Part shown: one piece after another, positions 1 to 64,000 of the stretch
Layout of the letters: each line of letters starts with the position of its first letter
How positions within the stretch are numbered: the stretch's first letter is position 1
NCBI GenBank assembly: GCA_000091205.1
Contig: AP006484.2
Length of the DNA: 64,000 nt
Strand: one strand, 5' to 3'
From: Cyanidioschyzon merolae
Taxonomy: Eukaryota
The notes under the pieces: model-generated
What the model was told of the DNA's origin: nothing
Databases searched by the model: none
What the model saw: the letters and a program-made list of their open reading frames with translations, nothing else
Translations under genes and position numbers: made by a program

Positions 1-1188
1 TGGAAACGAGTGTCCTCGTCAGAGGCTCCTGACTATTACGAATTGGTGAAAGATCCGATAGATCTTTCCACAATTTTGGACCGGGTGAACGCTCAAGAAA
101 TTCAGACGATGCATGATCTAGTAGCTGCATTTGAGCTGTTGGCACAAAATGCGCTGCAATACAATCCGGCGGATGATGAGAAGGGAATGCGCATCCGTTC
201 GAAGGCGACTGCTCTATTGGATATCGTCCACCGCTGGGCGGATCTTCTCATGGATCCCGAGGAGAACGAGGAGGAGTCCACGATTATTGCCGAATGCGCT
301 GCAATCGTAGAGCGCAGGAAGCACGAACGCCGAATCCTGCAGTTACAACGACGCCACACCCGATCTCTCGGAAGCGATGGCGTCTTGAGCATTTCGGAGG
401 CTGCCCACCTTGTTTCCCAGTCCCGCAAGCACCACCGCATCCACGAAAGAGCCTCTGACACATTGCATGGATCTCTCCAAGATGAGCAGAACGGCCCTAT
501 GCGTGCGTCCCAAAAAAATTTCGAGGATATCGAGACGCAGCCAAACGCCTACCTTTCGTCGATGGACAACGCGCACCCGCATATCAACGGGAGCGCTACG
601 GAGTTCGCGCCTTGTCTTCGTCAGTCAGAGGGGACGAGCTCGACTTGCTTTCCCCGCGATGTGCAATGCTCACCACTGAGAGATGGATTCGCGACATCCG
701 AAATGGCGACGCCAGCAGCGTTAATCGTCACTCATGATACCGGACTTTCGGCTGGAGATCGCTCCTCCACACCAGAAGTGCAAGAACAGACGTTGAAGGG
801 AGTGCCCAGTGATTCGCCCAGAATTGTAGACATTTCGTCCAAGGAACTCGTGCAGGAGATTGCTCATACAGATTCCGAAATAACGAACTCGGCCACTGGA
901 GCGCTGCATGACGGAAAGCGCCCTAACACGCAGCCCACAGCAAACCAGATGCTCTCGCCTTACATCAGACCACCCGACTCGATGCTTCTCGATACACTGG
1001 AAACGATCATAGCAACATCAGCTGGTTTGTCCGCAGAAGAGCTGATTCGCCTCTATGAACATCTTGCGCACTGCGTGCGACACAAGCACGCACGCACTGG
1101 AGATCGCATCGCAGTGCTGTCCGAGCTGCGTGACATGGCTGCACGCAGTCGGGCGCCCGTAGATGCGCTACGAGAGCCATCTCCCTGA
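1..1188 (+). CDS. Bromodomain-containing protein, C-terminal part (5' end lies outside the window)
   Basis: The reading frame is open back to base 1 (WKRVSSSEAPDYYELVKDPIDLSTILDRVN...LAQNALQYNPADDEKGMRIRS), which is a canonical bromodomain helix B/C motif. A long S/T/P-rich disordered tail follows. Stop at 1186-1188. Confidence 0.7.
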   Translation, partial: WKRVSSSEAPDYYELVKDPIDLSTILDRVNAQEIQTMHDLVAAFELLAQNALQYNPADDEKGMRIRSKATALLDIVHRWADLLMDPEENEEESTIIAECAAIVERRKHERRILQLQRRHTRSLGSDGVLSISEAAHLVSQSRKHHRIHERASDTLHGSLQDEQNGPMRASQKNFEDIETQPNAYLSSMDNAHPHINGSATEFAPCLRQSEGTSSTCFPRDVQCSPLRDGFATSEMATPAALIVTHDTGLSAGDRSSTPEVQEQTLKGVPSDSPRIVDISSKELVQEIAHTDSEITNSATGALHDGKRPNTQPTANQMLSPYIRPPDSMLLDTLETIIATSAGLSAEELIRLYEHLAHCVRHKHARTGDRIAVLSELRDMAARSRAPVDALREPSP

Positions 1189-2630
1189 TGGCAACTCTGA
1201 TCCGTTGTGCATGCGCTGCCTCTGCGCTTCAGGTGTGTGCGCGCGGGGAGCGCACTGCCTCGAGTCGAGCGCTGGCGCTTGCACACGCATCTGGTGATCC
1301 GTGCCGAGGTTCTCGCTATGCGTGAAATGGCATTGCGTGCATGCCGGGATCTCGCAGGTCGCAGCTCACGCATGACGTGTCGCTCGTTCCGCTGCTGCGT
1401 AACCTGGAGCGGCCTGGGCCCTCGTTTGATGAGGTTAAGGTGCTCTTGATGGTGCAGCAAATGTACAAATATCGAGAACGGCTCGTGTTGGGAAGCAGAT
1501 GCGCACCATGAATACGGTAAGCTACTCAGTGGTGGTGGGACCTTTATCGAGCACGACACGGTCGCTCAGAAGCATGCGTTTACATGCTTTGCGGAATACA
1601 TATGTACAAAAAATCCAGATTCTTTTGCGAAAGACCAAGCGTATGAGGTTCCGCCAAAGAACGAAAGCAAATGTCATGAATGGATGGACGCGAGTCACAG
1701 ACCGGGATGCGAATCACGACGGAAACATTGGCGCGGTTCCTTCTGCTCCCTAAAGGCCGTGATGTGTAAACCAATTGTTCTCGCGGATCGACGAATGGTT
1801 TCTGTTGGCGTTCTATGCAAGTCGCACAGCGAATCGATGTTTGAGAGAAAGATGGCAACCGGACTCGCACGCCCGCTACCAAGACGGAGCTTCGACGGGA
1901 TCCCCATCCGAGTCAGTAAAGACGCTTCCATATCAGCGAGGCCGTCCTCTACCGCGGCGACTGGCGCGAAAGCCTCCGATGGAACACCATTCAGCTCTTG
2001 AGCGCCACAGTGGAATCACAGCGTCTTGCTCGCGCCAGTGGGTGACACAGACTCGAGGACCATTAAATATTTGAAAAGGTATAATGGTCCGCTCGCTGAC
2101 TACCGCCAAATGTCGTACAGTCATGGAATGCTTGCATGGTGCACCGATGTCGCCCAGAAATGGAATGCAAAATTGTTGAAGGGTGTTCGATGCTTGAGAC
2201 TCTTCGACGAGTGCACGGCGTGCATGCGAGAGCACCAGCAAGCACAGCAGCTGCTGAAGGACTGAACCATCCCCTAAAGGTCGACATATACTGCGCAGAA
2301 AGCGGGATGCAAGTTTGACGCCCGGATCTTACAGCGCAAGGAACCAGTTCATGAAGATTTCGAGATGTGGCTAGCGGACGCAATTGCCGGCCCGATCTGC
2401 TTACTCGGATCAACGGCTAGCATATTGGTGCTTCTAACATCAAGCAGGCTTCGTGAGCGCACGACAGTAAAATTGATGCGGAAACGTAACTTTCAGTGCC
2501 TGTCAGCAAGCCCGAAGCCTTTGCCTCAGAAATTCCATCCAGTCTCAGGGCACAGCATCCAAGCCGAGCACTTTTGGATGCGCACATACAGCTCGTAAAC
2601 GAAGCGCTGCCGTCATCGAGCGGTTGCTCG

Positions 2631-4457
2631 CTACGAAGGACTCGAGTTCCCGAGTTCGATCCTGCCAGGGGTCATGTCGTTTCTGCTGATTCGCCGCATT
2701 CGCCGACGGCGTCTCCTGCGACGAATGAAGAGCACCAGGAGGCCGACAATCAGTGCCGCGACCGCTGCAGAGGCTACCGTCACAATGCTCGCGATCGCAG
2801 CAGTGTCTAGTGCGTTTCCGCTGCTGGGTGCAGTCTTATCACCAAGTTGCTTCCAATTCATCGAGAGGGCATTGCGGGAGGAGCAGCCCATAACACGTAC
2901 AGGTGTGCCCGTTTCGCTGGTCAGATATTTCGCTAGATCCGCGCTTTGAATTCTTGAAAGGAATCTACCAGCGAAAGCAGGTCCAATAAGCATGATGTAC
3001 TGAGCGAGCGTTCCGCGCGCGAGAGTTTTCCCATGACCACCGCCACCGGAAGCCGTCTCATAGAGCACGATGTCTAGCAGTGGAATCGACGAACTTGCAA
3101 GAATTTCCTGTACGCCCCGTCGCAAGGACGAGTCAATTGCCACGGTAAATTGTTCAGGAGCATACCACGAGAGTTTCGGAAAGTATATCAGAACATACAT
3201 GGGCAGAGATCCGGGAGTCGTGGGTAATCCTCCTCGCAAAGCGCGGGCAGGTGCCTCTAAAGGCCTCTGCCTCCATCGCATTCGCCAAATATCTCCGAAG
3301 ACGGTCTCGTTGCCGAGGCCCCCAATCAACACTAGACTCTCATCATTCACGAGAGTCATCGTGTGGAAGCTGCGCGCGAGGGGCGTATCAGAAGCTGCAG
3401 AGCTGTTACACTCTTGAAGTCTTCGCCAGTTTGCCGCACCTCTGCCGTCAATGTGCACCAACCAGAGATCGTTGAGAGGAACCAATTCGCCCGGATGGCA
3501 CGCTGTCCGATTACCCGAACAAGTGCGGCCTCCAAACAGAATCCAACTCGGATACTGCGACAACCAGGAGGGCGCGCGAGTAAGGGTATGCCCCTCGCGC
3601 GGCAGCGGCAGCGCTTGTGAATCAGCAGATGGAGGAACGTTCTGCCACTCTCCTGATGCGGTGCGGAATATCCATAAATCGTTGAAGACTCTGTATTCTG
3701 TACTGCTGCCATTGATTGAGGCTCGAGAGCCACCGAAGTATAACGAATCTCGGTCGGAAAACGGAGCAGCTGCAGCGGCTGCCCTGGCTGCTGGATAAGT
3801 AGAGTCCTGCTCTGGAGGCCCAGACTCTGCGCAGCTCGCCCCCATACGAGTCGGAAAAAGGATATTCCAGGTGCTCTTCGGGAAATCGAACATAAACACG
3901 CACCGCGAGTAGACTCCATTTCCGATATCACCACCAAAGTAGAGTATCTGTTGGCCGCGCCTCGTCATAGATATGGCTTGTTTCTGGATCGGAATGATGC
4001 CGCGACCCCATCCTGACGGCCATAGCGAGCTCATTCGGTACAATGGAGAACGCTCGATGACCTGCATTCGATCCGCCCAGTTCATAGGCCGTCGAAGAAT
4101 GTCCAATAAGTAAAAACTGTTCGTCAACGCTTCGCTGTCAGCAGTGGTGGTGCTGGCATCCGCGTCAGCTGTGAGGCCCCCGAAAACGACGAGACGGTGG
4201 CCCGCAACAACCGCCGCTTGGAAACTTCGAGCTGCAGGTACCGATCCATCGGCCAGCTCAGATCTGCACGACTCTGAAACGGGGTCGAACAGAAATACAT
4301 CGCCAAAAGGTGTCGCGTCGAAACCGCGACCGGCGTATATATAGACCAGGTCTGTTGTTCCGTTGAAGAAACTGGGTGCTGAGTGACCGTATCGAGGCTC
4401 TAGTGGGTAGTGACTGCTGCGCAGTTTCGACCATTCCACACAGACAGCAGCGACCAT
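2631..4457 (-). CDS. Kelch-repeat (beta-propeller) protein with a C-terminal transmembrane segment and poly-Arg tail
   Basis: A 608-aa ORF with an ATG at 4455-4457 on the minus strand. Kelch-like units recur (GHSAPSF..YIYAGRG..GDVFLFDP; HRLVVFGG; ILYFGGD; SLYFGGS; LVLIGGL). The C-terminus reads VTVASAAVAALIVGLLVLFIRRRRRRRRMRR, a hydrophobic helix followed by a basic stop-transfer stretch. Confidence 0.7.
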   Translation of the reverse strand: MVAAVCVEWSKLRSSHYPLEPRYGHSAPSFFNGTTDLVYIYAGRGFDATPFGDVFLFDPVSESCRSELADGSVPAARSFQAAVVAGHRLVVFGGLTADADASTTTADSEALTNSFYLLDILRRPMNWADRMQVIERSPLYRMSSLWPSGWGRGIIPIQKQAISMTRRGQQILYFGGDIGNGVYSRCVFMFDFPKSTWNILFPTRMGASCAESGPPEQDSTYPAARAAAAAAPFSDRDSLYFGGSRASINGSSTEYRVFNDLWIFRTASGEWQNVPPSADSQALPLPREGHTLTRAPSWLSQYPSWILFGGRTCSGNRTACHPGELVPLNDLWLVHIDGRGAANWRRLQECNSSAASDTPLARSFHTMTLVNDESLVLIGGLGNETVFGDIWRMRWRQRPLEAPARALRGGLPTTPGSLPMYVLIYFPKLSWYAPEQFTVAIDSSLRRGVQEILASSSIPLLDIVLYETASGGGGHGKTLARGTLAQYIMLIGPAFAGRFLSRIQSADLAKYLTSETGTPVRVMGCSSRNALSMNWKQLGDKTAPSSGNALDTAAIASIVTVASAAVAALIVGLLVLFIRRRRRRRRMRRISRNDMTPGRIELGNSSPS

Positions 4458-4739
4458 GGAACAAAGACCACTACACCCGCTCGAAGAGGATACTTAAATT
4501 TGCGGAGAAACAGATCGCTGCTTGCGCCATGTGCTACCCAATCACCAGTATGAACCATTTTGGAACCTAAATGTATATTTAGTTTCATTATAACCCCATG
4601 GCGGCACGTGCGGAGACTTTTGACCTGATCGTTGCTCCTTGCGTAAGGCGCTTGTAGTCTCCCAAATCAATCGTGCTCAACCCCCAGGTGCAAATAATCA
4701 AATGCTTTTGTCGCGGTTTAAGGCAGATGCATTCGATGG

Positions 4740-5205
4740 GCATTCATTTTCAAAAATTAACAATCCAAGGGAAAGGTATTGGCATGGAAGTCGAGGTTCC
4801 TGAAAGCTTGGTGTTGCCAGATCGGTGAAAAATCGGAAAAAACTTTTCTCCCAACAATCGAGCAAAGAAGAGCCAGTGCTTGAAAAGAAGTTGAAAGGGA
4901 GGCGGTCGAGAAAAAAAGTTTTGCCCAAAGGGACGATGACGAGACTGTAGTGGCACAGAGGGCATGAGTTCTAGGAATCCCTCCACTGGTGCGTACAAGC
5001 AGTAGCTAGAAACGCGTGTAATTCGTGAGCTGCGACTTAACCGCCGCCGTTAACACCAGGAGATGTGCGATGCTGAAGACGAGACCCTCAGAGCTGACGC
5101 GGACGAACTTTGTGGAGCAGCCCTTCTTGGATCGAATTGTACAAGGAGTTGAGGCGGAGAGCATGCTGCCGGTCAAAATGACTGGGAGGAGTCTGCGCGT
5201 GGGTA
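4740..5205 (+). repeat. Diverged relic of the TnpB/Fanzor-like element family (3' portion only)
   Basis: About 470 bp align by eye to 47725-48195 and to the 3' end of repeat B. The translated frame gives ..VSCDLTAAVNTRRCAMLKTRPSELTRTNFVEQP.., compared with NRDFNAAINFRRCALLKTEPEELRRYNFVRQP in repeat B. The conserved nucleotide tail ..ggtcaaaatgactgggaggagtctgcgcgtgggta matches the B1 tail. No intact ORF. Confidence 0.45.
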
Positions 5206-6339
5206 GATATGTGTGCTCCCAATGTTCCTAGAACGTTTATCGTTATGCTGAAGCGCATGTAAAAAGTAGTGTTGAATTCTTTCTTGTACAATAATGTGGT
5301 GCAATTTGCTGCACCCACGAGTTGAGATGAAAGAGAAAGATCAAAAACATTCAGAAATGCGATGTTTGCGCATACTGCACGTTAGGAAAGAAGAATGCCG
5401 GAGGTTTGTACGATGAATTGGATAATGACAGCAGTCAGTTTACGAACGCTCGGTCGAATGCATTCCAAATCATCTTGATTCTGGTGACGCTGTAAAGTTC
5501 AGCTGCAAAAATCGATGGAGCAACATCGAGAGCGAACAGAGATCCCTCGAAGTACTTATGAATTCCCAAGCCCTAATTGTAGCCCGTTGTATGCCAAGGC
5601 TGTATAAAAGTTCCTTGAAACATCGAAAGTCCGGAATGGAGCGAGCTGTTCAGTGGTTAACTTAAATCTTAAACGGGTTTAGCACTGCGGTCGCATGGGC
5701 TATAACGCACTCCATGTCCATGCCGCCGTCCCTAGCATGCCACATCCTGCTCGTAAGCGGATGCTGAGCATTTACACAAGTTGATTAGTACGCATCGAAC
5801 AATCAATCCTTGCCAACGAAAGGGAGCTGATGCCTCCCCTTCAGCGCTCCGCATTTACAGATGGTTGCGATGAAAACGCTGGCAATTCTACTGGAAATCA
5901 CAGGACGGTGGAACAGGCTTCGTTTTACTCGAAGCACAACTCTGGTCACGTATTTCGCTCCGGCACTCTCACATTGTGGCCACAGAGCGTATCACTCACA
6001 GCTTGAAACGCGTGCTGGAGCCCATGCAGTATGCGTCTTCGGATGAATGAGCGCTGCGGAAGGTTTCACTCAGACGCCTCCCGGAGCTGTCCTGTTAACG
6101 GTTGAAATTCATATCATAGAGCAGAATTGTAAATCGAGCTCTTGCACCTCTTGTGGCACAGGGACTGATAAGCGCTTCGCCCTCAATGCTCTTTATTCAT
6201 TGCAAAAAGCAAAGCTCCCAAACGCTACTGGATTGAATGCGTACAATGCAGAACCAAGACTGTAGCGTACTCCCCGATGCTACGGCATCGACTGCCACTT
6301 TCATGCTTTACATCCTCAAATGCTGCTGCCAGCTGGGGT

Positions 6340-7767
6340 CTATGAGTTTTCGGCATAGATATTCGAGGGAAGAAGAATATGAAGGCCAACCTGCCCCAGC
6401 GCCGCCAAGCAGTCCATCTGGGAGGATGTTTCAATCCAATGTGCCTCTTTCGCGGATTTCAAACCCTCGTGCAGAAATAGTAGCTGCGCTGGAATGTCAT
6501 CTACAGAGTCAGACGATGCCAACCCGTCACACTTCCGGTCTAGTCTTGCCGGGTCTTCCTCAAATAGTGGTTCAAGCGACAAGTCCCAGATGCTAACGGA
6601 GCCGTCGCCACATGTCGCACAGAACATCGAAGGCTCGATTCTGTTCCACTCGAGGGAATAGATCGGATCCTTATGGTATGAGAGGCTCGCCACAGGCGTC
6701 GAACCTTCGATACTGCCGCTCATCCGCAGGTCCCACACGTGAATCTGCCCTTGGTCGTCCCCTGATATGATTTGCTTTGGATAGCGGCGGTTCCATGCGA
6801 TGGCGTTGACATCACAGGGATGGGCTTCCGTCAGTTCTATAGCGGGACGATTCGCGGCCCGAAGATCGAGCACTTTAATGGAACGATCGCATGAACAGGA
6901 TGCAATTAGAGACGGCTCCGTTGGACTCCACTGAAGATCTTCGATTGAAGCACCATGTAATCTAAGCATCCTGTCACCGTTCGGTTGCAAAATTGCCCAG
7001 CCCGATTCGTTGCTTTGGATGATAGCGAGCTGACCATATATATCACCGACAGCTAGCATACCGACTTGGAGCGTCGACCAATCCAGGGCGAAACCCTCCT
7101 GGCCACTTCTATCCAGCAACCGAAAGACGGGTTCAGTTGGTAAGGCTTCGCGGAATGGGACCGTATCCGCCGCTTGTGGAGGTAGCGCGGTGAGAGCATC
7201 GGCAAGGTTGAAAATTGACACCCCGGAAGACTCCCCCCAACAGGCTGCAACGTGTGGCGCCTGCGGCAGGCAGCGGACCCTATTCGTGCACTCACCACGT
7301 GGTATCCTTACAGCGCTGATTTTCGGTCGTCGCCTCCTTGTGGATCGGTCATCCGCTCTCTCGAGATCACTCGAGTCAACTACGATTTCACTTTCTGTTT
7401 CAGAATCACTGCCAGAACTGCTGCTCGATCCGTCGCTTGCGGTTAAAGCTAGTCCACTCAAGTGCAAGAGATAAAGAGCATTCGCGTCTGCAAAGCGTGC
7501 CTGCGAGCCTAGCAGGAGCCATAGTTCACCGTCGTCCTTGAAGTTTTCGGGGACGCGGCACCAGTCGAAAGAGAGACAGGGCCACTCCAAGGTAAGCCGA
7601 TGCAGCTGTTTATAAACGCTCAAGTCATAAACAGTCTCCGTAGACTCCGTATACACAGAACCTGTGCCAGTCTTTGTCTTCCTCCTGCAGGAGGTATTCT
7701 TGCTCGCGCTCGTCGAAGGGAAGTTGCTCCGCTGGGCTGCTCCTTTTCGCCGGAGACCTTTTGGCAT
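6340..7767 (-). CDS. GRWD1: Glutamate-rich WD-repeat protein (GRWD1 / yeast Rrb1-like ribosome-biogenesis WD40 protein)
   Basis: The ORF-track start at 7851 is a TTG; the first in-frame ATG is at 7765-7767 (MPKGLRRKGAAQRS). The N-terminal stretch VYDLSVYKQLHRLTLEWPCLSFDW is the conserved GRWD1 N-terminal motif. An acidic/Ser-rich linker follows, then a C-terminal WD40 propeller (IKVLDLRA.., IHVWDLRM.., VSIWDLSLE). Confidence 0.8.
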   Translation of the reverse strand: MPKGLRRKGAAQRSNFPSTSASKNTSCRRKTKTGTGSVYTESTETVYDLSVYKQLHRLTLEWPCLSFDWCRVPENFKDDGELWLLLGSQARFADANALYLLHLSGLALTASDGSSSSSGSDSETESEIVVDSSDLERADDRSTRRRRPKISAVRIPRGECTNRVRCLPQAPHVAACWGESSGVSIFNLADALTALPPQAADTVPFREALPTEPVFRLLDRSGQEGFALDWSTLQVGMLAVGDIYGQLAIIQSNESGWAILQPNGDRMLRLHGASIEDLQWSPTEPSLIASCSCDRSIKVLDLRAANRPAIELTEAHPCDVNAIAWNRRYPKQIISGDDQGQIHVWDLRMSGSIEGSTPVASLSYHKDPIYSLEWNRIEPSMFCATCGDGSVSIWDLSLEPLFEEDPARLDRKCDGLASSDSVDDIPAQLLFLHEGLKSAKEAHWIETSSQMDCLAALGQVGLHILLPSNIYAENS

Positions 7768-7894
7768 GCTGCTTTCGGAGCTAGGCAATAGAGTCGAAAG
7801 GCAAACTATGGACGTCGCTGCATAGCGTCTCAGTCTGCCGGCGAACGCCAATGCTGCTGCACGCAGTCAAAATGGACGCCAGAACCGCATCGAA

Positions 7895-9296
7895 CGTGCA
7901 CTACATGAAATGTTTCCATCCATGGCATTATAGAGCGGAACGAGTTCCAGCGAGGTAAGACGGCCACACACAATCAAGCATGAGCGTCTTCTCGCTGTCA
8001 TCAACACAGGCTTTTGCCGGGTTCTTTGTGACGAGTTCCTTCGTCCCTCCCTTATATCCTTCTTTGAATACGTCGGTCTCCCCTTTCCCTCGGCATCTGT
8101 TGTCCGCAGACGGAGGAGGTTCATGGCAGCGTTACTGTCCAGACTCCGCACGTTCCGACTGTTGGCCGCACACTTCATGCGCACGCAGGCGTTGCAATCT
8201 ATTTATCGCTTACTGCACTCATTTTCTATGTTTACGGCCTCGGTGCGCCTCTCGCAGGGATGACACCTGCTTATGGTGAAATTCCCTCACATTTCCGCCA
8301 CATATTCTATCTAGAGCGCCGCCACGTAGCGCGCGAACGCGTGCTTCATCCGTCGGTATGTGCCCTTGACATGCACAGGAGGCTCTCTTCAGTGCCCCCC
8401 TCTGTTTGGTCGTCTGGTACGGTACCCCACGATCACGGGCTTGCTGTGAGCGATTCCAGGGGTGCGTTTTCTGTCCAGCGCACACGCGAGCACACGTTGT
8501 TCCATTCGATGAAGGATTCGTCGAATGCAATACTATCTCTGATGAAACAAGAGCCGGAAGCAAGGTCGAGACTGAAGAACAATTCGAAACGTTTCGATGC
8601 ATCTACGCTCCGTTCGTGCAACCAGGTGACGCACGCTTCACCCGGGGAGATCACAGCAATGACTAAAGGCCGAGTCCGGGACCCGTTTCCGCGCAAACGG
8701 AAACTGCGGGAGCCCCTGGGCATCATACCCAGTGAGATGTGTGGTGCCGTTGTCGAAAGCCGTTTCGTCGATAGCCACAAAGAGAGGAGGATTTTTCTCG
8801 CGAACGCGATCGATTATTTGACGTGAACAGCCCAGTGAAGTTGCAACACGAGCTTGTGAAATAGCAGTCGAAGGATGGCGTCTTGGCAAGCACTTTTCCT
8901 CGTCCATCCAGGGGCGCGACATGCTGCGCACGCGAGTTGCCCTGAAACAGAAAGATCGAAGACTTGAAGAATGCGTGATCTAGGCATGCTATGTGTAAGC
9001 AAAAGAGAAGTGCCGCGGCACGTACGCGTCGAAATGTTTTACGATATCGGCTATTTTATTAGCCCGCGTTCGAGCGCGTCGCGAACCATTGTGATCATGG
9101 TCATGCGAAGTATTCCCGGGGTAAAGACTCGGAGGCATCACATCGGAAAGACGTCCGCGGATTCTCGACTGTTTGCGAATCCTCACGCGGTTATCGCTGC
9201 TTATCGGATGTCGAGCATGTACATCCCAAAAGTTCGGAAAAAATGAATGGCAAGAATAGAGTACGCATGTCAGTTTCCTTTCTTAATCCAACACGA
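7895..9296. repeat. Dispersed repeat family A, copy 1 (about 1.4 kb, unclassified)
   Basis: It is nearly identical, with only a few substitutions, to 15848-17249 at a constant offset of 7953 bp. The same nested short ORFs (127, 188, 115 and 97 aa) appear in both copies. No TIR or LTR structure is visible. Confidence 0.85.
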
Positions 9297-9930
9297 ATAT
9301 CGAGCTTGAAACCCTGTCCTGGACTCTCTCTCGAACAGAAACATCGTAGGGAGAGTATGGATGAAGGGCCTTTTACGCAATATCTGAATATGCGGAGCAT
9401 CTACCATCGTCAATCTGCATCTTAGGCCTTGGAGTATGCAAACACGATGACCAAGGCGAAGCAGAGCGAACGCGATCGATTTTTCGAAGCGGAACATGAA
9501 AATTTCCACTGTTTAGTGTAGAATCAAAATGGGTTTTCACAAGTTTCCAGCAGTGCAGAACAGTTGGTCTTCATTTTCAACGCAAACGAAGGCGCGGAGT
9601 ACTTGCGTTCCAGTCTATATATTTATTGCACCTACTAAATCGGCCACAACATGGAACAGTAATTTTAACAGTACGGAAAATCACCCTTCCCGCAGAGCTT
9701 ATTCGTCCCGACAAGAGGCCAGCACCTGCTAAACCGTATGGCGAATTCAATCCAAAAATTTTTCTGACTTCCAGCGTCAAGAACGCAGGGCCTACGTATC
9801 TTGAGGTTAAAATGTTCAAGTCGAATTTCACTCGAAATACACGGTTCTCGGGTAAGATAGGAATCAATGGTTCCAGAGTTCTCAAAATCGGGATCGAATA
9901 AACAAAAAGAGTGGGACTGCGATCTTCTTA

Positions 9931-11302
9931 GAGTTTTCATCTCAATTTTGTCGCACCCGCGCTGCGGTGCGTACAAAGAGTGATCGAAATGACTATGCAA
10001 GATACCATAGATATCGAGGTCGGATTGTCCGTAAGTTACATTCTTTACTAAACCGTGCATGGATCGCTGCATTCCTCCTTCAGGTACGTATACCATAATA
10101 TTCAGATGGTTGAGAAGCACTGAAAGAAAGAAGTATATGCACTCCGCGTCGAAAAGCGATATTTCCAGCGACTACTTGGTGGCGATGCTAGAAAATAACC
10201 CGTGGATCGAGTTAGGGAAAGCAAAACCTGCGATAATGGCTGCCACAGGCGTCCTTCTTTCCCACAAGCTTGTTCGTGTGATCCTAGAACACTGGGATAC
10301 AGTCTCAAAGAACGAGTCCTAGTTCATGCGCGGCCATCATCCACCGAAATCGGAACTATAGTGTTCCTGGCACGACGCGATCCGTAGAAAGCAGAAGATC
10401 GTCGGTTTGTTTTTTCAGTCGATGAGACTTGCTTCGGACGACACGGTCGGAGCGTATATGGGCGTTCGTGGAGCAGGGCACCCATTGTGTGTATCATCTA
10501 ACTCGAAGAGAACGATCACATCATCATCTGTTCTAGATGCAGTGGATTCATTTGGCGGCCTCAGTTTCGCTCGTGGTGGAGGCTCATGCAACAGCACCCT
10601 CTTCTTTGAATCATTGAAGACTTTTCCCTGATGTCAAGCGTAGTCCTGCTATCGGACAGCGTGACATTTTACCATTCCCTTGCGATCGAGCCTCTGCCGA
10701 TTTTATCCGGATAGGTCTGCTTGCCATTCCTCCGTGCTCTCCGTGACTAAACCCCATCGAAGAAGCGCTTTCTATCGTGAAACGTAACCATCGCTCCATT
10801 GGGTGAAGCGCTGAAGCGTTCAGCACACGGTGACACACCAGGGCACATGTCGTCTCGCTTCCGCAAGTCCTTCTTGATCCGTGAAGATCCTCACTTAAGG
10901 GCATGAAGAAGTGTGTTCGTTTTGAAGAAATACAATACCCGAGAGATGAGCTGGGGTGCACACTTCAGAACGTCGAGATGAAGAAAAGCCAGCGGAGCGC
11001 TTCGCTGGTAGAAAAGCACGGAGTGTTGAGAGAGCAGCAAATGGCGCAGACGGCACGTGTTCGAGGAATCCCGCCACAGTTGTGCTCAACGAGAGGCAAA
11101 AAAAACGCATGAAATTCTTGAACCGAGACTTCAATGCCGCTATCAATTTCAGACGGTGTGCGTTGCTGAAGACGGAACCCGAGGAGCTGAGGAGGTATAA
11201 CTTTGTGCGGCAGCCTCTCCCGGCGGAAGTCTATGAGGTGAAGATGAAAACGATAGCAGTGGGCCGGTTGAAAGAGACTGGGAGTTGTCCGCGAATGGGT
11301 AT
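9931..11302 (+). mobile_element. Repeat family B, copy 1: non-autonomous or decayed TnpB/Fanzor-like (IS200/IS605 OrfB-type) element
   Basis: 9931-11284 is about 99% identical to 23941-25294 (offset 14010). The 3' part encodes a RuvC-III-like motif (LNRDFNAAINF). There is no TIR. A subterminal hairpin CGCACC-n8-GGTGCG sits at 9952-9971. The family-level 3' end, to about 11302, is defined by its alignment with the relics at 5.2 kb and 48.2 kb. Confidence 0.7.
9952..9971. other. Subterminal stem-loop at the left end of repeat B (6-bp stem CGCACC / GGTGCG, 8-nt loop); the same structure is at 23962-23981
   Basis: A direct reading of tcgcacccgcgctgcggtgcgtac; it lies about 20 bp inside the repeat boundary. 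Confidence 0.6.
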
Positions 11303-11399
11303 TAGTTCACCTTGGAAAGAACTGAAACTATCGCTCCACCGATCGTATGCAGCGGCCGCTTTGTGCGTTCCCTCTTTTCAATATATTGAGGCAAAATAA
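10950..11399 (+). pseudogene. TnpB/Fanzor-like nuclease C-terminal fragment (RuvC-III region), frameshifted upstream
   Basis: Translation: ..CSRNPATVVLNERQKKRMKFLNRDFNAAINFRRCALLKTEPEELRRYNFVRQPLPAEVYEVKMKTIAVGRLKETGS. D-R-D-x-N-A-A-x-N-[IF] is the OrfB zinc-ribbon / RuvC-III signature of TnpB, Cas12 and Fanzor proteins. Upstream frames contain only scattered Cys and stop codons, with no WED, REC or RuvC-I/II region. Confidence 0.55.
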
Positions 11400-12703
11400 C
11401 ACTCCGGAGGAGCTTTGATAGTTCGCTTTCGTCTGAAGACTTTCATCAGAGTACAGTGGGCTCACTGTTTGAAGCTCTCGCTGAAGATAGCACTTATCAG
11501 TCATTGATTGCAACCGTTCCCAAGATCGGATATCGACTGTTCGGAGATGATCTTGTTCCCGGTACTATTGGGCATGCTTAAAAATACTTCCGCACACTAG
11601 CGCACTTTACGGAGCAGATTTTCGTCCCGCTGCAGCTGAATCTCTATGGAAGTATCACAATTTTAGAGGAGCCGCAAGAAACCCAGCACCACTCATTACT
11701 ACGAGGGAGCTCTTTCCATTCGAAGCACGCGTTCGACCTGCGTTTGCCTCGCACGCGTAAGCGTGACGGCTGACGCGCTCCTACAGCAGCGACTCTCCAT
11801 ACTCAGGGCTGCTGGGCCTTTGAAGAGCATCAACGGGCGGCCAGAATAGAAGACACATCGCATGTAAGGCGTCCGACATGCGCTGTCCGCATGCTCTATG
11901 TCGTGAAAATACCAATATCGAACCAGGAAACAAGCACTCCGAACATCATGGGCATCGAGCAACGACTACAGCGAAGACCTTTCCACGCATGAGACTAACC
12001 TTTTCAATCCAGCCCGAAAATGGAATTTCATTCAGTAGAAAAACCGTGAAGTACACGCTTGTCTCGGTTATATATGCATGCAAGCATTCATGTGTGCGAG
12101 CACTCGCGCATCTACGAGCAGCCTCTTGGTGATAGAAGCGGCACACCATCCCGCTGTGGCAAGCCGGCAGTTGGATCCACGAGACCTCGAGCTGATGCGC
12201 TTGAAAGCGCACAGTGCAGCCGTTCTACCACCATGAAGCGATCGCGGCTGGAGCGCCGCAAGCATCCACGATGCGCCGGGTACATTCAAGGTAGCTGGAT
12301 CAAGCAAGCGTTTCCCTCAAACGGGAAGGCTAATTCGGTGCTGGTGTATTGTAGGTACTTCTGTGAGGGAGCAGAGGTCTCGTCCCTGGTACTGGCAGGA
12401 TGCGCGTTCATGCGAGAATATGGACACATGTATCCTTGCCACCCTAGTAGACTCGGACGGCCAGAGGCGCGTCGCGCACCGATTCCGGTCTGTGGATCCG
12501 GGAGATGCGCTCGCATGCTGTCGATTGGGTTCTGCAGCCACAGTCGTCCAGAATACGGATCGCTGACTTTTGCGGTGTATCTATTTTTAGGTTCTAAGGA
12601 TTCGGGTGTTTTTTTGCGAGTTGTGGTTCACTTACAGCATAGACACGCCGTAAACGCTTGTCGCGCGCGGCACCTGTCGAACGTCCGAACTTTTTACAAT
12701 CCT

Positions 12704-13798
12704 ATGAAATTCGGCAAGAGGTTGAGGGAGACGGTCGAAAGGGCCCCCGCTGAGTGGAGGGGTCTCTTCATTGACTACAAGGGCCTGAAGAAACTACTGA
12801 AAAATGAAGTAAGCTTTTGCCAGCAGCCAAGCGCTGAAAAGGCGATCACGGTTGTCTCTGAGGCTACGCAACAAGGCGTGAACGCAAATAGTGCCGCGGA
12901 AGCGGAACCTGCGCAGGGGCCCAGCGAGAGTGCCCTCGTACCCGAGTCCAGCGTCCCACCAGGGGAGCACCAGGGCGAGTCGGTGGTGTGTGCTGCGCGA
13001 ACTGGAGAGTTCAGAATCCAGGGGCACGTTGGGGCCTCAAAAAAGCGCGTGCGGGTGTCGTGCTCACCGCCAGTCTCAAGCACTGCTGACTCTGACTCAG
13101 ATACCGATATTTCGGATGCACCACCTCTGGAGTTTTTGGAACAGGTCAATAGAGAGCGCATCCCGCGAAAACAAGATAGCCACGGATTTTTTGACTTGCT
13201 TCATCAAGAGCTGGATAAGGTTAATGATTTCTTCCTTGAGCAGTTGGAGGATTTAATTATCCGGAGCGAGATCTTACAAAGAGATACGGCAAATTTTTTC
13301 GTTTTATGCAAATCTCAGCGAAGTTTCCACTTTAGAGATATTGAAAATCTATCGCGTAGACTTTACAGACTTCATGATGACCTCGTGCTTCTTCAAAACT
13401 ATGCTGCCGTGAACTATTTGGGCTTTCGAAAAGCCCTCAAGAAATATGACAAGAAGAAGAATACTCGGCTGCGGAGAACATATCTTGCTGGTGTTCTTGG
13501 GACGCCTTTTTTCCTGCAGAGCGAGAATTTGCGATCTTTGATCTTGGAGACAGAGCGTCGGTTGAGTTTATTACAGCATCTTGCATCATCGCAGAGTGAC
13601 AATCAGGATACAAGTCCCGCGAAGATGGCGTCGCCTTCTTTCAGAGAATCAGCCACTGAAAAGGATATCCGAGAAACTGCGCACGAGGAACATCCAGAAC
13701 CAGTCAAAGTCAGGCAAGCGGAAAGCCTAGATTCTGAAAAATTATCTGATTCCGGCTCGAGATTGAGTCAGAGAGAAGCTGCTGTTCATCAGGGTTGA
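12704..13798 (+). CDS. Stand-alone SPX-domain protein (phosphate-sensing module)
   Basis: The first ATG at 12704 gives MKFGKRLRETVERAPAEWRGLFIDYKGLKKLLKNEV, which is SPX N-terminal helix 1. An acidic/Ser-rich insert follows. The SPX C-terminal subdomain is FFDLLHQELDKVNDFFLEQLE...YRLHDDLVLLQNYAAVNYLGFRKALKKYDKK. The ORF-track start at 12059 is an alternative-codon artefact. Confidence 0.8.
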   Translation: MKFGKRLRETVERAPAEWRGLFIDYKGLKKLLKNEVSFCQQPSAEKAITVVSEATQQGVNANSAAEAEPAQGPSESALVPESSVPPGEHQGESVVCAARTGEFRIQGHVGASKKRVRVSCSPPVSSTADSDSDTDISDAPPLEFLEQVNRERIPRKQDSHGFFDLLHQELDKVNDFFLEQLEDLIIRSEILQRDTANFFVLCKSQRSFHFRDIENLSRRLYRLHDDLVLLQNYAAVNYLGFRKALKKYDKKKNTRLRRTYLAGVLGTPFFLQSENLRSLILETERRLSLLQHLASSQSDNQDTSPAKMASPSFRESATEKDIRETAHEEHPEPVKVRQAESLDSEKLSDSGSRLSQREAAVHQG

Positions 13799-13930
13799 TA
13801 CAATTATTGTATCGACAGGAGCTGGTCCAAGCATCATAGATTATGCGTCAGCTGATCGCGAACTTGCTCAAACACGTACGTGCTCGGAACTATGATTGCA
13901 TTTCGTTGTGCGTATCCGCTTTCCGCTGCG

Positions 13931-15016
13931 TTACTCCATTGAAGTGATCCCGTCTTGTCGATCTTGAGAGTCTCGTTTGCGCAAATTAGCCATGAGGAAT
14001 CCAACGAGTACGAGAGACGCCCCGAGCAAATACATTGAGCCATATTTTGTGCGTCTTAAGATTGCATCGGCCAGGACCGAGAAAGGAATTGTCAGCGACA
14101 AGGCTAAGGACGCCGCCAGAGCAGAAGCGTAGCAAATGGCAAGCGCCCACAGGTAATTGCTCAGAACGCCACCTACCAGAGCGTTGGTAAGCATTAACCA
14201 TAACGTCCTCCGAGGGGGAAAATCGATGCTTTCTACTCTGCAGAAATGGCAGATAAGAACGATCGGCCATCCGAATGCGAGACATATTCCCCCGAGTGAC
14301 CCTAAAAAACGACTCACTTTCAGCTCATGCTGCAGTGCAAACTGTCTCTTAATAAGAACAGTTTGAAATGCGTAAAGTATGGCGCCCAAGAACGCTAAGG
14401 CATCGCCCAGCGCTGTTCGCGTGCCTGCAGAAGACGCATCGGACGCAGATACCAAGCACAGGCCTCCAACATTCAGCACGACAGCAAGGATGTGGAGCCT
14501 GCCGAAACGCTCAACTTTGAGGAGCGAGCCGAAGATGAGCACGAACACGCACGAGAGCGACGAAATGATGGACGATGACGCAACTGAAGTGTAGGTCAAG
14601 CTAAGGTTGTAAAGACAGTTGGACATAAACCAGAATGGAGCAATTTTCCAGCTGCTTTGGAGCGTTTCTCCAATACAGCTTCGAAGCCGTTCAGCAAGCC
14701 CCTGTTGAAGGGACAGCTGGTTCCCCAGGTTCTGAGAAGCTGTCTCAAAATCACGCGTTCCCGGCTCGACAGATTTTCTGAACACAAAATCTCTCTCCAC
14801 AACCGTCTCCGTTGCGTTTTGAAGCTGCCCAGCTCCAAATTTACAAGGAGGAACCAAAAAAAGCAGAACGAACAGCGACTGCGAGAGGTAGCTGTAAAGA
14901 ACGGGCTTTGAAAATGAGTCTTCCCGAAATACTATTTGGATAAGCTCACTCGACGCCACCCAAAGAACGGCAACGGCAATAAGTAACAGAATCCCATACA
15001 GATGGGTATAAGCCAT
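13931..15016 (-). CDS. Drug/metabolite-transporter superfamily membrane protein (SLC35F / THI74 / EamA-like), about 10 TM
   Basis: A 361-aa ORF with an ATG at 15014-15016. Hydrophobic helices recur throughout (ILLLIAVAVLWVASSELIQIVF.., VLLFLVPPC.., two EamA-like halves). The assignment is by overall topology and motif resemblance only. Confidence 0.6.
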   Translation of the reverse strand: MAYTHLYGILLLIAVAVLWVASSELIQIVFREDSFSKPVLYSYLSQSLFVLLFLVPPCKFGAGQLQNATETVVERDFVFRKSVEPGTRDFETASQNLGNQLSLQQGLAERLRSCIGETLQSSWKIAPFWFMSNCLYNLSLTYTSVASSSIISSLSCVFVLIFGSLLKVERFGRLHILAVVLNVGGLCLVSASDASSAGTRTALGDALAFLGAILYAFQTVLIKRQFALQHELKVSRFLGSLGGICLAFGWPIVLICHFCRVESIDFPPRRTLWLMLTNALVGGVLSNYLWALAICYASALAASLALSLTIPFSVLADAILRRTKYGSMYLLGASLVLVGFLMANLRKRDSQDRQDGITSME

Positions 15017-15847
15017 GATCCAAGATACGAGTGAAGTTTAGCCAAGGTTTTCAGTGCTCTGCGTCATGGTCGAGCTGCGTTAAACAGAAGAAACTTGTTT
15101 TGTCAAATTTAACTAGACACCTAGGTGGACCACGGCGTCTCGCGGGATTCGGATGAGTAGTTCTGTGGCTCGCCTCGACTGTATCAATCCGCTGGTCGAC
15201 GTAGCCTCCATGAACTTGACGAGGATTCTGGCAACGCAGGGATAAAGAGCGGTCTCGTTTCCTCGAAAGACGCTCGTTACGAAAGTAGCATTCATTGGGA
15301 GAAAGCCGCTAAATCAGAGTTGACGTTGAATGCTGCTCGCTCAGGTCTTTTGTGCTCCCTGCTGAGCATTAACTCGCTTTAGAGTTCCGACATTTTCGGT
15401 CAATTTCCGCTATTTCATCCGCTTATTTCTGGCAAACTTTTCCGCTCTGAGCTGCTTTCGATCTGGGTAGCCAGCGTTTATCCCGTGCGAGAATCGCTTC
15501 TCACAGGAAGCCACAGATTGCTGTTCTCGACCAACGGAATGTCCGTATGACAGTAAACCTGTGGGACGCAGAAACCAGCTCGTTCCAGGCTGTGCAAATC
15601 GCTACTTTGTATGGTTTAAGTTTGATGAATCCTCTCTGAATCCTCTATACATGCAAATGCGAAAACCCGGCTTTCAGGAAAGGAACCGTAGATCCTCCGC
15701 AGAAACCTACATATACCACAAGCTCCTGACTCGTATCAGCGCCAGCAATAGAGTTAAGATCGACCAAGCGTGCCTTCTAGAATCGGGCTCGCTGTAAAAG
15801 CTCTAAATGGCACTGGATGCGCTGCGGCATGCGATACTCGAAGAGCA

Positions 15848-17249
15848 CATGCACTGCATGAAATGTTTCCATCCATGGCATTATAGAGCGGAACGAGTTC
15901 CAGCGAGGTAACACGGCCACACACAATCAAGCATGAGCGTCTTCTCGCTGTCATCAACACAGGCTTTTGCCGGGTTCTTTGTGACGAGTTCCTTCGTCCC
16001 TCCCTTATATCCTTCTTTGAATACGTCGGTCTCCCCTTTCCCTCGGCATCTGTTGTCCGCAGACGGAGGAGGTTCATGGCAGCGTTACTGTCCAGGCTCC
16101 GCACGTTCCGACTGTTGGCCGCACATTTCATGCGCACGCAGGCGTTGCAATCTATTTATCGCTTACTGCACTCATTTTCTATGTTTACGGCCTCGGTGCG
16201 CCTCTCGCAGGGATGACACCTGCTTATGGTGAAATTCCCTCACATTTCCGCCACATATTCTATCTAGAGCGCCGCCACGTAGCGCGCGAACGCGTGCTTC
16301 ATCCGTCGGTATGTGCCCTTGACATGCACAGGAGGCTCTCTTCAGTGCCCCCCTCTGTTTGGTCGTCTGGTACGGTACCCCACGATCACGGGCTTGCTGT
16401 GAGCGATTCCAGGGGTGCGTTTTCTGTCCAGCGCACACGCGAGCACACGTTGTTCCATTCGATGAAGGATTCGTCGAATGCAATACTATCTCTGATGAAA
16501 CAAGAGCCGGAAGCAAGGTCGAGACTGAAGAACAATTCGAAACGTTTCGATGCATCTACGCTCCGTTCGTGCAACCAGGTGACGCACGCTTCACCCGGGG
16601 AGATCACAGCAATGACTAAAGGCCGAGTCCGGGACCCGTTTCCGCGCAAACGGAAACTGCGGGAGCCCCTGGGCATCATACCCAGTGAGATGTGTGGTGC
16701 CGTTGTCGAAAGCCGTTTCGTCGATAGCCACAAAGAGAGGAGGATTTTTCTCGCGAACGCGATCGATTATTTGACGTGAACAGCCCAGTGAAGTTGCAAC
16801 ACGAGCTTGTGAAATAGCAGTCGAAGGATGGCGTCTTGGCAAGCACTTTTCCTCGTCAATCCAGGGGCGCGACATGCTGCGCACGCGAGTTGCCCTGAAA
16901 CAGAAAGATCGAAGACTTGAAGAATGCGTGATCTAGGCATGCTACGTGTAAGCAAAAGAGAAGTGCCGCGGCACGTACGCGTCGAAATGTTTTACGATAT
17001 CGGCTATTTTATTAGCCCGCGTTCGAGCGCGTCGCGAACCATTGTGATCATGGTCATGCGAAGTATTCCCGGGGTAAAGACTCGGAGGCATCACATCGGA
17101 AAGACGTCCGCGGATTCTCGACTGCTTGCGAATCCTCACGCGGTTATCGCTGCTTATCGGATGTCGAGCATGTACATCCCAAAAGTTCGGAAAAAATGAA
17201 TGGCAAGAATAGAGTACGCATGTCAGTTTCCTTTCTTAATCCAACACGA
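15848..17249. repeat. Dispersed repeat family A, copy 2
   Basis: Collinear and about 99% identical to 7895-9296. It diverges from copy 1 immediately outside these coordinates. Confidence 0.85.
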
Positions 17250-17718
17250 GTGTAGCGTCTCGATGCCACGAAATTGTATTCTCTCCCGGACACGAAACTA
17301 GGATGCTCAATGTCGTGTTTTCCTGAAAGACCGTTTGAGGTTCCTCTGATCGACTTCATATTATCCTATCGATCCTGACAATCTTGTGCTATAGACGGAG
17401 CGGATTCTGGTTCACGTGTTGCTCCAAAAACAGAGGTTTATATTGTTTTTCTACGACTCCGAATCTTTCTGCGAAATCGGAGAAATGGTGCTTTCTGCAG
17501 CTGGTACTGGTTCAATCTCGCTCTCGCAGAGAAGCAGGGTGCCAAGTTTCGCTTCGGAGAGTGGCTTACGAAATCAATATCGTCTCATTCACGTCTCGAA
17601 CGTTCATGCGGAAAACATTATGATGTCCGTTGAATATTTTCAGCTGAGAAAGAAATCCTGATCTTTCGTTCTGTAAAACAGTGCTCAGCAGTTTCTGTCA
17701 GCATCTCATTCAGAGTGT

Positions 17719-18204
17719 TCACCACTTGGGTTGCTTCGTATCCACCAAGATGGTTACTGGTCCGTCATTTACCACGGAAACGTTCATATAACTTCCAAAC
17801 ACACAACATTTCACGGCTTCGGGATTGGGCATTTTGCTTCTCAAGGTCGTGAATACTCTCTCAAAAAAGGCCTTTGCTTCTCGGGGGGCCATGCTACGGT
17901 GAAACGACAACGACTTGTTGCTTTTGAAAACAGCATGCAACGTAAACTGCGAGATCAGAAGCACTTCACCGCAAGTGTCTTTGACACTTTGCGCCCAGCG
18001 GACGCGCTCCTCTTTCGAGCCCTCACCGCTGCTTCCGTCTGAAAATATCCGAACCTCAGCTATGCGGCGACAAATCAAGTCGACATCCTCGTTGGTGTCA
18101 TCCTGGGCAATACCGACGAAAACACAGAGGCCGCGGCCGATCGACTCCGTCTTTCCACCGCCTGAAACCGAAGCCTGTGCAACTCGCTGAATCACTGCCC
18201 TCAT
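17719..18204 (-). CDS. DTD1: D-aminoacyl-tRNA deacylase (D-Tyr-tRNA(Tyr) deacylase)
   Basis: MRAVIQRVAQASVSGGGKTESIGRGLCVFVGIAQDDT...LLISQFTLHA...SYMNVSVVNDGPVTILVD matches the DTD fold signature (MxAxxQRV.., SQFTL, NDGPVT). ATG at 18202-18204. Confidence 0.85.
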   Translation of the reverse strand: MRAVIQRVAQASVSGGGKTESIGRGLCVFVGIAQDDTNEDVDLICRRIAEVRIFSDGSSGEGSKEERVRWAQSVKDTCGEVLLISQFTLHAVFKSNKSLSFHRSMAPREAKAFFERVFTTLRSKMPNPEAVKCCVFGSYMNVSVVNDGPVTILVDTKQPKW

Positions 18205-18453
18205 ATCCTACTTACGGCAGGTGGCAGAGAACCAACTGGAGCGTCTGTCTAAACACCAAAAGTTACCATTTTGAATACGGTTTGCCTAGCCAGTTTTACG
18301 CGCTTGATCGAGCATGCAATTCCATTCCATGCCAACATGGTAAAGAATTTGGTGCTGTCGTTGTGCAGTTTTTCGAACGCTGCTGTTTTTTTAATGAGAA
18401 AATATATTTGGGAACCGTTCCGGAGAGGTATATAAGCTTGTCGAGCCATCCCT

Positions 18454-18990
18454 ATGTCCCTTAAAGGTGTGGCTTTCTTCCTACTCAAAGGTGTGGCGGA
18501 ACTCTCAAAGAACGCGACGTCCCTTTTGAAACTGGCTTCCGCCGTTTATTTTTTCCAGAAAAATGTTGGCGAGCTCATGCTCTGCGTGGGCCCTTCTATG
18601 TTGCCAACTTTGAGCGCAAACGGGGACGTCGTTATTATGGAACACTTCACTCCGAGGTTCAGAGAACTAAAGAGAAAAGACATCGTAGTTGCTGTCTCGC
18701 CGTTGAATCCAAACATGAGCGTTTGCAAGCGTGTGACCGGTTTGGAGGGCGACAAACTTGTGGTAGGACAAGCTACAGCCGAAGCAGTTTTTCAAATTCA
18801 TCCTGAGATCGTTGAAAGAACGGAATACGGGAGCTTTGTTCGGGTTCCGAGCGGCCATGTATGGCTCGAGGGAGACAACGCGATAAACAGTACAGACTCT
18901 CGCCAGTATGGTCCTGTATCTGTTTCTCTGATCCGCGGTCGGGTTCTCTGCAGAGTGTTGCCATTGAATGCGGCGGGACGTGTTGATTAG
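18454..18990 (+). CDS. Mitochondrial inner-membrane peptidase subunit (signal peptidase S26 family, IMP1/IMP2-like)
   Basis: GPSMLPTL (catalytic Ser box), GDVVIME, KRVTGLEGDKL (Lys box) and GHVWLEGDNAINSTDSRQYGPV (the GDN..S.DSR box) are all present. ATG at 18454. Confidence 0.85.
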   Translation: MSLKGVAFFLLKGVAELSKNATSLLKLASAVYFFQKNVGELMLCVGPSMLPTLSANGDVVIMEHFTPRFRELKRKDIVVAVSPLNPNMSVCKRVTGLEGDKLVVGQATAEAVFQIHPEIVERTEYGSFVRVPSGHVWLEGDNAINSTDSRQYGPVSVSLIRGRVLCRVLPLNAAGRVD

Positions 18991-21900
18991 AACGATACCG
19001 CCGTGTGGAAATCGTCTCCGCGAAGCGTCGCGAGCGAAAAGGAAACTGCATTGTGTCGCACTCTGCACCATCCTGGTATCTGCTTCAAGTTGCGCACGCT
19101 GCTCCTTTAAAGTTGGTTTATTTTCGGCAATCAACCCTCTATGCTCGTTGCAGAAGAATACTGCGATCGCGAGGAACTCCCACCCTCGAGGAATCATATC
19201 ACAATGACTGCGATGTTGCTCCATCCTCTCGTGCTTCCTCGATATTACTTGCGCAGTCGTTTAGAAAGCTACTGTACTGAGAAATTTTCAACAAGTTAGG
19301 CGACGGTTGAAAACAGCACTGAATCTAGTTGGGCTGCGTACACGCACGGAAACGGCAGGAATTGCTCAGCGTGCTGCTCGAAGCGGGAGAGCAGTTCGCC
19401 ACCGGTTTCGGACTAATGGAACACTGGACTGCGCTCTATTCTCCTGCTTTTCAAGCTTTCAGAACTTCTTTAAATGTGCAGCCTCGTGACTCGAGTGCAG
19501 GAATAAGGGCTTGCGAATTAAAATGTGGTTTTACAGTTTACGGAAGTCTTTCCACGGAGGCCTCTTCGACTCTTTGCCGATGGAACTCGATGTCCACGAA
19601 ATCAAGATGAAGCGCTACCTTCTAATAAGGGTTTGTAACATAAAGGATATCATTATCCAGTTCATATGCCCAAGCCTTCGCTCGTCCCCTTTCCTTACAC
19701 GTAGCATGGTCAATCCACGAAGTCTTCAAGTCTTGAATCATTCTGTGTTTAGGCAACTCTAGCGCGCAACATATTGCGCTGCTGTGTCGTCTAGGAAAGA
19801 GAATTCAACAGTGTCCCTTGACGACTTCTTCACAAGTTCAGAGCGAAGTCTCATTGAACTTATCACGACGAATAATCGATTCCGTTAGATAGAAAAATCG
19901 GTCCCTCTCTGCGGCGACCGGCGATACTGCATTCGACAGGAGAATGATACCTCTCAGGATGTGTGCGCCTAGAAGCGCCGGTCAATTCTGCTCGCAAGCG
20001 CAGGTAACTTGGACTCGGATCTCAGTCGTCGCAAGAATCGCTTCCAGTAATGCGTGCGTCTCCGCCTTCAGTGAAGCGAGCGTTGACAAATCGAAATTCC
20101 GCTTCTATTTCTCCAGCCAGGATTTTTCCTTCCGTTGCTTGTTTCATCATGGACAATATCGAGTTCTACAATTCATTCCTAGAATAGAACGGATTGCGCT
20201 TTCAAGTATAGCGACTAGAATATTCGCCGAGGGAGTCGCTCAGAATAAACTCGTGATAGCAGGGTACGGTACCGAACTTGGAAACTGAGAGAAGCGCCTG
20301 TGGAAGTCTTAAATACATGCCACGGAAATGCACCGAGCCATGAAGCAAGCGTTCACAAGTCGCATGTCGGCACTTGGGGAAGTACGTGTGGTGAACGTAC
20401 GGGACCAACCGAACGCAGCCAGGTCCCACCACTGCGAAGAGCTCACCGAGGATGTGTTTTAAGAAGTTGAAAACGGCAATTGGTACCTAAATAGAAAAAA
20501 CATCCTCCTGTACATGAAAGAGTCAACAACAGGTGGAAGCAGGGAGACAGGGAATTTAACGTTGCTACCAGCGTCATTTGACTGTCTGAATCGGAACTGG
20601 GGAAAGTAAAGACCAACATATTTAGAGCAGGAGACCATAGAAAGGAAAAGAAGCTGTCCCTGCGAATGCCGGCAAAAGCCTTTGTTAAAGACCGCGAGAC
20701 GAGAACCAAACTTTGATAGGAATTTCCGAGCGAGCCATGTGGAACACTTTCGATCTTAGTCTCACATGAATGTACTGCAGATGGTGGGCACGCCCTTTAT
20801 AATGAATAAATGTCTGATAATGCCTCTTTACAACTTATATTCAGGAGATTCTAGAAGAAGCAACCGTGCCGTGGATCTTTGATACTGTAAGTGGGAGGAG
20901 ATTTGGAACTCCTACCTCTTCATCCTCTTGACTAATCGCGCACAAAAGCACTCCGACACTTTAACTTGACTAGCTACAACAGACTAATATTTCGTAACCT
21001 CAGGTTACCCCTGGCTCATCTTCAAAGAAAATAAATTTTTCCAGGAGGTACTAAATATGGACAACGTCCAAGAAAAATTCAAAATACGTCATCGAAATCG
21101 CCCTGCTGCGAAAATTAGAAATTCGCTCAGATCTGAAATTTTTGAAAGGCAAATTTCGCTCCCGTGTGCCTTAATAGATGTCTCCCAACAGAATGATTTA
21201 ATGTATTCATAAGCTCAGCCCAAATCGTTCCGGCCTGCGTGAAAACTGATAATTAATTTTTCTTCGTATTCAACGATTAGACTCAACACTGGGCTCGTCG
21301 AACTTGACCATCGTAAAATTTTGCTGCTTCTGTTGATTATATAGGATTCGTTTTTACTGGACCGTCTGCCAAGATCTATACGCAACTAGTGAGTATGGAA
21401 CCTTTACCGCATACTGAGTGCCAGTGGAGTCTAAGTTAATCTTTAATCTTTTTTTCAGGCTGAGGGCCTGCAGCCTTGTTTCTGAGAAAAATACCTGTCA
21501 GAGACCCCGTTGAAACTACGGTGAGCGGTGGAACCATCAAGAGTTACTCTCGGCATCGTTGCGTTTCTCCATATAGAACGCTTTTGGAGAATCCGGCCAA
21601 TAATGAGGGAACTGCGTTCTGAGACTTGACGGAGATTGCTCGAAAAACAAAAAAAGTATTATTGTCATGCGTGGTTCGAACCGCGTCAGATATTCGTGCG
21701 CCTCTTAATGCCAAATGTGGTAGTCGGTGTCACTATCGCATGCTCGCATCCCATCCTGGCTATCTGGTAATGATTTGAGCCTTCGCAATTACTAGTTGAA
21801 TTGCATCTATCCAAGCAATTGGTATCTCAGAAATCCTTTCAGATCATCTCGTGGAATTACACACTTCGAAATAAAACTCAATAAATCCATTTGCGAGTAC

Positions 21901-22283
21901 TGTCTGAACGAAGGCCTTTTGCGCAAGTGAAGGTAGATATCGCGCTTCGTAGGCTCTTCCACTAATTCCTAACCACGACGAACTTGCAGGAAGCGTCAAA
22001 CTGTCCACAAGAGATATTGCATTTAGCCGTGGTCCCGCCTGTCCAAAAAAACCGGTGCCACGGCAGCCACACTCGCTTATCAAGTTTACGTTTGTCACAG
22101 ACACTGCGTGACTGCTCGAAGGCGTCTGCAAACAAATACAGTCTTTCATGCGCCATTCCCGTTAAAAGAAGCTGCTCAAACGGACCCTGTACAGATCATT
22201 TTTACTTGAGTACATACATTATCATAATTGACATCGAGGCAAACAATGGTCGCCGCCGAGTGACTCGCCCAATCTAAGCTCTC

Positions 22284-23867
22284 CTAGAAGATCGAGTCGG
22301 CTAAAGCACCCAAATACTGAGCCATTTTCTCATTCTTTGCAGTACCATCCCCATCCTTGTACATAATGGACAAAAAACGCGTCGCAGGGAGGCTGCCAAG
22401 CTCATGTGCAGCTTGAAGAACAAAAAATGCATGTTTCGCATTTCGCTGGATTCCTAGACCATGATAAACCATCATCCCAGCGGTGTAAAGGCAGTCAGCT
22501 GCGGACTGTATGTTCTGCTCCTCCGCGTGGATCTGTGCTGCGTCAAAGAAGAGTCGCAACGCCTTTTCATAGTCGCGCTCCACCTCGAATTTGCCCGCAT
22601 ATATCGCCTCTGCGAGAAACTGCATTGCACCTGCATGTTCGAGATCAGCTGCGATCGCAATATGATGGTGAAATCGTTTCAAACTCAGAGCGATAGGGCC
22701 GTCATATACTTCGTGCAGGAGCGTGCCGCAGAAGATGCGTGCGAGGACAAAGTGTGCATCTGGGTGACCTTTGGAAGCTGCTTTCTGGAGTTGGTCCATA
22801 CCCTTTGCATAGTCGATGTCTTGTCCGAGATCTCCCATGATATATATGCAACCCAACTCATGTTCAGCGTGCATGTCCCCCATATTGGCAGCATGTTTGA
22901 GACATCCCAAGGCCTTTGCAATATTCGACGGTTTTGTTTCTCTGTAGTAGGCCGCCAGCTGTACATATGCGTTCAAGTCGCCTTCATCGGCTGCCTCCTC
23001 TAATAACTTCAGCGCTTTGGCTGGATCAGCCCTTACTGGGTGGATGCCTTCCAAGAAGAAAGCCGCGAGGGCAGTTTTCGCTTCGGCAACTCCCGAACCC
23101 GCTGCCAACTGAACATAATGAAAAGACTTGTCATAAAGATCGTCTAAACTATCTCCAACGCTTCTCCGGCCTTCCGCGTCTTCTGATTCAGCTGAAGGCA
23201 GAGACTCGGTGCCGATTGTGATACGCGCCCTCTGCAACTCATTCCGCAGAGCGTCGGGAAACGCCGTAAGATTCGAGTCACGCATTACTGATGAAGCGAG
23301 TGCACGCAAGTCTCCAATAAATGCTGCATTCTGTTCCCGCGCTTGCAATGTTGCCTGTTCCTGATATGTTAAACCTAGAAGGTATTGAGCATGTGGGAAG
23401 CCTGCTGCGGCTGGTAACCGCAGAAGCTCTCGCAGCTCCTTAAGATCTTGAGTGCTCCTTCGCGGCTTTTTAAAATACTTCACTAGAGCGTAGGCCACCC
23501 GCGCGGTGGCGCTTGAGAGTGACATAGCCTGGTTGTCGTCGGATATATACTGTTGCGCAAACGCAAGCGCTTCCTCACGGCCCCGTTTCTCGAGGAGCTC
23601 ATCGAAAACTTTTTCCGAAAAGATGCGGTGCTCCTCACCTAGTGTGCTGAGATAGCGTTTTAAGCTTCTTACACTGAACTCTGTGCGAGCGCTATCCTTC
23701 TGGAACCCTGTGTAGCGCAGAGCCGAGTGAAACGAACGGGCAGCACCGAGCTCCCTCGCAGTTTGGGCAACAGTACGCGAACTTGGCCTGCTGTTACACA
23801 AGACAAGTAGCCGCTTACCAATAATTGCCAACCGATTTGCACAAATACGGCTCATTAGCTTTGCCAT
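22284..23867 (-). CDS. Sel1-like repeat (SLR/TPR-like) protein with a basic N-terminal presequence
   Basis: A 527-aa ORF with an ATG at 23865-23867. It contains at least 6 Sel1-type repeats (..AQYLLGLTYQEQ.., ..NAYVQLAAYYRE.., ..HAEHELGCIYIMGDLGQDIDYAKGMDQLQKAASKGHPDAHFVLARIF.., ..YTAGMMVYHGLGIQRNAKHAFFVLQAAHELG.., ..RFLSIMYKDGDG). The N-terminus MAKLMSRICANRLAIIGKRLLVL resembles a mitochondrial targeting peptide. Confidence 0.75.
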   Translation of the reverse strand: MAKLMSRICANRLAIIGKRLLVLCNSRPSSRTVAQTARELGAARSFHSALRYTGFQKDSARTEFSVRSLKRYLSTLGEEHRIFSEKVFDELLEKRGREEALAFAQQYISDDNQAMSLSSATARVAYALVKYFKKPRRSTQDLKELRELLRLPAAAGFPHAQYLLGLTYQEQATLQAREQNAAFIGDLRALASSVMRDSNLTAFPDALRNELQRARITIGTESLPSAESEDAEGRRSVGDSLDDLYDKSFHYVQLAAGSGVAEAKTALAAFFLEGIHPVRADPAKALKLLEEAADEGDLNAYVQLAAYYRETKPSNIAKALGCLKHAANMGDMHAEHELGCIYIMGDLGQDIDYAKGMDQLQKAASKGHPDAHFVLARIFCGTLLHEVYDGPIALSLKRFHHHIAIAADLEHAGAMQFLAEAIYAGKFEVERDYEKALRLFFDAAQIHAEEQNIQSAADCLYTAGMMVYHGLGIQRNAKHAFFVLQAAHELGSLPATRFLSIMYKDGDGTAKNEKMAQYLGALADSIF

Positions 23868-23940
23868 TGTGCAAGCCCGTCGGGGGCTACTGAAAACATT
23901 CTGAAAAACGAGTCACTAGTGTTCTATATTGAAGTGTTGA

Positions 23941-25294
23941 AGTTTTTCATCTCAATTTTGTCGCACCCGCGCTGCGGTGCGTACAAAGAGTGATCGAAAT
24001 GACTATGCAAGATACCATAGATATCGAGGTCGGATTGTCCGTAAGTTACATTCTTTACTAAACCGTGCATGGATCGCTGCATTCCTCCTTCAGGTACGTA
24101 TACCATAATATTCAGATGGTTGAGAAGCACTGAAAGAAAGAAGTATATGCACTCCGCGTCGAAAAGCGATATTTCCAGCGACTACTTGGTGGCGATGCTA
24201 GAAAATAACCCGTGGATCGAGTTAGGGAAAGCAAAACCTGCGATAATGGCTGCCACAGGCGTCCTTCTTTCCCACAAGCTTGTTCGTGTGATCCTAGAAC
24301 ACTGGGATACAGTCTCAAAGAACGAGTCCTAGTTCATGCGCGGCCATCATCCACCGAAATCGGAACTATAGTGTTCCTGGCACGACGCGATCCGTAGAAA
24401 GCAGAAGATCGTCGGTTTGTTTTTTCAGTCGATGAGACTTGCTTCGGACGACACGGTCGGAGCGTATATGGGCGTTCGTGGAGCAGGGCACCCATTGTGT
24501 GTATCATCTAACTCGAAGAGAACGATCACATCATCATCTGTTCTAGATGCAGTGGATTCATTTGGCGGCCTCAGTTTCGCTCGTGGTGGAGGCTCATGCA
24601 ACAGCACCCTCTTCTTTGAATCATTGAAGACTTTTCCCTGATGTCAAGCGTAGTCCTGCTATCGGACAGCGTGACATTTTACCATTCCCTTGCGATCGAG
24701 CCTCTGCCGATTTTATCCGGATAGGTCTGCTTGCCATTCCTCCGTGCTCTCCGTGACTAAACCCCATCGAAGAAGCGCTTTCTATCGTGAAACGTAACCA
24801 TCGCTCCATTGGGTGAAGCGCTGAAGCGTTCAGCACACGGTGACACACCAGGGCACATGTCGTCTCGCTTCCGCAAGTCCTTCTTGATCCGTGAAGATCC
24901 TCACTTAAGGGCATGAAGAAGTGTGTTCGTTTTGAAGAAATACAATACCCGAGAGATGAGCTGGGGTGCACACTTCAGAACGTCGAGATGAAGAAAAGCC
25001 AGCGGAGCGCTTCGCTGGTAGAAAAGCACGGAGTGTTGAGAGAGCAGCAAATGGCGCAGACGGCACGTGTTCGAGGAATCCCGCCACAGTTGTGCTCAAC
25101 GAGAGGCAAAAAAAACGCATGAAATTCTTGAACCGAGACTTCAATGCCGCTATCAATTTCAGACGGTGTGCGTTGCTGAAGACGGAACCCGAGGAGCTGA
25201 GGAGGTATAACTTTGTGCGGCAGCCTCTCCCGGCGGAAGTCTATGAGGTGAAGATGAAAACGATAGCAGTGGGCCGGTTGAAAGAGACTTGGAG
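23941..25294 (+). mobile_element. Repeat family B, copy 2 (TnpB/Fanzor-like relic); its 3' end is about 20 bp shorter or diverged relative to copy 1
   Basis: About 99% identical to 9931-11284. The hairpin CGCACC-n8-GGTGCG sits at 23962-23981. After ..aaagagact the sequence differs from copy 1 and from the other family members. Confidence 0.7.
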
Positions 25295-25304
25295 GCGCCT
25301 CTGA
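24960..25304 (+). pseudogene. TnpB/Fanzor-like RuvC-III fragment (copy 2)
   Basis: Same translation as in copy 1 (..RMKFLNRDFNAAINFRRCALLKTEPEELRRYNFVRQPLPAEVYEVKMKTIAVGRLKET), then it terminates (..WRRL*). Confidence 0.55.
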
Positions 25305-25585
25305 CTAAGTGTTATTTTAATCTTCCTGGTGGTGGAATGTTTTTAGTTTTACTGAGCCTATGGTGCAGATTCCACGATGATTTCGGATACGATTTTTCGT
25401 CGTTGCACTTGCGAGGGTGCACCGGTCAGAAGTAGAGCCGCGAACTTTCCGCTGTTTAAGACGCCGAATAAGTTTCCGTGGGTAGAAGGGCATCGTTTGC
25501 TTCTTTGTGTCGACCGGCCAAAAGAGTGGAGCCTGTGAGAGGTACGTCCACCACGACGAGGGATCTGTAGGGCAGAAGCCTGCCA

Positions 25586-27982
25586 ATGTCTGCAGAGAGT
25601 GTCCGGCGGCCGGAATCGGCGGTTTCGTCGGGAACCCCTCCAGAAGAACATTTTCCGACAGCTGCAGGTGCGTCTTCCCCGACTGTGACCACTCAGCTTG
25701 GTGAGAGAGGGGAACTTAGTACCGGAACCACGAGCCGAAGGTCAGTGTGTCCCCTTTTGAGTGGAGAAGATGCAGCCCCAGCACTTTCGCCCGAGTTCAG
25801 TGCTAGACACCTGGCAAGCGAGCTATTGCTGGAATCACAAATGGGATTGGACTATTCTGGACCAGAAGCTTCAAGGCAGGAAGTGGATTCGTTGAAAATC
25901 GTACCTGATTCGACGGAAGGTTTGGTACCACACGTCGAAGAACATGAACGCAGTTGGATGGTTCCTGCAAGGAACGGGAGCGCTCCTGGATCTCAAGAGG
26001 CTGAGAATTTACCGGGTGGAAGCTCCCCTAAAGAGCACGACTTTCTTTCTGATCTGTTGGCTGACCTTCATGCAGAGGCTGGTGCGAATAAGAAAAGTAC
26101 ACTGGAGCATCGCTTGCCTCATCGATCTCATGATGAGCAGCATCATACTCTGAACGCGTGGGATTTTGCGGCTCTTTACGGTGATGCCACCCCTGATGTC
26201 GTTGCTGCGATTATTTCATCAAGTGAGGGCCTTGTACCGGACGACGGGAGTATTCGACCAGAGACAATATTTTCAATGAGCGACGGCAACCAGGTCATAG
26301 TTCGGGGCGCATCGGATTCTCTGCAGGATCAAAATTGGCTCAACGAAACTTTATACCTCCAGATATCTACGGATCCATCGCATAGTGGATTTCAGTACGC
26401 CGCGAGGCCGCGGAGCAGCTCCAGCATTGGAGACGAGCACTCTCAGTTCTCTATCGGCTGTAGTCCCCTTGTCCAAGAGGTAACCTCGTCCCAGTGCACG
26501 GTGGGTAACTCGAAGAGGGGCGATGTGGAAGCGGATCTGTCTGGTGAAGGTTTGCATCAAATGCTCCTTGGGGAACGTGTTAGAACCAGTTCGTTTCATA
26601 TACCCGGTCACGATACTGGGAATCAGTGTCCAAAGTCCTGGAATTTTATTCGGGGAGAATCCGGCTCGTCCGGAATGCCAGAAGTGCGCCGTGATCCGTT
26701 GGTGGTCGTTCAAAACCCGAAACGCCGTCGCAGGCTAAAAGACCAGCCCAGTGACGACCTGGAGTCAAATCAGCACTCCGTGCATGAACCGAGCCCTGAG
26801 CGAAAAGATCGAAATGACCCACCTAGCAGTTTAGAATGGTGTCACATAGAAGCGTTGAAGACCAAACTCGGGCTTCCAAAAGCTCGGCTTGAACAACACC
26901 CTCTACTGGGACATTTTCAGATGCGTTCTGTCGATAACATTGTTGAGGACCGCCTGCATGATAGACCGTTATCAGAGAGAGGTTTGTGTCTCGGAAGTGA
27001 AAACTTCCCAATCCCTGAAACCGAGAAGATTGAGCCAGAATTTTCTGGAAATGGAACAGTCAACGAAACAGGCAGTTTGGGCGCGGAGAGCGGCAAGCTG
27101 GCGGATTCGGCCTCCATTATGCGAAAGCGGCGCCTTGTGTGGACACCGCAGCTGCACGAACGATTTGTCAAAGCAGTGAATTTGATCGGCGTAGACCAAG
27201 CCATGCCCAAGATACTCGTCAGTTTAATGAATGTGGAAGGCCTCACCCCAGAGCACGTGAAGAGTCACCTGCAGAAGTACAGGCGTAATCTTCGCCGAGC
27301 CAAGAGTGAACAGAGAACTGTGGAGTCTCTGGCAAATTCCGATACGGCTCGCCATGAGCAAACCCAGTTGGCGGCGACGCTGAAAGATGATACTGAACCA
27401 CTAGGTACGTCATCACCGTTACATTTGCAGTTGGGAGCGATTGAGCAACCAGGATCTGGAGAACCGTTCGAAGCGCGCCGTGGAGTTGCCGACAATGTGC
27501 ACGACTCCGTTACAAAAGTAGCGGATGCCTGCGCGGGAGAAGATTCCACTGTTTCGCATAGAGGCTACGCTAATTTTAAGCAGAACAAGGAGGATGATTT
27601 TACAAGAGACTTGAATTCCCACGAAACAAACGCTTTTGTCTTGAAAGGCCAGAACTGTAATCAAGCTCGGTTCGACGAAACTGACTTTGAGAATACCTCC
27701 CGAAATATCAGCGCAGGAGAGGTGACAAGCGAAGCCCAAAGGCCTGCCTCACTGCAGTGCAAGGAACGAATGAACGCGAACACACTTTCGCAGTGTCTGT
27801 TGTCCGCTAAGGCTCGTATGTCGGATTTACTTAAGCAGCAAATAGATCTTCTAAGAGAAATGAGGCTTTGCGATGCGCCGCACCGCGAAAAGTTGCAAGC
27901 AAAATGTGAAGCTCTTGAAAGCGCTTTGGCAGATATCGAGGGAATGCTAGAGCTGGGAGTAGAGGGTCATTTGAGCGAGTGA
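25586..27982 (+). CDS. Myb-like GARP (SHLQKYR-class) transcription factor with a C-terminal coiled-coil, resembling PHR1 / PSR1
   Basis: ATG at 25586. The Myb/SANT segment KRRLVWTPQLHERFVKAVNLIGVDQAMPKILVSLMNVEGLTPEHVKSHLQKYR is close to plant PHR1 (RMRWTPELHEAFVEAVN..GLTIYHVKSHLQKYR). Downstream heptad-rich segments include LLKQQIDLLREMRL..KLQAKCEALESALADIEGMLEL. The rest of the protein is long and low-complexity. Confidence 0.8.
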   Translation: MSAESVRRPESAVSSGTPPEEHFPTAAGASSPTVTTQLGERGELSTGTTSRRSVCPLLSGEDAAPALSPEFSARHLASELLLESQMGLDYSGPEASRQEVDSLKIVPDSTEGLVPHVEEHERSWMVPARNGSAPGSQEAENLPGGSSPKEHDFLSDLLADLHAEAGANKKSTLEHRLPHRSHDEQHHTLNAWDFAALYGDATPDVVAAIISSSEGLVPDDGSIRPETIFSMSDGNQVIVRGASDSLQDQNWLNETLYLQISTDPSHSGFQYAARPRSSSSIGDEHSQFSIGCSPLVQEVTSSQCTVGNSKRGDVEADLSGEGLHQMLLGERVRTSSFHIPGHDTGNQCPKSWNFIRGESGSSGMPEVRRDPLVVVQNPKRRRRLKDQPSDDLESNQHSVHEPSPERKDRNDPPSSLEWCHIEALKTKLGLPKARLEQHPLLGHFQMRSVDNIVEDRLHDRPLSERGLCLGSENFPIPETEKIEPEFSGNGTVNETGSLGAESGKLADSASIMRKRRLVWTPQLHERFVKAVNLIGVDQAMPKILVSLMNVEGLTPEHVKSHLQKYRRNLRRAKSEQRTVESLANSDTARHEQTQLAATLKDDTEPLGTSSPLHLQLGAIEQPGSGEPFEARRGVADNVHDSVTKVADACAGEDSTVSHRGYANFKQNKEDDFTRDLNSHETNAFVLKGQNCNQARFDETDFENTSRNISAGEVTSEAQRPASLQCKERMNANTLSQCLLSAKARMSDLLKQQIDLLREMRLCDAPHREKLQAKCEALESALADIEGMLELGVEGHLSE

Positions 27983-28155
27983 GTGCTTCGACCTCTATCG
28001 AGGTATTGTAATCCTTAGATATTGTCAGACTGACGGCTGAGGCGGAACTGCTTACAGCAGCAAATCTCTGCCCTTCGGCACGCTTACACCAGTGCAAGCT
28101 CTTGTATCTGTAACGGCATCTGCTGTGTCTCTTCTTCGTGTTTTCCCGCAGGAAC

Positions 28156-30372
28156 TCGACAAAAAGATTTCACCCCGTACATTCGAGAAAGGTCACGTAA
28201 GCACTACATGATGTCAGTGCTTGCATTTGAAAAACGAACTTACTTTCACATGCAAGTCATTCTACGAACGGCGGGTACAGGAACCACCCTTCTCGTAGTC
28301 CACATACTACGTGGTGTGCATCCAAAATAGAACTTATCAAACTCGCTATCGACGACTGTTTCCTCGTCAATCCTTTCCGTGCGATACGTTCTTCACGAAA
28401 CGCTACCAAGGAAGCAACAGTGCGGCAACTTTACGCAACGCTGATACGAACGGTGGAGAACAGACACGGATGGAAAAAGTAAGATGTATGCCTCTATGGG
28501 AGAGCGGTGCGCGTTGCTCACCGAACTATCAGAGTCGCACCCAAATACAAAAGCTTATTGCCGCAGCAACGAATGTTCGTCTCACTCGACGAGACTTCAG
28601 ACGTAGTAGATCTGCATGAGGGCACTCGAAGAGGGCCCCATTGTCGCCCGTGCAGAATAGACGAGCGAGCATTCCGACAACGTCAGCCCTGGCGATGATT
28701 CCACTGCTTGGTCGCCTACGAATCGAGAAAAGCACAGGGTAGTTCGGCAACGCTTCTCGTCACCTAAGCAGTTCGTGGCTCCCCGTTACCGCTATCTTCC
28801 ATCCTGCTCTTTTACAGCGTTGCTTTCCGTCATCCAAAGGCGGTCCAGGAGCACGTGCCCGAGACTGGCATTGAGCGACTATTTGTGCCTGCCGATTCTC
28901 CGAGATTCGATCCTATGAAAGGCATCTTCTCTGCTGAGAAACGCCAATATACGCTCCCGGATCGATAGTCGAGTCGTTCGCATCCGTGGAACCGTCCGTC
29001 GACGAGTCCTTCCGTGCTGGTACTATCCCGGAACTGGGCTGCTGACCCTCTGCTCGAGCCAGGAAGTGAGCGGAAGGGCTCGCTTCGGTCGCACCGCCGG
29101 CCCAGTACCAGTGAGTCCCGAGGGATAACATTCGGATGTAGCGTATAGGAGAAAAACCCACGGAGAGACGAGATCAACCTGCAACCATGGTCAAGGCACT
29201 CCTACGAAAACACATCACCTGGTAGAATCTCTCCCAAAGTGAGACGCTGGACGTTGTTTAGCGAAAAATGCCTCCTACTCTGGGAAGATTCGTCTTCCTT
29301 CTCTCGCCTTGACACACATCCTCAAGCGACTGTTGGTAGGATTGTAGGAGACAGGACGGGCAGCTGTCCAGAGTCTGCCGTTACGTATTCAGTCCAACCC
29401 TGGTGCGACAACTGATGCTCTCGATGGAAGACGGAATACATACCCGGCTTTTCTATGGCTGTATCTCATCGAGAGTCGGGCATGTTCGACGCTACGAGGC
29501 GCACCAGCAAGCGGAATGTCGGCGTCACGACCTGTCTTGACACACTGGGCTTCGCATCGAGCAGGGAATGATGCTCCAGACGCCTCTCATAGAGTATACA
29601 TGATCGTCCGGATGGGTCATACGGGCGCACTTTGGCTAAAGCACATGCATCCGTGTTGAGGTCGCCAACGTTTCCGGTTATTCGGAGGGGAAAAACGTGC
29701 ACTCGCAACTCTCTCGTTGCATTCGATGAGGAATTGGCAGACGTGTTGCGTCTGTTCTTTGGTTGTAGCCTACGGCGCTGGATATGCTGTTGGGCGCGAG
29801 GGTCGCACTCGTGCCGCATGTGGAGCACACAAAGAGTGCAGCAACCCATGCTGCACGATGCCCGTCTTTGCGTACAGGACGGCATACATATATTGCGAGC
29901 ACAGGTGCGCACTGAAACCTGCACGGGAGAAGAGCGTGAATCGACGCTGGATGCACGGGATGTCGCACAAAAAGCTGACCGAAGGTCAGGTTACGAGAAC
30001 ATTGACCGTGGGCGGCTTGGCTTGGTGTGATTCGACCAGGAACAACGCGCACAAGCACTTGCTGCAGCATGACTTGAAGGTTTCGATCAGCAGTCGGGAC
30101 TATCCCACGCTTCCAAAGCGACCAGCGGCTTTATCTTCGGAGGAATTTGGAGGGAGTCCTTTCGCAGCTAGTGTGGGCATTGTGCTGGAACGCTGAAGGC
30201 TTGCGATGAAGAAAAGCAGTATCGGCCAGGAGAGAGGGTCGGGTTTCCATCCGAAGCAACGCACAAGGATGATGTCGTCAGCGACCCAGATATGCTAGAG
30301 CGCCGAATGCGTACACCGAGAATGATTTACCATGGCAATCGGTGAAAGATAAATATGGTCCATTATTCGAAA
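28156..30372. repeat. Dispersed repeat family C, copy 1 (about 2.2 kb, unclassified, no long ORF)
   Basis: About 99% identical to 58246-60462 at a constant offset of 30090. It starts TCGACAAAAAGATTTCACC and ends ..TGGTCCATTATTCGAAA. The 11-bp inverted repeat at 28232-28264 has one mismatch in this copy. No TSD, TIR or LTR is evident. Confidence 0.85.
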
Positions 30373-31639
30373 ATACTTAGAACAGTTGCATTCCCAATCT
30401 CGTCTCTATGAAAATCAGGAAGGAATTTGGTAACCACCACCATCAGCTATTACGAAGCACAGCATCTTCCGCTGAAAGGTCGCAATCCATATTTGAATCG
30501 AGCGGATTTCCTTTCGTTTGGTACACGAACAGACTCAGACGTGCGTGCTTCTCGGAAACCGTTTCATTCTTTGTGTCTGTGCAAAACTAGTAGCGAATTC
30601 CACATGCAAACATTTGCTCTTCTTCAGATACTCCCGCGTCTCTGAAGCAAGGATCGAGTTCGAGAAACATTACCCTAGTATTTTCTAGGAAGTCCGAGAG
30701 CCCCTAGGTTTCGAGAAAGACAAATTCTTTCAGTTATGTGAGCGACGTATCCAACCCCAATCTGCATACAATTCCTTCGTTATCAGCCATTGTTTCGTAC
30801 CAGCAAACGATACTTGTCTTCCAATCCCGCACCCCTCGCTCCTGCTCCTACAATTTCACCACTGGCATTTCTATTGACGATTGGGACTCTCTCTTGCATA
30901 CAAACAGTCCACGAGCTCTATTGCATCAGCATTCGCCATCCATCAAATCTGTCAAAGTGTCCTGACAGGCATATCGGCAGCGCGACGAATCCCAGTACAC
31001 TTGTTCACATTGCGGATCCGACACACTCAGATCTCTCCAGTGTGGGTAGGATATCGGCTGGCGTACAGTCAACTAGCCGTGCCATATTCGATCAGATGCG
31101 AGAAAGCCATCATAAACCGGGGAAGAGACTTCAGCTTCTTTGCAGAAGCTTCCTCGCTCCGCCGACATAGAGTCGAACTCAAAGCCGAAAGAGCGCCCGG
31201 ATCTGTCGAGCTACTCGCACGATGCTGATCCTGATATGAGTGCATGCGCCTATGCTGCATATGCCGATGCAACCTCCGCATTGAGATAGGACGATTTGAT
31301 TGAAGCCCTGCTTCGCAACTGGAGACTTGACCCCGGGTTTGTAGTCGGTCCAGGCGCCCGAAGAGGTGTATGGGGATCTCAACTGATTCCCAACAGCAGA
31401 CACGTTCCCAGGGAATGCAGGTTCGATGCATCGCTTGGGCGACACAAAACTGAGCGGGGAAAGCACAGCCATACGCATTTGTGCGGGCAGGGGCTCGAGT
31501 CGCCGTCCTCCTGTCGCGGTGTCGTGAAACATCACCGGTGCTGCGGCGGCGGCACGGCGCGCCTGGCCTCCGCGACAGGCTGCCCAACTGCGCCGCTCGC
31601 TCAATGGACATGAGATCTTGTTCAGGGATCGTGCTGTCG

Positions 31640-31870
31640 GGTCTAGCACATGCACTCAGCTCGTATGCTCGACGAACGTACAATCTCGTTCAGTTGCATT
31701 AAGTGAAGTTCTATTGCATGCACTCAGCTCGCATGCTCGACGAACATGCAATCTCGTTCAGGAGCACAAAGGAAAGGTCTACTGCATGCGAGCGACTCTT
31801 GTTTTGGACTAACATCCGAAATGGCTCTGGGGTACTGTGTCAAGGTCTCCTGCATGCGAGCGACTGTGTC
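31640..31870. repeat. Degenerate tandem repeat (about 50-70 bp unit, 3-4 copies) containing repeated CATGCA / GCATGC motifs, just upstream of the next gene
   Basis: Recurring units are gcatgcactcagctcg[t/c]atgctcgacgaac[g/a]t[a/g]caatctcgttcag (twice) and ctgcatgcgagcgact[c/g]t (twice). Confidence 0.6.
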
Positions 31871-31918
31871 AGTTGATTCGACTTGTTTACGGCGAACAAG
31901 GGATGCCTGGCTTTTAAT

Positions 31919-33454
31919 ATGCGGCACACGAAACCTCTAACTTCTCTATTCATTACGCAATTGTTCTCGCAAATAATTGTCGCTGTATGTATCTGCGCTT
32001 TGATTGTGAATTTTTGGCATCATGATCACCGAACGCTCTATACTCTGGATAATTTTTCACGAGAGCAAGATGATTCGAACTTATCTCGCATACGGGATGT
32101 ATCCGACGCATGGATATCAACAGCTCTTGCAGCTCAGAACGAATACCAGGAAGTGATCCCAATTCGTCTCATGCAGCCTCCGTCGACACACAACTCCTTT
32201 CTCTCTGTTGCTGAGGGCTACGGTCTCTGCAGCACACTTTCCTTCGCCCTCCAGAACTGGACACTGAGTGATCAGATTATGCACAGCATTCGTCAAGTGG
32301 AACTTGATGTCTTTCGCATCGACTCCGAGCTCACAGTTTGCCATCCCTGCTATGATGAATGTACTTGGGCATCTTGGGCATGCAATCGTAGCCTCAACAC
32401 GTACGCTACCCCAACTGTGCCGCTCTCTTCACCGTATTTTGGATGCGATCCGGAAATAAATCTTTCCTTCAAAACAGCTCTGGAGAAAATCTGGCGTTCG
32501 TGTCGAACGTACGTTGACGAGCATCCGCAGAGAAGGGCTCGTGAGCTCCTCATCCTGCACTTGCAGCTGCACGTAGATAGTTCAATCACTGAACTGGAAG
32601 AAACCCTCGATTCCAATCCTTGGATATCACAGCTAGTCACCGAGATTCGTGAGAGTATACCTGAAAAAGCGCTTCTTCCCGCTGCTTTCGATGAACCGTT
32701 GGAGGTCCTGATTGAAAAAAGCGTTGCTGCGTTTCGTGAGCGGACGCCAGTTGTAGAATACCCTGCTCTATGGGTTCTACCAGTCATCGACCTACTGAAT
32801 CCGAGCAATGGGAAACGAACGCCTGCAAACAGCCCTCTCTTCTCACGGTCTGCTTCACCCCTGAGAAAAGTTGGGGTACCAAACGTGAACCCGCTGGAAT
32901 ACCCAGAGAATCGACTGAACCATTTACTCCAAGACGGAACCTGCCTCGTTCATGCGGGCGGAAGAGCTGCCTCGAGGATCAGCAAGAACTTCACCTATTT
33001 CGTCGGCTCTATCTTCAGCTCTCCTGCGCACATTACTGAAGCATACCGTTGTGGGTTCGCTGTTCGTGCTGCTATGCCATCGAGTTCACTTCGGAAAGAG
33101 GCTCTATGGGGAATGATCTGGTCCTGGAAAGCAAACTCTAGTATCGCAGCGTTGACGAGCGAAACGCCCGAAGGATTTCACCAACCCGTCTTCATGGATG
33201 CCACCGACTGCCGTTGGACGACGCAGAGCCCAGATCTAGAGTATGCTGCAGATATTTGGCTATGCACAACAGATCCATCGAGAACGATTGGCGAACGCAC
33301 TTCATGGAATTTGGTGGCAGACTTGAATAGCTCCTGCCTGGTGGATATTCCGCGCACAGGCTACGAGAACGCATTCGCCTGTGCTGTGCTTCGCGAAAGA
33401 AAACTTCGCGGTGCAAGGCTCGGTGTAGCGAAAACCGTTGGCAACGTTGCTTAA
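31919..33454 (+). CDS. Membrane-anchored protein with a PI-PLC X-domain-like (PLC-like phosphodiesterase TIM-barrel) region
   Basis: The first ATG at 31919 gives MRHTKPLTS.., followed by a TM helix (IIVAVCICALIVNFW). STHNSFL...LQNWTLSDQIMHSIRQVELDVFRID resembles the PI-PLC X-box (HNSY...Q...GVR.LELD). The remainder is unrecognised. Confidence 0.5.
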   Translation: MRHTKPLTSLFITQLFSQIIVAVCICALIVNFWHHDHRTLYTLDNFSREQDDSNLSRIRDVSDAWISTALAAQNEYQEVIPIRLMQPPSTHNSFLSVAEGYGLCSTLSFALQNWTLSDQIMHSIRQVELDVFRIDSELTVCHPCYDECTWASWACNRSLNTYATPTVPLSSPYFGCDPEINLSFKTALEKIWRSCRTYVDEHPQRRARELLILHLQLHVDSSITELEETLDSNPWISQLVTEIRESIPEKALLPAAFDEPLEVLIEKSVAAFRERTPVVEYPALWVLPVIDLLNPSNGKRTPANSPLFSRSASPLRKVGVPNVNPLEYPENRLNHLLQDGTCLVHAGGRAASRISKNFTYFVGSIFSSPAHITEAYRCGFAVRAAMPSSSLRKEALWGMIWSWKANSSIAALTSETPEGFHQPVFMDATDCRWTTQSPDLEYAADIWLCTTDPSRTIGERTSWNLVADLNSSCLVDIPRTGYENAFACAVLRERKLRGARLGVAKTVGNVA

Positions 33455-33689
33455 AGCAGTGGACATTGTGAGCTACGGCGGAGTGAAAGCCGCTTCGCCG
33501 ATTCTCAGGCCGGTTGCGTCGATGCATGGGCAACCATCCGAGGGTTCTACTGCACGAGGAAAGATCTTGCGTGCTGTTCACAGAAAATCGCTTCTTCCAG
33601 CTAGGACCTATCAGCAGCGCTTCCTTTACCACCATGGTCAAATCTATGGCTAACAGTGCATCATTGCACTTCGCTGGATTTTACTTCTC

Positions 33690-36347
33690 TTATTTTTTCG
33701 GCATAGCCTCTTCAAATAGATCGAAAAAGTGTTGATCTGCAGGTGTAACTTTGCGGCCGGTATTCTCCTGATCCCTCATGAAGCTTGTTTGTGCAGCGGA
33801 GCCTCCGCTACCAGAGCTTTGAGGCATTGAAGCCCCCGTGAAGAAGGGTGGAGGTAGCGCAGGATTCTGGAGTGGGCTGATCGCCATTGGATACTGCTGC
33901 ATGGGGGGCAGCTGCGGCCGGTAATAAGATGGTGGCCCATTCCCTAAATCTGACTGCGGCGTTGTACCGTGAGACTGTACATGAGGAACCGGTGGAGCGT
34001 AGAACTGCGGTGGATACCCGGGTGGACCAAAAGCCCCTGGGTGCACACCCGGAAAGGCCCCAGGCACTGGAGGCGGCGGATACATAGGGTAAGCGCCGTG
34101 TGATGCATACGGCGGCAGCATACCATAGCCACCGGCTTGATATGCAAACTGCTCAGTGCTTGGGGCAACCAGTTCTGTATCTGTTCGATGTCGGGGATCG
34201 ACGCCATCCGTGCTCCTCTTGCCCTTTGCAGATGCGGTAGCTGTACCTGCAGCTTTGCGTGGGGCAACGCCTCGCTTGCTCCGTTGATTTGCGCTCGTCG
34301 TCGAAGAGTCCGACTCGGATTCTATCTGATCATCTGAGTCGCTGCTACCCTCAAGCAGCGCAAGTAGATCAAACTCTTTTGGTTTCGCCGACTCCTTCTT
34401 TTCAATAACAGCTGGAGGAGCTGTGCTGACTTTCTTACGCGAAACTTGGCGCCCACGATCAGCCTGCTCGAGTTGGGGCCCGTCGCCTTCATCTTTGATT
34501 GACGCACCAGTCTGAACTCTGGTCACAGCAGTATTATCCTCCGTTTGGTTCAGCGCTCGCTGTGTAGCAGAGCCAATAACTCGAGATTCTCCGTGTTCAT
34601 TGCCTGTCTCCGTTTGCGTGGCTGCGACAACCTGAGTCGAGCTAGCGTCCATTGGATGCGCTTCAGTGCCTTCGACTGAAGCGATCTGTGCAGCGGCTTG
34701 TTCATTTTTTTGCATTCCGGGATCATTGCGTGAGGTCGAAACCAGTTGCGATGACTCGGCTGACGCGTCTTGTGGCTTTTCATTCACAATTTCTTGTTCA
34801 GTTGAGTCTAGTTCATCGCCACGGATTCGCGGGATATCTCCCATCTTAACGCGTTCTAAATGATCGAACATTTCATCAAGAACGCTCTGGGATGGGCGAG
34901 CCACATTTGGCATAGGTTGGCCCACACCCACAGATTGGCACTGCTTCAAGTATTGCGCAACCCCTATATCTTGATCGAGATATCTACGGTAGATCTCAAA
35001 TGCAGACTCTAGAATTTCCGGAGCATCGACACTGTAGAACTGTTCCACCAGATTCTGCACAGCTCTAGATAAAGCAGGTAAGAGCTCTGCCAAGTCTCTC
35101 AAACAAAGGCGCACCGCTCCGCGCGCTGGAAGGCAGCTCGCATTTCCAAACTCGAGCCTGACCGCCAACAGCAGGTCTAAATTATCTTGTAAGTACGGCA
35201 CTTCACTGATTAGCTGCAGAAAATCGCAGTCTTCAAAGCGTGACGGCCCCCGCAAACGTCCACTGCGCAAACTCGGCGCATCACGCATTTGCGATGCACC
35301 AGGGGGCATCGTCTGATAAGTATTCACACCCGAAGCCATGAAAGCCATCCCTGGAGCCGCGTAAGGATTCGTATCCTGAATTCTCTCCGGCCAGTCTATT
35401 TTCTGTTTCGTCAGGCACCAACGCTCAAGATACTGCGAATACGACAGGATGACGGGCATGTTCATAATAGCGTCTGAGGTCTGTTCGATGTAACCATGAA
35501 AGCGGAAAACATTGCTTGCGTTATTTGCCAAAAACGACGTGAATGCCGGGTTCCCATCCTGGAAAATCCGGTGAAACACAAGCATGGATTTCAGTACAAC
35601 AATCCAGTCTTTCCACTGAAGGCGTTTTCCAAGTTGATGTAGAATAGCACCAGTCGGTGTTAATTTGTCCATAATATTTCCACCCATATAGGTGCCGCGA
35701 AGAATGACCTGAACGTGTTTTTCCTTAGGTTCGGAAACCACGTGATTTGTCGCTTTCACAACAGCGACTTTCCAGACGTCGCTTTTAACCCGCGCTTTAA
35801 AAGCTTTCCAGGAATCCTGCGTGGACGCCAAAAATCCACCCTCAGTCCGTGGCTTCGCGTACGCAGCACTAACGTCAGGCATTGGCGCCGGCGGCAGGCC
35901 TGCAGCACTGGCACTTGGCGCACCTGTCGGGGCCGCCAGTGCGCCATACGGATCGAGACCCGCATAGTTAGAACCGAGGCGAGCCGACTGGGCACGAGCT
36001 TGGCCATACGCTTGAGATGAGTTCCGCTCAAAGTCGTAGCTCCGCGTGGAACCAGGTCTTGAACTTGACTGTTGCCCGGAGCCTGTGCTGGTGTTCAGCC
36101 CGGTCGCGCGCATCGATCCACTCTGATACCGTGAGCGCTCAGCCGGTACAGTGCCGTACACCGAACCCGCCGTTTGTCCAGGTGTCGGGGTGCCAACACG
36201 GAAGCTCGTGCCGCGTAAGCTGCTTGGTTCGCTAACGCTACCGTGTTTACCGCCTCCTGAGGCTGAAGATTGACTCACGTATACACCAGGTGATGATCGC
36301 CCTCCCGCGGTTCCACTGTTTACCCCAGAACCGGCGGTCGGATCCAT
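33690..36347 (-). CDS. ANTH-domain clathrin assembly protein (AP180/CALM/PICALM-like)
   Basis: An 885-aa ORF with an ATG at 36345-36347. It has an S/G-rich N-terminal extension of about 180 aa. The ANTH domain reads VWKVAVVKATNHVVSEPKEKHVQVIL...NIMDKLTPTGAIL...WIVVLKSMLVFHRIFQDGNPAF...FRFHGY. An acidic middle region follows. The C-terminal tail is P/Y/G-rich, like the disordered AP180 C-terminus. Confidence 0.75.
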   Translation of the reverse strand: MDPTAGSGVNSGTAGGRSSPGVYVSQSSASGGGKHGSVSEPSSLRGTSFRVGTPTPGQTAGSVYGTVPAERSRYQSGSMRATGLNTSTGSGQQSSSRPGSTRSYDFERNSSQAYGQARAQSARLGSNYAGLDPYGALAAPTGAPSASAAGLPPAPMPDVSAAYAKPRTEGGFLASTQDSWKAFKARVKSDVWKVAVVKATNHVVSEPKEKHVQVILRGTYMGGNIMDKLTPTGAILHQLGKRLQWKDWIVVLKSMLVFHRIFQDGNPAFTSFLANNASNVFRFHGYIEQTSDAIMNMPVILSYSQYLERWCLTKQKIDWPERIQDTNPYAAPGMAFMASGVNTYQTMPPGASQMRDAPSLRSGRLRGPSRFEDCDFLQLISEVPYLQDNLDLLLAVRLEFGNASCLPARGAVRLCLRDLAELLPALSRAVQNLVEQFYSVDAPEILESAFEIYRRYLDQDIGVAQYLKQCQSVGVGQPMPNVARPSQSVLDEMFDHLERVKMGDIPRIRGDELDSTEQEIVNEKPQDASAESSQLVSTSRNDPGMQKNEQAAAQIASVEGTEAHPMDASSTQVVAATQTETGNEHGESRVIGSATQRALNQTEDNTAVTRVQTGASIKDEGDGPQLEQADRGRQVSRKKVSTAPPAVIEKKESAKPKEFDLLALLEGSSDSDDQIESESDSSTTSANQRSKRGVAPRKAAGTATASAKGKRSTDGVDPRHRTDTELVAPSTEQFAYQAGGYGMLPPYASHGAYPMYPPPPVPGAFPGVHPGAFGPPGYPPQFYAPPVPHVQSHGTTPQSDLGNGPPSYYRPQLPPMQQYPMAISPLQNPALPPPFFTGASMPQSSGSGGSAAQTSFMRDQENTGRKVTPADQHFFDLFEEAMPKK

Positions 36348-36561
36348 GCCAAAACCAAAAAATTATCTATGCTCCAAAACACGAAAAGTACCTCGTCGCT
36401 CGACGAAACGAACTCGTACTACCTTGGAAACAGACACACAACAACTGTCTTGACGGCTCCGAAGCGGTTGTAGACACGTCGGCTGCGCGAATCCGAAAGA
36501 TGGACAATTCTGCACAGACCCTTGGAGATCCAGAGCGAGTCTATTCTGTACGCGGCCCTCC

Positions 36562-36597
36562 GCAGCCGCAGCCGCAGCCGCAGCCGCAGCCGCAGCC
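36562..36597. repeat. (GCAGCC)6 hexanucleotide microsatellite
   Basis: A perfect run, cgcagccgcagccgcagccgcagccgcagccgcagccgcc, sits about 215 bp upstream of the ANTH gene ATG. Confidence 0.9.
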
Positions 36598-38385
36598 GCC
36601 GCTGTGCAGTCCAACGTCTGACGCTGCGAATCGCTCATCGAGCTCACATTCGGCAAGCAGCAGTGCGGAAACTTGATCGCTGCAATTCGAACCTCGCATG
36701 TGTTTTTCCGACAATCTGTCGGGCTTCTCGCCAGCCAGGAAGGGTATTCTGAGGGCTCTTGGGGACAGAAACTATATCGGAGAAAAGGTGTATACGTTGG
36801 TTTGAAGAACATTTCCCTGGGGAGTCTCCTCGAGTACGTCTCTCAGTGGAAAGCGCGTGAGGTACCGATGGGGAGCGCTTGAAACCTCCACGCCCATATC
36901 AGAATAGATTTGAAAGGGCTACCTACCCAACTTGCGCGCGTACGCTAGAGGTGGGGTCTCTTTTCAATGAGATTAACTCCAGCCGATGTGGGCTTTATCT
37001 GTGATTGCTTCATCTAGATCTCCTTGAACTCCTACTTTAGGGACAGTGGTCCCTACGCTCGTTCCATCTCGGTCGGCAGCGTTAAAGTTCCGCTTTTGCT
37101 ACTTCCGGCTGTTGTCGACGCATTTTACCACAGTCGGAGTCAGCCATTTACGCTTCGTTCGTCAGTTAAATCTTCTTCGTATGCCATGCTGGGGCTGTCT
37201 TCTATGCGATGACAACTGGTTATGGACAGGTGTTCCCATTTGTCTACCACAACTCCCCATTCGAGCGGCGTCCTGTTGCATGTTAAGGGATGCCTCATGG
37301 CTCGGAACAGGCGCCTGGAGTGAACAAAAACTCATCTAGATGCCCGCCACCGTTTCTGCGCTCGAAGCCGTACCCCACGACGGCGTGCGTCTTCTCGGGG
37401 ATCCTTTCCGTTAAGTATGCTGTCCACTGCACGCGCAAGCACGCGCTTATCCATTCGACAGGGGATATGTGCAACGATATGGTATCCAGGATGAAACGAG
37501 CACTGGAAGGAAACTTCATGGTAGAGATAAAGTCGAGATATTCCGATCCGTCTGAGCTCGCCCCGCGCAAAGCGGTGAAGCAGTCTCCACTTGGTGCGAT
37601 CGCTGCGATAACTCAAGTCCTGATCCAAGACTCTTTCCATGTAAACAATAGGGGCCGACTCCTGTAGGAGCATACCTCCCGCTATCTACCTTGTTAATAC
37701 TGTCAGATGCAGTCTCTTCGATGGCCCCGTAGAGGAGCGGATTTGTCTTTCAAACGAAATGTATTGTTCGACGTGAAAAATTCTTTGAATCTTTGGCAAG
37801 CGCTTTTTGAAGAAGTCGCCAGGGCAGAGCGTCCAGTTTTCTCCTCGTCAATTCAACAGTGCGAGATGCAGCACGCAGGTGGTGTTTCGAAATATAAAAA
37901 GAAAAAAATGAAGAATGCGTGATTTGGACATGCAGCACACATAGATAGGAGAAGCGTGGAAGATCTTACGCATAAGCTCGAAAAATGCCACCTATATACA
38001 GACACCGTGTTCGCGGGCATCGCGAATCATCTTTTTTCCAGTGTCGTAACAAATCTCAAGCGCACAGAGTTTGAGCCAGTCGTGAAAGAGAACCGAGAAT
38101 CGTAAAACTTCATATGGAGTCTTAAGCCATTTTTGCTGTATTTTGAATGTCGAGACAGCACATCTAAAAGTTTGGAAAGAATACTGAAATATAGGTACAG
38201 AGCGAGCAGCTCAGTGCTCCGTTTTTGCAGACCCGGGCGCGCGTCTGGCCGGCATCAGATACTTGCTTGCAGACTATGCAAAATAACTGTTATTCGCTTT
38301 TTGCTCGCAAAAGCCTGCCTCGCGGTCACAGGCACACCCGTCCGACATTTTGTCTCTTTCACGTATATGCAATGTTCATACATGC

Positions 38386-40590
38386 TCAGACGCGCTTTTC
38401 TGAACGAATCCGAGTCGAGCGACAGGGCGCCGCGTCCAGTGCGTCAGCGCTGGGACTCGGGCGGAGTTGCTTCTCAAACCGCCTTGTCCGCTTCCGTTCG
38501 GCCTTTGTCGACTCGGGTGCGTGCTCGTGGGCCGTATCCAGTGCCTCCTCCAAAACGCTCAGCCAGCGCTGCACGTCCGCGAGCTGGACCCTCCTGGGGA
38601 GCCCGATGCGGTCCCGCAATAGCGTATGCAATTCGGTTGGGTTCGGAGACTCAGCGGGCGCGCTGGTCAAGGCGTTATGCAACTGATCTCGCAAGTGCTT
38701 CACCAGCCAGCGCAGGTGCTGGCGTTCGCTGTCCACAGCACTCGTCTGGAAAACCGCTCCGGGAGTGCGCGCCTCTCGCAGTGCAAGGGCATACTTTCGG
38801 AGCGCTAGCCAGTGAAGCTCTCGAAACAGCGGGAACTGGTACTTGGGTAAGACGCGTAGACGGTTCTCCATCTGGAACACGCGGTGCTGCATGACAACGC
38901 CGCCCAGGTGGAGAATGTTGCCTCCCAGCACAACGCTGTCCGCTGGGGTGTACACAGCATGCAGCCATCCCGCCGGAATGAACAACGTGTTTCCCGCGTC
39001 GAGGTCAATGACGGCAATAGGGCTCAGCTCCTCAACAAAGTCTAGCTCACGCAGCGCCTGTTGCGGATCCCGCTGCCACCGCTCGTAGAGCTGCAGATGG
39101 CGCTCTGTAGGCGGCGACACGTAGAAGCGCTTCTTCCCGCGCAGCACGTGATAGAACACCGTCGATCCGCCAAAGTCTATATGCCACGAGGTCCACGATC
39201 CAGCGCCGCTTAGAAGGTAGTACTTATCAACATGCGGGCGCGGCTCCGGATACAGCGACGCCCAGTCCGCTCGGCGAATCAGCGCCGGCACCACGAACGC
39301 TCGCCCTGTCGGTGTTCGTGATATCTCCAAGGAGATGAGGTTCAGCACCCGCTGACGTAACGCTGGCGCGGTTGCCAGGTAATCCAGGTACTGCCCCAGG
39401 CTCCAGCGGGGATGCAGCTCACTCTGGCTCGCGACATCCAGCACTTCGCAATGACGCTCAAGTCCGTACTCGCGCCCGACCTCCTCGGGATGGTAAGCAC
39501 GATGTGGAATGTGCATGTCGAGCCCGTCGGGATCGAGCACGACACAGGGCGCATCGGGCATGCGCTGCAATTCGCCACCGGTGCCGTAGACAAGTATCCC
39601 CAGATGCGCCGCTAGCCCGCCAGCGTCGCTGGTGGCGTCCTTCGCCCAGCTCTGAGCCCGGCGTTCAGCGGCCGCTCGTGCCGCCTCGCTCAGAGCGCCG
39701 GCGCAGGTGCCGCCCCGCAGGGCACCGCCTATATCGCCCTCATGGAGGCGGGCGTAATCGGTGACGGCCGGACGTCCATGCTGGCTCCGCGGGCGTTTCG
39801 GTCGCTGCACTGGAGTGAATAGGTCCGTCCCTGTCCCGGAGCAGAACCGACAAATAAAGGTCTTAGATGCCCGCACACGTGAAACGTCCAGAAATAGACA
39901 AGAGATGTGGAACCAGCCGTACGCGCAGGTCGGGTTGTCGCACGCTACCATGATGCCGTTGCGGCGCGCGTCGTACGGCTGGCGACATATGCAGAACCGC
40001 GTACTGGTGGTGCGCTGGTTTTCAGGTTTCGTGTCCTGATCTGTAGCCAAGCATCCGCAAGCGCTGTGCTCGCTGTGAGATGCGACATTGGTGGAAGCAC
40101 CAATGCTATTCGCAGCGCTCCGTGGATCGGGACCGGGATCGGGTGGATACGATGGCATCGAGTCGAGCGTCTCGGGCGCTGCTGGTGCCGCACTACTCGC
40201 TGGCATTCTACCCGCCGGGAGCATCTGTGAAGAGCGCTCACCGCAGGGGCTTGTAGCGCGCCCTCTTTTCGCGATAGCGGCGAGCCTTCGCGTCTCTGCG
40301 GCGCACGCTGACGCTGTCGCGCAGGATGTGCACGAACTTGGTACGCTTTCGGATATGGATGATGGTGTTGTACATATTTCAGCAGCTGTAAATGCGTCGT
40401 TCGCACCTATCGGCATTTCGGGAAGCTCAACACGAGCAGGGACACGTTGCATCGTATGCCGCAGCACGTGTCCGTGCTGTCTGCATGCGTGCGCTGACAC
40501 GTCACGAGCACGCATCTCGGAATCGGAGGTCACAAGCGGCCGCTGCGCATCCTCGATGGCGTCGATGATTGGTGAACGCTCCGCCATCAT
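38386..40590 (-). CDS. PHD-finger + JmjC-domain protein (KDM7 / PHF8 / JHDM1-like 2-oxoglutarate-dependent histone demethylase family)
   Basis: The PHD finger is CICRQPYDARRNGIMVACDNPTCAYGWFHISCLFLDVSRVRASKTFICRFCSG. The JmjC domain carries the Fe-binding pattern ..WTSWHIDFGGSTVFYHVLRGKKRFYVSPP...LDAGNTLFIPAGWLHAVYTPADSVVLGGNILH (H-x-D...H). Confidence 0.8.
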   Translation of the reverse strand: MMAERSPIIDAIEDAQRPLVTSDSEMRARDVSAHACRQHGHVLRHTMQRVPARVELPEMPIGANDAFTAAEICTTPSSISESVPSSCTSCATASACAAETRRLAAIAKRGRATSPCGERSSQMLPAGRMPASSAAPAAPETLDSMPSYPPDPGPDPRSAANSIGASTNVASHSEHSACGCLATDQDTKPENQRTTSTRFCICRQPYDARRNGIMVACDNPTCAYGWFHISCLFLDVSRVRASKTFICRFCSGTGTDLFTPVQRPKRPRSQHGRPAVTDYARLHEGDIGGALRGGTCAGALSEAARAAAERRAQSWAKDATSDAGGLAAHLGILVYGTGGELQRMPDAPCVVLDPDGLDMHIPHRAYHPEEVGREYGLERHCEVLDVASQSELHPRWSLGQYLDYLATAPALRQRVLNLISLEISRTPTGRAFVVPALIRRADWASLYPEPRPHVDKYYLLSGAGSWTSWHIDFGGSTVFYHVLRGKKRFYVSPPTERHLQLYERWQRDPQQALRELDFVEELSPIAVIDLDAGNTLFIPAGWLHAVYTPADSVVLGGNILHLGGVVMQHRVFQMENRLRVLPKYQFPLFRELHWLALRKYALALREARTPGAVFQTSAVDSERQHLRWLVKHLRDQLHNALTSAPAESPNPTELHTLLRDRIGLPRRVQLADVQRWLSVLEEALDTAHEHAPESTKAERKRTRRFEKQLRPSPSADALDAAPCRSTRIRSEKRV

Positions 40591-42427
40591 TGGGTGCGCC
40601 CGCAGCGCCCTGCCTACACGTGTCTGGTGTCAATGCGTACCTCTCTGATCGTCTGGATGCCCGCCTTGGTGCAGTGATGGGGTTTCACGAAATCTACGCT
40701 TGCCTAATCTCAATTCTTAACTGCTCGGAAGTCTCCCTTCCTCGCTTGCTATGTAGATGCGTGGGTACCTTAATCGTAGCTACTGGCCTGTGTTCACCGG
40801 GAGCTGACCCCTGCCGCCTCGGAAGCGCTGGAGTGGCGCAGCGCCTCTGATCCGTCAGGTTTGCAGTCTAGAGGCTGTGAGCGCGTGCAGTCCAGCGCAC
40901 TCCGTCCGCGATGCGTCCAGGTAAAGATGCTTCGTTCGCGACGGTTGACGTGCTCGTTCCTGCAAGCGGCTGCGAAGACGTGGGGAAAATGCAGTCTTGG
41001 CGCAGATAATTTTGCGTCTGGCGGCGTTCCGCGTAGTGGGCTCAGTTATGGGTCGATATGCAAACAAGTCACGTCTAGCGCGGCAGAAACAAACGAACAC
41101 AAGGATAACACCCTGTGCATGGGATCGCAGGCACACACTCGGGGGCGTTGCGTCGGCCCAGTACGCAAGTCGCAAACGCAGCTCCACACTGCGCTCTTCT
41201 GTACAGTCCAAAATGTAAGGGTACCAGCGCAGTACCCGCTTATTTCCTAGTGCGAGCTCTATACTTGCTGCGGAACTCTGGAGCCAAACAAACGACAAGA
41301 GCGAGCGCCCTGCCGTCAGTGTTCAGGAGATGTGATGCGGGGTCGCGTGGCCAGCAGCTCCGCAGTGTAATTCCCTCCGTGGAACCAGAACTACTCAATT
41401 GGTCGGGTCTCGTGCGACGTAGACGAGCAACGAGGACGCTGTGGGCCTGTCGCGACCTCGATTTGTTCTGAGAGGCGCTGGAGCCTCCGTTGCTACTGCG
41501 ACACTCGTCCGGAAACTCCACCTTATGTGTTATTCTGCGCCCAGCGTCCAATACTGAGGCGGAGTCCTCCGAGTTGAAGCAGCCAACGCTTGGCAGCAAG
41601 ACCGGCCTGTAGCTGCCCGGAAACGACCTCAGTTCGTCGCAGACAGGCCTGCACTCCTTCGCAAACTCCACACCCCCGACGTTCTCGTGGTGGACGCTGC
41701 TGTCGAGGGCGTTTCAGCGCACACACAACTGGGTACCACTCAGGGGTACCTTTGTTTGAAAACAAAGGCCGCGCTGGATTCGCACAGTATATAAGGCGCC
41801 GAGCGGCCCTGCTTCCTTCTCACAGATACGTAGGCCTGCCCTCAAACTCAGTCGGTTTGATCGAAGATTCGACTCACTAGACGACTGTCGCGTCCCTGGT
41901 GGACGTCTGTACAAGCCGAGGCGCTCACTTTCGCTAGGCTCTGCTCGACACGTGCTTGCGACTGTCACAGCCGTTGTCGTCGTCTGTATTACCAGCCTTA
42001 CCCCATGCAAGACTGCAGCAGCCGCTGCTACAGTCGTCTACGCTACCGACGCAGCTTCTGCTACGGCTAGGTCTCCCGCAGCAAGCGTTTTGAAACCTTA
42101 TAAAACTGATAATTCTAACCAGAACCCCCTGTGCGCACAATTCCTGCTTATAACCAGGCAAAAGACCACCGTTGCTCTCCAGATACCTCTATGTTCGGCT
42201 AGCCCAAACCTGGTCTCCTCACGAGATAGATAGCAAGCTGCAAACGACACAAAGAGTAGCGGGCATTGCCTCCCCAGTTCGTAGCTCGTCGAGGCGCTGC
42301 CCCGTGGACGGATCGCCCCGGAAAGCTCCGTATCGATCGATGGAATCCACAGTGCGCCTTTCTGAGGAGACGTGCTGGCAACGCTGTGCCCTTCGAAGCG
42401 GAGGCTGCAAGGATTGCGACACTTCTC

Positions 42428-44107
42428 ATGCTGAAAAACGCAACACCAGTGTATGTTGTGAACACCAAGTCGCAGCACAAGCGGGGTCGCGACACCCAGC
42501 TTGCGAACATTGCAGCGGCTAAAGCGGTAGCGGACGTGGTGCGGACGACGCTGGGGCCGCGAGCGATGCTCAAGCTCATCCTCGACGCTATCGGAGGTGT
42601 GGTCATCACTTCAGACGGGAACGCGATCCTGCGAGAGATCGACGTGGGGCACCCGGCGGCCAAGGCGATGCTGGAGCTGTCGCGCACTCAGGACGAGGAA
42701 GTCGGTGACGGAACGACCAGCGTCATTGTGCTGGCGGGGGCGCTTCTCCAGGCCGCGGAGCCGTGCCTAGAGGCGGGCGTCCATCCTACTGTCATCGTTG
42801 GAGCGTACATGCGGGCGCTCCAGGATGCGCTCTCAGAGCTGGAGCAGCGGTGTGCAATTGCAGTGGACTGGAACGATGAGGCGCAGCTGCAGCGCGTCTT
42901 GCGTGCCTGCCTCGGCACCAAGGTGGCTGCTGTCTACCGCGAGCGCGTTGCCGCCTGGTCGCTCGCAGCGGTGAAGCTCATTGCAGAAAGCAGCGCGCCT
43001 GCTATCACCGCAGGAGCCGGCACCCAGCGTCCGCTCGATATCAAGAACCTGGTCCGAGTCGAGAAGATCCCCGGTGGCGACCTCGATGATTCCGCGGTCA
43101 TCCGCGGTGTCGTCCTCAACAAGGACATTGTGCATCCGCAGATGCGGCGACGCATTGAGAATCCGCGCCTGCTTCTCCTGGACTGCCCGCTGGAGTACCG
43201 CAAGGGCGAGTCCCAGCTCACCGTTGAGGTGACACGCGAGGCCGACTGGGAGGCGCTCCTGCAGTCCGAGGAGGCCGTTGTACGCCAGCTGTGCGAGCGC
43301 ATCGCGGCACTGCGCCCCGACTTGGTTATCACCGAGAAGGGTATCAGCGACTTGGCCGCTTACCTGCTGATGCGGGCGGGCATTAGCGCCCTCAGACGTG
43401 TGCGAAAGACCGACAACGAGCGGCTCGTGCGAGCAACCGGTGCGCGTATCGTGTCGCGTATCGAGGAGGCCAGCCAACAGGATATCGGGACGGGAGCGGG
43501 CCTCTTCGAGGTTCGACGCCTCGGCGAGGAGTACTACAGTTTCATTGAGCAATGCACGGCACCAGGCGCGTGCACCGTTCTGCTGCGGGGCGGCAGTAAA
43601 GACACGCTGAATGAGCTCGAGCGCAACCTGCACGATGCACTGTGCGTCCTACGCAGCCTCTATGGTGACCGTCGCGTCGTTGCCGGTGGTGGTGCCACCG
43701 AGATGGCGCTCAGCCGGGCTCTGCTGCAGCGCTCTGCGCTCGTCGAAGGCGCTGCGCAGTGGCCTTATCGACAGGCAGCTGAGGCACTTGAGGTGATCCC
43801 TCGAACGCTTGCCGAGAACTGCGGCACCTCTGTGGTCCGGCTCCTTACGCGGCTTCGCGCAGAGCACGCAGAAGCCGGCCACTCGAACATTGGCGTAGAC
43901 GGTACAAGTGGCGAGCTCATCGACATGATTGAAGCGGGTATTGTGGACGCCTACGCTGTGAAAGCGCAAGCACTTAAGACCGCAGTGGAGTCTGCGTGCA
44001 TGCTTCTGCGTATTGACGACATTCTGAGCGCTGTTCGTAAGCGAGAGGGCAGCGGCACCGCCACAGGAGCAGCCGACGCTACCGAAGACGCCAACCCCAC
44101 GGACTAG
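42428..44107 (+). CDS. CCT3: T-complex protein 1 subunit gamma (CCT3 chaperonin)
   Basis: The first ATG at 42428 gives MLKNATPVYVVNTKSQHKRGRDTQLANIAAAKAVADVVRTTLGPRAMLK..DGNAILREIDVGHPAAKAMLELSRTQDEEVGDGTTSVIVLAGA..., collinear with eukaryotic CCT gamma. The equatorial domain GDGTT and ATP-binding motifs are present, as is ..RVEKIPGG..ITEKGISDLA.. The ORF-track start at 42266 is an artefact. Confidence 0.9.
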   Translation: MLKNATPVYVVNTKSQHKRGRDTQLANIAAAKAVADVVRTTLGPRAMLKLILDAIGGVVITSDGNAILREIDVGHPAAKAMLELSRTQDEEVGDGTTSVIVLAGALLQAAEPCLEAGVHPTVIVGAYMRALQDALSELEQRCAIAVDWNDEAQLQRVLRACLGTKVAAVYRERVAAWSLAAVKLIAESSAPAITAGAGTQRPLDIKNLVRVEKIPGGDLDDSAVIRGVVLNKDIVHPQMRRRIENPRLLLLDCPLEYRKGESQLTVEVTREADWEALLQSEEAVVRQLCERIAALRPDLVITEKGISDLAAYLLMRAGISALRRVRKTDNERLVRATGARIVSRIEEASQQDIGTGAGLFEVRRLGEEYYSFIEQCTAPGACTVLLRGGSKDTLNELERNLHDALCVLRSLYGDRRVVAGGGATEMALSRALLQRSALVEGAAQWPYRQAAEALEVIPRTLAENCGTSVVRLLTRLRAEHAEAGHSNIGVDGTSGELIDMIEAGIVDAYAVKAQALKTAVESACMLLRIDDILSAVRKREGSGTATGAADATEDANPTD

Positions 44108-45300
44108 CGAGCATCTGCGGGATGTTTGCAAGGGTGCAGCTGGTGTATCCACTAGACCGGTACAGTAGTCTGGGTCGTGCCGACTGCAATCGCGTTCGGG
44201 CATACGCTGAATTTCATGCGAGTTCGTATGCTTAGCATCTTCTTCACTCTGGCTGTATCGCTAGACTTTGTCATAGACTTGGTTGCTTCTTCTTTACTAC
44301 ATTTCTTCTCGTGGCAGTAGAAAAGACCTCTTATTCTCTATTCGGTGACTGGAGTTTTTGCTGACTGTGAGAGATGTTTGTATGTGCAAGCTGCCTACTC
44401 GGTTGCGTATCTGCTTGGAGACTTTCCCTGATAAAGATTCAATCAGCAGACAGTTTTTTTGCTCTTTCGTAGGAGGGAAAAGCTTTTGACAGAAAGATTT
44501 TTGTATTGAAGTTTCTGTGCGTTTGCAACTCGTCCGTGTGATCGAGCACCCAGTGAGACCATTCCAGATTATTGCAGTAGCGCTGTTCAACAGGATATGA
44601 ACCTTTTCATTGCCGTGCACAGTAACGAACTCGTGCCTTTCAGCAGAAACCACAACGTCTTGTAGAATCCAGTGTTCTGATTCGGTAGAAGAATGCTTGA
44701 CGGCACGGAGGTTCTCTGCTGGTTACGCGGCGATACCCATCCCTGGGAGCTTTATATATGGGGCATAAGTACGATCTGCTCTTCTCAACAGCAGCTCTTT
44801 GGGGCATGCGTCTCCACGTAACGCGTACATTTCCATTTGATCTGGACCGTTCGCGACCAGCGAGTGGACAGAGGCGGAGAACATATTCTCTGTGCATCGC
44901 TCGAAATATTGCTTTTCGGCGGAAAACGAGGTGCTAAACGACGCACCGCCCCGAGATGCTGTGGCGGCTGCCCTGCATAGCTGTTGACACTCGTGCCGCA
45001 ATGCGCTGATGAATGTTCGCCTTTGATTGTGCACATGAGCTGGGCATATCGAATTGTTGTTCTAGGGGCAGCTGCTCATTGTCAAAAACGAAAGTAGGAA
45101 ATTTTTAACGGAGAGGCAGGGGTCGTTGCAATCTGGTCGGGTTTGTGTCGCGGATGTATTCCACTAGCTGTTTCCAGTAGAGACGCCACAGTTTGCAAGA
45201 GGTATCCAGGATTGATCTTCGATTTATTTCATTTACGGTACTTTGACGGCATCATTTCAAAGCTGTACGCTTTGCGCATCTGTTTCATCGGTGCTGAGTG

Positions 45301-47334
45301 CTAGCTGCGAAATGAGAGACTCGAAAAATCGTTTTTCAATCTCTGGCTCGTCACATGCAGGAGCACTCTGACGCGGGTGGAGTGTTCGATACCGAGCACT
45401 TCACTTGCCCTGCGAATTGCGTCCAGAACGTCGCAGTCCAAACATGCAGCTAGAACGATAAGACGCTGGATTTCAGTATCATCAGGAAACCGTCGACTTA
45501 TGAGTACCCGGATGGCTTCCTCTTCGACAATTGGCTTGGCTGCACGTGAGAGCGATGATGATGCCCGTTCCTCGCCGAGCACAGCTACCAAGAAGCGGCG
45601 CATCTCACGTAAACGCTTTCGAGTGTGCGGCTCATGCAGAGGAAGCTGCTGAACATGGCTAGCGCGCCGCGTTCGATCTTCCGTCTCTGATTCGATGGAG
45701 AGCGCTTCGTCAATCGAGCATCGCCAAACTTCCGCGGCTACGGCCTCTTCGAGCTCCTTAATTTGCGACCAACCGAGGCCGAAGAGACTCCGAAGTGCAG
45801 CAAGATTTTTTGCTTCGTAAGCGATCATATGTGCGAAGATGGTGCTCTTGTACATCCGCGAAACATAACAGCGATATGCGTCGCTTAACGACTCCTGCTG
45901 CTCGCGCCGCTTCTGCGGTATCACTACTTTGCGCATAACATTCGTTACTTGCTCATTACCGGCAGCACATTCATCGATGCACGGGCAGAGCCAGTTCCGA
46001 TACCAGCGGAGGAGCGCATCGGTTTCGCGGAGTGCACGTCCGTAGTCTCGTTCTTTCATGAATGCATGGATATTGAAGAGAAATTTTTCAATGTGTTTTC
46101 GCGCTACTTCTCCGATGATTTGGGGGATTTGCCTCTTGTTCCGGTGATTGCATTGCTCGCACAGCTCGCCAAGGCGTCCATGTGAAAAGCCTTGCAAATG
46201 ATTCAAAAAAGCGGGAAATTCGGGTCGTCGCTCCGTTTCTCCCGGTGCTGATTCTGCTCTCGAAAGCGATGCACAGCGTATGGCTAAAACGCTGCCGTGG
46301 CAGTCCGCATAGAGCGCCTCGAAAAGCGGCGTTCCCGACGTTGCTTCCGAGCCTGGTGCCGCTCCATTCCTCGAAGCATCGATGCCTTCAGTTCCTGGAC
46401 AAGCAGCCTCGCGTCTCATGAAAAACCTCTGCAGCGCGCACCACCAGGATGCCTTAGAGGCTGCCACTGACGCGTGCTGCCCCGTTTCTGTCACCGTTTT
46501 AGGGGAAACCTGTGCGCCGTCCGCATCTGTTTTAACGTTGGATGATGCGCCCCTCGGTGGAGCCCATGAAGGTCCAGAGAGCCTATCAGAAGCAGCAATC
46601 CCCGACGATGATTCTAGCCGCGCATTGGCCACGGATGGCATAGAATGTTCAGGCTTCTGAACTTTCCGCGGCCTTCTCTGCGTCAGTCTAAGCGTGAACG
46701 ATATCATGGCAAACGGTACAGCGAATCCGAGAAGCACGAAACCTGCAATTGCTCCCGGAATTTGTCGCAAGATTGTCTGGGGCGACGACAGTGCTTCTAC
46801 AGAACTCTTTGCAAGCACACATGGGTTTTGCTTGGAGTCGGCGACGCGGTAGTAACCGGATGCTTGTTGCAGCCGCTGAGGTGCTACGCGCACAGATACC
46901 TTTTTCGTACTCTGCTCCGTTACGCCTTGCAGCGAGCCATGCGCGTGCGAGTAGCTATGTTTCAAATACTGTTGCACCTGGAGAGCAGCTTGATTCAAAA
47001 GAGTCTCCATCTTTACAGCGCGCGCATGCCCCGGTTCCAGCTGAGCGGTGACGTGGACTCCTTCGCAGCTTTTGAGTTGACCCTGAACGACACCACGAAT
47101 CAACCAGTATCTATGGAAACCTCGCCTCTCACACGCCGATCTAGGTCTCGCTGATGCAAAACGAAACTTCGCTGCTTGGCTCCGACAAGCAGGTACGAAA
47201 GCGAACGCCAGCCGAAAACTTCTTGGCATAAGTTTCGGGTAAGGAGAACGTTGCCTGTGGTCGTTTCTTTTCCCAAAACGCAAACCTGAAGCTTTTCCAC
47301 CGCCATTCCCAAAAAGCGAAGTTCTCATGGACAC
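45301..47334 (-). CDS. Hypothetical protein (677 aa) with one predicted TM helix; no recognisable domain
   Basis: A long uninterrupted minus-strand ORF with coding-like composition. A hydrophobic segment reads ILRQIPGAIAGFVLLGFAVPFAMISFTL. The start codon is uncertain. Confidence 0.4.
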   Translation of the reverse strand: MSMRTSLFGNGGGKASGLRFGKRNDHRQRSPYPKLMPRSFRLAFAFVPACRSQAAKFRFASARPRSACERRGFHRYWLIRGVVQGQLKSCEGVHVTAQLEPGHARAVKMETLLNQAALQVQQYLKHSYSHAHGSLQGVTEQSTKKVSVRVAPQRLQQASGYYRVADSKQNPCVLAKSSVEALSSPQTILRQIPGAIAGFVLLGFAVPFAMISFTLRLTQRRPRKVQKPEHSMPSVANARLESSSGIAASDRLSGPSWAPPRGASSNVKTDADGAQVSPKTVTETGQHASVAASKASWWCALQRFFMRREAACPGTEGIDASRNGAAPGSEATSGTPLFEALYADCHGSVLAIRCASLSRAESAPGETERRPEFPAFLNHLQGFSHGRLGELCEQCNHRNKRQIPQIIGEVARKHIEKFLFNIHAFMKERDYGRALRETDALLRWYRNWLCPCIDECAAGNEQVTNVMRKVVIPQKRREQQESLSDAYRCYVSRMYKSTIFAHMIAYEAKNLAALRSLFGLGWSQIKELEEAVAAEVWRCSIDEALSIESETEDRTRRASHVQQLPLHEPHTRKRLREMRRFLVAVLGEERASSSLSRAAKPIVEEEAIRVLISRRFPDDTEIQRLIVLAACLDCDVLDAIRRASEVLGIEHSTRVRVLLHVTSQRLKNDFSSLSFRS

Positions 47335-47724
47335 GGGAGCCCGTGCGTTGCGTTTCCGTGCGTCGCCTTGCCTTGCTCAGCTTTTCGGAGGACCTTGGAA
47401 TACAGAACCCTTTCTTCCCAGTAGCGCGCACGGATGTGCAATGCTCGCGGGAAATCGTTATTTGGCGCGAAATCGCTAGTCGACAGCGGCGCTGCCGGCG
47501 GGGTCTCGCTGCTCAGCCATCGCCATGGGTCGTAACCTAAAGAATCCCAATTGTACATTTATAACCCTAATTGTACATAAATCGCTTCCTCGAAGGCCAT
47601 GGACCGTATCGCGAGGGAATTCGGCCCTTCATCGTCAGGGTCCTTGTACTCTTCCAGTTCAGTTGTGTTCCATCCCAGGTGCGTGTCAAAAAACGCTTTT
47701 TCGTGGTTTCTAACAGATATACTC

Positions 47725-48195
47725 GAAGTGCATTCATTAGAGGAAATAAAAAATGCAAGGGGAAGGTATGGACGCAGAAGTCAGGGATACTGGAGGACCG
47801 TCAATGCCGGATACAAAAAATGTAGGGATTCCTCTTCCGACCGAGTATCGACTGAAGTAGAGCAACTAAAAAAGAAGCAGAAGAAGGGACACAGACGAGA
47901 AAATGTGCTACTTCACGGGATGATGACCAGACTTTGATGGCACAGAGGGCACACGTTCGAGGAATCCCTGCCATGGAGAGTTGAACCAGAGGCAACCAAC
48001 GCATGGATTTCGTGAACCGAGACTTCAGCGCCGCCATCAATATCAGACGATTTGTGACGTTGAAGAAGAGACTCGAGGAGCTGACGTGGGCAAATTTTGT
48101 CCGGTAATCTCTCATGCTCGAAGTGTACAAGGAGAAGCTGAAGCCGACTTCAGGAGGCCGGTTGAAAAAGGCTGGAGTAGGCTGGGAGTGGATAT
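47725..48195 (+). repeat. Diverged relic of the TnpB/Fanzor-like element family (3' portion), homologous to 4740-5205 and to the repeat B tail
   Basis: The translated frame gives ..TRGNQRMDFVNRDFSAAINIRRFVTLKKRLEELTWANFVR*, the RuvC-III motif, then ..LEVYKEKLKPTSGGRLKKAGVGWEW (compare B: AEVYEVKMKTIAVGRLKETGS). The nucleotide tail ..ggccggttgaaaaaggctggagtaggctgggagtgga is conserved with B1. Confidence 0.5.
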
Positions 48196-50077
48196 TCTTT
48201 TAACCCTCGGTTTCGAAACTTTCTCGCTCCATTGCCCGAATACGATAAAACAGTTAGATGTTCGCTCTGCTCCTGCATGTAAATAGTTTATCCAGAATTT
48301 TCTGACGTGTACGGCCTCGACAATCGATGTGTAGCGATATGGTCTTGCGGATTGAATCGTGGTCGAAGGACCCGCGGTGGTATTTTCGGAATGACACGTT
48401 TGCAGCTTGGCCGGGGATATTCGATATGTCACCGGAAGCAAGATGATTCGTGACGTATTCGAATAAAGGTTCGTAAAATAACCGACATGGTCATCCAGTG
48501 GATATGTAGAAACCTCTACAATTCTGTTTTATGTACGCCCAGCATGGTAAAACCATGCATTGTCCTAGTTTTCGTGCTTGCAATCTCAAGCAAACTCGTG
48601 GGTGCAGCCATTCGAGCCGCAGATTGGATGGCGAGATGAGTCGACCTCTTCCCTCAACTACTAGTTTTCATGCTCGTGCCCATGGTCAATTGAACTCCTG
48701 CGCCAAATAATCGATTTCATTCGAAAAACAAATCCGCCAACGGTGACATCTACAGAATGGTTACCCGCTGCAGCATGAGACCCCCATGGGGTATGCTCCT
48801 CGAGGCTGCCGTCTCGTCTGATTCGCTCGAAAACGGTCATAGGCTCGGACTTTAGTTATCATAAAAACCGCTGCCATCGGAGAGAGCGTCACAGAATTGC
48901 AGGAAGCAAGCGTGAAGGGATCGAAAGTTCTCGACTTGTTCGCCAGCCTCGAGTTCCTTTTCTGTGTAGGTTTCGTCTTCGATAACACCGCGAACCACGA
49001 ATTCTCTATCAAATGGAACGACATCCGCTTCCATATACAGCTGATATACTACTCGGGGAGAAAATCGCCCAGAAAAAGTATGTGATTGCAGGGTACGGCA
49101 GCAAGCGTTGAAACAGATGAGGGCATCGAGGCGAGCCTTCTGTAACAGTCAAGTTCATGGATGGAGCAACGAATCAAGGCTCCATGCTCCGCAGGGCAGC
49201 GCTCGTAGGTGGAGACGATTTGGCGCCCATATAGGGATACTTGACTACAGCCAAGTGTGACCATTGCGTAGAAAACACCTAGCCTGTGCGCAAAGAAGAT
49301 GAAGATGGCAAGCGAGGCGTAGATCGAAGCATCCGCCTGCCCATGAACTGTGTTGACAACCACCGAAAGAGGAAAAATTGTATTCCAAGATCATCATCAA
49401 AATCTTTCAACTGTTAACAACGGAGTTGGAGAAAAAACAGACCGGCTTCATTAAATCCAGAGTTCCGAGAGAGAAGCTGAAGCAGTCGCAGAAAAAGAAG
49501 GCGAAGGCTATTCGGGATGGCAATTGGAACAGACCCAAATTTTCAGCGTGTACGCCTTACATAGCTAAATGGACTCATTCCAATGTACTCAAATATCGAT
49601 ACAGAACTTGCCGCATTCAGCGGAGCTGCGCCAGGTCGGGACCGCCTCCGTCAAAAAACGCTTCGCTACGTGCGAACCTCGAACCGCTGTCGAGTGGCGA
49701 TAAAAGGAGATGGTCTCTTTCTTTGGACAGTTTCTACCAGCTGTCCGCTAGATAGCGCTACGTTGCTTTTGATTCGCCGAGATTTCATTCGCTCACGGCG
49801 TAGTGCAGGTCTCAGATCCATGCTATGTTTAAATTGACTCTGGAAAGTTCTTGCGTTTGAACGCCATTGCGACAGGGCGAGCGCTCTGCTCGATGATGCT
49901 TCCGATAGGGGATGGATCCAACCAGCTACGAATGTATTGTAGTCCTCGGCCGGCGCAATAGTATCCTTTTATCATTTCGAATTGGAAAGAGCGCAGTGCA
50001 AAACTGCGTGCTATTCTCGTCGCAGCCTACTGGCCGAAAATCTGGAATGAGAATGATTGTTGGCGTTTGGACCCATA

Positions 50078-50709
50078 TTAGAATAAAATAGCACGATTGG
50101 AAACGCTAAAGCTTCGGTTTCTTCCCTCTCTCATTAACGACAGCATTTGCGGGCTTTTTCTGCGAATGGTTCCTTGTTCTGTACCATATCCAAGGAAGAA
50201 ATCATACGGCCTTTCGTTTAGGTCCAGCTCCGTAATGAACAGTCGAGAGATATTGATGACGGCATTAAAGTTCCGATTTCTCCGCTTCTGGATCTTCTTC
50301 ACGCATTTAACGCACAGGCGGGAACTTCGATCATCGCCTCGCTTCAAAATTTCATCGTCTCAGCGTACACGCTCGGTGCGAACGTCGCAGCGGAGGCGCC
50401 TTACGATGGTCAGGTTTTCCCATACGTACAAGAGATCTCACGCGTTGAGGCAGGCCCTGTAGTAGGCGGAGGGTTTACTTCCTTGCCCGGTACATGCCAG
50501 TGCTGGTTACAGACGGCAACCATCTGTGTTCTACCCCGTTTCCATACACAGTGCTGCACCTGACAATCAGGGGCTTCATCTGTGCTCTCTCGTCGACGAG
50601 TGCTATGTCCGCTGCACACAGGCAAAAACGCACGCTGTCCCATTCGACAGAGGGTATGTGGAACGCAATACTGCCCCATCACGCAGAAAATAACGAAAGC
50701 AAAGACCAC
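50078..50709 (-). pseudogene. Second, distinct TnpB/Fanzor-like relic (zinc-ribbon + RuvC-III region), with the catalytic Asp replaced
   Basis: Minus-strand translation: ..RSSRLCVKCVKKIQKRRNRNFNAVINISRLFITEL.. (50078-50347). This is a CxxC followed about 10 aa later by N-R-N-F-N-A-V-I-N-I, the arrangement of the OrfB zinc-ribbon C-terminus. The adjacent upstream minus-strand ORF (50410-50709) ends ..GKEVNPPPTTGPASTREISC, which could be a degraded V-x-V-N-P-x-x-T-S..C RuvC-II/zinc-finger segment in another frame. Confidence 0.45.
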
Positions 50710-52202
50710 GTTAAAGATCAGGTTTTCAAATTTCTTACCGTGTACGCTTAAGTTTCCAAAAGCGATAATGCACGCTCCACTGGAAGCGATCGCTGGGGTG
50801 ACGGAAGTCCACTTTCTTGGCGCTGTTCCATGCCAGCACGACAGAAATAATGGGAGCGTCTAAGAGCATGTCCCGTGAGTGGTAGCATGCCTTTGCTGAA
50901 GCGCGATTCATTAATGGCTTCCAAGCAAGCGTAATGTGTCTTCAAACGGAACTAATTATTTAACATGACGAGTTCACTGAACTTCCGGCATGAGATTGTC
51001 ATTAGCCAGCACGGGACGACGTGTCATTGGTTCGTCCTCTATCCAATGGCGCTCGTCGCCGCGCTAGCGAGAAGCGTTGAAAGAGAAAGATCGAGTCTGT
51101 TATGGAGGTGTGATTTGAGCATGCGACTCGTAGGGAAAGCAGACGAAATGAGGCTTGCATGTATAAATTAGATCACGATATCGGTTACTTTACGACAGTT
51201 GTTCGAGCGCGTGCCGAGTCACCTTAATGATGGTCTCGGAACGAGTTCCAAAGGCGAATATTCGAGGCAACCACTCCAAAACAACGACCGAGGATCGTAA
51301 AACGTCGTCTGGATTCGTAGCCTCTTATTGCTGCACTTGGAATGTCGACGCTGCATATCTAAAAAGTTTCGGATTCGTTCTATAGTCAGGGACAGAGGGA
51401 GCAGGTCAATTTTCCATTGTGAACGGACCCGGCTTTCGATGCCGTGCAGGCTAGTTTACCGATTAAGAGCGCATCATACAGTGCAGAGCGGCGTGCTGCG
51501 CAAGAGCTCACGCCAAATCCATTTGCATGGTGAAAGCAAACTTTATCCACATCGAAAACGAATGCATGGCTTGGAAATATGGTCCGGAGCCTGTGCAGCA
51601 TTGCTTTAGTTGTCGACGCATGCGATATGCCGCTTCTACGCCGCTATTCAACGCAGAGATTCCGGGGAGGCATCGTCGCGAAACATAATGTCGCAGTCAA
51701 TTCGTGACGGATAAACGCAACGTACTAGTCAGCGAGACGATTGCGTAGCTAAGCGATGGCCATGACGGCAAGCAAAACTTGGGGCCGGCTGGGCACTCGA
51801 AAGAGGATTAGAATCCTGCAAGGCGCGGTGACGGATACAATCCTCACAGGCATCCATTGGGCCTCGCTTCGCACACGAGTTCTACTCCCGGTCCGAGGAA
51901 TCGACCACTGTGAAGAAAGGAAATTTCATGGTTTTTCGTTCCCAGTGGACAATGCTTGCATTCCATTTCGTCGCATTTATCCGATTTTAATAAATACTGC
52001 TTCTCGGCCAGTTTCATTTAGCGCCTTCCTGGACTAGTATCAACCGTCTTCAACAGCGAGAATTTTTTTTGCTGCCTAGTCCTGGCAAAAAATATACTGG
52101 ATAGCCGTAAGGCTGCTCTCTCTGCGCAGGACGCAAACATCTGCCAAAGACGTGGCTGCTCACCTCGGCACCCTCGAGCGTCGCGCACCCGCAGCACCGC
52201 GC

Positions 52203-52745
52203 TCACGATGAAGGCACGTCATTCAACGCTCGCAGAGCTCTGTTCAGCTCCTCCAACGGCCGTTCGCTTCTTCGTTTCAGCTCCTCTAGCCGAGTCCTCA
52301 GTGTGGTCACTTCATCGTCCAGCTGCCGTGAACGAAACTCCTCCTCGGCGAGCAGCTCACGCATCTCTTGAAGCGCGTGCTCCTTTTCGCGCAGCCGCAG
52401 CACCCGGAAAACGCGCAAAGGCGACAGCTTCGATGGTGCCAGGTGTCGGCGACCATCGACAAGCGGCGGTTGTTGCTCACATAAATAATCCAAATATTTG
52501 AGCTTCTCCCTCACACCAAACGCATCCAGCAGCAACGTTGCCTCACTTACGGCCGAGGGCGCCACGAGTTGCACAAACTGCTCGCGAAGCGCTTCCAAGC
52601 GCTCCGCTGTCAACGACCCTCCGTCCACGACACGCTGAAGTTCATGAAACGATTCCAGAAACGCACCCTCAGTCTCCGCAAACAGGTGCTCAACTGCGAG
52701 CTGGACAGCTTGTTGATAACACGCTAGACGAGCCTCGGTGCTCAT
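52203..52745 (-). CDS. Small coiled-coil protein (180 aa), function unknown
   Basis: The ORF is heptad-rich (..LAEEEFRSRQLDDEVTTLRTRLEELKRRSERPLEELNRALRAL..). ATG at 52743-52745. Confidence 0.4.
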   Translation of the reverse strand: MSTEARLACYQQAVQLAVEHLFAETEGAFLESFHELQRVVDGGSLTAERLEALREQFVQLVAPSAVSEATLLLDAFGVREKLKYLDYLCEQQPPLVDGRRHLAPSKLSPLRVFRVLRLREKEHALQEMRELLAEEEFRSRQLDDEVTTLRTRLEELKRRSERPLEELNRALRALNDVPSS

Positions 52746-53206
52746 ACGCGTTCTGGATCAGCTGCCAAGAATGGCATGCAGCAGCAAGCGTGCGTTGCCC
52801 GCCAACAGACGCACGCCACTGTCTCGAGTGCGATCGATGGACGCCGCCGGATCGCGCGCCCGAATTCGAATCGCACACGCAGGGGGCGTATGCGTCAACG
52901 CTCATCACGCATGATCGAGTGCGCGCTCGATGAACGGCGCGTGATCCGTGAGCGAGAACGCACGCAGTGATCGCTGCGCTCGATCATTGTTGTTTGATTC
53001 GATCGTTGTTGTTTGGCTCGTCGACGCACGCGATCGCCGCGGGCGCCGCATCAGCGTGCAGCTCGACTGGGTGATTTCGGCGGCAACGTGTCCCGCCGGC
53101 GGATCTGTTCTTGCTAGAAAGCGATGATGTGCGGTTAAGGCGACGCGACTTCCATAGAGTCGAATGCTACGATTATTGCGCGTATACTGTCGTTTAAGTG
53201 CATCGC

Positions 53207-56023
53207 ATGCGGTCTAGGGTCAATGACAGAACGGGTGGGATCGAAGGTGAGGTTCTTGTAAGGGATCACCAGCACGGGCACGACCTCGTTGGTGACGGCA
53301 GTAACCTGCAGGCGGCGGACAGCACGCTGTTGTGGACGGCGTTTTCTGACGCCGCGGAGCACCGCAGCGCGGCTTCGAAGACGGCGACGGCGCCGGCGAG
53401 TGTGTCGCAGGGCTTGTTCGCTTCCGGGCAGTTGCACTGTGGCAACGGAGGCGTCGTGGACAATGTCCGAGCTGGAGTTACTGCCGCGAAGCCGTTGAGT
53501 GCTTTGGAAAAGCTAGCTACTTCAGAAGTGAACGCTGGAGTTGCGCTGCGACGTGTGCTCCAGCGAGTTGCTACTGAGCTCTTTCCGAAGCACTGGAACC
53601 AGGCTGTTGCGCGATATGCTGCAGAGCTTAATCAAGTAAGCGCTGAGCACACCAGATCATTGACAGATCTTTGGGCTTTTCTTCTCTACAACGGCATACG
53701 CGCTCTCGAGCAGAGCGTACTCCTAGTCAGTGGAGCCCAAGGGCAGCAAGTATTTATCGATCTTTCAGTCCGTAATACATGTATTACGGGAGATATCATT
53801 TGGTTCTTTATTGCGGAGTGCCTCTACCTTGTAGGCAAGTATGCAGAGAGTCTCGTTCGCCTTGTGTCGGAGGTGGATATCTCTGGTCAACCGATTGGCA
53901 ATGAGGAGGCTTCGCGGCTTGTCCTGGCTTTGAGAAGCTGGCCGTGCAATGGGCATCGAACTGTTCGGTTTGTTGCCTGTAGTTTGACTGGGTTCTGGCT
54001 CTCGGATGAGACGAGCATGCAGTGCCTGCAGATGCTCAAAGCAGAGCACAAATTCGGGATTCGTGAGCTGGTTCTGAACCACTGCCCCGTCGCGCATCCA
54101 AGTGCAACGAACACCGCCGGCCTCCTCGATGGCGTTCAAATTCTTCATCTGGCATCGACTAGAATTCGCAGCATGTGGAGTCTCGCAGAGATCGTGCGTA
54201 CGCTCAGCACAACCGTGAGACACTTGTGGATCGATCAGCCACCGCTTATCGTACCGCGCTGGCACGTCATACCGTCACTCAAGGCTTGGAAGCGAACAAG
54301 ATCCGGTGTGCACGCATCTTCTGACTCTTCAGAGGCACAAGAGCCTCTGGAAACGCATACCCGCGCACATAAGCTCGCCGTTTGGACACCGCGTCTTCGC
54401 TCGTACTCTCGGGCAGTCTCTGGTGCGACATCGCCGGCCGCTGCAGGCGCGACGTCGTCGCCTGCAGGCGCCCAGACGATGGAAGGTGCAGTTGACGACG
54501 AGCTGCAGACGAGGCGACTGCGGGCAGCTCCGATCGCCCGGCAAATGGCGGCGTCTCCTAACCCGGTAGTCCATGGAGTATATCCAGAAACCACGGGTAA
54601 TCTGATGCTGTGGTCGGATCGCAGTGCACAAGCAGAAGTAGCGGAATCCAAGCTCGAGATTTTTCTTACGGTTCAGGTGCCAACGCTTGAATCCCTCAAT
54701 GGTACTCCGTTGAACAAGGAAACGCGGAGCAAATACGCTGAATACTTTGATACGGGTCTATCAGGCTTCGGGCATGAGCGTCAGAGCCATATTGTTTCCC
54801 GCGTCGAAGCACGAGAGAACGGAAGTGATCACGCGAAAGGCCCGAGACGCGGATTTGGTATGGGGATCCTTGAGCGGATCGCTCCTCTCCGTCTCCGCTA
54901 CGATAGACCGCGAGCGCGTCTCGTATTGCCGCCGTCATATCGACCGCGGCAGTTTGAGTACCACCCATCGGTACCGGGTCGCGTTGCAGTGGGCACACTC
55001 CAAGGGACCGTACTATTCATGAATACGAGCGCCTCCGGGGAGCCGCTGACGGAGATTTCTCTCACTGGATCCATCCCACAAGCTCGAGCGCTTTTTCCGA
55101 CGTCGAGTGATGTTTATCATTGGCGGGACGCAACTACCCACCGCGGCACTGTGCTGGGGCTTTGTTGGCTACGGCAGCATCCGGAGACGCTTCTTGCCGG
55201 TGCCGATAACGGAGCTGTGGGGCTGATTCGCTTTGCGGAGGATGAAGGCTCCTTGGCACACACACTGAGCAGATTCCCGGAGTTTGTGGGACTCACTTCA
55301 CTGCACGCAAACGCTTCCGATGAAATGTTCATCACCAGCGGCTACTCGATCGACGTTGCTTTGTACGATATTCGCAAGCAGCAGCAGATTCGACTGTTTC
55401 ATGCTTGCCATCGCAAGCATATTAACGTCGTGAAGTTTAGTCATCACGCGCCGACGATATTCGCTACCTGCTCATTTGACAAGGGCGTTGCGCTCTGGGA
55501 TACTCGCGAACAATCGCCTATCTATCGACGGCAGATGCGTCGTGGTAACGTGATGATTTGTTTCTCTCCCGACGACTCCCGGCTGCTCGTTTCCGGTGAA
55601 GATAACCAAGTTGTCCAGCTGGAAACCTATTCCGGACGGACGATGAATGTGCTGTCGATCGATACACGTGGCTGTACGGCGAATTACACTCGCTCCTATT
55701 ATATGCGCTGTTTTGAAACGGATTTTATCATTACGGGCTCTTGCGAGGAGAGCATCGTCCGAATTTTTCAGGCGGAAACGGGTAAGCAGCTTTGTGATGT
55801 GGAAATGGATTGCATCCGGGAGCAGCTCGCTGAGCCTTTGGCCACGTTTCCCGAGGAGTTAACACGCTCTCGAGCGTTGCCGGGTGCAACTTTGCCCGTG
55901 CACCATTCGTATGTGCAAAGTCTGCGCCCGGATCCGTTTCGGCCCTTTGCGTTCTCGACGCTACTCGCTTACTACCAGGTCAATGTGTGTAGCGACATCA
56001 TGGAAGTCAACCTTCTTGGGTGA
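53207..56023 (+). CDS. Large WD40-repeat protein with an N-terminal leucine-rich region
   Basis: A 941-aa ORF; the first ATG is at 53207. C-terminal WD repeats read ..HINVVKFSHHAPTIFATCSFDKGVALWDTR.., ..MICFSPDDSRLLVSGEDNQVVQLE... Middle LRR-like segments read ..LVLNHCPV..LDGVQILHLASTRI... The start is uncertain. Confidence 0.6.
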   Translation: MRSRVNDRTGGIEGEVLVRDHQHGHDLVGDGSNLQAADSTLLWTAFSDAAEHRSAASKTATAPASVSQGLFASGQLHCGNGGVVDNVRAGVTAAKPLSALEKLATSEVNAGVALRRVLQRVATELFPKHWNQAVARYAAELNQVSAEHTRSLTDLWAFLLYNGIRALEQSVLLVSGAQGQQVFIDLSVRNTCITGDIIWFFIAECLYLVGKYAESLVRLVSEVDISGQPIGNEEASRLVLALRSWPCNGHRTVRFVACSLTGFWLSDETSMQCLQMLKAEHKFGIRELVLNHCPVAHPSATNTAGLLDGVQILHLASTRIRSMWSLAEIVRTLSTTVRHLWIDQPPLIVPRWHVIPSLKAWKRTRSGVHASSDSSEAQEPLETHTRAHKLAVWTPRLRSYSRAVSGATSPAAAGATSSPAGAQTMEGAVDDELQTRRLRAAPIARQMAASPNPVVHGVYPETTGNLMLWSDRSAQAEVAESKLEIFLTVQVPTLESLNGTPLNKETRSKYAEYFDTGLSGFGHERQSHIVSRVEARENGSDHAKGPRRGFGMGILERIAPLRLRYDRPRARLVLPPSYRPRQFEYHPSVPGRVAVGTLQGTVLFMNTSASGEPLTEISLTGSIPQARALFPTSSDVYHWRDATTHRGTVLGLCWLRQHPETLLAGADNGAVGLIRFAEDEGSLAHTLSRFPEFVGLTSLHANASDEMFITSGYSIDVALYDIRKQQQIRLFHACHRKHINVVKFSHHAPTIFATCSFDKGVALWDTREQSPIYRRQMRRGNVMICFSPDDSRLLVSGEDNQVVQLETYSGRTMNVLSIDTRGCTANYTRSYYMRCFETDFIITGSCEESIVRIFQAETGKQLCDVEMDCIREQLAEPLATFPEELTRSRALPGATLPVHHSYVQSLRPDPFRPFAFSTLLAYYQVNVCSDIMEVNLLG

Positions 56024-56464
56024 ACGTGTCGCGTCTACGTTGCCAGTTTCATCGACGACGAGAAAGGCGACGACAAGCAGCATTGACCTCAATGCTGTGT
56101 CGCGTTGCGATTTCTGTGCAGCGTCGATGCCGATCAGGGCCTGAAGGACCATGCCACTTATTTGAATGCATTTCAAGTGATTCGCAAGACACGCAGGCGG
56201 GTGTAGTACGCGTGGCGATTCCATGGCAAAAGCATCACCTAGCGCTTGTGTTGGTGCACCACGCTCCAGCCCAGACGCAACGACGCGCTGTGCACGGTCG
56301 GAAACCGCACGACAGGCGGATCCGGATCCATCTGGACCAGAAGACCATGCAATGAGGTCTGAGGATTTTCGCAGCATCCACCATGATCGCGTTGCCCCAT
56401 CAGACGCGATCCTGAATATGCTCGTGCTACTGGTGGGCATCCCCTCATCCTACGGGCCGGTCGT

Positions 56465-57088
56465 TCAGTCGGCCAGGGCTCGTTCGATCAGGGCCCTAGT
56501 TAAGTCCTTATTCAGTCCCATGACTGAGTCCACAGTACCGACGATATGGTGTACGAACTTTGTCAGTAGCGGATGTTCCACCATGAGACCTCCGGAACAC
56601 GCAAAAACGGCGCCCTCAGCGATGAGGCGCTCAACCACTGACTCTGGTATTGGATGGAAGTAAACCTCGGCCCGGTCGATCGCTTCATACCGCTTTCCGG
56701 TTGAGAGGTTGCTTACAACGATAGACCCAACCGTTATCGCTGGAGCGTTCGCGTAGGACGCGATGAATTGACGAGCTTCAGCCGGGTCCTGGGGCTTTTC
56801 TAGTATGCGACCCTGGTGGACCACCACCTGGTCACCGGTAAGGAGCAGCAGAGGCTCCGCTGTAGTCCGACTGCTCCCCTTTTCATTCTTGAGCATCTTC
56901 ACAAGCGCATCGGCTTTGGCGTTGCCAAGGAGTCGAACGAGTTGTTCTGCCTCGGGGTGACGGATCGCTTCTTCGTCGATCCCCGGCTTGAGGATGCTGA
57001 ACTCGTAGCCTAGCTCCTTCAGCAGCTGTTGTCTTGAACGAGAGGAAGAGCCGAGAATCAGTCTAAAAGGCCGTGGGTGCTGGTTCAT
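56465..57088 (-). CDS. Maf-like nucleoside-triphosphate pyrophosphatase (Maf/Ham1 superfamily; ASMTL N-domain-like)
   Basis: RLILGSSSRSRQQLLKELGYEF matches the Maf N-terminal motif (LILAS(Q/S)SPRR..LL). ..LLLTGDQVVVHQGRILEKPQDPAEARQFI.. matches GADT(V)V...GKP.D..EA. ..VMGLNKDLTRALI follows. ATG at 57086-57088. Confidence 0.85.
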   Translation of the reverse strand: MNQHPRPFRLILGSSSRSRQQLLKELGYEFSILKPGIDEEAIRHPEAEQLVRLLGNAKADALVKMLKNEKGSSRTTAEPLLLLTGDQVVVHQGRILEKPQDPAEARQFIASYANAPAITVGSIVVSNLSTGKRYEAIDRAEVYFHPIPESVVERLIAEGAVFACSGGLMVEHPLLTKFVHHIVGTVDSVMGLNKDLTRALIERALAD

Positions 57089-58245
57089 ATCGCTGTCTAG
57101 TCTCGTAGTAGCTGGTCGGCGGTAACACGCCTAACTATGAAACGATGTCGGCTGATATACGGCCAGGAGAAGCCGAACAACGTTTGCGGCACTTGGGCGC
57201 CTGCCGGGAGCGGTGAACCAGCTGGCCGCTTCTGGAGAAGCATCGAACGTTTAAACAGAATGAATCACTTTGCGCATTCGATAAAAAGTACTCCCGATAT
57301 CGCCAGTATTTCACTGTTCGGCGATTTTGCTGTTGGTCGCTTCGAGCCGGGCTCAGTGAGCGAATTTCAGAGGAATATTGCTCTAAGGCTGGCAAGTGCG
57401 TGTATCCGCGAAAGACAAGAGCTACGTTCCGCTAGATACCGATTCCATTCTTCCATTCAGCGATATCGGAAGTAGACGCATCGATCCTGAACGATACGGT
57501 AGACAGGCACGGCTCTTCCGCCTTGGATCGACTCCCGCGAGCTGATTTAAAGTTGCAATCAGCATCTGGTAGCCCTCGTGGAGTCGAGATGCGGTTTTTG
57601 GTACACTACTGAAGCTTGTTACCTCTTTCCGGCGTATTAAGAGCGTTCAAGCGCTGCGTGAGAGGCCAAAGCTTCCCTCTAATGAGCTGATGCGTACCTT
57701 GGACACATCATCGAAGACGTACTTGGCAGAAAGCGCGGCAATATGGATGCTAAATCGCTGTACGTGTATTCGAATCCATAAAAGCGCATCATAAAGGAAT
57801 AACGTATGTTCCTGATGCGTTAAAGCACAGGCAATACATCCTGCGCGAGAAACTCTCGTGCCATCCTTTACGGGGTCAAGATAATATTTCCGCTCATTCC
57901 GCTGGCATAGCGGGGAACTGGTACGCAAAGCTTCCATTGGCAGACAGGTGCTCTTGCTGCGAATTGTACAGCGAATATGTGGAACTCGATGCCCCTGATA
58001 TTCCCGAAGAGAATAAGCCAAATGGAATGCCAGTTTTGTAGTCAGCCGGGTGCAGCTTATACCGGCCATTGCGGAACCGGAAGCGTGGCAACGTGGCCAA
58101 CGCATATGCTGAAACGTTCCTGGAATATTGGATCCATCAAAAGTGGCATCTGCGATACCGCGAAAAGGTATGCTCACTGGAATGGGTTTTGAAATACCTA
58201 GAACGGCACGCATCGTTTGCCTTCTCTGATTCCCGTCGCCGGTAT

Positions 58246-60462
58246 TCGACAAAAAGATTTCACCCCGTACATTCGAGAAAGGTCACGTAAGCACTACATG
58301 ATGTCAGTGCTTGCATGTGAAACACGAACTTACTTTCACATGCAAGTCATTCTACGAACGGCGGGTACAGGAACCACCCTTCTCGTAGTCCACATACTAC
58401 GTGGTGTGCATCCAAAATAGAACTTATCAAACTCGCTATCGACGACTGTTTCCTCGTCAATCCTTTCCGTGCGATACGTTCTTCACGAAACGCTACCAAA
58501 GAAGCAACAGTGCGGCAACTTTACGCAACGCTGATACGAACGGTGGAGAACAGACACGGATGGAAAAAGTAAGATGTATGCCTCTATGGGAGAGCGGTGC
58601 GCGTTGCTCACCGAACTATCAGAGTCGCACCCAAATACGAAAGCTTATTGCCGCAGCAACGAATGTTCGTCTCACTCGACGAGACTTCAGACGTAGTAGA
58701 TCTGCATGAGGGCACTCGAAGAGGGCCCCATTGTCGCCCGTGCAGAATAGACGAGCGAGCATTCCGGCAACGTCAGCCCTGGCGATGATTCCACTGCTTG
58801 GTCGCCTACGAATCGAGAAAAGCACAGGGTCGTTCGGCAACGCTTCTCGTCACCTAAGCAGTTCGTGGCTCCCCGTTACCGCCATCTTCCATCCTGCTCT
58901 TATACAGCGTTGCTTTTCGTCATCCAAAGGCGGTCCAGGAGCACGTACCCGAGACTGGCATTGAGCGACTATTTGTGCCTGCCGATTCTCCGAGATTCGA
59001 TCCTATGAAAGGCATCTTCTCTGCTGAGAAACGCCAATATACGCTCCCGGATCGATAGTCGAGTCGTTCGCATCTGTGGAACCGTCCGTCGACGAGTCCT
59101 TCCGTGCTGGTACTATCCCTGAACTGGGCTACTGACCCTCTGCTCGTGCCAGGAAGTGAGCGGAAGGGCTCGCTTCGGTCGCGCCGCCCGCCCAGTACCA
59201 GTGAGTCCCGAGGGAGAACATTCGGATGTAGCGTATAGGAGAAAAACCCACGGAGAGACGAGATCAACCTGCAACCATGGTCAAGGCACTCCTACGAAAA
59301 CACATCACCTGGTAGAATCTCGCCCAAAGTGAGACGCTGGACGTTGTTTAGCGAAAAATGCCTCCTACTCTGGGAAGATTCGTCTTCCTTCTCTCGCCTT
59401 AACATACATCCTCAAGCGACTGTTGGTAGGATTGTAGGAGACAGGACGGGCAGCTGTCCAGAGTCTGCCGGTACGTATTCAGTCCAACCCTGGTGCGACA
59501 ACTGATGCTCTCGATGGAAGACGGAATACATACCCGGCTTTTCTATGGCTGTATCTCATCGAGAGTCGGGCATGTTCGACGCTACGAGGCGCACCAGCAA
59601 GCGGAATGTCGGCGTCACGACCTGTCTTGACACACTGGGCTTCGCATCGAGCAGGGAATGATGCTCCAGACGCCTCTCATAGAGTATACATGATCGTCCG
59701 GATGGGTCATACGGGCGCACTTTGGCTAAAGCACATGCATCCGTGTTGAGGTCGCCAACGTTTCCGGTTATTCGGAGGGGAAAAACGTGCACTCGCAACT
59801 CTCTCGTTGCATTCGATGAGAAATTGGCAGACGTGTTGCGTCTGTTCTTTGGTTGTAGCCTACGGCGCTGGATATGCTGTTGGGCGCGAGGGTCGCACTC
59901 GTGCCGCATGTGGAGCACACAAAGAGTGCAGCAACCCATGCTGCACGATGCCCGTCTTTGCGTACAGGACGGCATACATATATTGCGAGCACAGGTGCGC
60001 ACTGAAACCTGCACGGGAGAAGAGCGTGAATCGACGCTGGATGCACGGGATGTCGCACAAAAAGCTGACCGAAGGTCAGGTTACGAGAACATTGACCGTG
60101 GGCGGCTTGGCTTGGTGTGATTCGACCAGGAACAACGCGCACAAGCACTTGCTGCAGCATGACTTGAAGGTTTCGATCAGCAGTCGGGACTATCCCACGC
60201 TTCCAAAGCGACCAGCGGCTTTATCTTCGGAGGAATTTGGAGGGAGTCCTTTCGCAGCTAGTGTGGGCATTGTGCTGGAACGCTGAAGGCTTGCGATGAA
60301 GAAAAGCAGTATCGGCCAGGAGAGAGGGTCGGGTTTCCATCCGAAGCAACGCACAAGGATGATGTCGTCAGCGACCCAGATATGCTAGAGCGCCGAATGC
60401 GTACACCGAGAATGATTTACCATGGCAATCGGTGAAAGACAAATATGGTCCATTATTCGAAA
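58246..60462. repeat. Dispersed repeat family C, copy 2
   Basis: About 99% identical to 28156-30372. Here the subterminal hairpin is perfect: TGCATGTGAAA-n11-TTTCACATGCA at 58322-58354. Confidence 0.85.
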
Positions 60463-61758
60463 TTCCCATATATCTAGTTTTCAGCGATCACCTCAACAGA
60501 AAGGACTGCATTCCCGGAAACATAGACATTCGTGCGTTCGCTCGTCCACAACAGATAATACCGCTCGTTTCGAGAATCAGTTCAACGGATGCCTGAATGT
60601 CACCCACCCGCGTTGCGAAATTATTGAACCGTGCTTTTTTCCATGAAATAACCTTTCGAGCCGGACTTACTCAAGCTCCTGCAGGCATGCGTAGAAGGTT
60701 GTTTTTCGGAAGGCCAGATTGATCGAGTAGTAGCCTCCGATCAAGCTCCAGCGTTTTCTACAAACATGGCAGATAGCTTTTACTGGTCGGCGGCTGCTGA
60801 ATAAAGCTCGTTTCGCATAGGCGCGGGCGTATCGCTGGGAACCAGGCGTGCGGCCTCCGTTCCTTTTGAAGAGGCCCTACGAAGGCTCGCAGCCAGCGTA
60901 GCAGAGATCCGAGTGCGGACCTTCCTTCACACTACATGTGTTCATGATGCAGCAATGAAAAAGTGTTGTGGTACTGTTGTCGGTGTGCTTTGGCGGGTTC
61001 TCGCACTAGGGTCCATTACTAGACCGGATGTCAGACAAAGGCGTCTCCGCGAGGCGACTTGCAGTCGAGTCGTCTTGCGATGGACGCGGAGTTTACAATC
61101 GGGAGCGTATGGCGTCTATGCCGGAGTTGGTGCATGATCAATGACGTACCAAGACTGATAAAAGTATGGACAACCAAAGACGATGTGCGACTCCGGACTG
61201 ATGCAGCGGAGGTGTCACGATCTATCGGGATACAAACACGGACACAAAAACAGAAGGTCCATGGCGTGCTTCGAGAGGCGCTCTTCAGTGCCGCAACCTA
61301 CGCGATGCAGATACCGCCCGACTGCTGCTCGGCTCGTTGCTCGTTGCAATGGAGCTCGAGAGAGGGTCCTGGTCTCCTCAGATTATCTTTCGCTCAAAAT
61401 CCATTATATTCAAGATACCTGTCTCTAGGGGAAGCCGGATGCATTCCCGCAAACGAAAGCTGACCTGCTCCGATGCATTCCGCACGGCATCATCGCTGAG
61501 ACAGCAGGTGCAGATAATCAGTCGTAGGATGCTCACACTGAGCTTGAACAACGAACCTCGATGGAGAGCGATGTACGTGTTCAAAGAACGCCCCCAAACG
61601 CCGGGGTAGTCCACCTGTCTAGCTATTCATCTCCGGGACACGACTCGCGAATCATCCAAACCGTGGTTTGTGATTCGTCTACTAGCGAACACAGTCCGAG
61701 TTACGAGAAGGGGCGTCCCGGTTCCGAGGCGCCACTCGAGGGCTCCCGCGCAGCCATC

Positions 61759-63198
61759 TCAAGAGCTATACATTAGAGAAGACTGCTTCCAAGCGGCCGT
61801 TCCTATTCGTTCTCGATACGCTCGAGCAGAGGCGCCTTCTAAGAAGCCGTTACAAGCACGTCCCTGTGCGGCGAGAAGTCGACACTCCAAAAAGCTTGCA
61901 AAAACACTCGCTGCTGCGATGCCAGCCGCATCTGCAACCGTTGAAACGGCCAGTGCCCATTCCCGTGCCTGCGGATGGGTCCCATGTCGAATACTCCAGA
62001 AGGTATTGGCGTAGGATGCACCACCGAGTAGACCCTCAAGAAAGACGATGCATCCAATGGCTCGACTCGAGAAGAAGCCCTTCGTGAAAAACCGCGATCC
62101 AGAAGCAGCTGCCGAGAGGAGCGTGAGATTCATGCCTTGTACAACAGGAAAAATCCACAACCGGCTGATTCGCACAACCGCTATACTGCTACGCGAGACG
62201 AAAACTGCCACCTGGTAGATAACTTGAAAACGCCGGTAGAGTCCATGGTCACCACTTGCTGGTGCATTATCCAAAGATCCGACTTCACGGAAATAGGGGC
62301 TCCCGTCAAAAGTCGGTAACACCCCTTGATTGATGCTGTACTCCGCAAAATAAACCAGGGCGAGGGGTAGGAGAAAACTGCGCCATAGCTGCAAAAGAAG
62401 GGCTCGGTGAGGCTCACCCGACACCCCCGCTTCGGTGGTTGCATACTGCACTTCTCCACGCGAGTATGACCCCATCTCTGCGTCTGAGACAGCTTTCATT
62501 GGCCTCCAGGTTCCAGACGTTCGCGATACCTGCCACGAATACTGGGGTGACGGCAAACATTGATATGCAGCTGCGATCATGAGCGGCGCGAATGCTAGCG
62601 CCAGCAGCGATGTCTTGGGACGCCAGCCTAATCCGCTTACAAGGAGTGCGTAACTCGCTGCGCCTGCAACTCCAGCAAAACCGGTTCCGGAGCTCCATCC
62701 TGTTAGAGTCTCGGAGCCGTACACAGCCGACAGCGCGAGAAACGTCGCCTCTCCGAGCGCACCTGCAATACTAATAAAGGAGATGGACACAAGCAGCAAT
62801 ACCCGCGCCAAGACGCTTATTCGTTCGGCGCACACAGCCGCTAATAAGAAGGCAAGCGTTCCCGTCACAGATACGAATGCAACGAGTCCGCCATAAGCAC
62901 TACCTCGAAACCAAAAACCAAGTGATACCTTGACGAGCAAGCCCGGAACCACGTCGGCGAATAGCACTGCACCAGCGTGCTTTTCTAACAAGTCTTCCGC
63001 TGCACTCAGAAACACGACATATGCAAAGTTATTTATAAGACCAAAGATGAAGAAAACAAGAGCAGTGCGCCAGTTCGGAGGTGTCAACGACTCCTCTGCG
63101 AGAGGGTTTCGTGAGGGCACCGCTGCTGCGTTGACCCGGTTGTCGAAGCCGTGGCTCGTGCTGGAGACGCTTTCGCCCGGAGCCTGGTTCTCGGTCAT
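61759..63198 (-). CDS. CLN3: CLN3 / battenin homologue (lysosomal/vacuolar membrane protein)
   Basis: NWRTALVFFIFGLINNFAYVVFLSAAEDLL matches the CLN3 N-terminal signature ([28 protein letters not shown]). ..GLGEATFLALSAVYGS.. matches SGLGEVTFLSLTAFY. ..LVYFAEYSINQGV.. matches VVYFAEYFINQGL. ..VFLEGLLGGASYANTF.. matches ILYEGLLGGAAYVNTF. ATG at 63196-63198. Confidence 0.85.
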   Translation of the reverse strand: MTENQAPGESVSSTSHGFDNRVNAAAVPSRNPLAEESLTPPNWRTALVFFIFGLINNFAYVVFLSAAEDLLEKHAGAVLFADVVPGLLVKVSLGFWFRGSAYGGLVAFVSVTGTLAFLLAAVCAERISVLARVLLLVSISFISIAGALGEATFLALSAVYGSETLTGWSSGTGFAGVAGAASYALLVSGLGWRPKTSLLALAFAPLMIAAAYQCLPSPQYSWQVSRTSGTWRPMKAVSDAEMGSYSRGEVQYATTEAGVSGEPHRALLLQLWRSFLLPLALVYFAEYSINQGVLPTFDGSPYFREVGSLDNAPASGDHGLYRRFQVIYQVAVFVSRSSIAVVRISRLWIFPVVQGMNLTLLSAAASGSRFFTKGFFSSRAIGCIVFLEGLLGGASYANTFWSIRHGTHPQAREWALAVSTVADAAGIAAASVFASFLECRLLAAQGRACNGFLEGASARAYRERIGTAAWKQSSLMYSS

Positions 63199-64000
63199 CC
63201 GCGATACTTCCAGAGACTTATGGGGCCTTTCACCGCCCTAGTTCGCCTAAGCGAACCTAGTGCCACGGGGCTTTGCGGATCCGTTTGACGGGGTCCAGTA
63301 CCCAAAAGCCTCAAAGCGCGCGATAGCCAGATTGCTGCGGGTACGTTCATGGAGATCGCTTTGAGATATGATCGTGAACCTGGAACTAGCTCCAGCTGAT
63401 TAAGGCGTAAAAGTGGCAAGATGATCTTTTCTGTACAGATTTTTTCGTTCATGCGTTCTTGTAAGGCAGCGTGGGGCATAGCATGGGTGCGTCGGATGGT
63501 TCCGCTTCGGTATCCGTAGCGACTCGACGACACTGCTGCTTGCGTACGGGGTTCGCGCGGAGGAGTGGCACTCATGGACGCTGTTGAGCAACCGGGGTTT
63601 TCCTTGATCAGAAACGAAGACACATCGCAAGGATGTTACGAAATGTTTATAAAAAGCAGTGAACCAAAGAAGCACTGGGACGTGCGCTGTGAACAGTGCT
63701 GAAAACGGTCACTTTGACGAAGTCTGGCGCACGCGTCTTTTTTGTCTTCGGTCTGCTGAACACCCTTCTGGGAGCCTTCAGAAATGAGCTTGATCGTATG
63801 GGCGCTGGTTGATAAGCTCGAACACGCGCTCATCTGAGAAGCATTCGTCAACTCGGATACTGTGGAACTCTACCGTGAAAGTCTGTGCGCCAGTGAACCG
63901 CAGCCCGAAAACTCAACGAGGCGTTTGCTGCTGATCGCTCGGATAGCTGGCGACGACCCCGTCACGAGACATTCTCCTTACCAGCAGGCTCCAGTAGCTG

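Follow-up and report, generated by a model that had tools for sequence, protein, structure and literature searches.

A probable relic of an internally deleted CMe-1A Fanzor1 element in an intergenic interval of Cyanidioschyzon merolae

We analysed a 64,000-nucleotide stretch of Cyanidioschyzon merolae contig AP006484.2 (hereafter the window) and conclude, with a probability of roughly 0.88, that positions 4651 to ~5262 represent a copy, decaying neutrally, of a 'mini' derivative (~600 bp) that arose by internal deletion from the transposable element CMe-1A. Judged by its sequence, the 4.7-5.2 kb copy is a member of this already published Fanzor1 family. As previously reported, CMe-1A occurs in C. 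merolae in ~150 copies, each ~80% identical to a 3169-bp consensus; the element is without TIRs, its TSDs could not be found by the original authors, who left its class open, and its 5' 635 bp are also present in a separate element, TE-N2_CMe (Bao & Jurka, 2013, Mobile DNA 4:12, PMC3627910). One Fanzor family was given for C. merolae in that 2013 survey, whose supplementary files 2 and 3 supply the CMe-1A DNA consensus (3169 bp) and the CMe-1 protein (734 aa) used here. The consensus contains an ORF at 906-3110 (734 aa) with ~59 bp after the stop codon, and encodes RuvC-I (GADPG) within 2190-2207 and RuvC-II (VDEFRTS) within 2709-2726.

The copy is located between the start of a Kelch-repeat gene at 4457 (minus strand) and the end of a WD40 gene at 6340, in an interval of 1882 bp with a GC content of 0.479 vs 0.524 for the window, in agreement with the 1.9-kb AT-rich gene-free interval described in the original prediction. 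For annotation purposes, this 'gene-free' interval can largely be explained as transposon debris. Large intron-less ORFs with eukaryotic domains are present throughout the window, and the products of five of them match proteins of C. merolae strain 10D exactly (BAM78886, BAM78889, BAM78892, BAM78893 and BAM78895). Searches of the window for tRNA genes and Rfam families were negative. A blastn self-comparison of the window gave a 565-bp alignment of 4651-5205 with 47643-48194 (66.7% identity, E~1e-34) and aligned 4951-5122 with the tails of both repeat B copies, B1 and B2 (11042-11215 and 25052-25225), at 71.3% (E 9e-19). The similarity originally noted between these tails is real and far above chance, although identity to the sequence at 47.6 kb is 67% rather than 70%, and the unit does not begin at 4740 as had been proposed: the homologous unit extends from ~4651, with family-level homology up to ~5262. 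The features of the copy and of its relatives in the window are as follows.

4651-4777, plus strand: 5' leader of the mini, untranslated and upstream of the Fanzor1 start codon, corresponding to CMe-1A ~785-905; the alignment starts at 4655 = 788.
4778-4952, plus strand: remnant of Fanzor1 codons 1-55, from the K/E-rich N-terminus to '..DDETVV', equivalent to CMe-1A 906-1070 in the mini-consensus alignment.
4947-4958, plus strand: deletion junction between GTAGTG and GCACAG, where CMe-1A 1070 is joined to 2835.
4953-5231, plus strand: remnant of Fanzor1 codons 644-734, from blastn and tblastn matches to CMe-1A and CMe-1, with the ancestral stop codon TAG at 5229-5231.
5232-5262, plus strand: 3' non-coding end; homology fades past a '..CGTT-ATGCTGA' block and the terminus is placed to +/- ~15 bp, from alignments of 8 and 18 3' ends.
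10936-11340, plus strand: B1 tail, covering CMe-1A 2737-3084 from the 3' part of a CMe-1 element that has no deletion, with a 2-bp insertion in a poly-A run.
24946-25350: B2 tail, the equivalent of the B1 tail.
47643-48250, plus strand: second mini copy with the same left boundary and junction (CMe-1A 793-938 and 2832-3073), 78.8% identical to the mini consensus.

Alignment to the published consensus indicates that the copy combines sequence from the 5' and 3' sides of a CMe-1 element, brought together by a large internal deletion. Blastn matched CMe-1A 800-969 to window 4667-4840 (71%, E 1.3e-15) and 2840-3088 to 4958-5200 (70.6%, E 2.7e-24), tblastn matched CMe-1 residues 640-724 to 4941-5207 (44%, E 2e-12), and a single contiguous local alignment covers 4655-5200, with CMe-1A 788..1070 joined to 2835..3088 (72% over 520 aligned nt). 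Consensus positions 1-792 had no blastn match in the window. The deleted interval, CMe-1A 1071-2834, comprises 1764 bp or 588 codons and is in frame; TG(G)AAAG microhomology is present at both breakpoints, which show no GT..AG. Both RuvC-I and RuvC-II lie inside this interval and the RuvC-III remnant alone survives (CDLTAAVN at 5031-5054, with the Asp codon GAC at 5034-5036). The remnant of codons 1-55 can be read in frame as RDDDETVVAQRA, with the start codon at 4778-4780 mutated from ATG to ATT, and relative to the subfamily consensus the copy has accumulated three in-frame stops and four frameshifting indels. It contains neither a full RuvC triad (D, E, D) in one ORF nor the full ~3.2-kb CMe-1A architecture (5' 635 bp of TE-N2_CMe and a 734-aa ORF). 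All of the motif peptides quoted in the original prediction were recovered in one frame, but its view of the unit as a 3' module only had to be abandoned, as the left ~300 bp (4651-4952) are that element's own 5' leader and codons 1-55. An initial reading of the left 300 bp (4651-4950) as a RuvC-II / zinc-finger region was also rejected, as this segment aligns to the 5' leader and N-terminus of CMe-1A and of a near-intact full-length metagenomic copy, L005.

The deletion is not a one-off. Its junction recurs at 47.6-48.2 kb and at a further 16 unlinked hot-spring metagenome loci, and the minis therefore constitute an amplified, non-autonomous subfamily. Scanning JGI metagenome contigs (numbered here with the prefix L) with the junction-side peptide identified 45 loci, which together with L008 and L009 (both found through ORFs) and the two window copies clustered into 19 groups with unrelated flanks; the contigs possibly derive from several Cyanidioschyzon strains or species, so these counts may not refer to a single genome. 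Mini spacing was observed in 17/17 groups matching CMe-1A by blastn and a full-length interior in 0/17, all 18 aligned distinct copies share an identical junction with GACGAGACTGTAGTG on its left and GCACAGAGGGCA on its right, and at least 10 ORF clusters carry RRDDDETVVAQRARV. The left boundary at 4651 is common to 47643, L008:3627 and 12 further loci (15 copies starting at consensus ~785), and the mini 3' end reaches ~30 nt past the stop codon. One locus, represented by L019, L026 and L028 (JGI contigs Ga0080006_1145833, Ga0078972_1001951 and JGI24721J44947_10046250), has the same deletion junction yet retains CMe-1A 37-937, suggesting that the 5' 784 bp either were lost in a second, separate step or belong to a separable, TE-N2_CMe-like module. 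No TIRs, TSDs or exact termini were discernible in the mini copies, as was also the experience of the original CMe-1A authors, and the window has no inverted repeats involving the copy and no IS200/IS605-type subterminal hairpins there. We therefore infer transposition of the minis from dispersed copies with one breakpoint rather than from an insertion footprint, none having been seen.

Identity to the mini consensus ranges from 77.4 to 84.3% among the 18 copies. At 79.4% the 4.7-5.2 kb copy is indeed old and diverged, as originally proposed, but it falls mid-range and does not exceed its relatives in age. The consensus of the sublineage to which its tail belongs is ~75% identical to that of CMe-1A. 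The deletion-derivative subfamily slightly extends the published description of CMe-1A.

Three minis are located 190-430 bp from the 5' end of a divergent gene (gene and mini positions 4457/4651, 47334/47643 and L008:3201/3627), and crude ORF calls place a minus-strand ORF to the left of the mini in 13/17 loci. A promoter-proximal insertion or retention bias may be hinted at by these positions; we claim no orientation or neighbour bias. An additional dispersed repeat of 120-180 bp (66-76% identity) is present at 5307-5490 (+), 8895-9013 (+), 16848-16966 (+), 19680-19798 (-) and 48428-48608 (-). It is found directly downstream of both window minis, in opposite orientations, and close to minis at L015, L017, L030, L032 and L033, and has no relation to the CMe-1A consensus. 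One copy of it is contained in a 1.4-kb direct repeat (7894-9296 / 15847-17249, 99.4% identity) with short ORFs on both strands. Elsewhere in the window, 31642-31777 comprises a tandem pair of 68-nt units (81% identity) inside a 149-bp self-similar stretch (31649-31865).

The tails of repeat B represent the same old sublineage as the minis, but without the junction: they read through EQQMAQTARVRG and cover CMe-1 codons 608-729. B1 and B2 (9934-11284 / 23944-25294) are 99.9% identical over 1351 bp, and past this identical block (11285-11340 / 25295-25350) both continue as CMe-1-like 3' ends that differ from each other, which resembles the outcome of gene conversion or ectopic recombination involving two old copies more than that of a recent insertion. 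Preceding the B1 tail at 10040-10931 (and at 24050-24941 in B2) is a frameshifted pseudogene of a Tc1/mariner-type DDE_3 transposase (PF13358, E = 3e-4), and at an unrelated locus, L009:3118-4010, the same element (71% over 900 bp) lies directly next to a CMe-1 mini. The right end of the DDE_3 element is equal in repeat B and L009 and the CMe-1 breakpoint is different, suggesting nested insertions or an association of both elements.

A TnpB/Fanzor-type origin, the central proposal of the original prediction, is supported by profile comparisons and by the placement of the copy on CMe-1A. A translated-tail profile recovered 164 short ORFs from hot-spring metagenomes, and longer metagenomic ORFs reach into a typical Fanzor1 C-terminal half (LVVAYGAGRW..PAPT..VDEFRTS..FVNRDFNAAINIRRC). 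The metagenome contig L007 contains a nearly complete gene of ~750 codons with RuvC-I FVVGADPGNTN, interrupted by one frameshift and one stop. Exhaustive HMMER searches with Fanzor1-like proteins yielded 793 representative clusters at E <= 1e-3, many of the proteins being 600-700 aa. A profile of 36 full-length relatives from these clusters matched the Parasitella parasitica Fanzor1 structure (PDB 9cf0) in two stretches (E = 2.8e-16) covering the DPGR and DEFRTS..GLL.C..NRD..A.N blocks, and the window tails matched the same profile by hhalign with a probability of 97.6% (E = 3.9e-12). Only this full-length-relative profile reached Fanzor1: a profile of C-terminal halves had no match in the PDB, and single-sequence searches with the tail ORF, the protein P0055 and the repaired full-length translation of L007 gave no Pfam or PDB match. 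Matches to Pfam PF07282 (Cas12f1-like TNB) were all below threshold (E 0.004-0.3), though consistently placed. A scan of viral contigs found no relatives. The window also contains a second, far more diverged Fanzor1-like pseudogene (29449-30178 / 59539-60268), in which only the C-terminal ~240 codons are recognisable; it has 31% identity to CMe-1 (E = 2e-20), is nearer to the metagenomic protein P0127 (E = 3e-27), and sits in a 2.2-kb repeat (28147-30372 / 58237-60462) that is 98.8% identical between its two copies.

The original prediction placed the differences between copies at synonymous-like positions, took this as a sign of protein-level selection, and named an even distribution over codon positions as contrary evidence. 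The distribution is even. Pairwise differences at first, second and third codon positions number 27/23/23 against the 47.6-kb copy and 28/22/22 against B1, and differences from the mini consensus number 31/23/22 for the copy (p = 0.41) and 388/400/403 for 18 copies pooled (p = 0.68). Nei-Gojobori (NG86) omega is 0.73 for the copy and 0.74 pooled, inside the 95% range of 0.70-0.90 (omega 0.80) obtained when neutral evolution was simulated under the observed substitution spectrum and analysed with the identical pipeline; the divergence pattern gives no sign of selection on a protein in the copy or its subfamily, and we discarded a reading of omega 0.74 as weak constraint. The test has power, because the near-intact full-length copies L005 and L007, used as positive controls, gave omega values of 0.39 and 0.33 and a third-position excess (7/7/20 and 10/4/15, respectively). 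A third-position excess seen in some old copies relative to the CMe-1A consensus was attributed to divergence between sublineage masters (18/15/28) and not to evolution of the copies. L008 and L009, in which long open frames are still present, have a mild third-position excess (15/18/27 and 14/21/27; p ~0.11), and weak constraint early in the history of the mini subfamily is possible.

The ancestor was nevertheless coding and the copies decayed after insertion, because the consensus frame of the copies is open while every individual copy is broken; the low omega (0.33-0.39) of near-intact full-length copies likewise points to ancestral coding. It has been noted that coding capacity is maintained in some CMe-1A copies (PMC3627910), and the contrast between neutral minis (omega ~0.74) and full-length copies (0.33-0.39) supports the earlier suggestion that selection maintained the Fanzor1 ORF. 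Four strain-level contigs, 99.3-99.7% identical to the window, carry the copy at the corresponding position, and its SNP density of 16.4/kb is the maximum of the neighbourhood, vs 10-12/kb for other intergenic sequence and 2-8/kb for genes. The 4.7-5.2 kb copy is a neutral relic that has lost all coding capacity and has no present function.

These observations give the following history. A full-length CMe-1 of the older sublineage lost consensus 1071-2834 between the TG(G)AAAG microhomologies, probably by microhomology-mediated repair or replication slippage, so that codons 644-734 and the short 3' end came to follow the 5' leader and codons 1-55 in one frame. Consensus 1-784 is also missing from most copies, including the one at 4.7-5.2 kb. 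A single deleted master was then copied to many unlinked intergenic sites, as the common junction indicates. Because the mini cannot encode a nuclease or transposase, mobilisation would have occurred in trans, presumably by the machinery that moves CMe-1, and every copy subsequently decayed without constraint to ~77-84% identity to the master.

We weighed this history against three others. The original reading of a 5'-truncated pseudogene fragment, with only the 3' module left and its divergence recording past protein-level selection, draws on the recognisable C-terminal 90 codons, including the RuvC-III motif, and on the open frame in the consensus of copies. We consider it highly improbable: the contiguous alignment over the junction already refutes it, as the left part (4651-4952) was not truncated away but is homologous to the CMe-1A leader and first 55 codons, the internal junction is common to 18 copies, and the uniformity of codon positions and an omega at the neutral expectation leave no trace of such selection. 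Scarcely conceivable is that the minis are retrocopies of an aberrantly processed Fanzor mRNA, starting near the transcription start (~120 nt before the ATG) and with the interior removed as RNA. Most minis do begin at ~785, 121 nt before the ATG (906), and end ~30-60 nt after the stop codon, but the breakpoints have microhomology in place of GT..AG, the 3' ends show no poly(A) tail, and the L019/L026/L028 locus combines the junction with consensus 37-937, sequence lying ahead of the putative start of transcription.

In TnpB and Fanzor systems the guide RNA is encoded at the 3' end of the element; the omegaRNAs of TnpB overlap the ORF at its 3' end, and the fRNAs of Fanzor lie at the 3' end and overlap the transposon end (PMC10530073). 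By analogy, the minis might be guide-RNA satellites that kept the 3' ~330 bp as an omegaRNA or fRNA and exploited Fanzor1 from full-length copies, the window copy being a dead member. They do keep exactly the 3' end while losing the nuclease core, and full-length copies under purifying selection could supply the protein. On the other hand, RNAalifold predicted 0 consensus pairs in 17 aligned 3' ends (decayed copies, for which the method has little power), the window had no Rfam match, the consensus continues for just ~59 bp past the stop codon, and both ends would be kept in any deletion derivative regardless of mechanism. A hairpin picked out by eye before the stop codon (GGGTAT..ATACCC variants with apparent compensatory changes) was rejected, with a mean z of -0.04 vs shuffles across 21 copies. 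We regard the satellite reading as very unlikely. A related speculation, that the minis mark the minimal cis sequences (785-1070 and 2835-3169) and that their ancestor spread as a guide-RNA-only hitch-hiker on Fanzor1 from full-length copies, is unlikely; if true, it would provide a eukaryotic counterpart of non-autonomous TnpB/omegaRNA elements, with the window copy still a dead relic.

Under the preferred reading of a decaying internal-deletion derivative, the region alone is a fossil of a transposon family catalogued in the C. merolae genome in 2013 and has little significance by itself. The subfamily adds a modest point: at least some 18 dispersed copies without RuvC-I and RuvC-II imply that CMe-1 can spread without Fanzor1 protein encoded in cis, and that the sequences sufficient for spread lie within ~285 bp (5') and ~335 bp (3').

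Compared with the Parasitella parasitica Fanzor1 (PDB 9cf0), the CMe-1 family is homologous and shares the DPG.., DEFRTS and NRD.NAA.NI RuvC motifs, whereas the window copy is broken and, of the three catalytic motifs, has the third alone; CMe-1 further differs from characterised Fanzor1 proteins in that the canonical CxxC zinc-finger cysteines are not evident. The minis resemble internal-deletion derivatives of DNA transposons (MITE-like elements and the palindrome-associated PATE derivatives of IS200/IS605) in their size of ~600 bp, in combining sequence from both parental ends with loss of the coding core, and in their many dispersed intergenic copies from one deleted master, with an identical breakpoint found at unlinked loci. 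They differ from these in having no demonstrable TIRs, subterminal hairpins or TSDs, and in a 5' boundary that is not the parent's published 5' end. Relative to CMe-1A itself, the mini subfamily is without 1-784 (including the TE-N2_CMe-like 635 bp) and without 1071-2834, and this deletion derivative is absent from the main text of the original description (PMC3627910). The two nevertheless occur in the same genome, are homologous at the nucleotide level, belong to the same protein family (CMe-1, 734 aa) and fall in the same age class, with ~80% identity to the consensus for the published copies (PMC3627910) and 77-84% to the mini consensus for the minis.

Follow-up and report, generated by a model that had tools for sequence, protein, structure and literature searches.

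A dead mariner-type transposon with a Fanzor1 remnant, present as two near-identical copies in the genome of Cyanidioschyzon merolae

The window analysed here is a stretch of 64,000 nucleotides of Cyanidioschyzon merolae 10D, which shows exact matches to the proteins BAM78886 to BAM78896. It contains two copies of a 1351-bp sequence, referred to as repeat B, in which a transposase pseudogene is followed on the same strand by the C-terminal fragment of a Fanzor1 nuclease gene. The following features were assigned, with positions given for the whole window:

9934..11284, + strand: repeat B copy 1 (B1), a dead transposase pseudogene and then a Fanzor1 C-terminal fragment, delimited by self-BLAST
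9934..9987, + strand: 5' non-coding leader, which contains a hairpin at 9947-9978
9988..10800, + strand: pseudogene of an IS630/Tc1-mariner (DDE_3) transposase, disrupted by two or more frameshifts and three or more in-frame stops
10801..10935, + strand: deletion junction, marking the loss of the last part of the transposase, of the spacer and of Fanzor1 codons 1 to ~607
10936..11292, + strand: C-terminal fragment of Fanzor1, divided between two frames (residues 608-664 and residues 654-723) by a frameshift in an A-run at ~11097-11106
11124..11147 (copy 2: 25134-25157), + strand: RuvC-III motif RDFNAAIN, the sole surviving catalytic motif of the nuclease
11285..11400, + strand: tail of the old element at locus 1, which lies outside the near-identical block and resembles other old family copies
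23944..25294, + strand: repeat B copy 2 (B2), organised internally like copy 1 at an offset of +14,010 bp (remnant of the transposase 24096-24810, Fanzor fragment 24946-25300, motif 25134-25157)

Self-BLAST and direct comparison revealed that the two copies align without gaps and are 99.93% identical, the single mismatch being a G at 11280 versus a T at 25290. The offset between the copies is 14,010 bp, and both boundaries are sharp, with flanks reading ..TTAGAG-B-TTGTCC.. and ..TGAAGT-B-GCGCCT... An earlier note on this DNA had described a near-identical pair about 14 kb apart; the pair is real, and the coordinates given at the time (9931-11302 and 23941-25294) were off by 3-18 bp. Neither a terminal inverted repeat (TIR) nor a target-site duplication (TSD), TA or other, was found at repeat B, and its 3' boundary falls within the Fanzor ORF, at codon 723 of 734. 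An Rfam search over positions 7500-12000 gave no match, and exact-protein look-ups with three ORFs inside or overlapping B retrieved no record. An assembly artefact was considered as the origin of the repeat and rejected, because independent metagenome or SRA contigs span all four junctions: L004 and L005 the left and L001 and L003 the right junction of B1, L001 and L002 the left and L012, L014 and L015 the right junction of B2.

Judged from its sequence, the first ~950 bp of repeat B, two thirds of the element, is not IS200/IS605-like, as had been proposed, but a transposase pseudogene of the IS630/Tc1-mariner type. In tblastn, the intact 300-aa transposase of the metagenomic relative L007 (DDE_3, Pfam E = 1e-27) matches with aa 30-269 at 10086-10800, colinear over three frames, with E = 3e-14 and 1e-10. 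One raw frame matches Pfam DDE_3 with E = 6.7e-4, and a stitched translation reaches E = 1.9e-7 and 31.5 bits (cut-off 28.6) against the same profile and E = 9.4e-10 against the NCBIfam IS630 transposase; these best scores come from stitching by hand, of which the raw frame and the tblastn matches are independent. Motifs that can still be made out are FVFSVDETCFGRHG (first D), VVLLSDSVTFYHS and PPCSP*LNPIEE. A word-based homologue search with the stitched protein retrieved nothing. Pfam scans of all six frames of B for a Y1 (HUH) TnpA found DDE_3 only.

The last ~350 bp of repeat B corresponds, with a frameshift, to the ~120 codons at the 3' end of the Fanzor1 CMe-1. It can be aligned by blastn with positions 2737-3084 of the CMe-1A consensus at 70% nucleotide identity, and tblastn with the published CMe-1 protein recovered aa 608-723 with E = 1e-10 and 5e-18 and an amino-acid identity of 52-57%. 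A profile built from 15 family proteins matches positions 10950-11396 with E = 1.9e-15 and 1e-8. Together with the tblastn result, this bears out the proposal that the 3' end descends from a TnpB/Fanzor-type nuclease gene. Between the fragment and the family consensus, dN/dS is 0.35 over 116 codons; the amino-acid-level conservation whose absence the earlier note had taken to speak against its claim is therefore found. The peptide ..KKRMKFLNRDFNAAINFRRCALLK.. is encoded at 11100-11170 and 25110-25180. The RuvC-III motif, previously claimed for the 3' ends, is present in both copies and nowhere else: in the six frames of the whole window, the pattern [RH]D.N[AS]A.N occurs only at 11124 and 25134, with 0.01 occurrences expected per shuffled window. 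The motif of B aligns with NRDFNAAINI of CMe-1 and NRDMLSTCNM of SpuFz1.

Little else of the nuclease can be recognised. A complete catalytic set including the RuvC-I Asp and the RuvC-II Glu was not found in one ORF of B, and upstream of 10936 neither CMe-1 residues 1-607 nor any family protein has a match. The possibility that the 5' kilobase of B hides a diverged Fanzor N-terminus was excluded, as tblastn and blastx searches with CMe-1 and 43 family proteins were empty; a tblastx comparison of this kilobase with the window also returned nothing. The Pfam search that had been suggested as a check gave no match at E <= 10, either for the ORFs or for the reconstructed C-terminus. Even intact relatives reach just E = 0.23 (PF07282); thus, Pfam is blind to this family and the PF07282 test has low power. 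With the same low power, no C4 zinc ribbon (PF07282) was detected between RuvC-II and RuvC-III, and the fragment retains one Cys of the pair present in the family consensus. With one frameshift in the Fanzor piece, besides the frameshifts and in-frame stops upstream, the copies are indeed too broken to encode the whole nuclease. Since only RuvC-III is left of the nuclease and the transposase is broken, B encodes neither protein.

SpuFz1, the Fanzor1 of Spizellomyces punctatus (PDB 8GKH), is an RNA-guided DNA endonuclease. It was the only PDB match of the 15-protein family profile at E <= 10 (E = 4e-4); a profile is needed here, as phmmer with an intact member against the PDB sequences found nothing. 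Foldseek with a model of the member P0082 returned Fanzor structures as the first seven matches (E = 2e-10 to 2e-6), followed by Cas12m2 with E = 0.6. The ranking of these matches was used rather than the TM-scores (0.24-0.33), because the model is of low confidence (pLDDT 53.5). The profile and the predicted structure thus independently support the Fanzor identity of the family.

The likely layout of the ancestor can be read from three metagenome contigs, L007, L016 and L017, which do not stem from 10D. In these, a TIR, a DDE_3 transposase gene, a Fanzor1 gene and a second TIR lie within 3.4-3.5 kb, and the TIRs are 28 nt (L007), 32 nt (L016) and 41 nt (L017) long and start with TA. Relative to these intact relatives, ~1.9-2 kb is deleted in B; an internal deletion would have removed the remainder of the transposase together with Fanzor1 codons 1 to ~607. 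Neither the transposase nor any Fanzor protein matches the sequence at 10801..10935. The region between the 3' UTR and the TIR of the intact relatives, where Fanzor guide RNAs are encoded, is absent from the repeat unit. The leader extends over 54 nt before the transposase ATG at 9988, and the distance from the start of the TIR to the ATG is 53 nt in L007; the leader probably represents the eroded 5' terminus of the transposon from which B descends. Its hairpin at 9947-9978 has a DNA folding energy of -12.4 kcal/mol (z = -2.2, 5 of 200 shuffles being as good), and folding of the 3' end revealed no hairpin (z = +0.7). Of the end traits that had been described as IS200/IS605-like, the absence of TIRs therefore stands, and the subterminal hairpin stands, in modest form, for the 5' end only. 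By analogy with known families, the transposase of the intact ancestor would have moved the element by cut-and-paste at TA sites through the TIRs, and Fanzor1, together with an RNA from the 3' end of the element, would have cleaved matching DNA. Repeat B itself is dead and internally deleted.

Further members of the family are located in the window:

4651..5205, + strand: older, internally deleted copy, in which consensus 800-969 is joined to 2840-3088 and the motif has decayed to SCDLTAAVN
28147..30372, + strand: repeat C copy 1, another relic in which the two-gene layout recurs, with a transposase pseudogene at 28231-28950 and a Fanzor1 remnant (aa 53-143 of P0121 at 29154-29423, aa 460-702 at 29467-30193)
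47643..48196, + strand: older copy with an internal deletion as in 4651-5205, 67% identical to that copy, motif NRDFSAAINI
58237..60462, + strand: repeat C copy 2, 98.8% identical to copy 1

In repeat C copy 1 the RuvC-III motif is lost, and the gene order of repeat C, transposase and then Fanzor1, is that of L007, L016 and L017. Like B, the nearby repeats A and C form near-identical pairs (98.8-99.4%). Past 11284 and 25294, both B loci show weak and mutually diverged similarity to other family copies. At locus 1, the tail is identical to the copy at ~5189 in 12 of 18 anchored positions (p = 5e-5) and to the copy at ~48178 in 17 of 27 (p = 5e-5), and these three tails align mutually. At locus 2, an anchored ungapped comparison of the 27 nt after 25294 with another family copy gave 15 of 27 identities (p = 2.5e-4), and local alignments and an nhmmer profile of the three family tails were not significant downstream of this copy.

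We conclude, with a probability of about 0.8, that repeat B is a non-functional relic of a Tc1/mariner-IS630 (DDE_3) transposon which carried Fanzor1 downstream of its transposase on the same strand, and that its copies owe their identity to gene conversion or segmental copying. The identification of the relic is firm; the mechanism of homogenisation, which we infer, is the weaker step. It draws on a comparison of strains by way of metagenome contigs assembled from short reads, a procedure that collapses identical repeats. Of the 1351 positions of B, 13 separate 10D from the Ga0080006 population, whereas B1 and B2 of 10D differ at only 1. Ga0080006 contigs from both left junctions (L001 and L004) share four SNPs, and the paralog-specific G/T (11280/25290) is kept in other samples, with G in L001 and L003 and T in L012, L014 and L015. 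The recurrence of B1, B2 and the paralog-specific SNP in strains that differ by ~1% in B indicates homogenisation by gene conversion. L001 enters B at the flank of one copy and leaves it at that of the other, a path which is absent from 10D and is probably an assembler route through the collapsed repeat. A search for an empty site found none, as the candidate, again L001, threads through B. The identity of 99.93% most likely goes back to gene conversion between two older paralogous relics, or to a local segmental copy, and fresh transposition is an unlikely cause.

A simpler origin by segmental duplication alone, in which B2 would have arisen by replication- or repair-associated copying of part of the locus 1 relic, with no prior relic at locus 2 and no conversion, is possible but doubtful. 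It would fit the sharp boundaries and the lack of a TSD, and three direct repeat pairs are clustered within 64 kb. The locus 1 tail clearly continues the old element beyond 11284, and B1 therefore looks like the source, whereas the family-tail profile misses the sequence downstream of B2. However, the 27 nt after 25294 do match a family copy, and the 5' boundary falls at the terminus predicted for the transposon, a position that a random breakpoint would rarely hit. Moreover, the divergence between strains far exceeds that between the paralogs, although the strains share both copies.

The earlier note had proposed very recent transposition or duplication. In one reading of this kind, B would be a non-autonomous element that an intact mariner-type transposase from another place in the genome mobilised very recently in trans, and the two copies would be fresh insertions; we regard this as improbable. 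The identity of the copies and the similar state of repeats A and C would be explained, intact two-gene relatives exist in metagenomes, and the 5' boundary of B lies close to the predicted transposon terminus (54 versus 53 nt before the ATG). A fresh insertion is nevertheless difficult to reconcile with the lack of a 3' TIR and of any TSD and with a 3' boundary inside the Fanzor ORF. In addition, the 5'-terminal 24-mer of B occurs only twice in the window, a metagenome scan with the 5' 22-mer found two contigs, both from the B1 locus, with no sign of further copies, and both copies are present in strains that differ from 10D by ~1%. Very recent transposition thus appears doubtful, and the strains suggest an older duplication kept identical by gene conversion.

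A far more speculative extension of the gene conversion reading, to which we give very little credence, is that active homing holds the dead relics identical. An intact Fanzor1 elsewhere in the genome would cut variant copies, which the efficient homologous recombination of C. merolae would then repair from the paralog. If so, the concerted evolution of B, and perhaps of A and C, would record eukaryotic gene conversion triggered by RNA-guided DNA breaks. In a weaker variant, the joins x-B-s (L001) and MYB-C-CLN3 (L008) may be real recombination between repeats in natural populations.

Domestication, with either the 147-codon ORF at 10956-11399 or an RNA transcribed from B as the functional product, is hardly credible. 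One SRA assembly (L003) preserves this open frame exactly, and the dN/dS of 0.35 could be read as constraint, but the latter reflects descent from a coding gene. Furthermore, the ORF begins at a GTG inside a frameshifted gene, lacks RuvC-I and RuvC-II, has no Pfam or Rfam match and ends beyond the repeat, with a C-terminus not shared by copy 2; the guide-RNA region of Fanzors, from the 3' UTR to the TIR, is likewise outside the conserved block. The weakest alternative, an IS200/IS605-like OMEGA derivative mobilised as single-stranded DNA by peel and paste via subterminal hairpins, would explain the missing TIR and TSD, the modest 5' hairpin and the TnpB-type RuvC-III motif, but is already contradicted by the DDE_3 remnant that fills two thirds of B, the absence of a Y1/HUH signal on either strand and of a 3' hairpin, the intact mariner-type relatives with TIRs of 28-41 nt starting with TA, and the finding that Fanzor1 rides eukaryotic DNA transposons rather than IS605 elements (PMC3627910, PMC10530073).

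As a Fanzor discovery, repeat B carries little weight, because the Fanzor1 of the C. merolae genome was published in 2013 (PMC3627910) and Fanzors of Rhodophyta were catalogued again in 2023; the interest for Fanzor biology that the earlier note had seen has thus been overtaken. The only new point is that the Fanzor1 elements of C. merolae are, on sequence grounds, of the mariner type. This assigns the Fanzor1 elements of red algae to the Tc1/mariner-IS630 (DDE_3) type: two independent relics, B and C, and three intact metagenomic relatives show the transposase-then-Fanzor1 layout; the 2013 paper had left CMe-1A unclassified. A second implication is that near-identity of repeats in a small, recombination-proficient genome need not imply recent transposition. 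Dead copies seem to have been homogenised, which matters when transposon activity is dated by repeat identity.

Among known systems, the closest is the Fanzor1 family CMe-1 with its element CMe-1A, which was described in C. merolae in 2013 with ~150 copies (Bao & Jurka, Mobile DNA 4:12, PMC3627910) and listed as "classification unknown" without a transposase. Both share the genome, and the 3' ~350 bp of B corresponds to consensus 2737-3084, i.e., residues 608-723 including NRDFNAAINI; neither has TIRs or an identifiable TSD. However, B is 70% identical to the consensus, compared with ~80% for typical copies, and covers 11% of its 3169 bp, while the other 1000 bp of B is unmatched and contains the DDE_3 transposase pseudogene instead of the TE-N2-like 5' region.

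Mariner-type Fanzor1 transposons are represented by PUl-1 and PUl-2 of Pythium and ROr-1 and ROr-2 of Rhizopus, and Mariner/Tc1 associations were also reported by Jiang et al. 2023 (PMC10530073). As in these, the transposase lies upstream of Fanzor1 on one strand, and the elements of L007, L016 and L017 are 3.4-3.5 kb long, with TIRs starting with TA; in contrast, B is deleted, frameshifted and without TIRs, and belongs to a red-algal host lineage. Its transposase and that of the oomycete PUl-1 are only distant relatives, the tblastn comparison of the latter with B giving E = 0.6.

SpuFz1 resembles the family through the profile match, which extends from the WED/RuvC region to the RD motif, and as the top structural match, but sequence identity is 12-14%; B keeps just what follows RuvC-II and yielded no identifiable guide RNA region. 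With IS200/IS605 TnpB (OrfB) and OMEGA systems, B shares the RuvC-III signature (R)D-x-N-A-A-x-N after the zinc-ribbon region; it lacks a Y1 TnpA, a subterminal hairpin pair and a match to Pfam OrfB_Zn_ribbon or Cas12f1-like TNB, and the mobility machinery of its element is a eukaryotic cut-and-paste DDE transposase. Compared with IS630/Tc1-mariner DDE_3 transposases (PF13358, NF033545), the frame of B is destroyed, its score is 38 bits against an NCBIfam equivalog cut-off of 100 bits, and it has no TIR or TA duplication; nevertheless, it is colinear over profile positions 4-135 of 146 and 80-277 of 299, and both the DE(T) and the NPIE motifs are present.

Repeat B is a direct repeat whose copies, B1 (9934-11284) and B2 (23944-25294), align by self-BLAST over 1351 bp without gaps and with a single mismatch (11280 G versus 25290 T), which confirms the pair of about 99% identical 1.35-kb copies described in an earlier note. 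Both edges of the repeat are abrupt; no target-site duplication (TSD) was found around either copy, and no terminal inverted repeat (TIR) was found in B, as the note had stated. Of the subterminal hairpin, the 5' part stands: a GC-rich hairpin lies 14-45 nt inside the 5' edge (z = -2.2), and none was found at the 3' end. B1 and B2 encode the peptide KKRMKFLNRDFNAAINFRRCALLK, and the motif [RH]D.N[AS]A.N is unique to them in the six-frame translation of the window (0.01 expected by chance). Independent contigs from metagenomes and one SRA run cross all four junctions, which rules out an assembly artefact. The window has a G+C content of ~50-55%, and six of its long ORFs are identical to annotated C. 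merolae 10D proteins (range BAM78886 to BAM78896) encoded on a chromosome of 457,013 bp.

The Fanzor1 family of the C. merolae genome has already been described by Bao & Jurka 2013 (PMC3627910). Its consensus element CMe-1A comprises 3169 bp, is represented by about 150 copies with ~80% identity, encodes the 734-aa protein CMe-1 and was reported to have no TIRs, an undetermined TSD and a 'classification unknown' (PMC3627910). Comparison of the supplementary CMe-1A and CMe-1 sequences (PMC3627910) with the window revealed 70% identity between 10946-11292 and consensus positions 2737-3084, and CMe-1 residues 608-664 and 654-723 match B in two frames (tblastn, E = 1e-10 and 5e-18), including ELGCTLQ.VEM and NRDFNAAIN. 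A search with the CMe-1A consensus protein yielded 43 homologues, every one from metagenomes or SRA assemblies; a family profile built from 15 of these picks up the B fragments (E = 1.9e-15 and 1e-8) and, elsewhere in the window, only four other relics. Against PDB sequences, the sole match of this profile at E <= 10 is the Spizellomyces punctatus Fanzor 8GKH (E = 4e-4), with an alignment reaching through to the RD motif. The AlphaFold model of the family protein P0082 is poor (pLDDT 53.5); its top seven Foldseek hits in the PDB are all Fanzors (E = 2e-10 to 2e-6), followed by Cas12m2 (E = 0.6). The TnpB/Fanzor-type 3' end proposed earlier is thus borne out by the CMe-1 and profile matches. 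A Pfam search, one of the proposed checks, gave no match with the Fanzor fragment of B; its power is low, as an intact family member scores only E = 0.23 against PF07282. Pfam is blind to this family, and this check alone would wrongly refute the Fanzor reading. The other check, amino-acid-level conservation, speaks for the proposal: over 116 codons aligned with the CMe-1A consensus, pS (0.54) is twice pN (0.27) and dN/dS is 0.35, and the frame therefore has a coding history.

The first ~1000 bp of B have no match to CMe-1A or any Fanzor protein. Their forward frames hold IS630/Tc1-mariner transposase-like pieces (FVFSVDETCFGRHGRSVYGRS, VVLLSDSVTFYHS and PPCSP*LNPIEE), and one raw frame matches Pfam DDE_3 (E = 6.7e-4). 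A stitched translation, in which the frames were joined colinearly by hand, scores 31.5 bits against DDE_3 (gathering threshold 28.6; E = 1.9e-7; profile positions 4-135 of 146) and matches the NCBIfam 'IS630 family transposase' (E = 9.4e-10; positions 80-277 of 299). Independently of stitching, the DDE_3 transposase of the metagenome contig L007 (Pfam E = 1e-27), whose intact 300-aa ORF directly precedes the gene for the Fanzor1 protein P0121, matches 10086-10800 colinearly in three frames (tblastn, E = 3e-14 and 1e-10). This ORF (L007 nt 56-958) is absent from the gene calls of the source annotation. A Y1 transposase signal was found on neither strand; given the DDE_3 remnant, the IS200/IS605-like reading of the earlier note falls.

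L007 and two further metagenome contigs carry apparently complete, TIR-bounded elements:

L007 nt 3-3456: DDE_3 transposase and Fanzor1
L016 nt 420-3810: DDE_3 transposase and Fanzor1
L017 nt 304-3804: DDE_3 transposase and Fanzor1

In these elements of 3.4-3.5 kb, the DDE_3 gene directly precedes the Fanzor1 gene in the same orientation, and the best inverted repeat of each contig, which starts with TA, encloses the gene pair (28, 32 and 41 nt in L007, L016 and L017). The Fanzor1 proteins (P0121, P0122 and P0123; 662-702 aa) are 31-43% identical to CMe-1. Of the three transposase ORFs, only that of L016 is broken, those of L007 and L017 being open. In oomycetes, fungi and other organisms, Fanzor1 is known to be carried by autonomous Mariner/Tc1-type elements (PMC3627910; PMC10530073). 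B represents this two-gene layout with an internal deletion: about 2 kb, from the transposase end to Fanzor codon ~607, are missing. To within a few bases, its 5' edge probably coincides with the former end of the transposon, because the distance to the transposase ATG is 54 nt, versus 53 nt in L007.

Related sequences are found elsewhere in the window:

28147-30372 and 58237-60462: repeat C pair, direct, 2226 bp, 98.8% identical, 30 kb apart
7894-9296 and 15847-17249, also 19690-19938 inverted: repeat A pair, 1403 bp, 99.4% identical
4651-5205 and 47643-48196: old copies, ~555 bp, 67% identical
37463-37669, minus strand: short DDE_3 transposase remnant (L007 transposase, tblastn E = 1.5e-4)

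Outside B, the L007 transposase matches only repeat C, the short remnant and, weakly, repeat A. Repeat C, likewise a dead relic with a transposase and Fanzor1, belongs to another subfamily, for which P0121 is the closest match (36% aa). In it, a transposase pseudogene is followed by Fanzor1 sequence of the P0121 type (residues 53-143 and 460-702); the two-gene layout is therefore observed twice in the 10D genome. Repeat C retains an inner portion of the 3' TIR (TCCATTATTC), and its copies differ in the last ~12 nt. Repeat A ends 637 bp before B1; relatives of its core (8471-9090), 65-67% identical, occur in the window as well as in contig L006, and its minus strand weakly resembles the L007 transposase (E = 0.07; 1.9e-4 in L006). 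The old copies have a common deletion joining CMe-1A consensus ~800-969 to 2840-3088, and the deletion derivative itself therefore once multiplied. The short remnant sits in the spacer between an ENTH-domain gene and a JEMMA-like histone demethylase gene (38386-40590). Another copy of this demethylase gene elsewhere on the chromosome (BAM78866 versus BAM78896, same 90% cluster) indicates that a larger segment has been duplicated. Positions 31649-31865 form a short, imperfect tandem duplication (68-bp offset, 74% identity).

B is a long-dead relic, yet its copies differ at 1 of 1351 positions. With moderate confidence, the strain comparison suggests that they are under concerted evolution by gene conversion, because both copies appear to predate the strain split yet are identical within a genome. 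In the Ga0080006 population, the left-junction contigs of B1 (L004) and B2 (L001) have four SNPs in common versus both 10D copies; B differs from 10D at 13 of 1351 positions, a divergence like that of the flanks (about 0.6-0.9%), in a comparison that rests on short-read assemblies, in which identical repeats are collapsed. The sole base that distinguishes the paralogs (G at B1, T at B2) is kept in other samples. In L001 compared with 9934-11284, all 13 differences lie within the first 725 bp and the last 625 bp are free of them (p about 3e-4 for an even spread), which could mark the boundary of a conversion or recombination tract. Conversion between B1 and B2 would likewise account for the end of the identity near the element ends. 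Confidence is held at this level because of the collapsing of repeats and two cross-flank paths: L001 (JGI Ga0080006_1121216) runs from the SEL1 side (B2 flank) through B to the SPX side (B1 flank), and L008 (JGI Ga0506598_000017) from MYB through C to a CLN3-like gene, skipping 30 kb. Either the assembler threaded through collapsed repeats at these joins, or wild populations contain real recombinants. The main alternative to conversion is a plain segmental duplication. Past 11284, locus 1 agrees with two other old copies at 12/18 and 17/27 positions (p = 5e-5 each), and the old element plainly continues there; at locus 2, the next 27 nt match another family copy at 15/27 (p = 2.5e-4) and are only 48% identical to locus 1, and a small profile of family tails did not confirm an element tail. 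Very recent transposition, as proposed in the earlier note, is unlikely: the 3' edge of B falls at codon 723 of 734, within the Fanzor ORF, neither TIR nor TSD is present, and both copies appear to predate the strain split.

B has no function now, because its transposase frame is destroyed and its nuclease lacks RuvC-I, RuvC-II and most of the protein; the copies are indeed too broken to encode a whole nuclease. The guide RNAs of characterised Fanzor systems are encoded in the region from the 3' UTR to the TIR; this region falls outside the conserved block of B, and an Rfam search of 7500-12000 gave no match.

The Fanzor1 remnants of the C. merolae genome have been published (PMC3627910); new here are only the mariner/IS630 classification of the red-algal family and the hint of concerted evolution. 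B shares none of the specific features of IS200/IS605 and fits the CMe-1A consensus at its 3' end only. It is a Fanzor1 by homology and by its RuvC-III motif, but falls short of one in completeness and in its zinc ribbon/Pfam match, and the repeat unit lacks the region in which a guide RNA would be encoded. Present B works like nothing; its ancestor probably worked like the Mariner-type Fanzor1 transposons.

Follow-up and report, generated by a model that had tools for sequence, protein, structure and literature searches.

A likely deletion derivative of a Fanzor1-carrying DNA transposon, in decay, in Cyanidioschyzon merolae

Introduction

Fanzor proteins are RNA-guided nucleases, and the solved Fanzor1 ribonucleoproteins (SpuFz, PpFz, GtFz) come from loci whose 3′ end encodes the omega RNA. 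A short sequence in the last third of the window (the whole analysed stretch of 64,000 nt of Cyanidioschyzon merolae DNA) was predicted to be the surviving 3′ part of an element of this kind. Does this locus, hereafter element C, preserve a guide RNA or another function, or is it a remnant of a mobile element? We found that C is an ordinary transposon relic, neither a working gene nor a demonstrable guide-RNA locus, and that the family to which it belongs is CMe-1A of C. merolae or a sister subfamily. Judged from sequence comparison, 47644–48235 is likely to be a non-autonomous element that arose by deletion from a DNA transposon with a Fanzor1 gene, of the CMe-1A lineage, and has since decayed.

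CMe-1A was described in C. merolae by Bao & Jurka (2013; Mob DNA 4:12; PMC3627910) as a family with about 150 members, each of which shows ∼80% identity to the consensus of 3169 bp; it was reported to have neither terminal inverted repeats (TIRs) nor target-site duplications (TSDs), its superfamily was given as unknown, and its first 635 bp were found to be common to another element, TE-N2_CMe. Fanzor1 within Mariner/Tc1 transposons is known from PUl-1 and PGv-1 (PMC3627910), and an association of Fanzor1c with Mariner/Tc1 was described by Jiang et al. (2023; PMC10530073).

The protein remnant belongs to a Fanzor1 family

The peptides from which the locus was recognized are real: they correspond to the ORFs 48003–48107 (MDFVNRDFSAAINIRRFVTLKKRLEELTWANFVR) and 48114–48203 (MLEVYKEKLKPTSGGRLKKAGVGWEWIFF), and their resemblance to the family is not due to chance, as the C-terminal 56 residues of protein P0005 (aa 696–751) align to 47937–48101 with 54% identity (tblastn, E 5.6e-9). 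No match was obtained for the peptides of C and of the B copies in a phmmer search against PDB, nor for the 147-aa ORF in Pfam; a word-indexed protein search had the ORF itself as its sole match. The homology became visible only once full-length relatives had been obtained from a metagenome scan. Scanning with the aligned peptides produced 261 relatives, from the metagenomes in which the window's own sequence is also present; 79 loci were kept, representing 45 distinct copies, several of which carry long ORFs (up to 752 aa called). Long family proteins have the motifs GADPGNTN (RuvC-I), VDEFRTS (RuvC-II) and FVNRDFNAAINIRR (RuvC-III). A second protein search returned full-length relatives of 604–702 aa, with 27–40% identity, from unrelated samples.

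A profile of 12 full-length relatives matched in PDB the Parasitella parasitica Fanzor1 (9cf0, E 7.8e-13) in two blocks, spanning the WED/RuvC-I and RuvC-II/III regions; the Guillardia Fanzor1 was matched weakly by the same profile. When one relative was modelled with AlphaFold (pLDDT 80.7), the seven best Foldseek matches in PDB were all solved Fanzor1 structures (SpuFz, PpFz and GtFz; E ∼1e-16, TM 0.5–0.69), with Cas12f far behind. The Pfam version searched, which lacks PF26935, found PF07282 alone in the full-length relatives, at a marginal E of 0.57. Between RuvC-II and RuvC-III, where a C4 zinc finger would lie, the red-algal members read HHELGC...KC...RGLLALVS, and more distant relatives keep RGLLWC. 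Given the profile match to 9cf0, the AlphaFold/Foldseek result and the tblastn alignment at 47937–48101, the Fanzor assignment is secure for the family, in agreement with the predicted Fanzor/TnpB-type C-terminus, and the RuvC-III motif of C (VNRDFSAAINIRR, 48012–48050), which aligns to the family motif, is a genuine remnant. Whether it deserves to be called the cleanest is a matter of taste: in NRDFSAAINI it has S where the family has N, and two in-frame stops lie in the remnant.

Many family members and distant relatives match the Pfam entry PF26935 (DUF8286), precomputed on many of these Fanzor1 proteins (P0003–P0088; loci L084–L087), so this domain of unknown function seems to cover a portion of Fanzor1. 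In one full-length copy (P0092; L037 4137–6545 and L066 225–2633) the Fanzor stop codon was lost (TAG to TAT), and the open frame crosses the right end and enters a gene for glycerol-3-phosphate dehydrogenase. Because of the lost stop, the 801-aa ‘G3PDH’ protein of the source begins with a Fanzor tail; it is probably a gene-calling artefact.

Anatomy of element C

Coordinates of C and of the related elements in the window are collected in Table 1. The left boundary of C is common to element R and to two metagenome loci, L061 and L038b; the right end was set from family alignments. It had been claimed that only the 3′ part survives; however, C aligns to the CMe-1A consensus in two blocks. The first (47652–47800 to consensus 793–938; 68%, blastn E 8e-9) covers the 5′UTR and the start codon, located at about 906 in the consensus; the second joins 47937–48175 to consensus 2832–3073. 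Missing from C is ∼1.85 kb of the consensus, from ∼970 to ∼2830. The ATG at 47768 is followed by MDAEVRDTGGPSMPDTKN, comparable with the N-terminus of CMe-1, MEKEVEDPGGPVSPAAGKK (PMC3627910 supplement), and the N-terminal remnant is interrupted by stops and frameshifts. Since the 5′UTR and N-terminal codons are kept, C is an internal-deletion derivative, not a 5′-truncated relic. LINE-like 5′ truncation was rejected for the same reason, the 5′UTR and start codon being present and the junction internal.

Table 1. Position of element C, its parts and related elements in the window
Feature	Coordinates	Strand	Basis or remark
Element C, likely internally deleted non-autonomous Fanzor1-transposon derivative	47644..48235	+	∼592 bp; subfamily sf2, class 2a
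C, 5′UTR-homologous segment (CMe-1A consensus ∼793–905)	47644..47767	+	blastn; alignment with 17 full-length loci
C, Fanzor start codon and ∼30 N-terminal codons, remnant	47768..47900 (end approximate)	+	reads MDAEVRDTGGPSMPDTKN...
C, deletion junction zone	47901..47936 (approximate)	+	two BLAST blocks on CMe-1A
C, last ∼85–90 Fanzor codons, remnant with two in-frame stops	47937..48203	+	tblastn, frames, ORFs
C, non-coding right end, read as decayed terminal inverted repeat	48204..48235	+	family alignment
Element R, second copy of the same short derivative as C	4652..5251	+	67% identical to C
Element B1, longer sf2 derivative, junction class J2	9934..11342	+	DDE_3 remnant, Fanzor C-terminal remnant and right end
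B1, degenerate DDE_3 transposase	10086–10824		
B1, Fanzor C-terminal remnant	10946–11303		
Element B2	23944..25355	+	99.9% identical to B1 over 1351 bp, terminal 58 nt different
B2, transposase remnant	24096–24834		
More distant element of the same architecture (transposase-like, then Fanzor)	28147..30372	+	
Distant element, transposase-like fragment	28783–28947		
Distant element, Fanzor C-terminal fragment	29510–30154		31.7% identity to P0005 aa 540–752, E 2.6e-16
Duplicate of 28147–30372	58237–60462		98.8% identical, 2226 bp, 30 kb apart

A complete RuvC split domain with WED/REC in one frame is absent from C, as RuvC-I and RuvC-II fall within the deletion and the remnant has stops; no DDE_3 transposase was found in this copy either. 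The stop codons, the degraded terminal repeat and the lack of excess RNA structure (see below) make copy C most likely inert at present. The flanking genes are ordinary eukaryotic ones with long uninterrupted ORFs (Kelch, GRWD1-like WD40, SPX, EamA, Myb and ANTH), and JGI metagenome contigs carry identical copies of the window genes.

Copies in the window and subfamilies of CMe-1A

Comparison of the window with itself revealed four related stretches, C (47643–48196), R, B1 and B2. The predicted kinship of C with the B copies and with the relic R is borne out: identity is 67% over 555 bp between C 47643–48194 and R 4651–5205, 73% between C 47937–48196 and B1 11041–11303, and 74% with B2 25051–25294, while the peptides of C and B share 62% over 34 aa. 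On the CMe-1A consensus R also forms two blocks, 800–969 and 2840–3088. Stops or frameshifts were seen in the protein-homologous region of all four copies.

We refer to full-length loci as sf1 and to the deletion-derivative copies, including C, R, B1 and B2, as sf2. The sf1 loci are 74–85% (mean 82%) identical to the CMe-1A consensus and encode the same protein as CMe-1. Upstream of full-length copies we saw one of two alternative modules, TE-N2_CMe or another conserved sequence of ∼450 nt. Fanzor elements have a fixed right end and a variable 5′ side, which echoes MCi-2 as described by Bao & Jurka (PMC3627910). They often lie head to tail within 1.2–1.5 kb of each other (e.g. L014 3075–5102 and 6638–8967), and in L025 and L062 an sf2 copy is situated ∼1.2 kb upstream of a full-length copy.

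The identity of B1 and B2 (9934–11284 and 23944–25294) begins exactly at the left boundary of the element, and stops 58 nt short of the right end, where each has its own variant of the family terminus, C-like in B1 and consensus-like in B2. The pattern resembles the outcome of a recent ectopic gene conversion between old copies separated by 14 kb rather than that of a recent transposition. Just upstream of the RuvC-III motif of a B copy (25083–25113) an A-run has 8 A in the window and 7 A at the same locus on a metagenome contig (L004 3399–3695, P0002), where the called ORF is shifted; the difference reflects a polymorphism or else an error in sequencing the homopolymer. At this position C and R are two bases shorter and in frame.

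The pair 28147–30372 and 58237–60462 represents another lineage, more distantly related, in which the order of the genes is the same. Other repeats in the window include a 1403-bp repeat at 7894–9296 and 15847–17249 (99.4% identical), which holds a 188-aa ORF and a 250-bp part of which is also present, inverted, at 19690–19938 (67%), and a tandem duplication at 31642–31777 with a 68-nt unit (81% identical).

Linkage to a DDE transposase

In the longer sf2 copies the left boundary and the Fanzor remnant lie about 900 nt apart. Weak DDE_3 matches, to complementary parts of the Pfam model, were obtained with single copies; the translated majority consensus of nine longer copies matched PF13358 (DDE_3) with E 3e-22, together with weak helix-turn-helix matches (HTH_33, 2e-4; HTH_Tnp_Tc3_2, 3e-4). 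The consensus transposase had 134 homologs at E ≤ 1e-5, and among the matches listed many were ∼290–300 aa long, contained PF13358 and bore the JGI name ‘transposase’. A degenerate DDE_3 gene upstream of the Fanzor remnant was also seen in L011, L018, L062, L067, L077, L037, L051 and L082.

In intact distant relatives ∼35 nt separate a DDE_3 gene of 292–301 aa from the 652-aa Fanzor1 gene downstream of it. TIRs of 27–34 nt, clear in L084, L085 and L088, flank the unit, with TA at the outer TIR ends in L085, L086 and L088. Apparently intact two-gene elements of ∼3.0–3.2 kb are present in L085, L086 and L087 (GCA_013573075.1, GCA_013572825.1 and GCA_013572995.1) and in L084 (ENA ERZ10759712), with 130–220 nt from the Fanzor stop to the right TIR. 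These intact elements come from relatives with only 30–40% identity; among the loci recovered there was no intact transposase-plus-Fanzor element of the exact CMe-1A/sf2 lineage, and no transposase was found within 5 kb of full-length CMe-1A copies. The degenerate DDE_3 transposase upstream of the sf2 Fanzor remnants suggests that the CMe-1A lineage, published as unclassified, belongs to the IS630/Tc1-mariner superfamily.

The right end of the element

The similarity between copies had been thought to end at TGGGTA or TGGATA. Pairwise BLAST does stop at TGGATA (48196), but alignments of 13–14 sf2 copies run ∼40 nt past it, to ...GGTCGTGAAACGTTTTCGTTTTACTGA, which is 48235 in C. There C ends in ...CTCGCTCCATTGC, the matching end in other copies being ...TTTTACTGA. 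The sf2 right-end consensus matches the 5′ terminus of CMe-1A (positions 8–30) in inverted orientation at 21 of 23 positions, a result reached in none of 2000 shuffles, and the inverted match is also present in the well-preserved L067 and L011. On account of this match the terminal ∼30 nt are best read as a TIR. The right end of C itself is too decayed and showed no match to the CMe-1A 5′ terminus (p 0.54); the right end of CMe-1A showed no inverted match to its own 5′ terminus. The match also concerns TE-N2_CMe, which has the same 5′ terminus as CMe-1A; both elements are reported to lack TIRs (PMC3627910).

In eight sf2 copies no significant left-end TIR was detected at the left boundary or within 200 nt upstream of it; CCATGG motifs spotted by eye near sf2 left boundaries are attributable to chance. 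No TSD was readable at C, R, B1 or B2. With no partner repeat at the left and no readable TSD, we infer the copying mechanism of the short elements rather than observe it. The right end is supported as the best-kept boundary of the copies.

Two other interpretations of the right end were rejected. The sf2 copies end in CTGA, similar to the CTRR of Helitrons; however, the 3′ flank is not T, RepHel is absent and a DDE transposase is present. The sequence ...CCACTACTG followed by TA was considered as the true right terminus of CMe-1A; however, when the consensus is folded it is base-paired to coding sequence farther upstream, and the published consensus runs past it.

Shared deletion junctions

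The junction of C, at ∼970/2830 of the CMe-1A consensus, occurs in R, L061 and L038b as well as in the transposase-bearing copies L011, L018, L062b and L082b; besides C, at least seven loci share it. In C, R, L061 and L038b, the metagenome loci being unrelated, both the left boundary and the internal junction are identical. As the same breakpoints are found at unrelated loci, one deletion derivative appears to have arisen once and then to have been amplified by copying. A second junction, ∼895/2737, was seen in B1, B2, L067, L076 and L025b. Both of these independent deletion classes retain at least ∼250 nt of the 3′ coding sequence.

RNA structure of the 3′ tails

In Fanzor systems the sequence specifying the guide RNA lies at, or overlaps, the gene's 3′ end and the TIR and continues beyond them (PMC10530073). 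The original prediction placed such a structured RNA at the right end. Consensus tails do show excess structure: compared with shuffles, the fold of the CMe-1A (sf1) tail has z −2.9, with a long stem pairing coding CAGTAGTGG with downstream CCACTACTG, and that of the sf2 tail has z −3.0. No such excess is seen in the window copies, the tails of which fold no better than shuffles (z +0.85 for C, −0.50 for R, +0.23 for B1 and −0.58 for B2); a 304-nt stretch of C gave z 0.00. A terminal hairpin of 7–9 bp is present in both sf1 and sf2, with its register shifted. As hairpins amounting to about 45 nt of the sf1 tail are missing from sf2, the putative RNA is not conserved between the subfamilies.

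Compensatory changes, which were expected among the copies, did not emerge in sf1: RNAalifold gave a weak consensus for 34 sf1 tails (−10.9 kcal/mol), and in 35 sf1 tails there was no covariation beyond shuffles, with 81.1% of paired cells versus 80.6% in shuffles. In 14 sf2 tails covariation was marginal (33/500 shuffles). A match to a curated RNA family likewise did not materialize; the Rfam 15 scan over 47400–48500 gave sub-threshold chance matches only, in a collection that may hold no Fanzor RNA model. The lack of covariation among neutrally decaying copies is compatible with a functional ancestral RNA and gives it no positive support either. An omega RNA is thus plausible for the ancestral elements and unsupported for copy C.

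Discussion

Starting from the demonstrated family identity, two-block architecture, shared junction, transposase linkage and pseudogene state, we propose the following history of C. The ancestor would have carried a gene for an IS630/Tc1-mariner-type DDE transposase and, downstream of it in the same orientation, a gene for Fanzor1, the whole bounded by TIRs. One internal deletion would have taken ∼1.85 kb out of the Fanzor gene, leaving the 5′UTR, ∼30 N-terminal codons, the last ∼85–90 codons with the RuvC-III motif among them, and the right end. The derivative, with or without the transposase, would then have been copied to many sites, presumably mobilized in trans by the DDE transposase, and would have undergone neutral decay. 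The retained 3′ segment may once have specified a structured guide (omega) RNA.

It is on this last point that an alternative can be built, namely that C is a 5′-truncated relic of which the right end alone survives, because it still encodes an omega-RNA scaffold that is required in cis or still in use; C would then be a solo omega-RNA locus for Fanzor proteins produced at other sites. We regard this alternative as unlikely. Known Fanzor guide RNAs do overlap the gene 3′ end and the TIR (PMC10530073), the consensus tails are unusually stable, some two-sided changes occur in the sf2 terminal hairpin, 3′ coding sequence was retained in two independent deletion classes, and full-length copies with long ORFs exist in the same population. 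Yet C also retains the 5′UTR and N-terminal codons, its own tail shows no excess stability and has lost both the terminal hairpin and the TIR, covariation is absent in sf1 and marginal in sf2, no Rfam match was found, and the copies are ∼67–74% identical to one another, as expected under neutral decay. In a related proposal, which we also consider improbable, the short derivatives would be Fanzor-dependent hitchhikers that shed both protein genes and kept the 3′ guide-RNA module and the right-end repeat. They would rely on Fanzor from full-length CMe-1A copies to cut DNA under RNA guidance and to be copied into sites that are new or have been emptied. Such hitchhiking would explain the retention of at least ∼250 nt of 3′ sequence in two classes, the fixed right and variable left ends and the lack of a left TIR.

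That a full-length copy was inserted at this site and whittled in place by independent deletions, the fragment never having been mobile, seems very unlikely to us. Internal deletions are common in old transposon copies, and neither a TSD nor a left TIR was found at C; still, independent deletions would not repeat the same breakpoints, while the two-block structure and left boundary of C recur at R, L061 and L038b and its junction class recurs in the transposase-bearing L011, L018, L062b and L082b. Exaptation of the piece as promoter or 5′ regulatory sequence of the minus-strand gene ending at 47334 is brought to mind by its location, ∼310 nt upstream of the start of ORF 45301–47334 (−). We give this reading hardly any weight, because C bears no sign of constraint and diverges from its relatives as other copies do. 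The amplified, now decayed deletion derivative is the reading that we retain.

The finding itself is a routine transposon relic of low novelty. Modestly new in comparison with the 2013 description (PMC3627910) are the linkage to a transposase, the relation by inverted repeat and the existence of two deletion classes. CMe-1A, a hitherto unclassified red-algal Fanzor1 family, becomes tied to an IS630/Tc1-mariner-type transposase and a TIR. One small, nearly intron-free genome offers a natural series of full-length Fanzor-only elements, elements with a transposase and a deleted Fanzor gene, and doubly deleted elements. With this series one can conveniently ask which 3′ sequences must be present in cis for a Fanzor element and whether such elements produce a guide RNA.

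Comparison with known systems

Compared with CMe-1A, the window copies represent a diverged subfamily with an internal deletion of ∼1.75–1.85 kb, which aligns at ∼70% in the 5′UTR/N-terminal and C-terminal/3′ blocks; its right end is without two hairpins and ends in ...GAAACGTTTTCGTTTTACTGA, and some sf2 members bear a DDE_3 transposase remnant.

As in MITE-like deletion derivatives of DNA transposons and TnpB-less derivatives of IS200/605, the C-type elements are short, internally deleted and amplified, with coding capacity lost. In contrast to those, their ends are not recognizable mutual inverted repeats, no TSD was seen, and the 3′ portion kept is unusually long (about 340–430 nt).

With solved Fanzor1 ribonucleoproteins (SpuFz 8gkh/9ceu, PpFz 9cf0 and GtFz 9cer) the full-length members share the fold and the RuvC motifs, although identity is only 11–16% and in the red-algal proteins most of the zinc-finger cysteines have given way to other residues (...RGLLALVSTT... 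for RGLLWC...).

Mariner/Tc1-Fanzor1 elements differ in that the transposase of C's lineage was seen as pseudogenes only, and TIR and TSD are unreadable at the window copies. They resemble this lineage in having a DDE transposase followed by Fanzor1 on one strand, in the TA-flanked TIRs of the related intact elements, and in the coexistence of Fanzor-only copies with deleted non-autonomous ones.

Follow-up and report, generated by a model that had tools for sequence, protein, structure and literature searches.

A degraded zinc-ribbon/RuvC-III block in Cyanidioschyzon merolae belongs to an old 1.4-kb transposon family of probable transposase-Fanzor1 composite origin

Introduction

On the minus strand of a 64-kb stretch of Cyanidioschyzon merolae 10D chromosome 2 (the window), translation from position 50320 to 50237 yields RLCVKCVKKIQKRRNRNFNAVINISRLF, a CxxC pair followed by an NAxxNI block. 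The initial annotation considered this block a relic of a TnpB/Fanzor-like gene and suggested that the Asn found at the position of the catalytic RuvC-III Asp might characterize an inactivated, possibly domesticated lineage. What kind of element the block belongs to, and whether the Asn is a property of that element or of this copy, is the subject of this work. According to the literature, C. merolae carries extremely few transposons: they make up 0.7% of the genome, with eight elements of class II and a single Fanzor family (PMC1955436, PMC3627910). Its published Fanzor1 family, CMe-1A, consists of 3,169-bp elements devoid of terminal inverted repeats (TIRs) and is present in ~150 copies which are ~80% identical to their consensus. 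It corresponds to the 3.2-kb 'novel interspersed repetitive element' that Nozaki et al. 2007 described in 253 copies.

Results

The minus-strand block is of Fanzor1 origin

Both parts of the block were present as originally read, with CVKC followed by NRNFNAVINI (Table 1). When the whole window was searched in six frames with the pattern [DN]x[DN]x(1,2)A[AVSG]xNI, only two sites were found, namely this motif and a second one on the plus strand (48015-48044). P0083, an intact Fanzor1-like protein, aligned over residues 464-506 with the 89-aa ORF at 50078-50347 (42% identity, E 5e-9); in this alignment the Asn of the locus lies opposite the RuvC-III Asp of P0083. A frame-corrected translation of the locus was 31% identical to P0083 over 102 aa (E 3e-11).

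Profile searches with the single locus were negative: neither its ORFs nor single-copy translations with masked stops had a Pfam match at E<=10. Taken by itself, this result would refute the initial annotation by the criterion proposed there, but it is overturned by homologues and by the family consensus. The Pfam signal was obtained exclusively from the consensus of the family described below, which scored 32.4-32.5 bits against PF07282 (cut-off 26.3; E 1e-7). The proposed TnpB/Fanzor-type origin of the zinc ribbon-to-RuvC-III arrangement was supported. The consensus also exhibits the signature of Bao & Jurka 2013 in the form TTAKCHRC..(22)..CMKC..(9)..RD; at the locus itself it is degraded to TIVRRLRC...CVKC...RN. 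The equivalent of the 'TSxxC' segment of TnpB is VVDIWEHLTTAKCHRCE in the consensus and ..YVWENLTIVRRLRCDV at the locus (50387-50437), in frame with CVKC. The string GKEVNPPPTT..SC (50458-50487), previously taken for a VNPxxTSQxC segment, lies in the wrong frame and is an out-of-frame reading of ancestral ..GMYRAMKQAF...

The block lies in one of seven copies of a TIR element

The locus, termed copy F, belongs to a family of ~1,386-bp TIR elements with six full copies and one partial copy in the window, of which the family makes up 13.7%. Family members were recovered by nhmmer at E 1e-79 to 1e-103. The span 50078-50709 delimited in the initial annotation contains the motif but truncates the feature (see Table 1 for the boundaries of the unit and of its Fanzor-derived part).

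Table 1. Positions of copy F, its parts and neighbouring relics in the window.
Feature	Position	Strand	Basis
Copy F, whole unit of the ~1,386-bp TIR element	50067..51438	minus	nhmmer with family HMM, positions 6-1394, E~0
5' TIR of copy F, decayed	51409..51438	minus	mapped from consensus
Tc1/IS630-type transposase part (putative HTH and first two DDE_3 Asp motifs)	50655..51358	minus	consensus PF13358
D1 'AIDETAFD' of copy F	50895-50918	minus	mapped from consensus
D2 'FIMDNIAFH' of copy F	50658-50685	minus	mapped from consensus
Junction of transposase part and Fanzor part	50635..50654	minus	DDE end versus Fanzor onset
Last ~180 codons of Fanzor1 gene	50106..50654	minus	consensus PF07282 and homologues
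VIVGYG, decayed to LIVRCS in copy F	50553-50570	minus	mapped from consensus
TS-x-x-CxxC segment, TIVRRLRC in copy F (first Cys lost)	50387-50410	minus	mapped from consensus
CVKC (second CxxC)	50303-50314	minus	copy F mapped on consensus
RuvC-III NRNFNAVINI	50249-50278	minus	copy F mapped on consensus
AAC (Asn) at position of RuvC-III catalytic Asp	50270-50272	minus	codon census
Stop codon TAG of Fanzor part, copy F	50106-50108	minus	mapped from consensus
Right end: 3' untranslated stretch and 3' TIR, decayed in copy F, ~20-nt deletion	50067..50105	minus	consensus and relatives
Copy E, tail to tail with copy F, ~460 bp between	48224..49604	plus	nhmmer
Copy A	7903..9306	minus	nhmmer
Copy B, 99.4% identical to copy A	15856..17258	minus	family HMM and pairwise comparison
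Copy C	19394..20774	plus	nhmmer
Copy D, AAC at RuvC-III codon as well	36876..38244	minus	family HMM and codon census
Copy H, partial (family HMM positions 14-454)	5253..5674	minus	family HMM
3' end of CMe-1A Fanzor1 element ('family B'; ..MDFVNRDFSAAINIRRF..), just before copy E	47889..48185	plus	tblastn

A consensus was derived from 18 non-redundant full-length copies, including hot-spring metagenome loci (13 metagenome copies). All 18 are 1.32-1.41 kb long and have the same ends (CTACACCCGTGTCAG...CTGACATGGGTGTAG). In the consensus the TIRs comprise ~30 bp, outside of which conservation falls sharply, and the 5' end CTACACCCGTGTCAGATTAAAATGGAACA matches the reverse complement of the 3' end, CTACACCCATGTCAGAATAGAATGGAACA, at ~26/29 positions (by inspection). 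Local alignment copy by copy detected no TIRs; they emerged only once the 18 copies were combined into a consensus. Its ends read C-TA-CAC...GTG-TA-G with weak per-copy support (T and A in 7 and 12 of the 18 copies at the 5' end, in 9 and 14 at the 3' end), and at such divergence a duplication of TA, by which Tc1/mariner/IS630 insertions are recognised, is not demonstrable.

Identity of individual copies to the consensus ranged from 69 to 75.5% (71.6% for copy F), and every copy contained multiple stop codons. Divergence from the consensus was 0.24-0.29 at each of the three codon positions and in both halves of the element; the halves are equally old, and their decay is neutral. The relic ORFs are absent from the annotated proteins. 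The tail-to-tail copies E and F match each other in inverted orientation (49276-49430 and 50223-50378; 68.6% identity). The nearly identical copies A and B were considered as products of a recent transposition that would mark the exact ends. This was rejected because their identity overshoots the 3' end: it begins 6 nt inside the 5' TIR and extends ~20 nt beyond the 3' end.

Two gene remnants are joined out of frame

The 5' 57% of the family is derived from a Tc1/IS630-like DDE transposase. ORF1 of the consensus matched DDE_3 (PF13358) with 42.7 bits (cut-off 28.6; E 6.5e-11; profile positions 3-117 of 146) and gave weak matches to HTH_33, HTH_Tnp_Tc3_2 and HTH_32 (E 4e-4 to 8e-3), all under the gathering scores. 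Its alignment to the intact 286-aa transposase P0068, which includes the HTH region, showed 40% identity (E 7e-54). The catalytic triad is incomplete; D1 (AIDET) and D2 (FIMDN) are there, but the segment ..YSPxxNPIE.. that holds the third residue in P0068 is missing. Secure DDE homology to P0068 stops at AFHKSS. An apparent continuation to a 'YSP' motif within the Fanzor frame was dismissed as compositional (5/25 residues identical), in contrast to the exact 9-mer QRALARAAD found in that frame. In copy F, the start codon of the transposase part has decayed to ATA.

For the 3' part of the consensus, comparison with P0072, an intact Fanzor1-like protein of 551 aa, gave 47% identity (E 8e-43). 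P0072 is in turn colinear with published CMe-1 (E 1e-13) along 430 positions, among them IETDG and GxDPG. Homology sets in at ..YRMEQRALA, corresponding to residue ~313 of P0072, and the RuvC-I Asp, the RuvC-II Glu, WED and REC are lacking. The onset of homology at this residue and the assignment of the other frame to DDE_3 argue that the family contains a Fanzor fragment and not a Fanzor gene. Copy F is therefore not the pseudogene of a whole Fanzor gene: in this chimeric TIR element only the 3' 40% is Fanzor-derived.

Intact relatives from hot-spring and other metagenomes (P0072, P0083, P0081, P0085 and P0078) are 46-65% identical across the retained C-terminal region. They share with the family (i) the series RMVxFRLxQRALARAAD...VIIGYGTGRGNGGGHKGEP...TTQKCHRC...NRDFNAAINIL...RPxYL and (ii) the right-end motif TACGCC...GGTGTA, and they differ from it in being full-length proteins of 376-551 aa with IETDG and GxDPGRVNLY (RuvC-I) regions. 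Some intact Fanzor1-like relatives are located in giant-virus-like contigs; a scan of IMG/VR with P0072 found no relatives. AlphaFold2 models were of low confidence (pLDDT 38 for P0072; 47 for P0083 with a 10-sequence alignment) and unfit for fold search, and neither half of the consensus matched a relevant sequence in the PDB. A word-based protein search with a 5-copy consensus produced only P0001, which was discarded as a spurious ORF on another relic.

The junction of the two remnants is sharp (AFHKSS/YRMEQRALA) and lies at nt ~789 of the consensus, ..AFHKSS/(L)YRMEQRALARAAD.. : homology to P0068 ends at AFH(K/R)SS, and homology to P0072 and P0081 begins at [YF]R[ML]xQRALARAAD. The Fanzor frame is offset by -1. 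Since this one-base difference is found in most copies, it is ancestral, as expected for a deletion and not for a designed fusion. No stop interrupts the Fanzor frame of the 18-copy consensus between nt 319 and 1326, a run of 336 codons. The 157 of these codons which overlap the transposase frame contain no stops where ~9 are expected, and none of 50,000 codon-order shuffles was stop-free.

The Asn codon of copy F results from decay

A census of the RuvC-III codon in the 18 independent copies revealed GAC in nine, GAA or GAG in three, GGC in two, AAC in two and other codons in two, and NRD is kept in all intact relatives. The ancestral codon is GAC; the family ancestor thus possessed the Asp, which in copy F is replaced by Asn (AAC). 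With GAC in half of the copies and AAC in only two, the Asn of copy F is a product of decay, due to one G>A substitution in a copy that is dead. A D-to-N substitution that is family-wide or reflects domestication, as had been contemplated, is incompatible with these counts and with the NRD of the intact relatives. Nor is the Asn the cause of nuclease death, because the N-terminal 60% of Fanzor with RuvC-I and RuvC-II was never present and the family lacked nuclease competence from the start. Today, the copy F locus is expected to have neither nuclease nor guide-RNA function. As a dead copy of an old transposon, copy F itself matters little, and the idea of a nuclease-dead Fanzor fails.

The family is separate from, and related to, CMe-1A

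The second site found in the six-frame search belongs to a relic at ~48015 referred to as 'family B' in the initial annotation. With the CMe-1 protein (PMC3627910, supplementary file 3) as query, tblastn aligned aa 620-730 to this relic (46% identity, E 5e-18), which identifies it as the published CMe-1A Fanzor1 element. The distinction of the two relics was upheld: the nucleotide HMM of the 1.4-kb family matches only the RuvC-III motif of CMe-1A (E 0.68). Because they are different families, two Fanzor lineages entered the C. merolae genome, in agreement with the repeated colonisation suggested earlier. They are not unrelated, however. Both reside in the same host genome, are of Fanzor1 type and had ancestors with identical NRDFNAAINI, and the 1.4-kb consensus is colinear with CMe-1 residues 544-686, i.e., its last ~145 residues (25% identity, E 5e-7). 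The 1.4-kb family differs from CMe-1A in its TIRs, its transposase-derived 5' half and its length (1.39 kb versus 3.2 kb). All four Cys of the zinc ribbon were kept in its ancestor, whereas the CxxC pairs are gone from CMe-1, and it is the older family as judged from identity to the respective consensus (~73% versus ~80%).

The right end is shared with intact Fanzor1 relatives

The consensus and six intact relatives have a common layout 3' of the stop codon: TACGCC(N), then 30-75 nt, then (N)GGTGTA as the terminus. The common stretch covers 60-90 nt 3' of the stop and ends with ..ACATGGGTGTAG; its alignment scored 54 as compared with a maximum of 30 in 500 shuffles. The right end travels with the Fanzor gene. 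In the seven sequences, the region from stop codon to terminus is enclosed by a 7-bp stem, UACGCCN/NGGUGUA, in which one G-U pair is invariant. Pairing was possible in 95.9% of cells, compensatory changes occurred in two pairs, and the covariation score was reached by 11 of 500 shuffles. For the guide RNA of this Fanzor clade, the stem offers a concrete candidate 3' terminus. Rfam gave no match, and sliding-window folding of the consensus sense strand, from the first to the penultimate window, gave no significant z-score. On the antisense strand, the folding window of nt 987-1186 had a z-score of -4.3.

Discussion

The family is probably an ancient, non-autonomous derivative which arose by internal deletion from a composite transposon containing a transposase and a Fanzor1 gene, and the locus studied here is one of its neutrally decayed copies. 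The source of the founder would have been a cut-and-paste element composed of a left TIR, a Tc1/IS630-type DDE transposase gene, a Fanzor1 gene and a conserved right end with TIR. One internal deletion may have taken, from the transposase gene, the 3' quarter with the third catalytic residue and, from the Fanzor gene, the 5' ~60% with RuvC-I and RuvC-II, such that the two gene remnants were joined out of frame. As both ends were retained, the remnant could have been mobilised in trans by the DDE transposase of the full-length element. A single burst of multiplication would have been followed by drift of ~27% from the founder. The CxxC...NAxxNI block is the Fanzor zinc-ribbon/RuvC-III remnant beside the right end.

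Composites with a transposase gene followed by a Fanzor gene exist among the relatives. Downstream of the DDE_3 relatives P0073 (locus L044) and P0074, a Fanzor gene of 628 or 636 aa is located on the same strand at a distance of 63-93 nt. The transposases of these composites are only 30-32% identical, and their ends are unlike the family TIRs. The latter were found neither in L044 and L045 nor upstream of intact Fanzor genes, and the L044 Fanzor has no TACGCC...GGTGTA end. In the DNA available around the closest intact Fanzor genes (L039, L046-L049), neither a transposase nor a left TIR was detected. A full-length parent with the family TIRs was not recovered, every metagenome match being of the 1.4-kb form. 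Moreover, the 157-codon open Fanzor frame upstream of the junction is not predicted by random deletion and counts against the deletion model.

That open frame could alternatively mean that the founder encoded a real chimeric protein, with a start in the HTH region, a -1 shift, an overprinted linker and the Fanzor zinc-ribbon/RuvC-III lobe, and that selection kept this protein in a master copy for a role in regulation or end binding. The stop-free overlap and the shuffling result favour this possibility, as do the stops present in the remaining alternative frame, the 13-18 stops in the equivalent frame of the intact relatives' transposase genes and the offset of precisely -1. Yet neither an ATG nor a recognisable slippery site conserved among copies occurs in the 157 codons, which lack homology to Fanzor (including P0072) or to any non-relic protein, and the product would be devoid of RuvC-I, RuvC-II and the third DDE residue. 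In addition, the open run is of moderate robustness only, reaching at least 300 codons in 47% of bootstraps and 238 codons with the 13 metagenome copies alone, and the alignment is indel-prone around nt ~400. We therefore regard a selected chimera as unlikely. The extended proposal that the -1-frameshift hybrid and the right-end stem form an 'end-recognition' module exploiting DDE transposase and Fanzor in trans appears similarly doubtful; its sole positive evidence is the stop-free 157-codon frame together with the exact -1 offset.

If the locus were what remains of a full-length TnpB/Fanzor gene from a second, inactivated and possibly domesticated lineage with Asn throughout the family, this would account for the CxxC...NRNFNAVINI block, which is real, and for the AAC shared with copy D. 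Such an origin is very improbable, as it is refuted by the codon census; further arguments against it are the NRD of all intact relatives, the transposase-derived sequence without RuvC-I or RuvC-II upstream of nt ~790, the multiple stops per copy with equal divergence at all codon positions, and the absence of the relic ORFs from the annotated proteins. Even less credence is given to two independent insertions, i.e., a Fanzor fragment beside or inside an unrelated Tc1/IS630 relic that never formed one mobile unit with it. Nested or adjacent insertions do occur in the window, since CMe-1A fragments adjoin copy E (47889-48185) and copy H (4941-5207), but the recurrence of a base-exact junction and of the outer ends in 18 independent copies refutes this explanation, and both halves are equally diverged. 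Finally, the failure of the single locus to match Pfam even at E<=10 might suggest that the block resembles Fanzor by chance or is a piece of some unrelated host protein. The probability of this is close to nil, given the two alignments of the locus with intact P0083 and the scores of the family consensus above Pfam thresholds.

The family bears on the repeat content of a model genome. A description of it was found in neither PMC1955436 nor PMC3627910. One family occupies 13.7% of the window, as compared with the cited load of 0.7%; the content of old-family repeats in C. merolae may therefore be underestimated. The family also shows that a red alga has harboured two Fanzor1 lineages. The presence of its closest intact relatives in giant-virus-like contigs, along with the common right end, is consistent with a published proposal in which large viruses carry Fanzor elements from host to host.

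Internal-deletion non-autonomous transposons such as Ds, derived from Ac, and the precursors of MITEs keep their ends, lose their interior, depend on a transposase acting in trans and are amplified in bursts. The 1.4-kb family resembles them in having retained both ends around a deleted interior. It is unlike them in that the deletion would cross two genes, leaving a remnant which resembles a protein chimera and keeps the Fanzor right-end stem. Comparable published elements are PUl-1, PGv-1 and PUl-4, a group of Mariner/Tc1-type transposons with a Fanzor1 gene and of their Fanzor-only derivatives with the same TIRs (Bao & Jurka 2013, PMC3627910). The composites are bounded by TIRs and contain a DDE transposase gene followed by a same-strand Fanzor1 gene near the right end, and derivatives that have lost one gene still carry the same TIRs (PMC3627910). 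The 1.4-kb family, whose transposase is of the DDE_3 (IS630/Tc1-like) type, has only a fused out-of-frame remnant of transposase codons 1 to ~236 and the last ~180 codons of Fanzor. Compared with bacterial TnpB (IS200/IS605 OrfB) and Cas12f, it comprises the last lobe only and has no TnpA-type partner. Common to them is the C-terminal TNB zinc ribbon with RuvC-III, [TS][TS]xx-C4-x(5,50)-RD, and the consensus gave weak matches to NCBIfam guided_TnpB and Cas12f2, far under the respective cut-offs.

Identification of the locus as part of a chimeric transposon

The CxxC/RuvC-III motif of the initial annotation is real: read directly from the window, the minus strand of the copy under study (copy F) translates from 50320 to 50237 to RLCVKCVKKIQKRRNRNFNAVINISRLF. 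When the whole window was scanned in six frames with a regular expression, a RuvC-III-type block turned up at two sites only, in copy F and at 48015-48044 (+). Of the two motifs originally cited, one lies in frame and the other out of frame. Profile support, which the initial annotation had proposed as a check, was not obtained in Pfam from the single locus, as neither its ORFs nor stop-masked translations of copy F or its sister copies gave a match, even at E≤10. The proposed TnpB/Fanzor ancestry proved correct: the family consensus matches PF07282 (E 1e-7, 32.4 bits; cut-off 26.3), and copy F aligns to the intact metagenomic relative P0083 (E 3e-11 for its translation, E 5e-9 for its 89-aa ORF alone). 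The locus forms the Fanzor-derived tail of a TIR transposon copy that has decayed; the transposon, here termed the 1.4-kb family, is chimeric and non-autonomous.

By blastn, 50223-50378 matches 49276-49430 in inverted orientation. Copies were delimited by nhmmer, using a single-copy seed first and the family HMM afterwards. The window holds six full-length copies and one partial copy, which total 8.7 kb (13.7%). Metagenome contigs scanned with the consensus protein yielded 35 loci containing 62 HMM hits; once duplicates of a locus assembled from more than one sample had been dropped, 18 independent full-length copies were left. All are 1.32-1.41 kb long, with no longer form among them, and the identity of copies to the consensus is 69-75.5%. 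Divergence from the consensus (0.24-0.29) is flat over codon positions and equal in both halves, which indicates that both halves were amplified together, as a single unit, before neutral decay set in.

The window's genes lack introns and occur on either strand, with non-coding gaps of kilobase size between them; five of six long ORFs looked up are identical to annotated C. merolae 10D proteins (range BAM78886-BAM78895). At Rfam gathering thresholds no RNA family was detected on either strand of the whole window.

Repeat copies in the window and right ends in metagenome loci (L numbers) and the consensus
Feature	Position	Strand	Remarks
Copy A	7903-9306	-	nhmmer, full-length
Copy B	15856-17258	-	nhmmer, full-length
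Copy C	19394-20774	+	nhmmer, full-length
Copy D	36876-38244	-	nhmmer, full-length
Copy E	about 48222-49611	+	nhmmer, full-length
Copy F	about 50061-51438	-	nhmmer, full-length
Copy H	5253-5674	-	nhmmer, partial
CMe-1A-like fragment	4941-5207	+	tblastn; adjoins copy H
CMe-1A-like fragment	10936-11282	+	tblastn
CMe-1A-like fragment	24946-25310	+	tblastn
CMe-1A-like fragment	29585-30175	+	tblastn
CMe-1A-like fragment	47889-48185	+	tblastn; adjoins copy E
CMe-1A-like fragment	59675-60265	+	tblastn
Right end	L039:7225-7284
Right end	L040:~11740-11809
Right end	L046:~1790-1836
Right end	L047:~1650-1721
Right end	L048:~1280-1310
Right end	L049:~1370-1408
Right end	family consensus nt 1330-1386

Coding content of the consensus

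Majority consensus sequences were built from five and later from 18 copies, and both recover reading frames that no single copy has retained. Nucleotides 83-789 encode M..HTH..AIDETAFD..GYAPRGSR..FIMDNIAFHKSS. This transposase part matches PF13358 (DDE_3; E 6.5e-11, 42.7 bits; cut-off 28.6) and, weakly, HTH_33, Tc3_2 and HTH_32 in Pfam, and is 40% identical to the intact 286-aa transposase P0068 (E 7e-54). From nt 790 the -1 frame continues with YRMEQRALARAADRVLAEGIAQKKPVIVGYGTGRGNGGGHRGEPSVPVKGMYRAMKQAF..VVDIWEHLTTAKCHRCEE..RLCMKCVDNSRKQRNRDFNAAINILRLL..GKERPAYL..KL*, in agreement with the Fanzor/TnpB signature [TS][TS]xx-C4-x(5,50)-RD (Bao & Jurka, PMC3627910). Transposase homology stops at AFH(K/R)SS and Fanzor homology begins at [YF]R[ML]xQRALARAAD; no more than about 2 nt separate the two, and the offset of one base between the frames is common to most copies.

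Searches with the improved consensus retrieved full-length or nearly full-length Fanzor1-like relatives, namely P0072 (551 aa), P0083 (536 aa), P0081, P0085 and P0078, which show 46-65% identity over the region retained in the 1.4-kb family. The upstream IETDG and GxDPGRVNLY (RuvC-I) regions are present in these relatives and missing from the family. All of them carry NRD at RuvC-III. At this codon the 18 copies have GAC (nine), GAA or GAG (three), GGC (two), AAC (two; copies F and D), GCT (one) and TAT (one). The founder residue is thus Asp, and the Asn of copy F, which had been considered as a possible family-wide D-to-N substitution, is a single transition due to decay.

The Fanzor frame of the 18-copy consensus runs without stops for 336 codons (nt 319-1326, in copy F about 50106-51120). 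It reaches 157 codons past the junction into the transposase-derived part, in the -1 frame relative to the transposase. Codon-order shuffles predict about nine stops in this overlap, and none of 50,000 shuffles was stop-free. The other alternative frame contains stops, and the transposase genes of intact relatives have 13-18 stops in the equivalent of the Fanzor frame. The antisense frame in phase with the open Fanzor frame is also open, over 250 codons. The 157-codon stretch contains no ATG and has no homologue apart from relic ORFs, and in bootstrap analysis the open run was only moderately stable. The open frame hints, at low probability, at a frameshift-fused product in the founder.

Proposed origin from a composite element

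Composites of mariner and Fanzor1, as well as Fanzor-only derivatives with the same TIRs, have been published (Bao & Jurka, PMC3627910). Relatives of the transposase half show the required parent architecture: a CMe-1-like Fanzor of 628 aa lies 63 nt downstream of P0073 (locus L044) on the same strand, and a PF07282 protein of 636 aa lies 93 nt downstream of P0074. A parent of this kind would give the 1.4-kb form by an internal deletion between its transposase gene and its Fanzor gene. The main gap in this deletion model is that the metagenome scan recovered no parent with TIRs matching the 1.4-kb family.

The composite element of L044 (1037-3882, with flanks 787-893 and 5005-5107), from an unrelated sample, is about 4.3 kb long and apparently intact. 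It comprises the DDE_3 transposase of 298 aa, the CMe-1-like Fanzor1 of 628 aa and a 281-aa ORF of the C2H2 zinc-finger type, and inverted repeats bracket the element.

Relationship to CMe-1A and other repeats of C. merolae

The only C. merolae Fanzor1 family listed by Bao & Jurka (PMC3627910) is CMe-1A (3,169 bp, about 150 copies, no TIRs, copies about 80% identical to their consensus). When searched with the published CMe-1 protein (tblastn), the window gave six 3'-terminal fragments. As the fragment adjoining copy E contains the other RuvC-III-type block (48015-48044), the 'family B' of the initial annotation is the already published CMe-1A. The locus had been called unrelated to family B; the families are indeed distinct, the nucleotide HMM of the 1.4-kb family contacting CMe-1A at the motif alone (E 0.68), but they are homologous, since the 1.4-kb family is colinear with CMe-1 residues 544-686 (25% identity, E 5e-7). 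P0072 is likewise colinear with CMe-1 across 430 positions (E 1e-13).

Nozaki et al. (PMC1955436) described a 3.2-kb repeat with 253 copies and, for the complete genome, 0.7% transposons with eight class II elements only. Compared with that value, the 13.7% covered in the window suggests that old transposon families are undercounted in C. merolae. The interest of the locus is modest and resides in the 1.4-kb family as a whole, with its density in a genome portrayed as poor in transposons, its link to virus-like contigs and its conserved right-end stem; the family is apparently without description in either publication.

Element ends and a conserved right-end stem

Conservation of the family begins and ends abruptly at its termini. 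An inverted repeat of ~30 nt links the two termini: the consensus opens with CTACACCCGTGTCAGATTAAAATGGAACA, and its 3' end, written as reverse complement, gives CTACACCCATGTCAGAATAGAATGGAACA. TA duplications were not demonstrable at the ends of the 18 copies, given their divergence.

The 60-90 nt downstream of the stop codon are common to the 1.4-kb family and its intact relatives. This region starts with (A/G)TACGCC and finishes with ACAT(A/G)GGTGTA(G), after which similarity ceases; its alignment scores 54, while the best of 500 shuffles scored 30. RNAalifold joins the TACGCC that closely follows the stop to the terminal GGTGTA in a 7-bp stem, which includes an invariant G-U pair and encloses a loop of 30-75 nt. 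Across seven sequences 95.9% of cells are paired, versus 14-63% when the partner is slid by 1-3 columns. Two pairs show compensatory changes: at one of them CG has become UA in L049, and the other is split between UA and CG. The covariation score was reached in 11 of 500 shuffles. The seven sequences are suggestive, short of proof, of a functional terminus in the live lineage, possibly the guide-RNA end, with the stem as its candidate 3' terminal stem. In copy F the right end is decayed and partly deleted.

The contigs of the closest intact Fanzor1 relatives, P0072 (L039) and P0071 (L040-L043), are gene-dense (GC 0.53-0.56), with many ORFs lacking a Pfam match. They encode a Peptidase_S74 protein, an RNA ligase and a divergent Rpb2 in a single ORF, whose score of just 578 bits to Pol II RPB2 is close to its 465 bits to archaeal subunits. 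We infer that these contigs are giant-virus-like. In P0071, a 610-aa ORF, resemblance to Fanzor is confined to the last ~210 residues; its usual stop codon is altered by 1 nt, so that the frame reads through the right end.

Further observations on repeats in the window

All six CMe-1A-like fragments are 5'-truncated 3' ends on the plus strand, and two abut 1.4-kb copies directly. Two near-identical pairs contain CMe-1A-like Fanzor1 3' sequence: 9934-11284 and 23944-25294 (99.9%, 1351 bp; CMe-1 aa 608-729), and 28147-30372 and 58237-60462 (98.8%, 2226 bp; CMe-1 aa 508-706). These pairs may represent recent duplications, or else young elements derived from CMe-1.

Copies A and B (compared at 7894-9296 and 15847-17249) are 99.4% identical to each other, yet each differs from the family consensus by about 26%, and their stop codons are the same. 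Their identity starts 6 nt inside the 5' TIR and extends ~20 nt beyond the 3' end, a pattern that suggests ectopic gene conversion, or the local duplication of a copy that was already dead, rather than transposition. Antisense to them lie ATG-initiated ORFs of 188 aa (8260-8826 (+) and 16213-16779 (+)), which are missing from the protein collection and hence do not belong to the annotated genes; the family's stop-poor antisense frame is their probable explanation.
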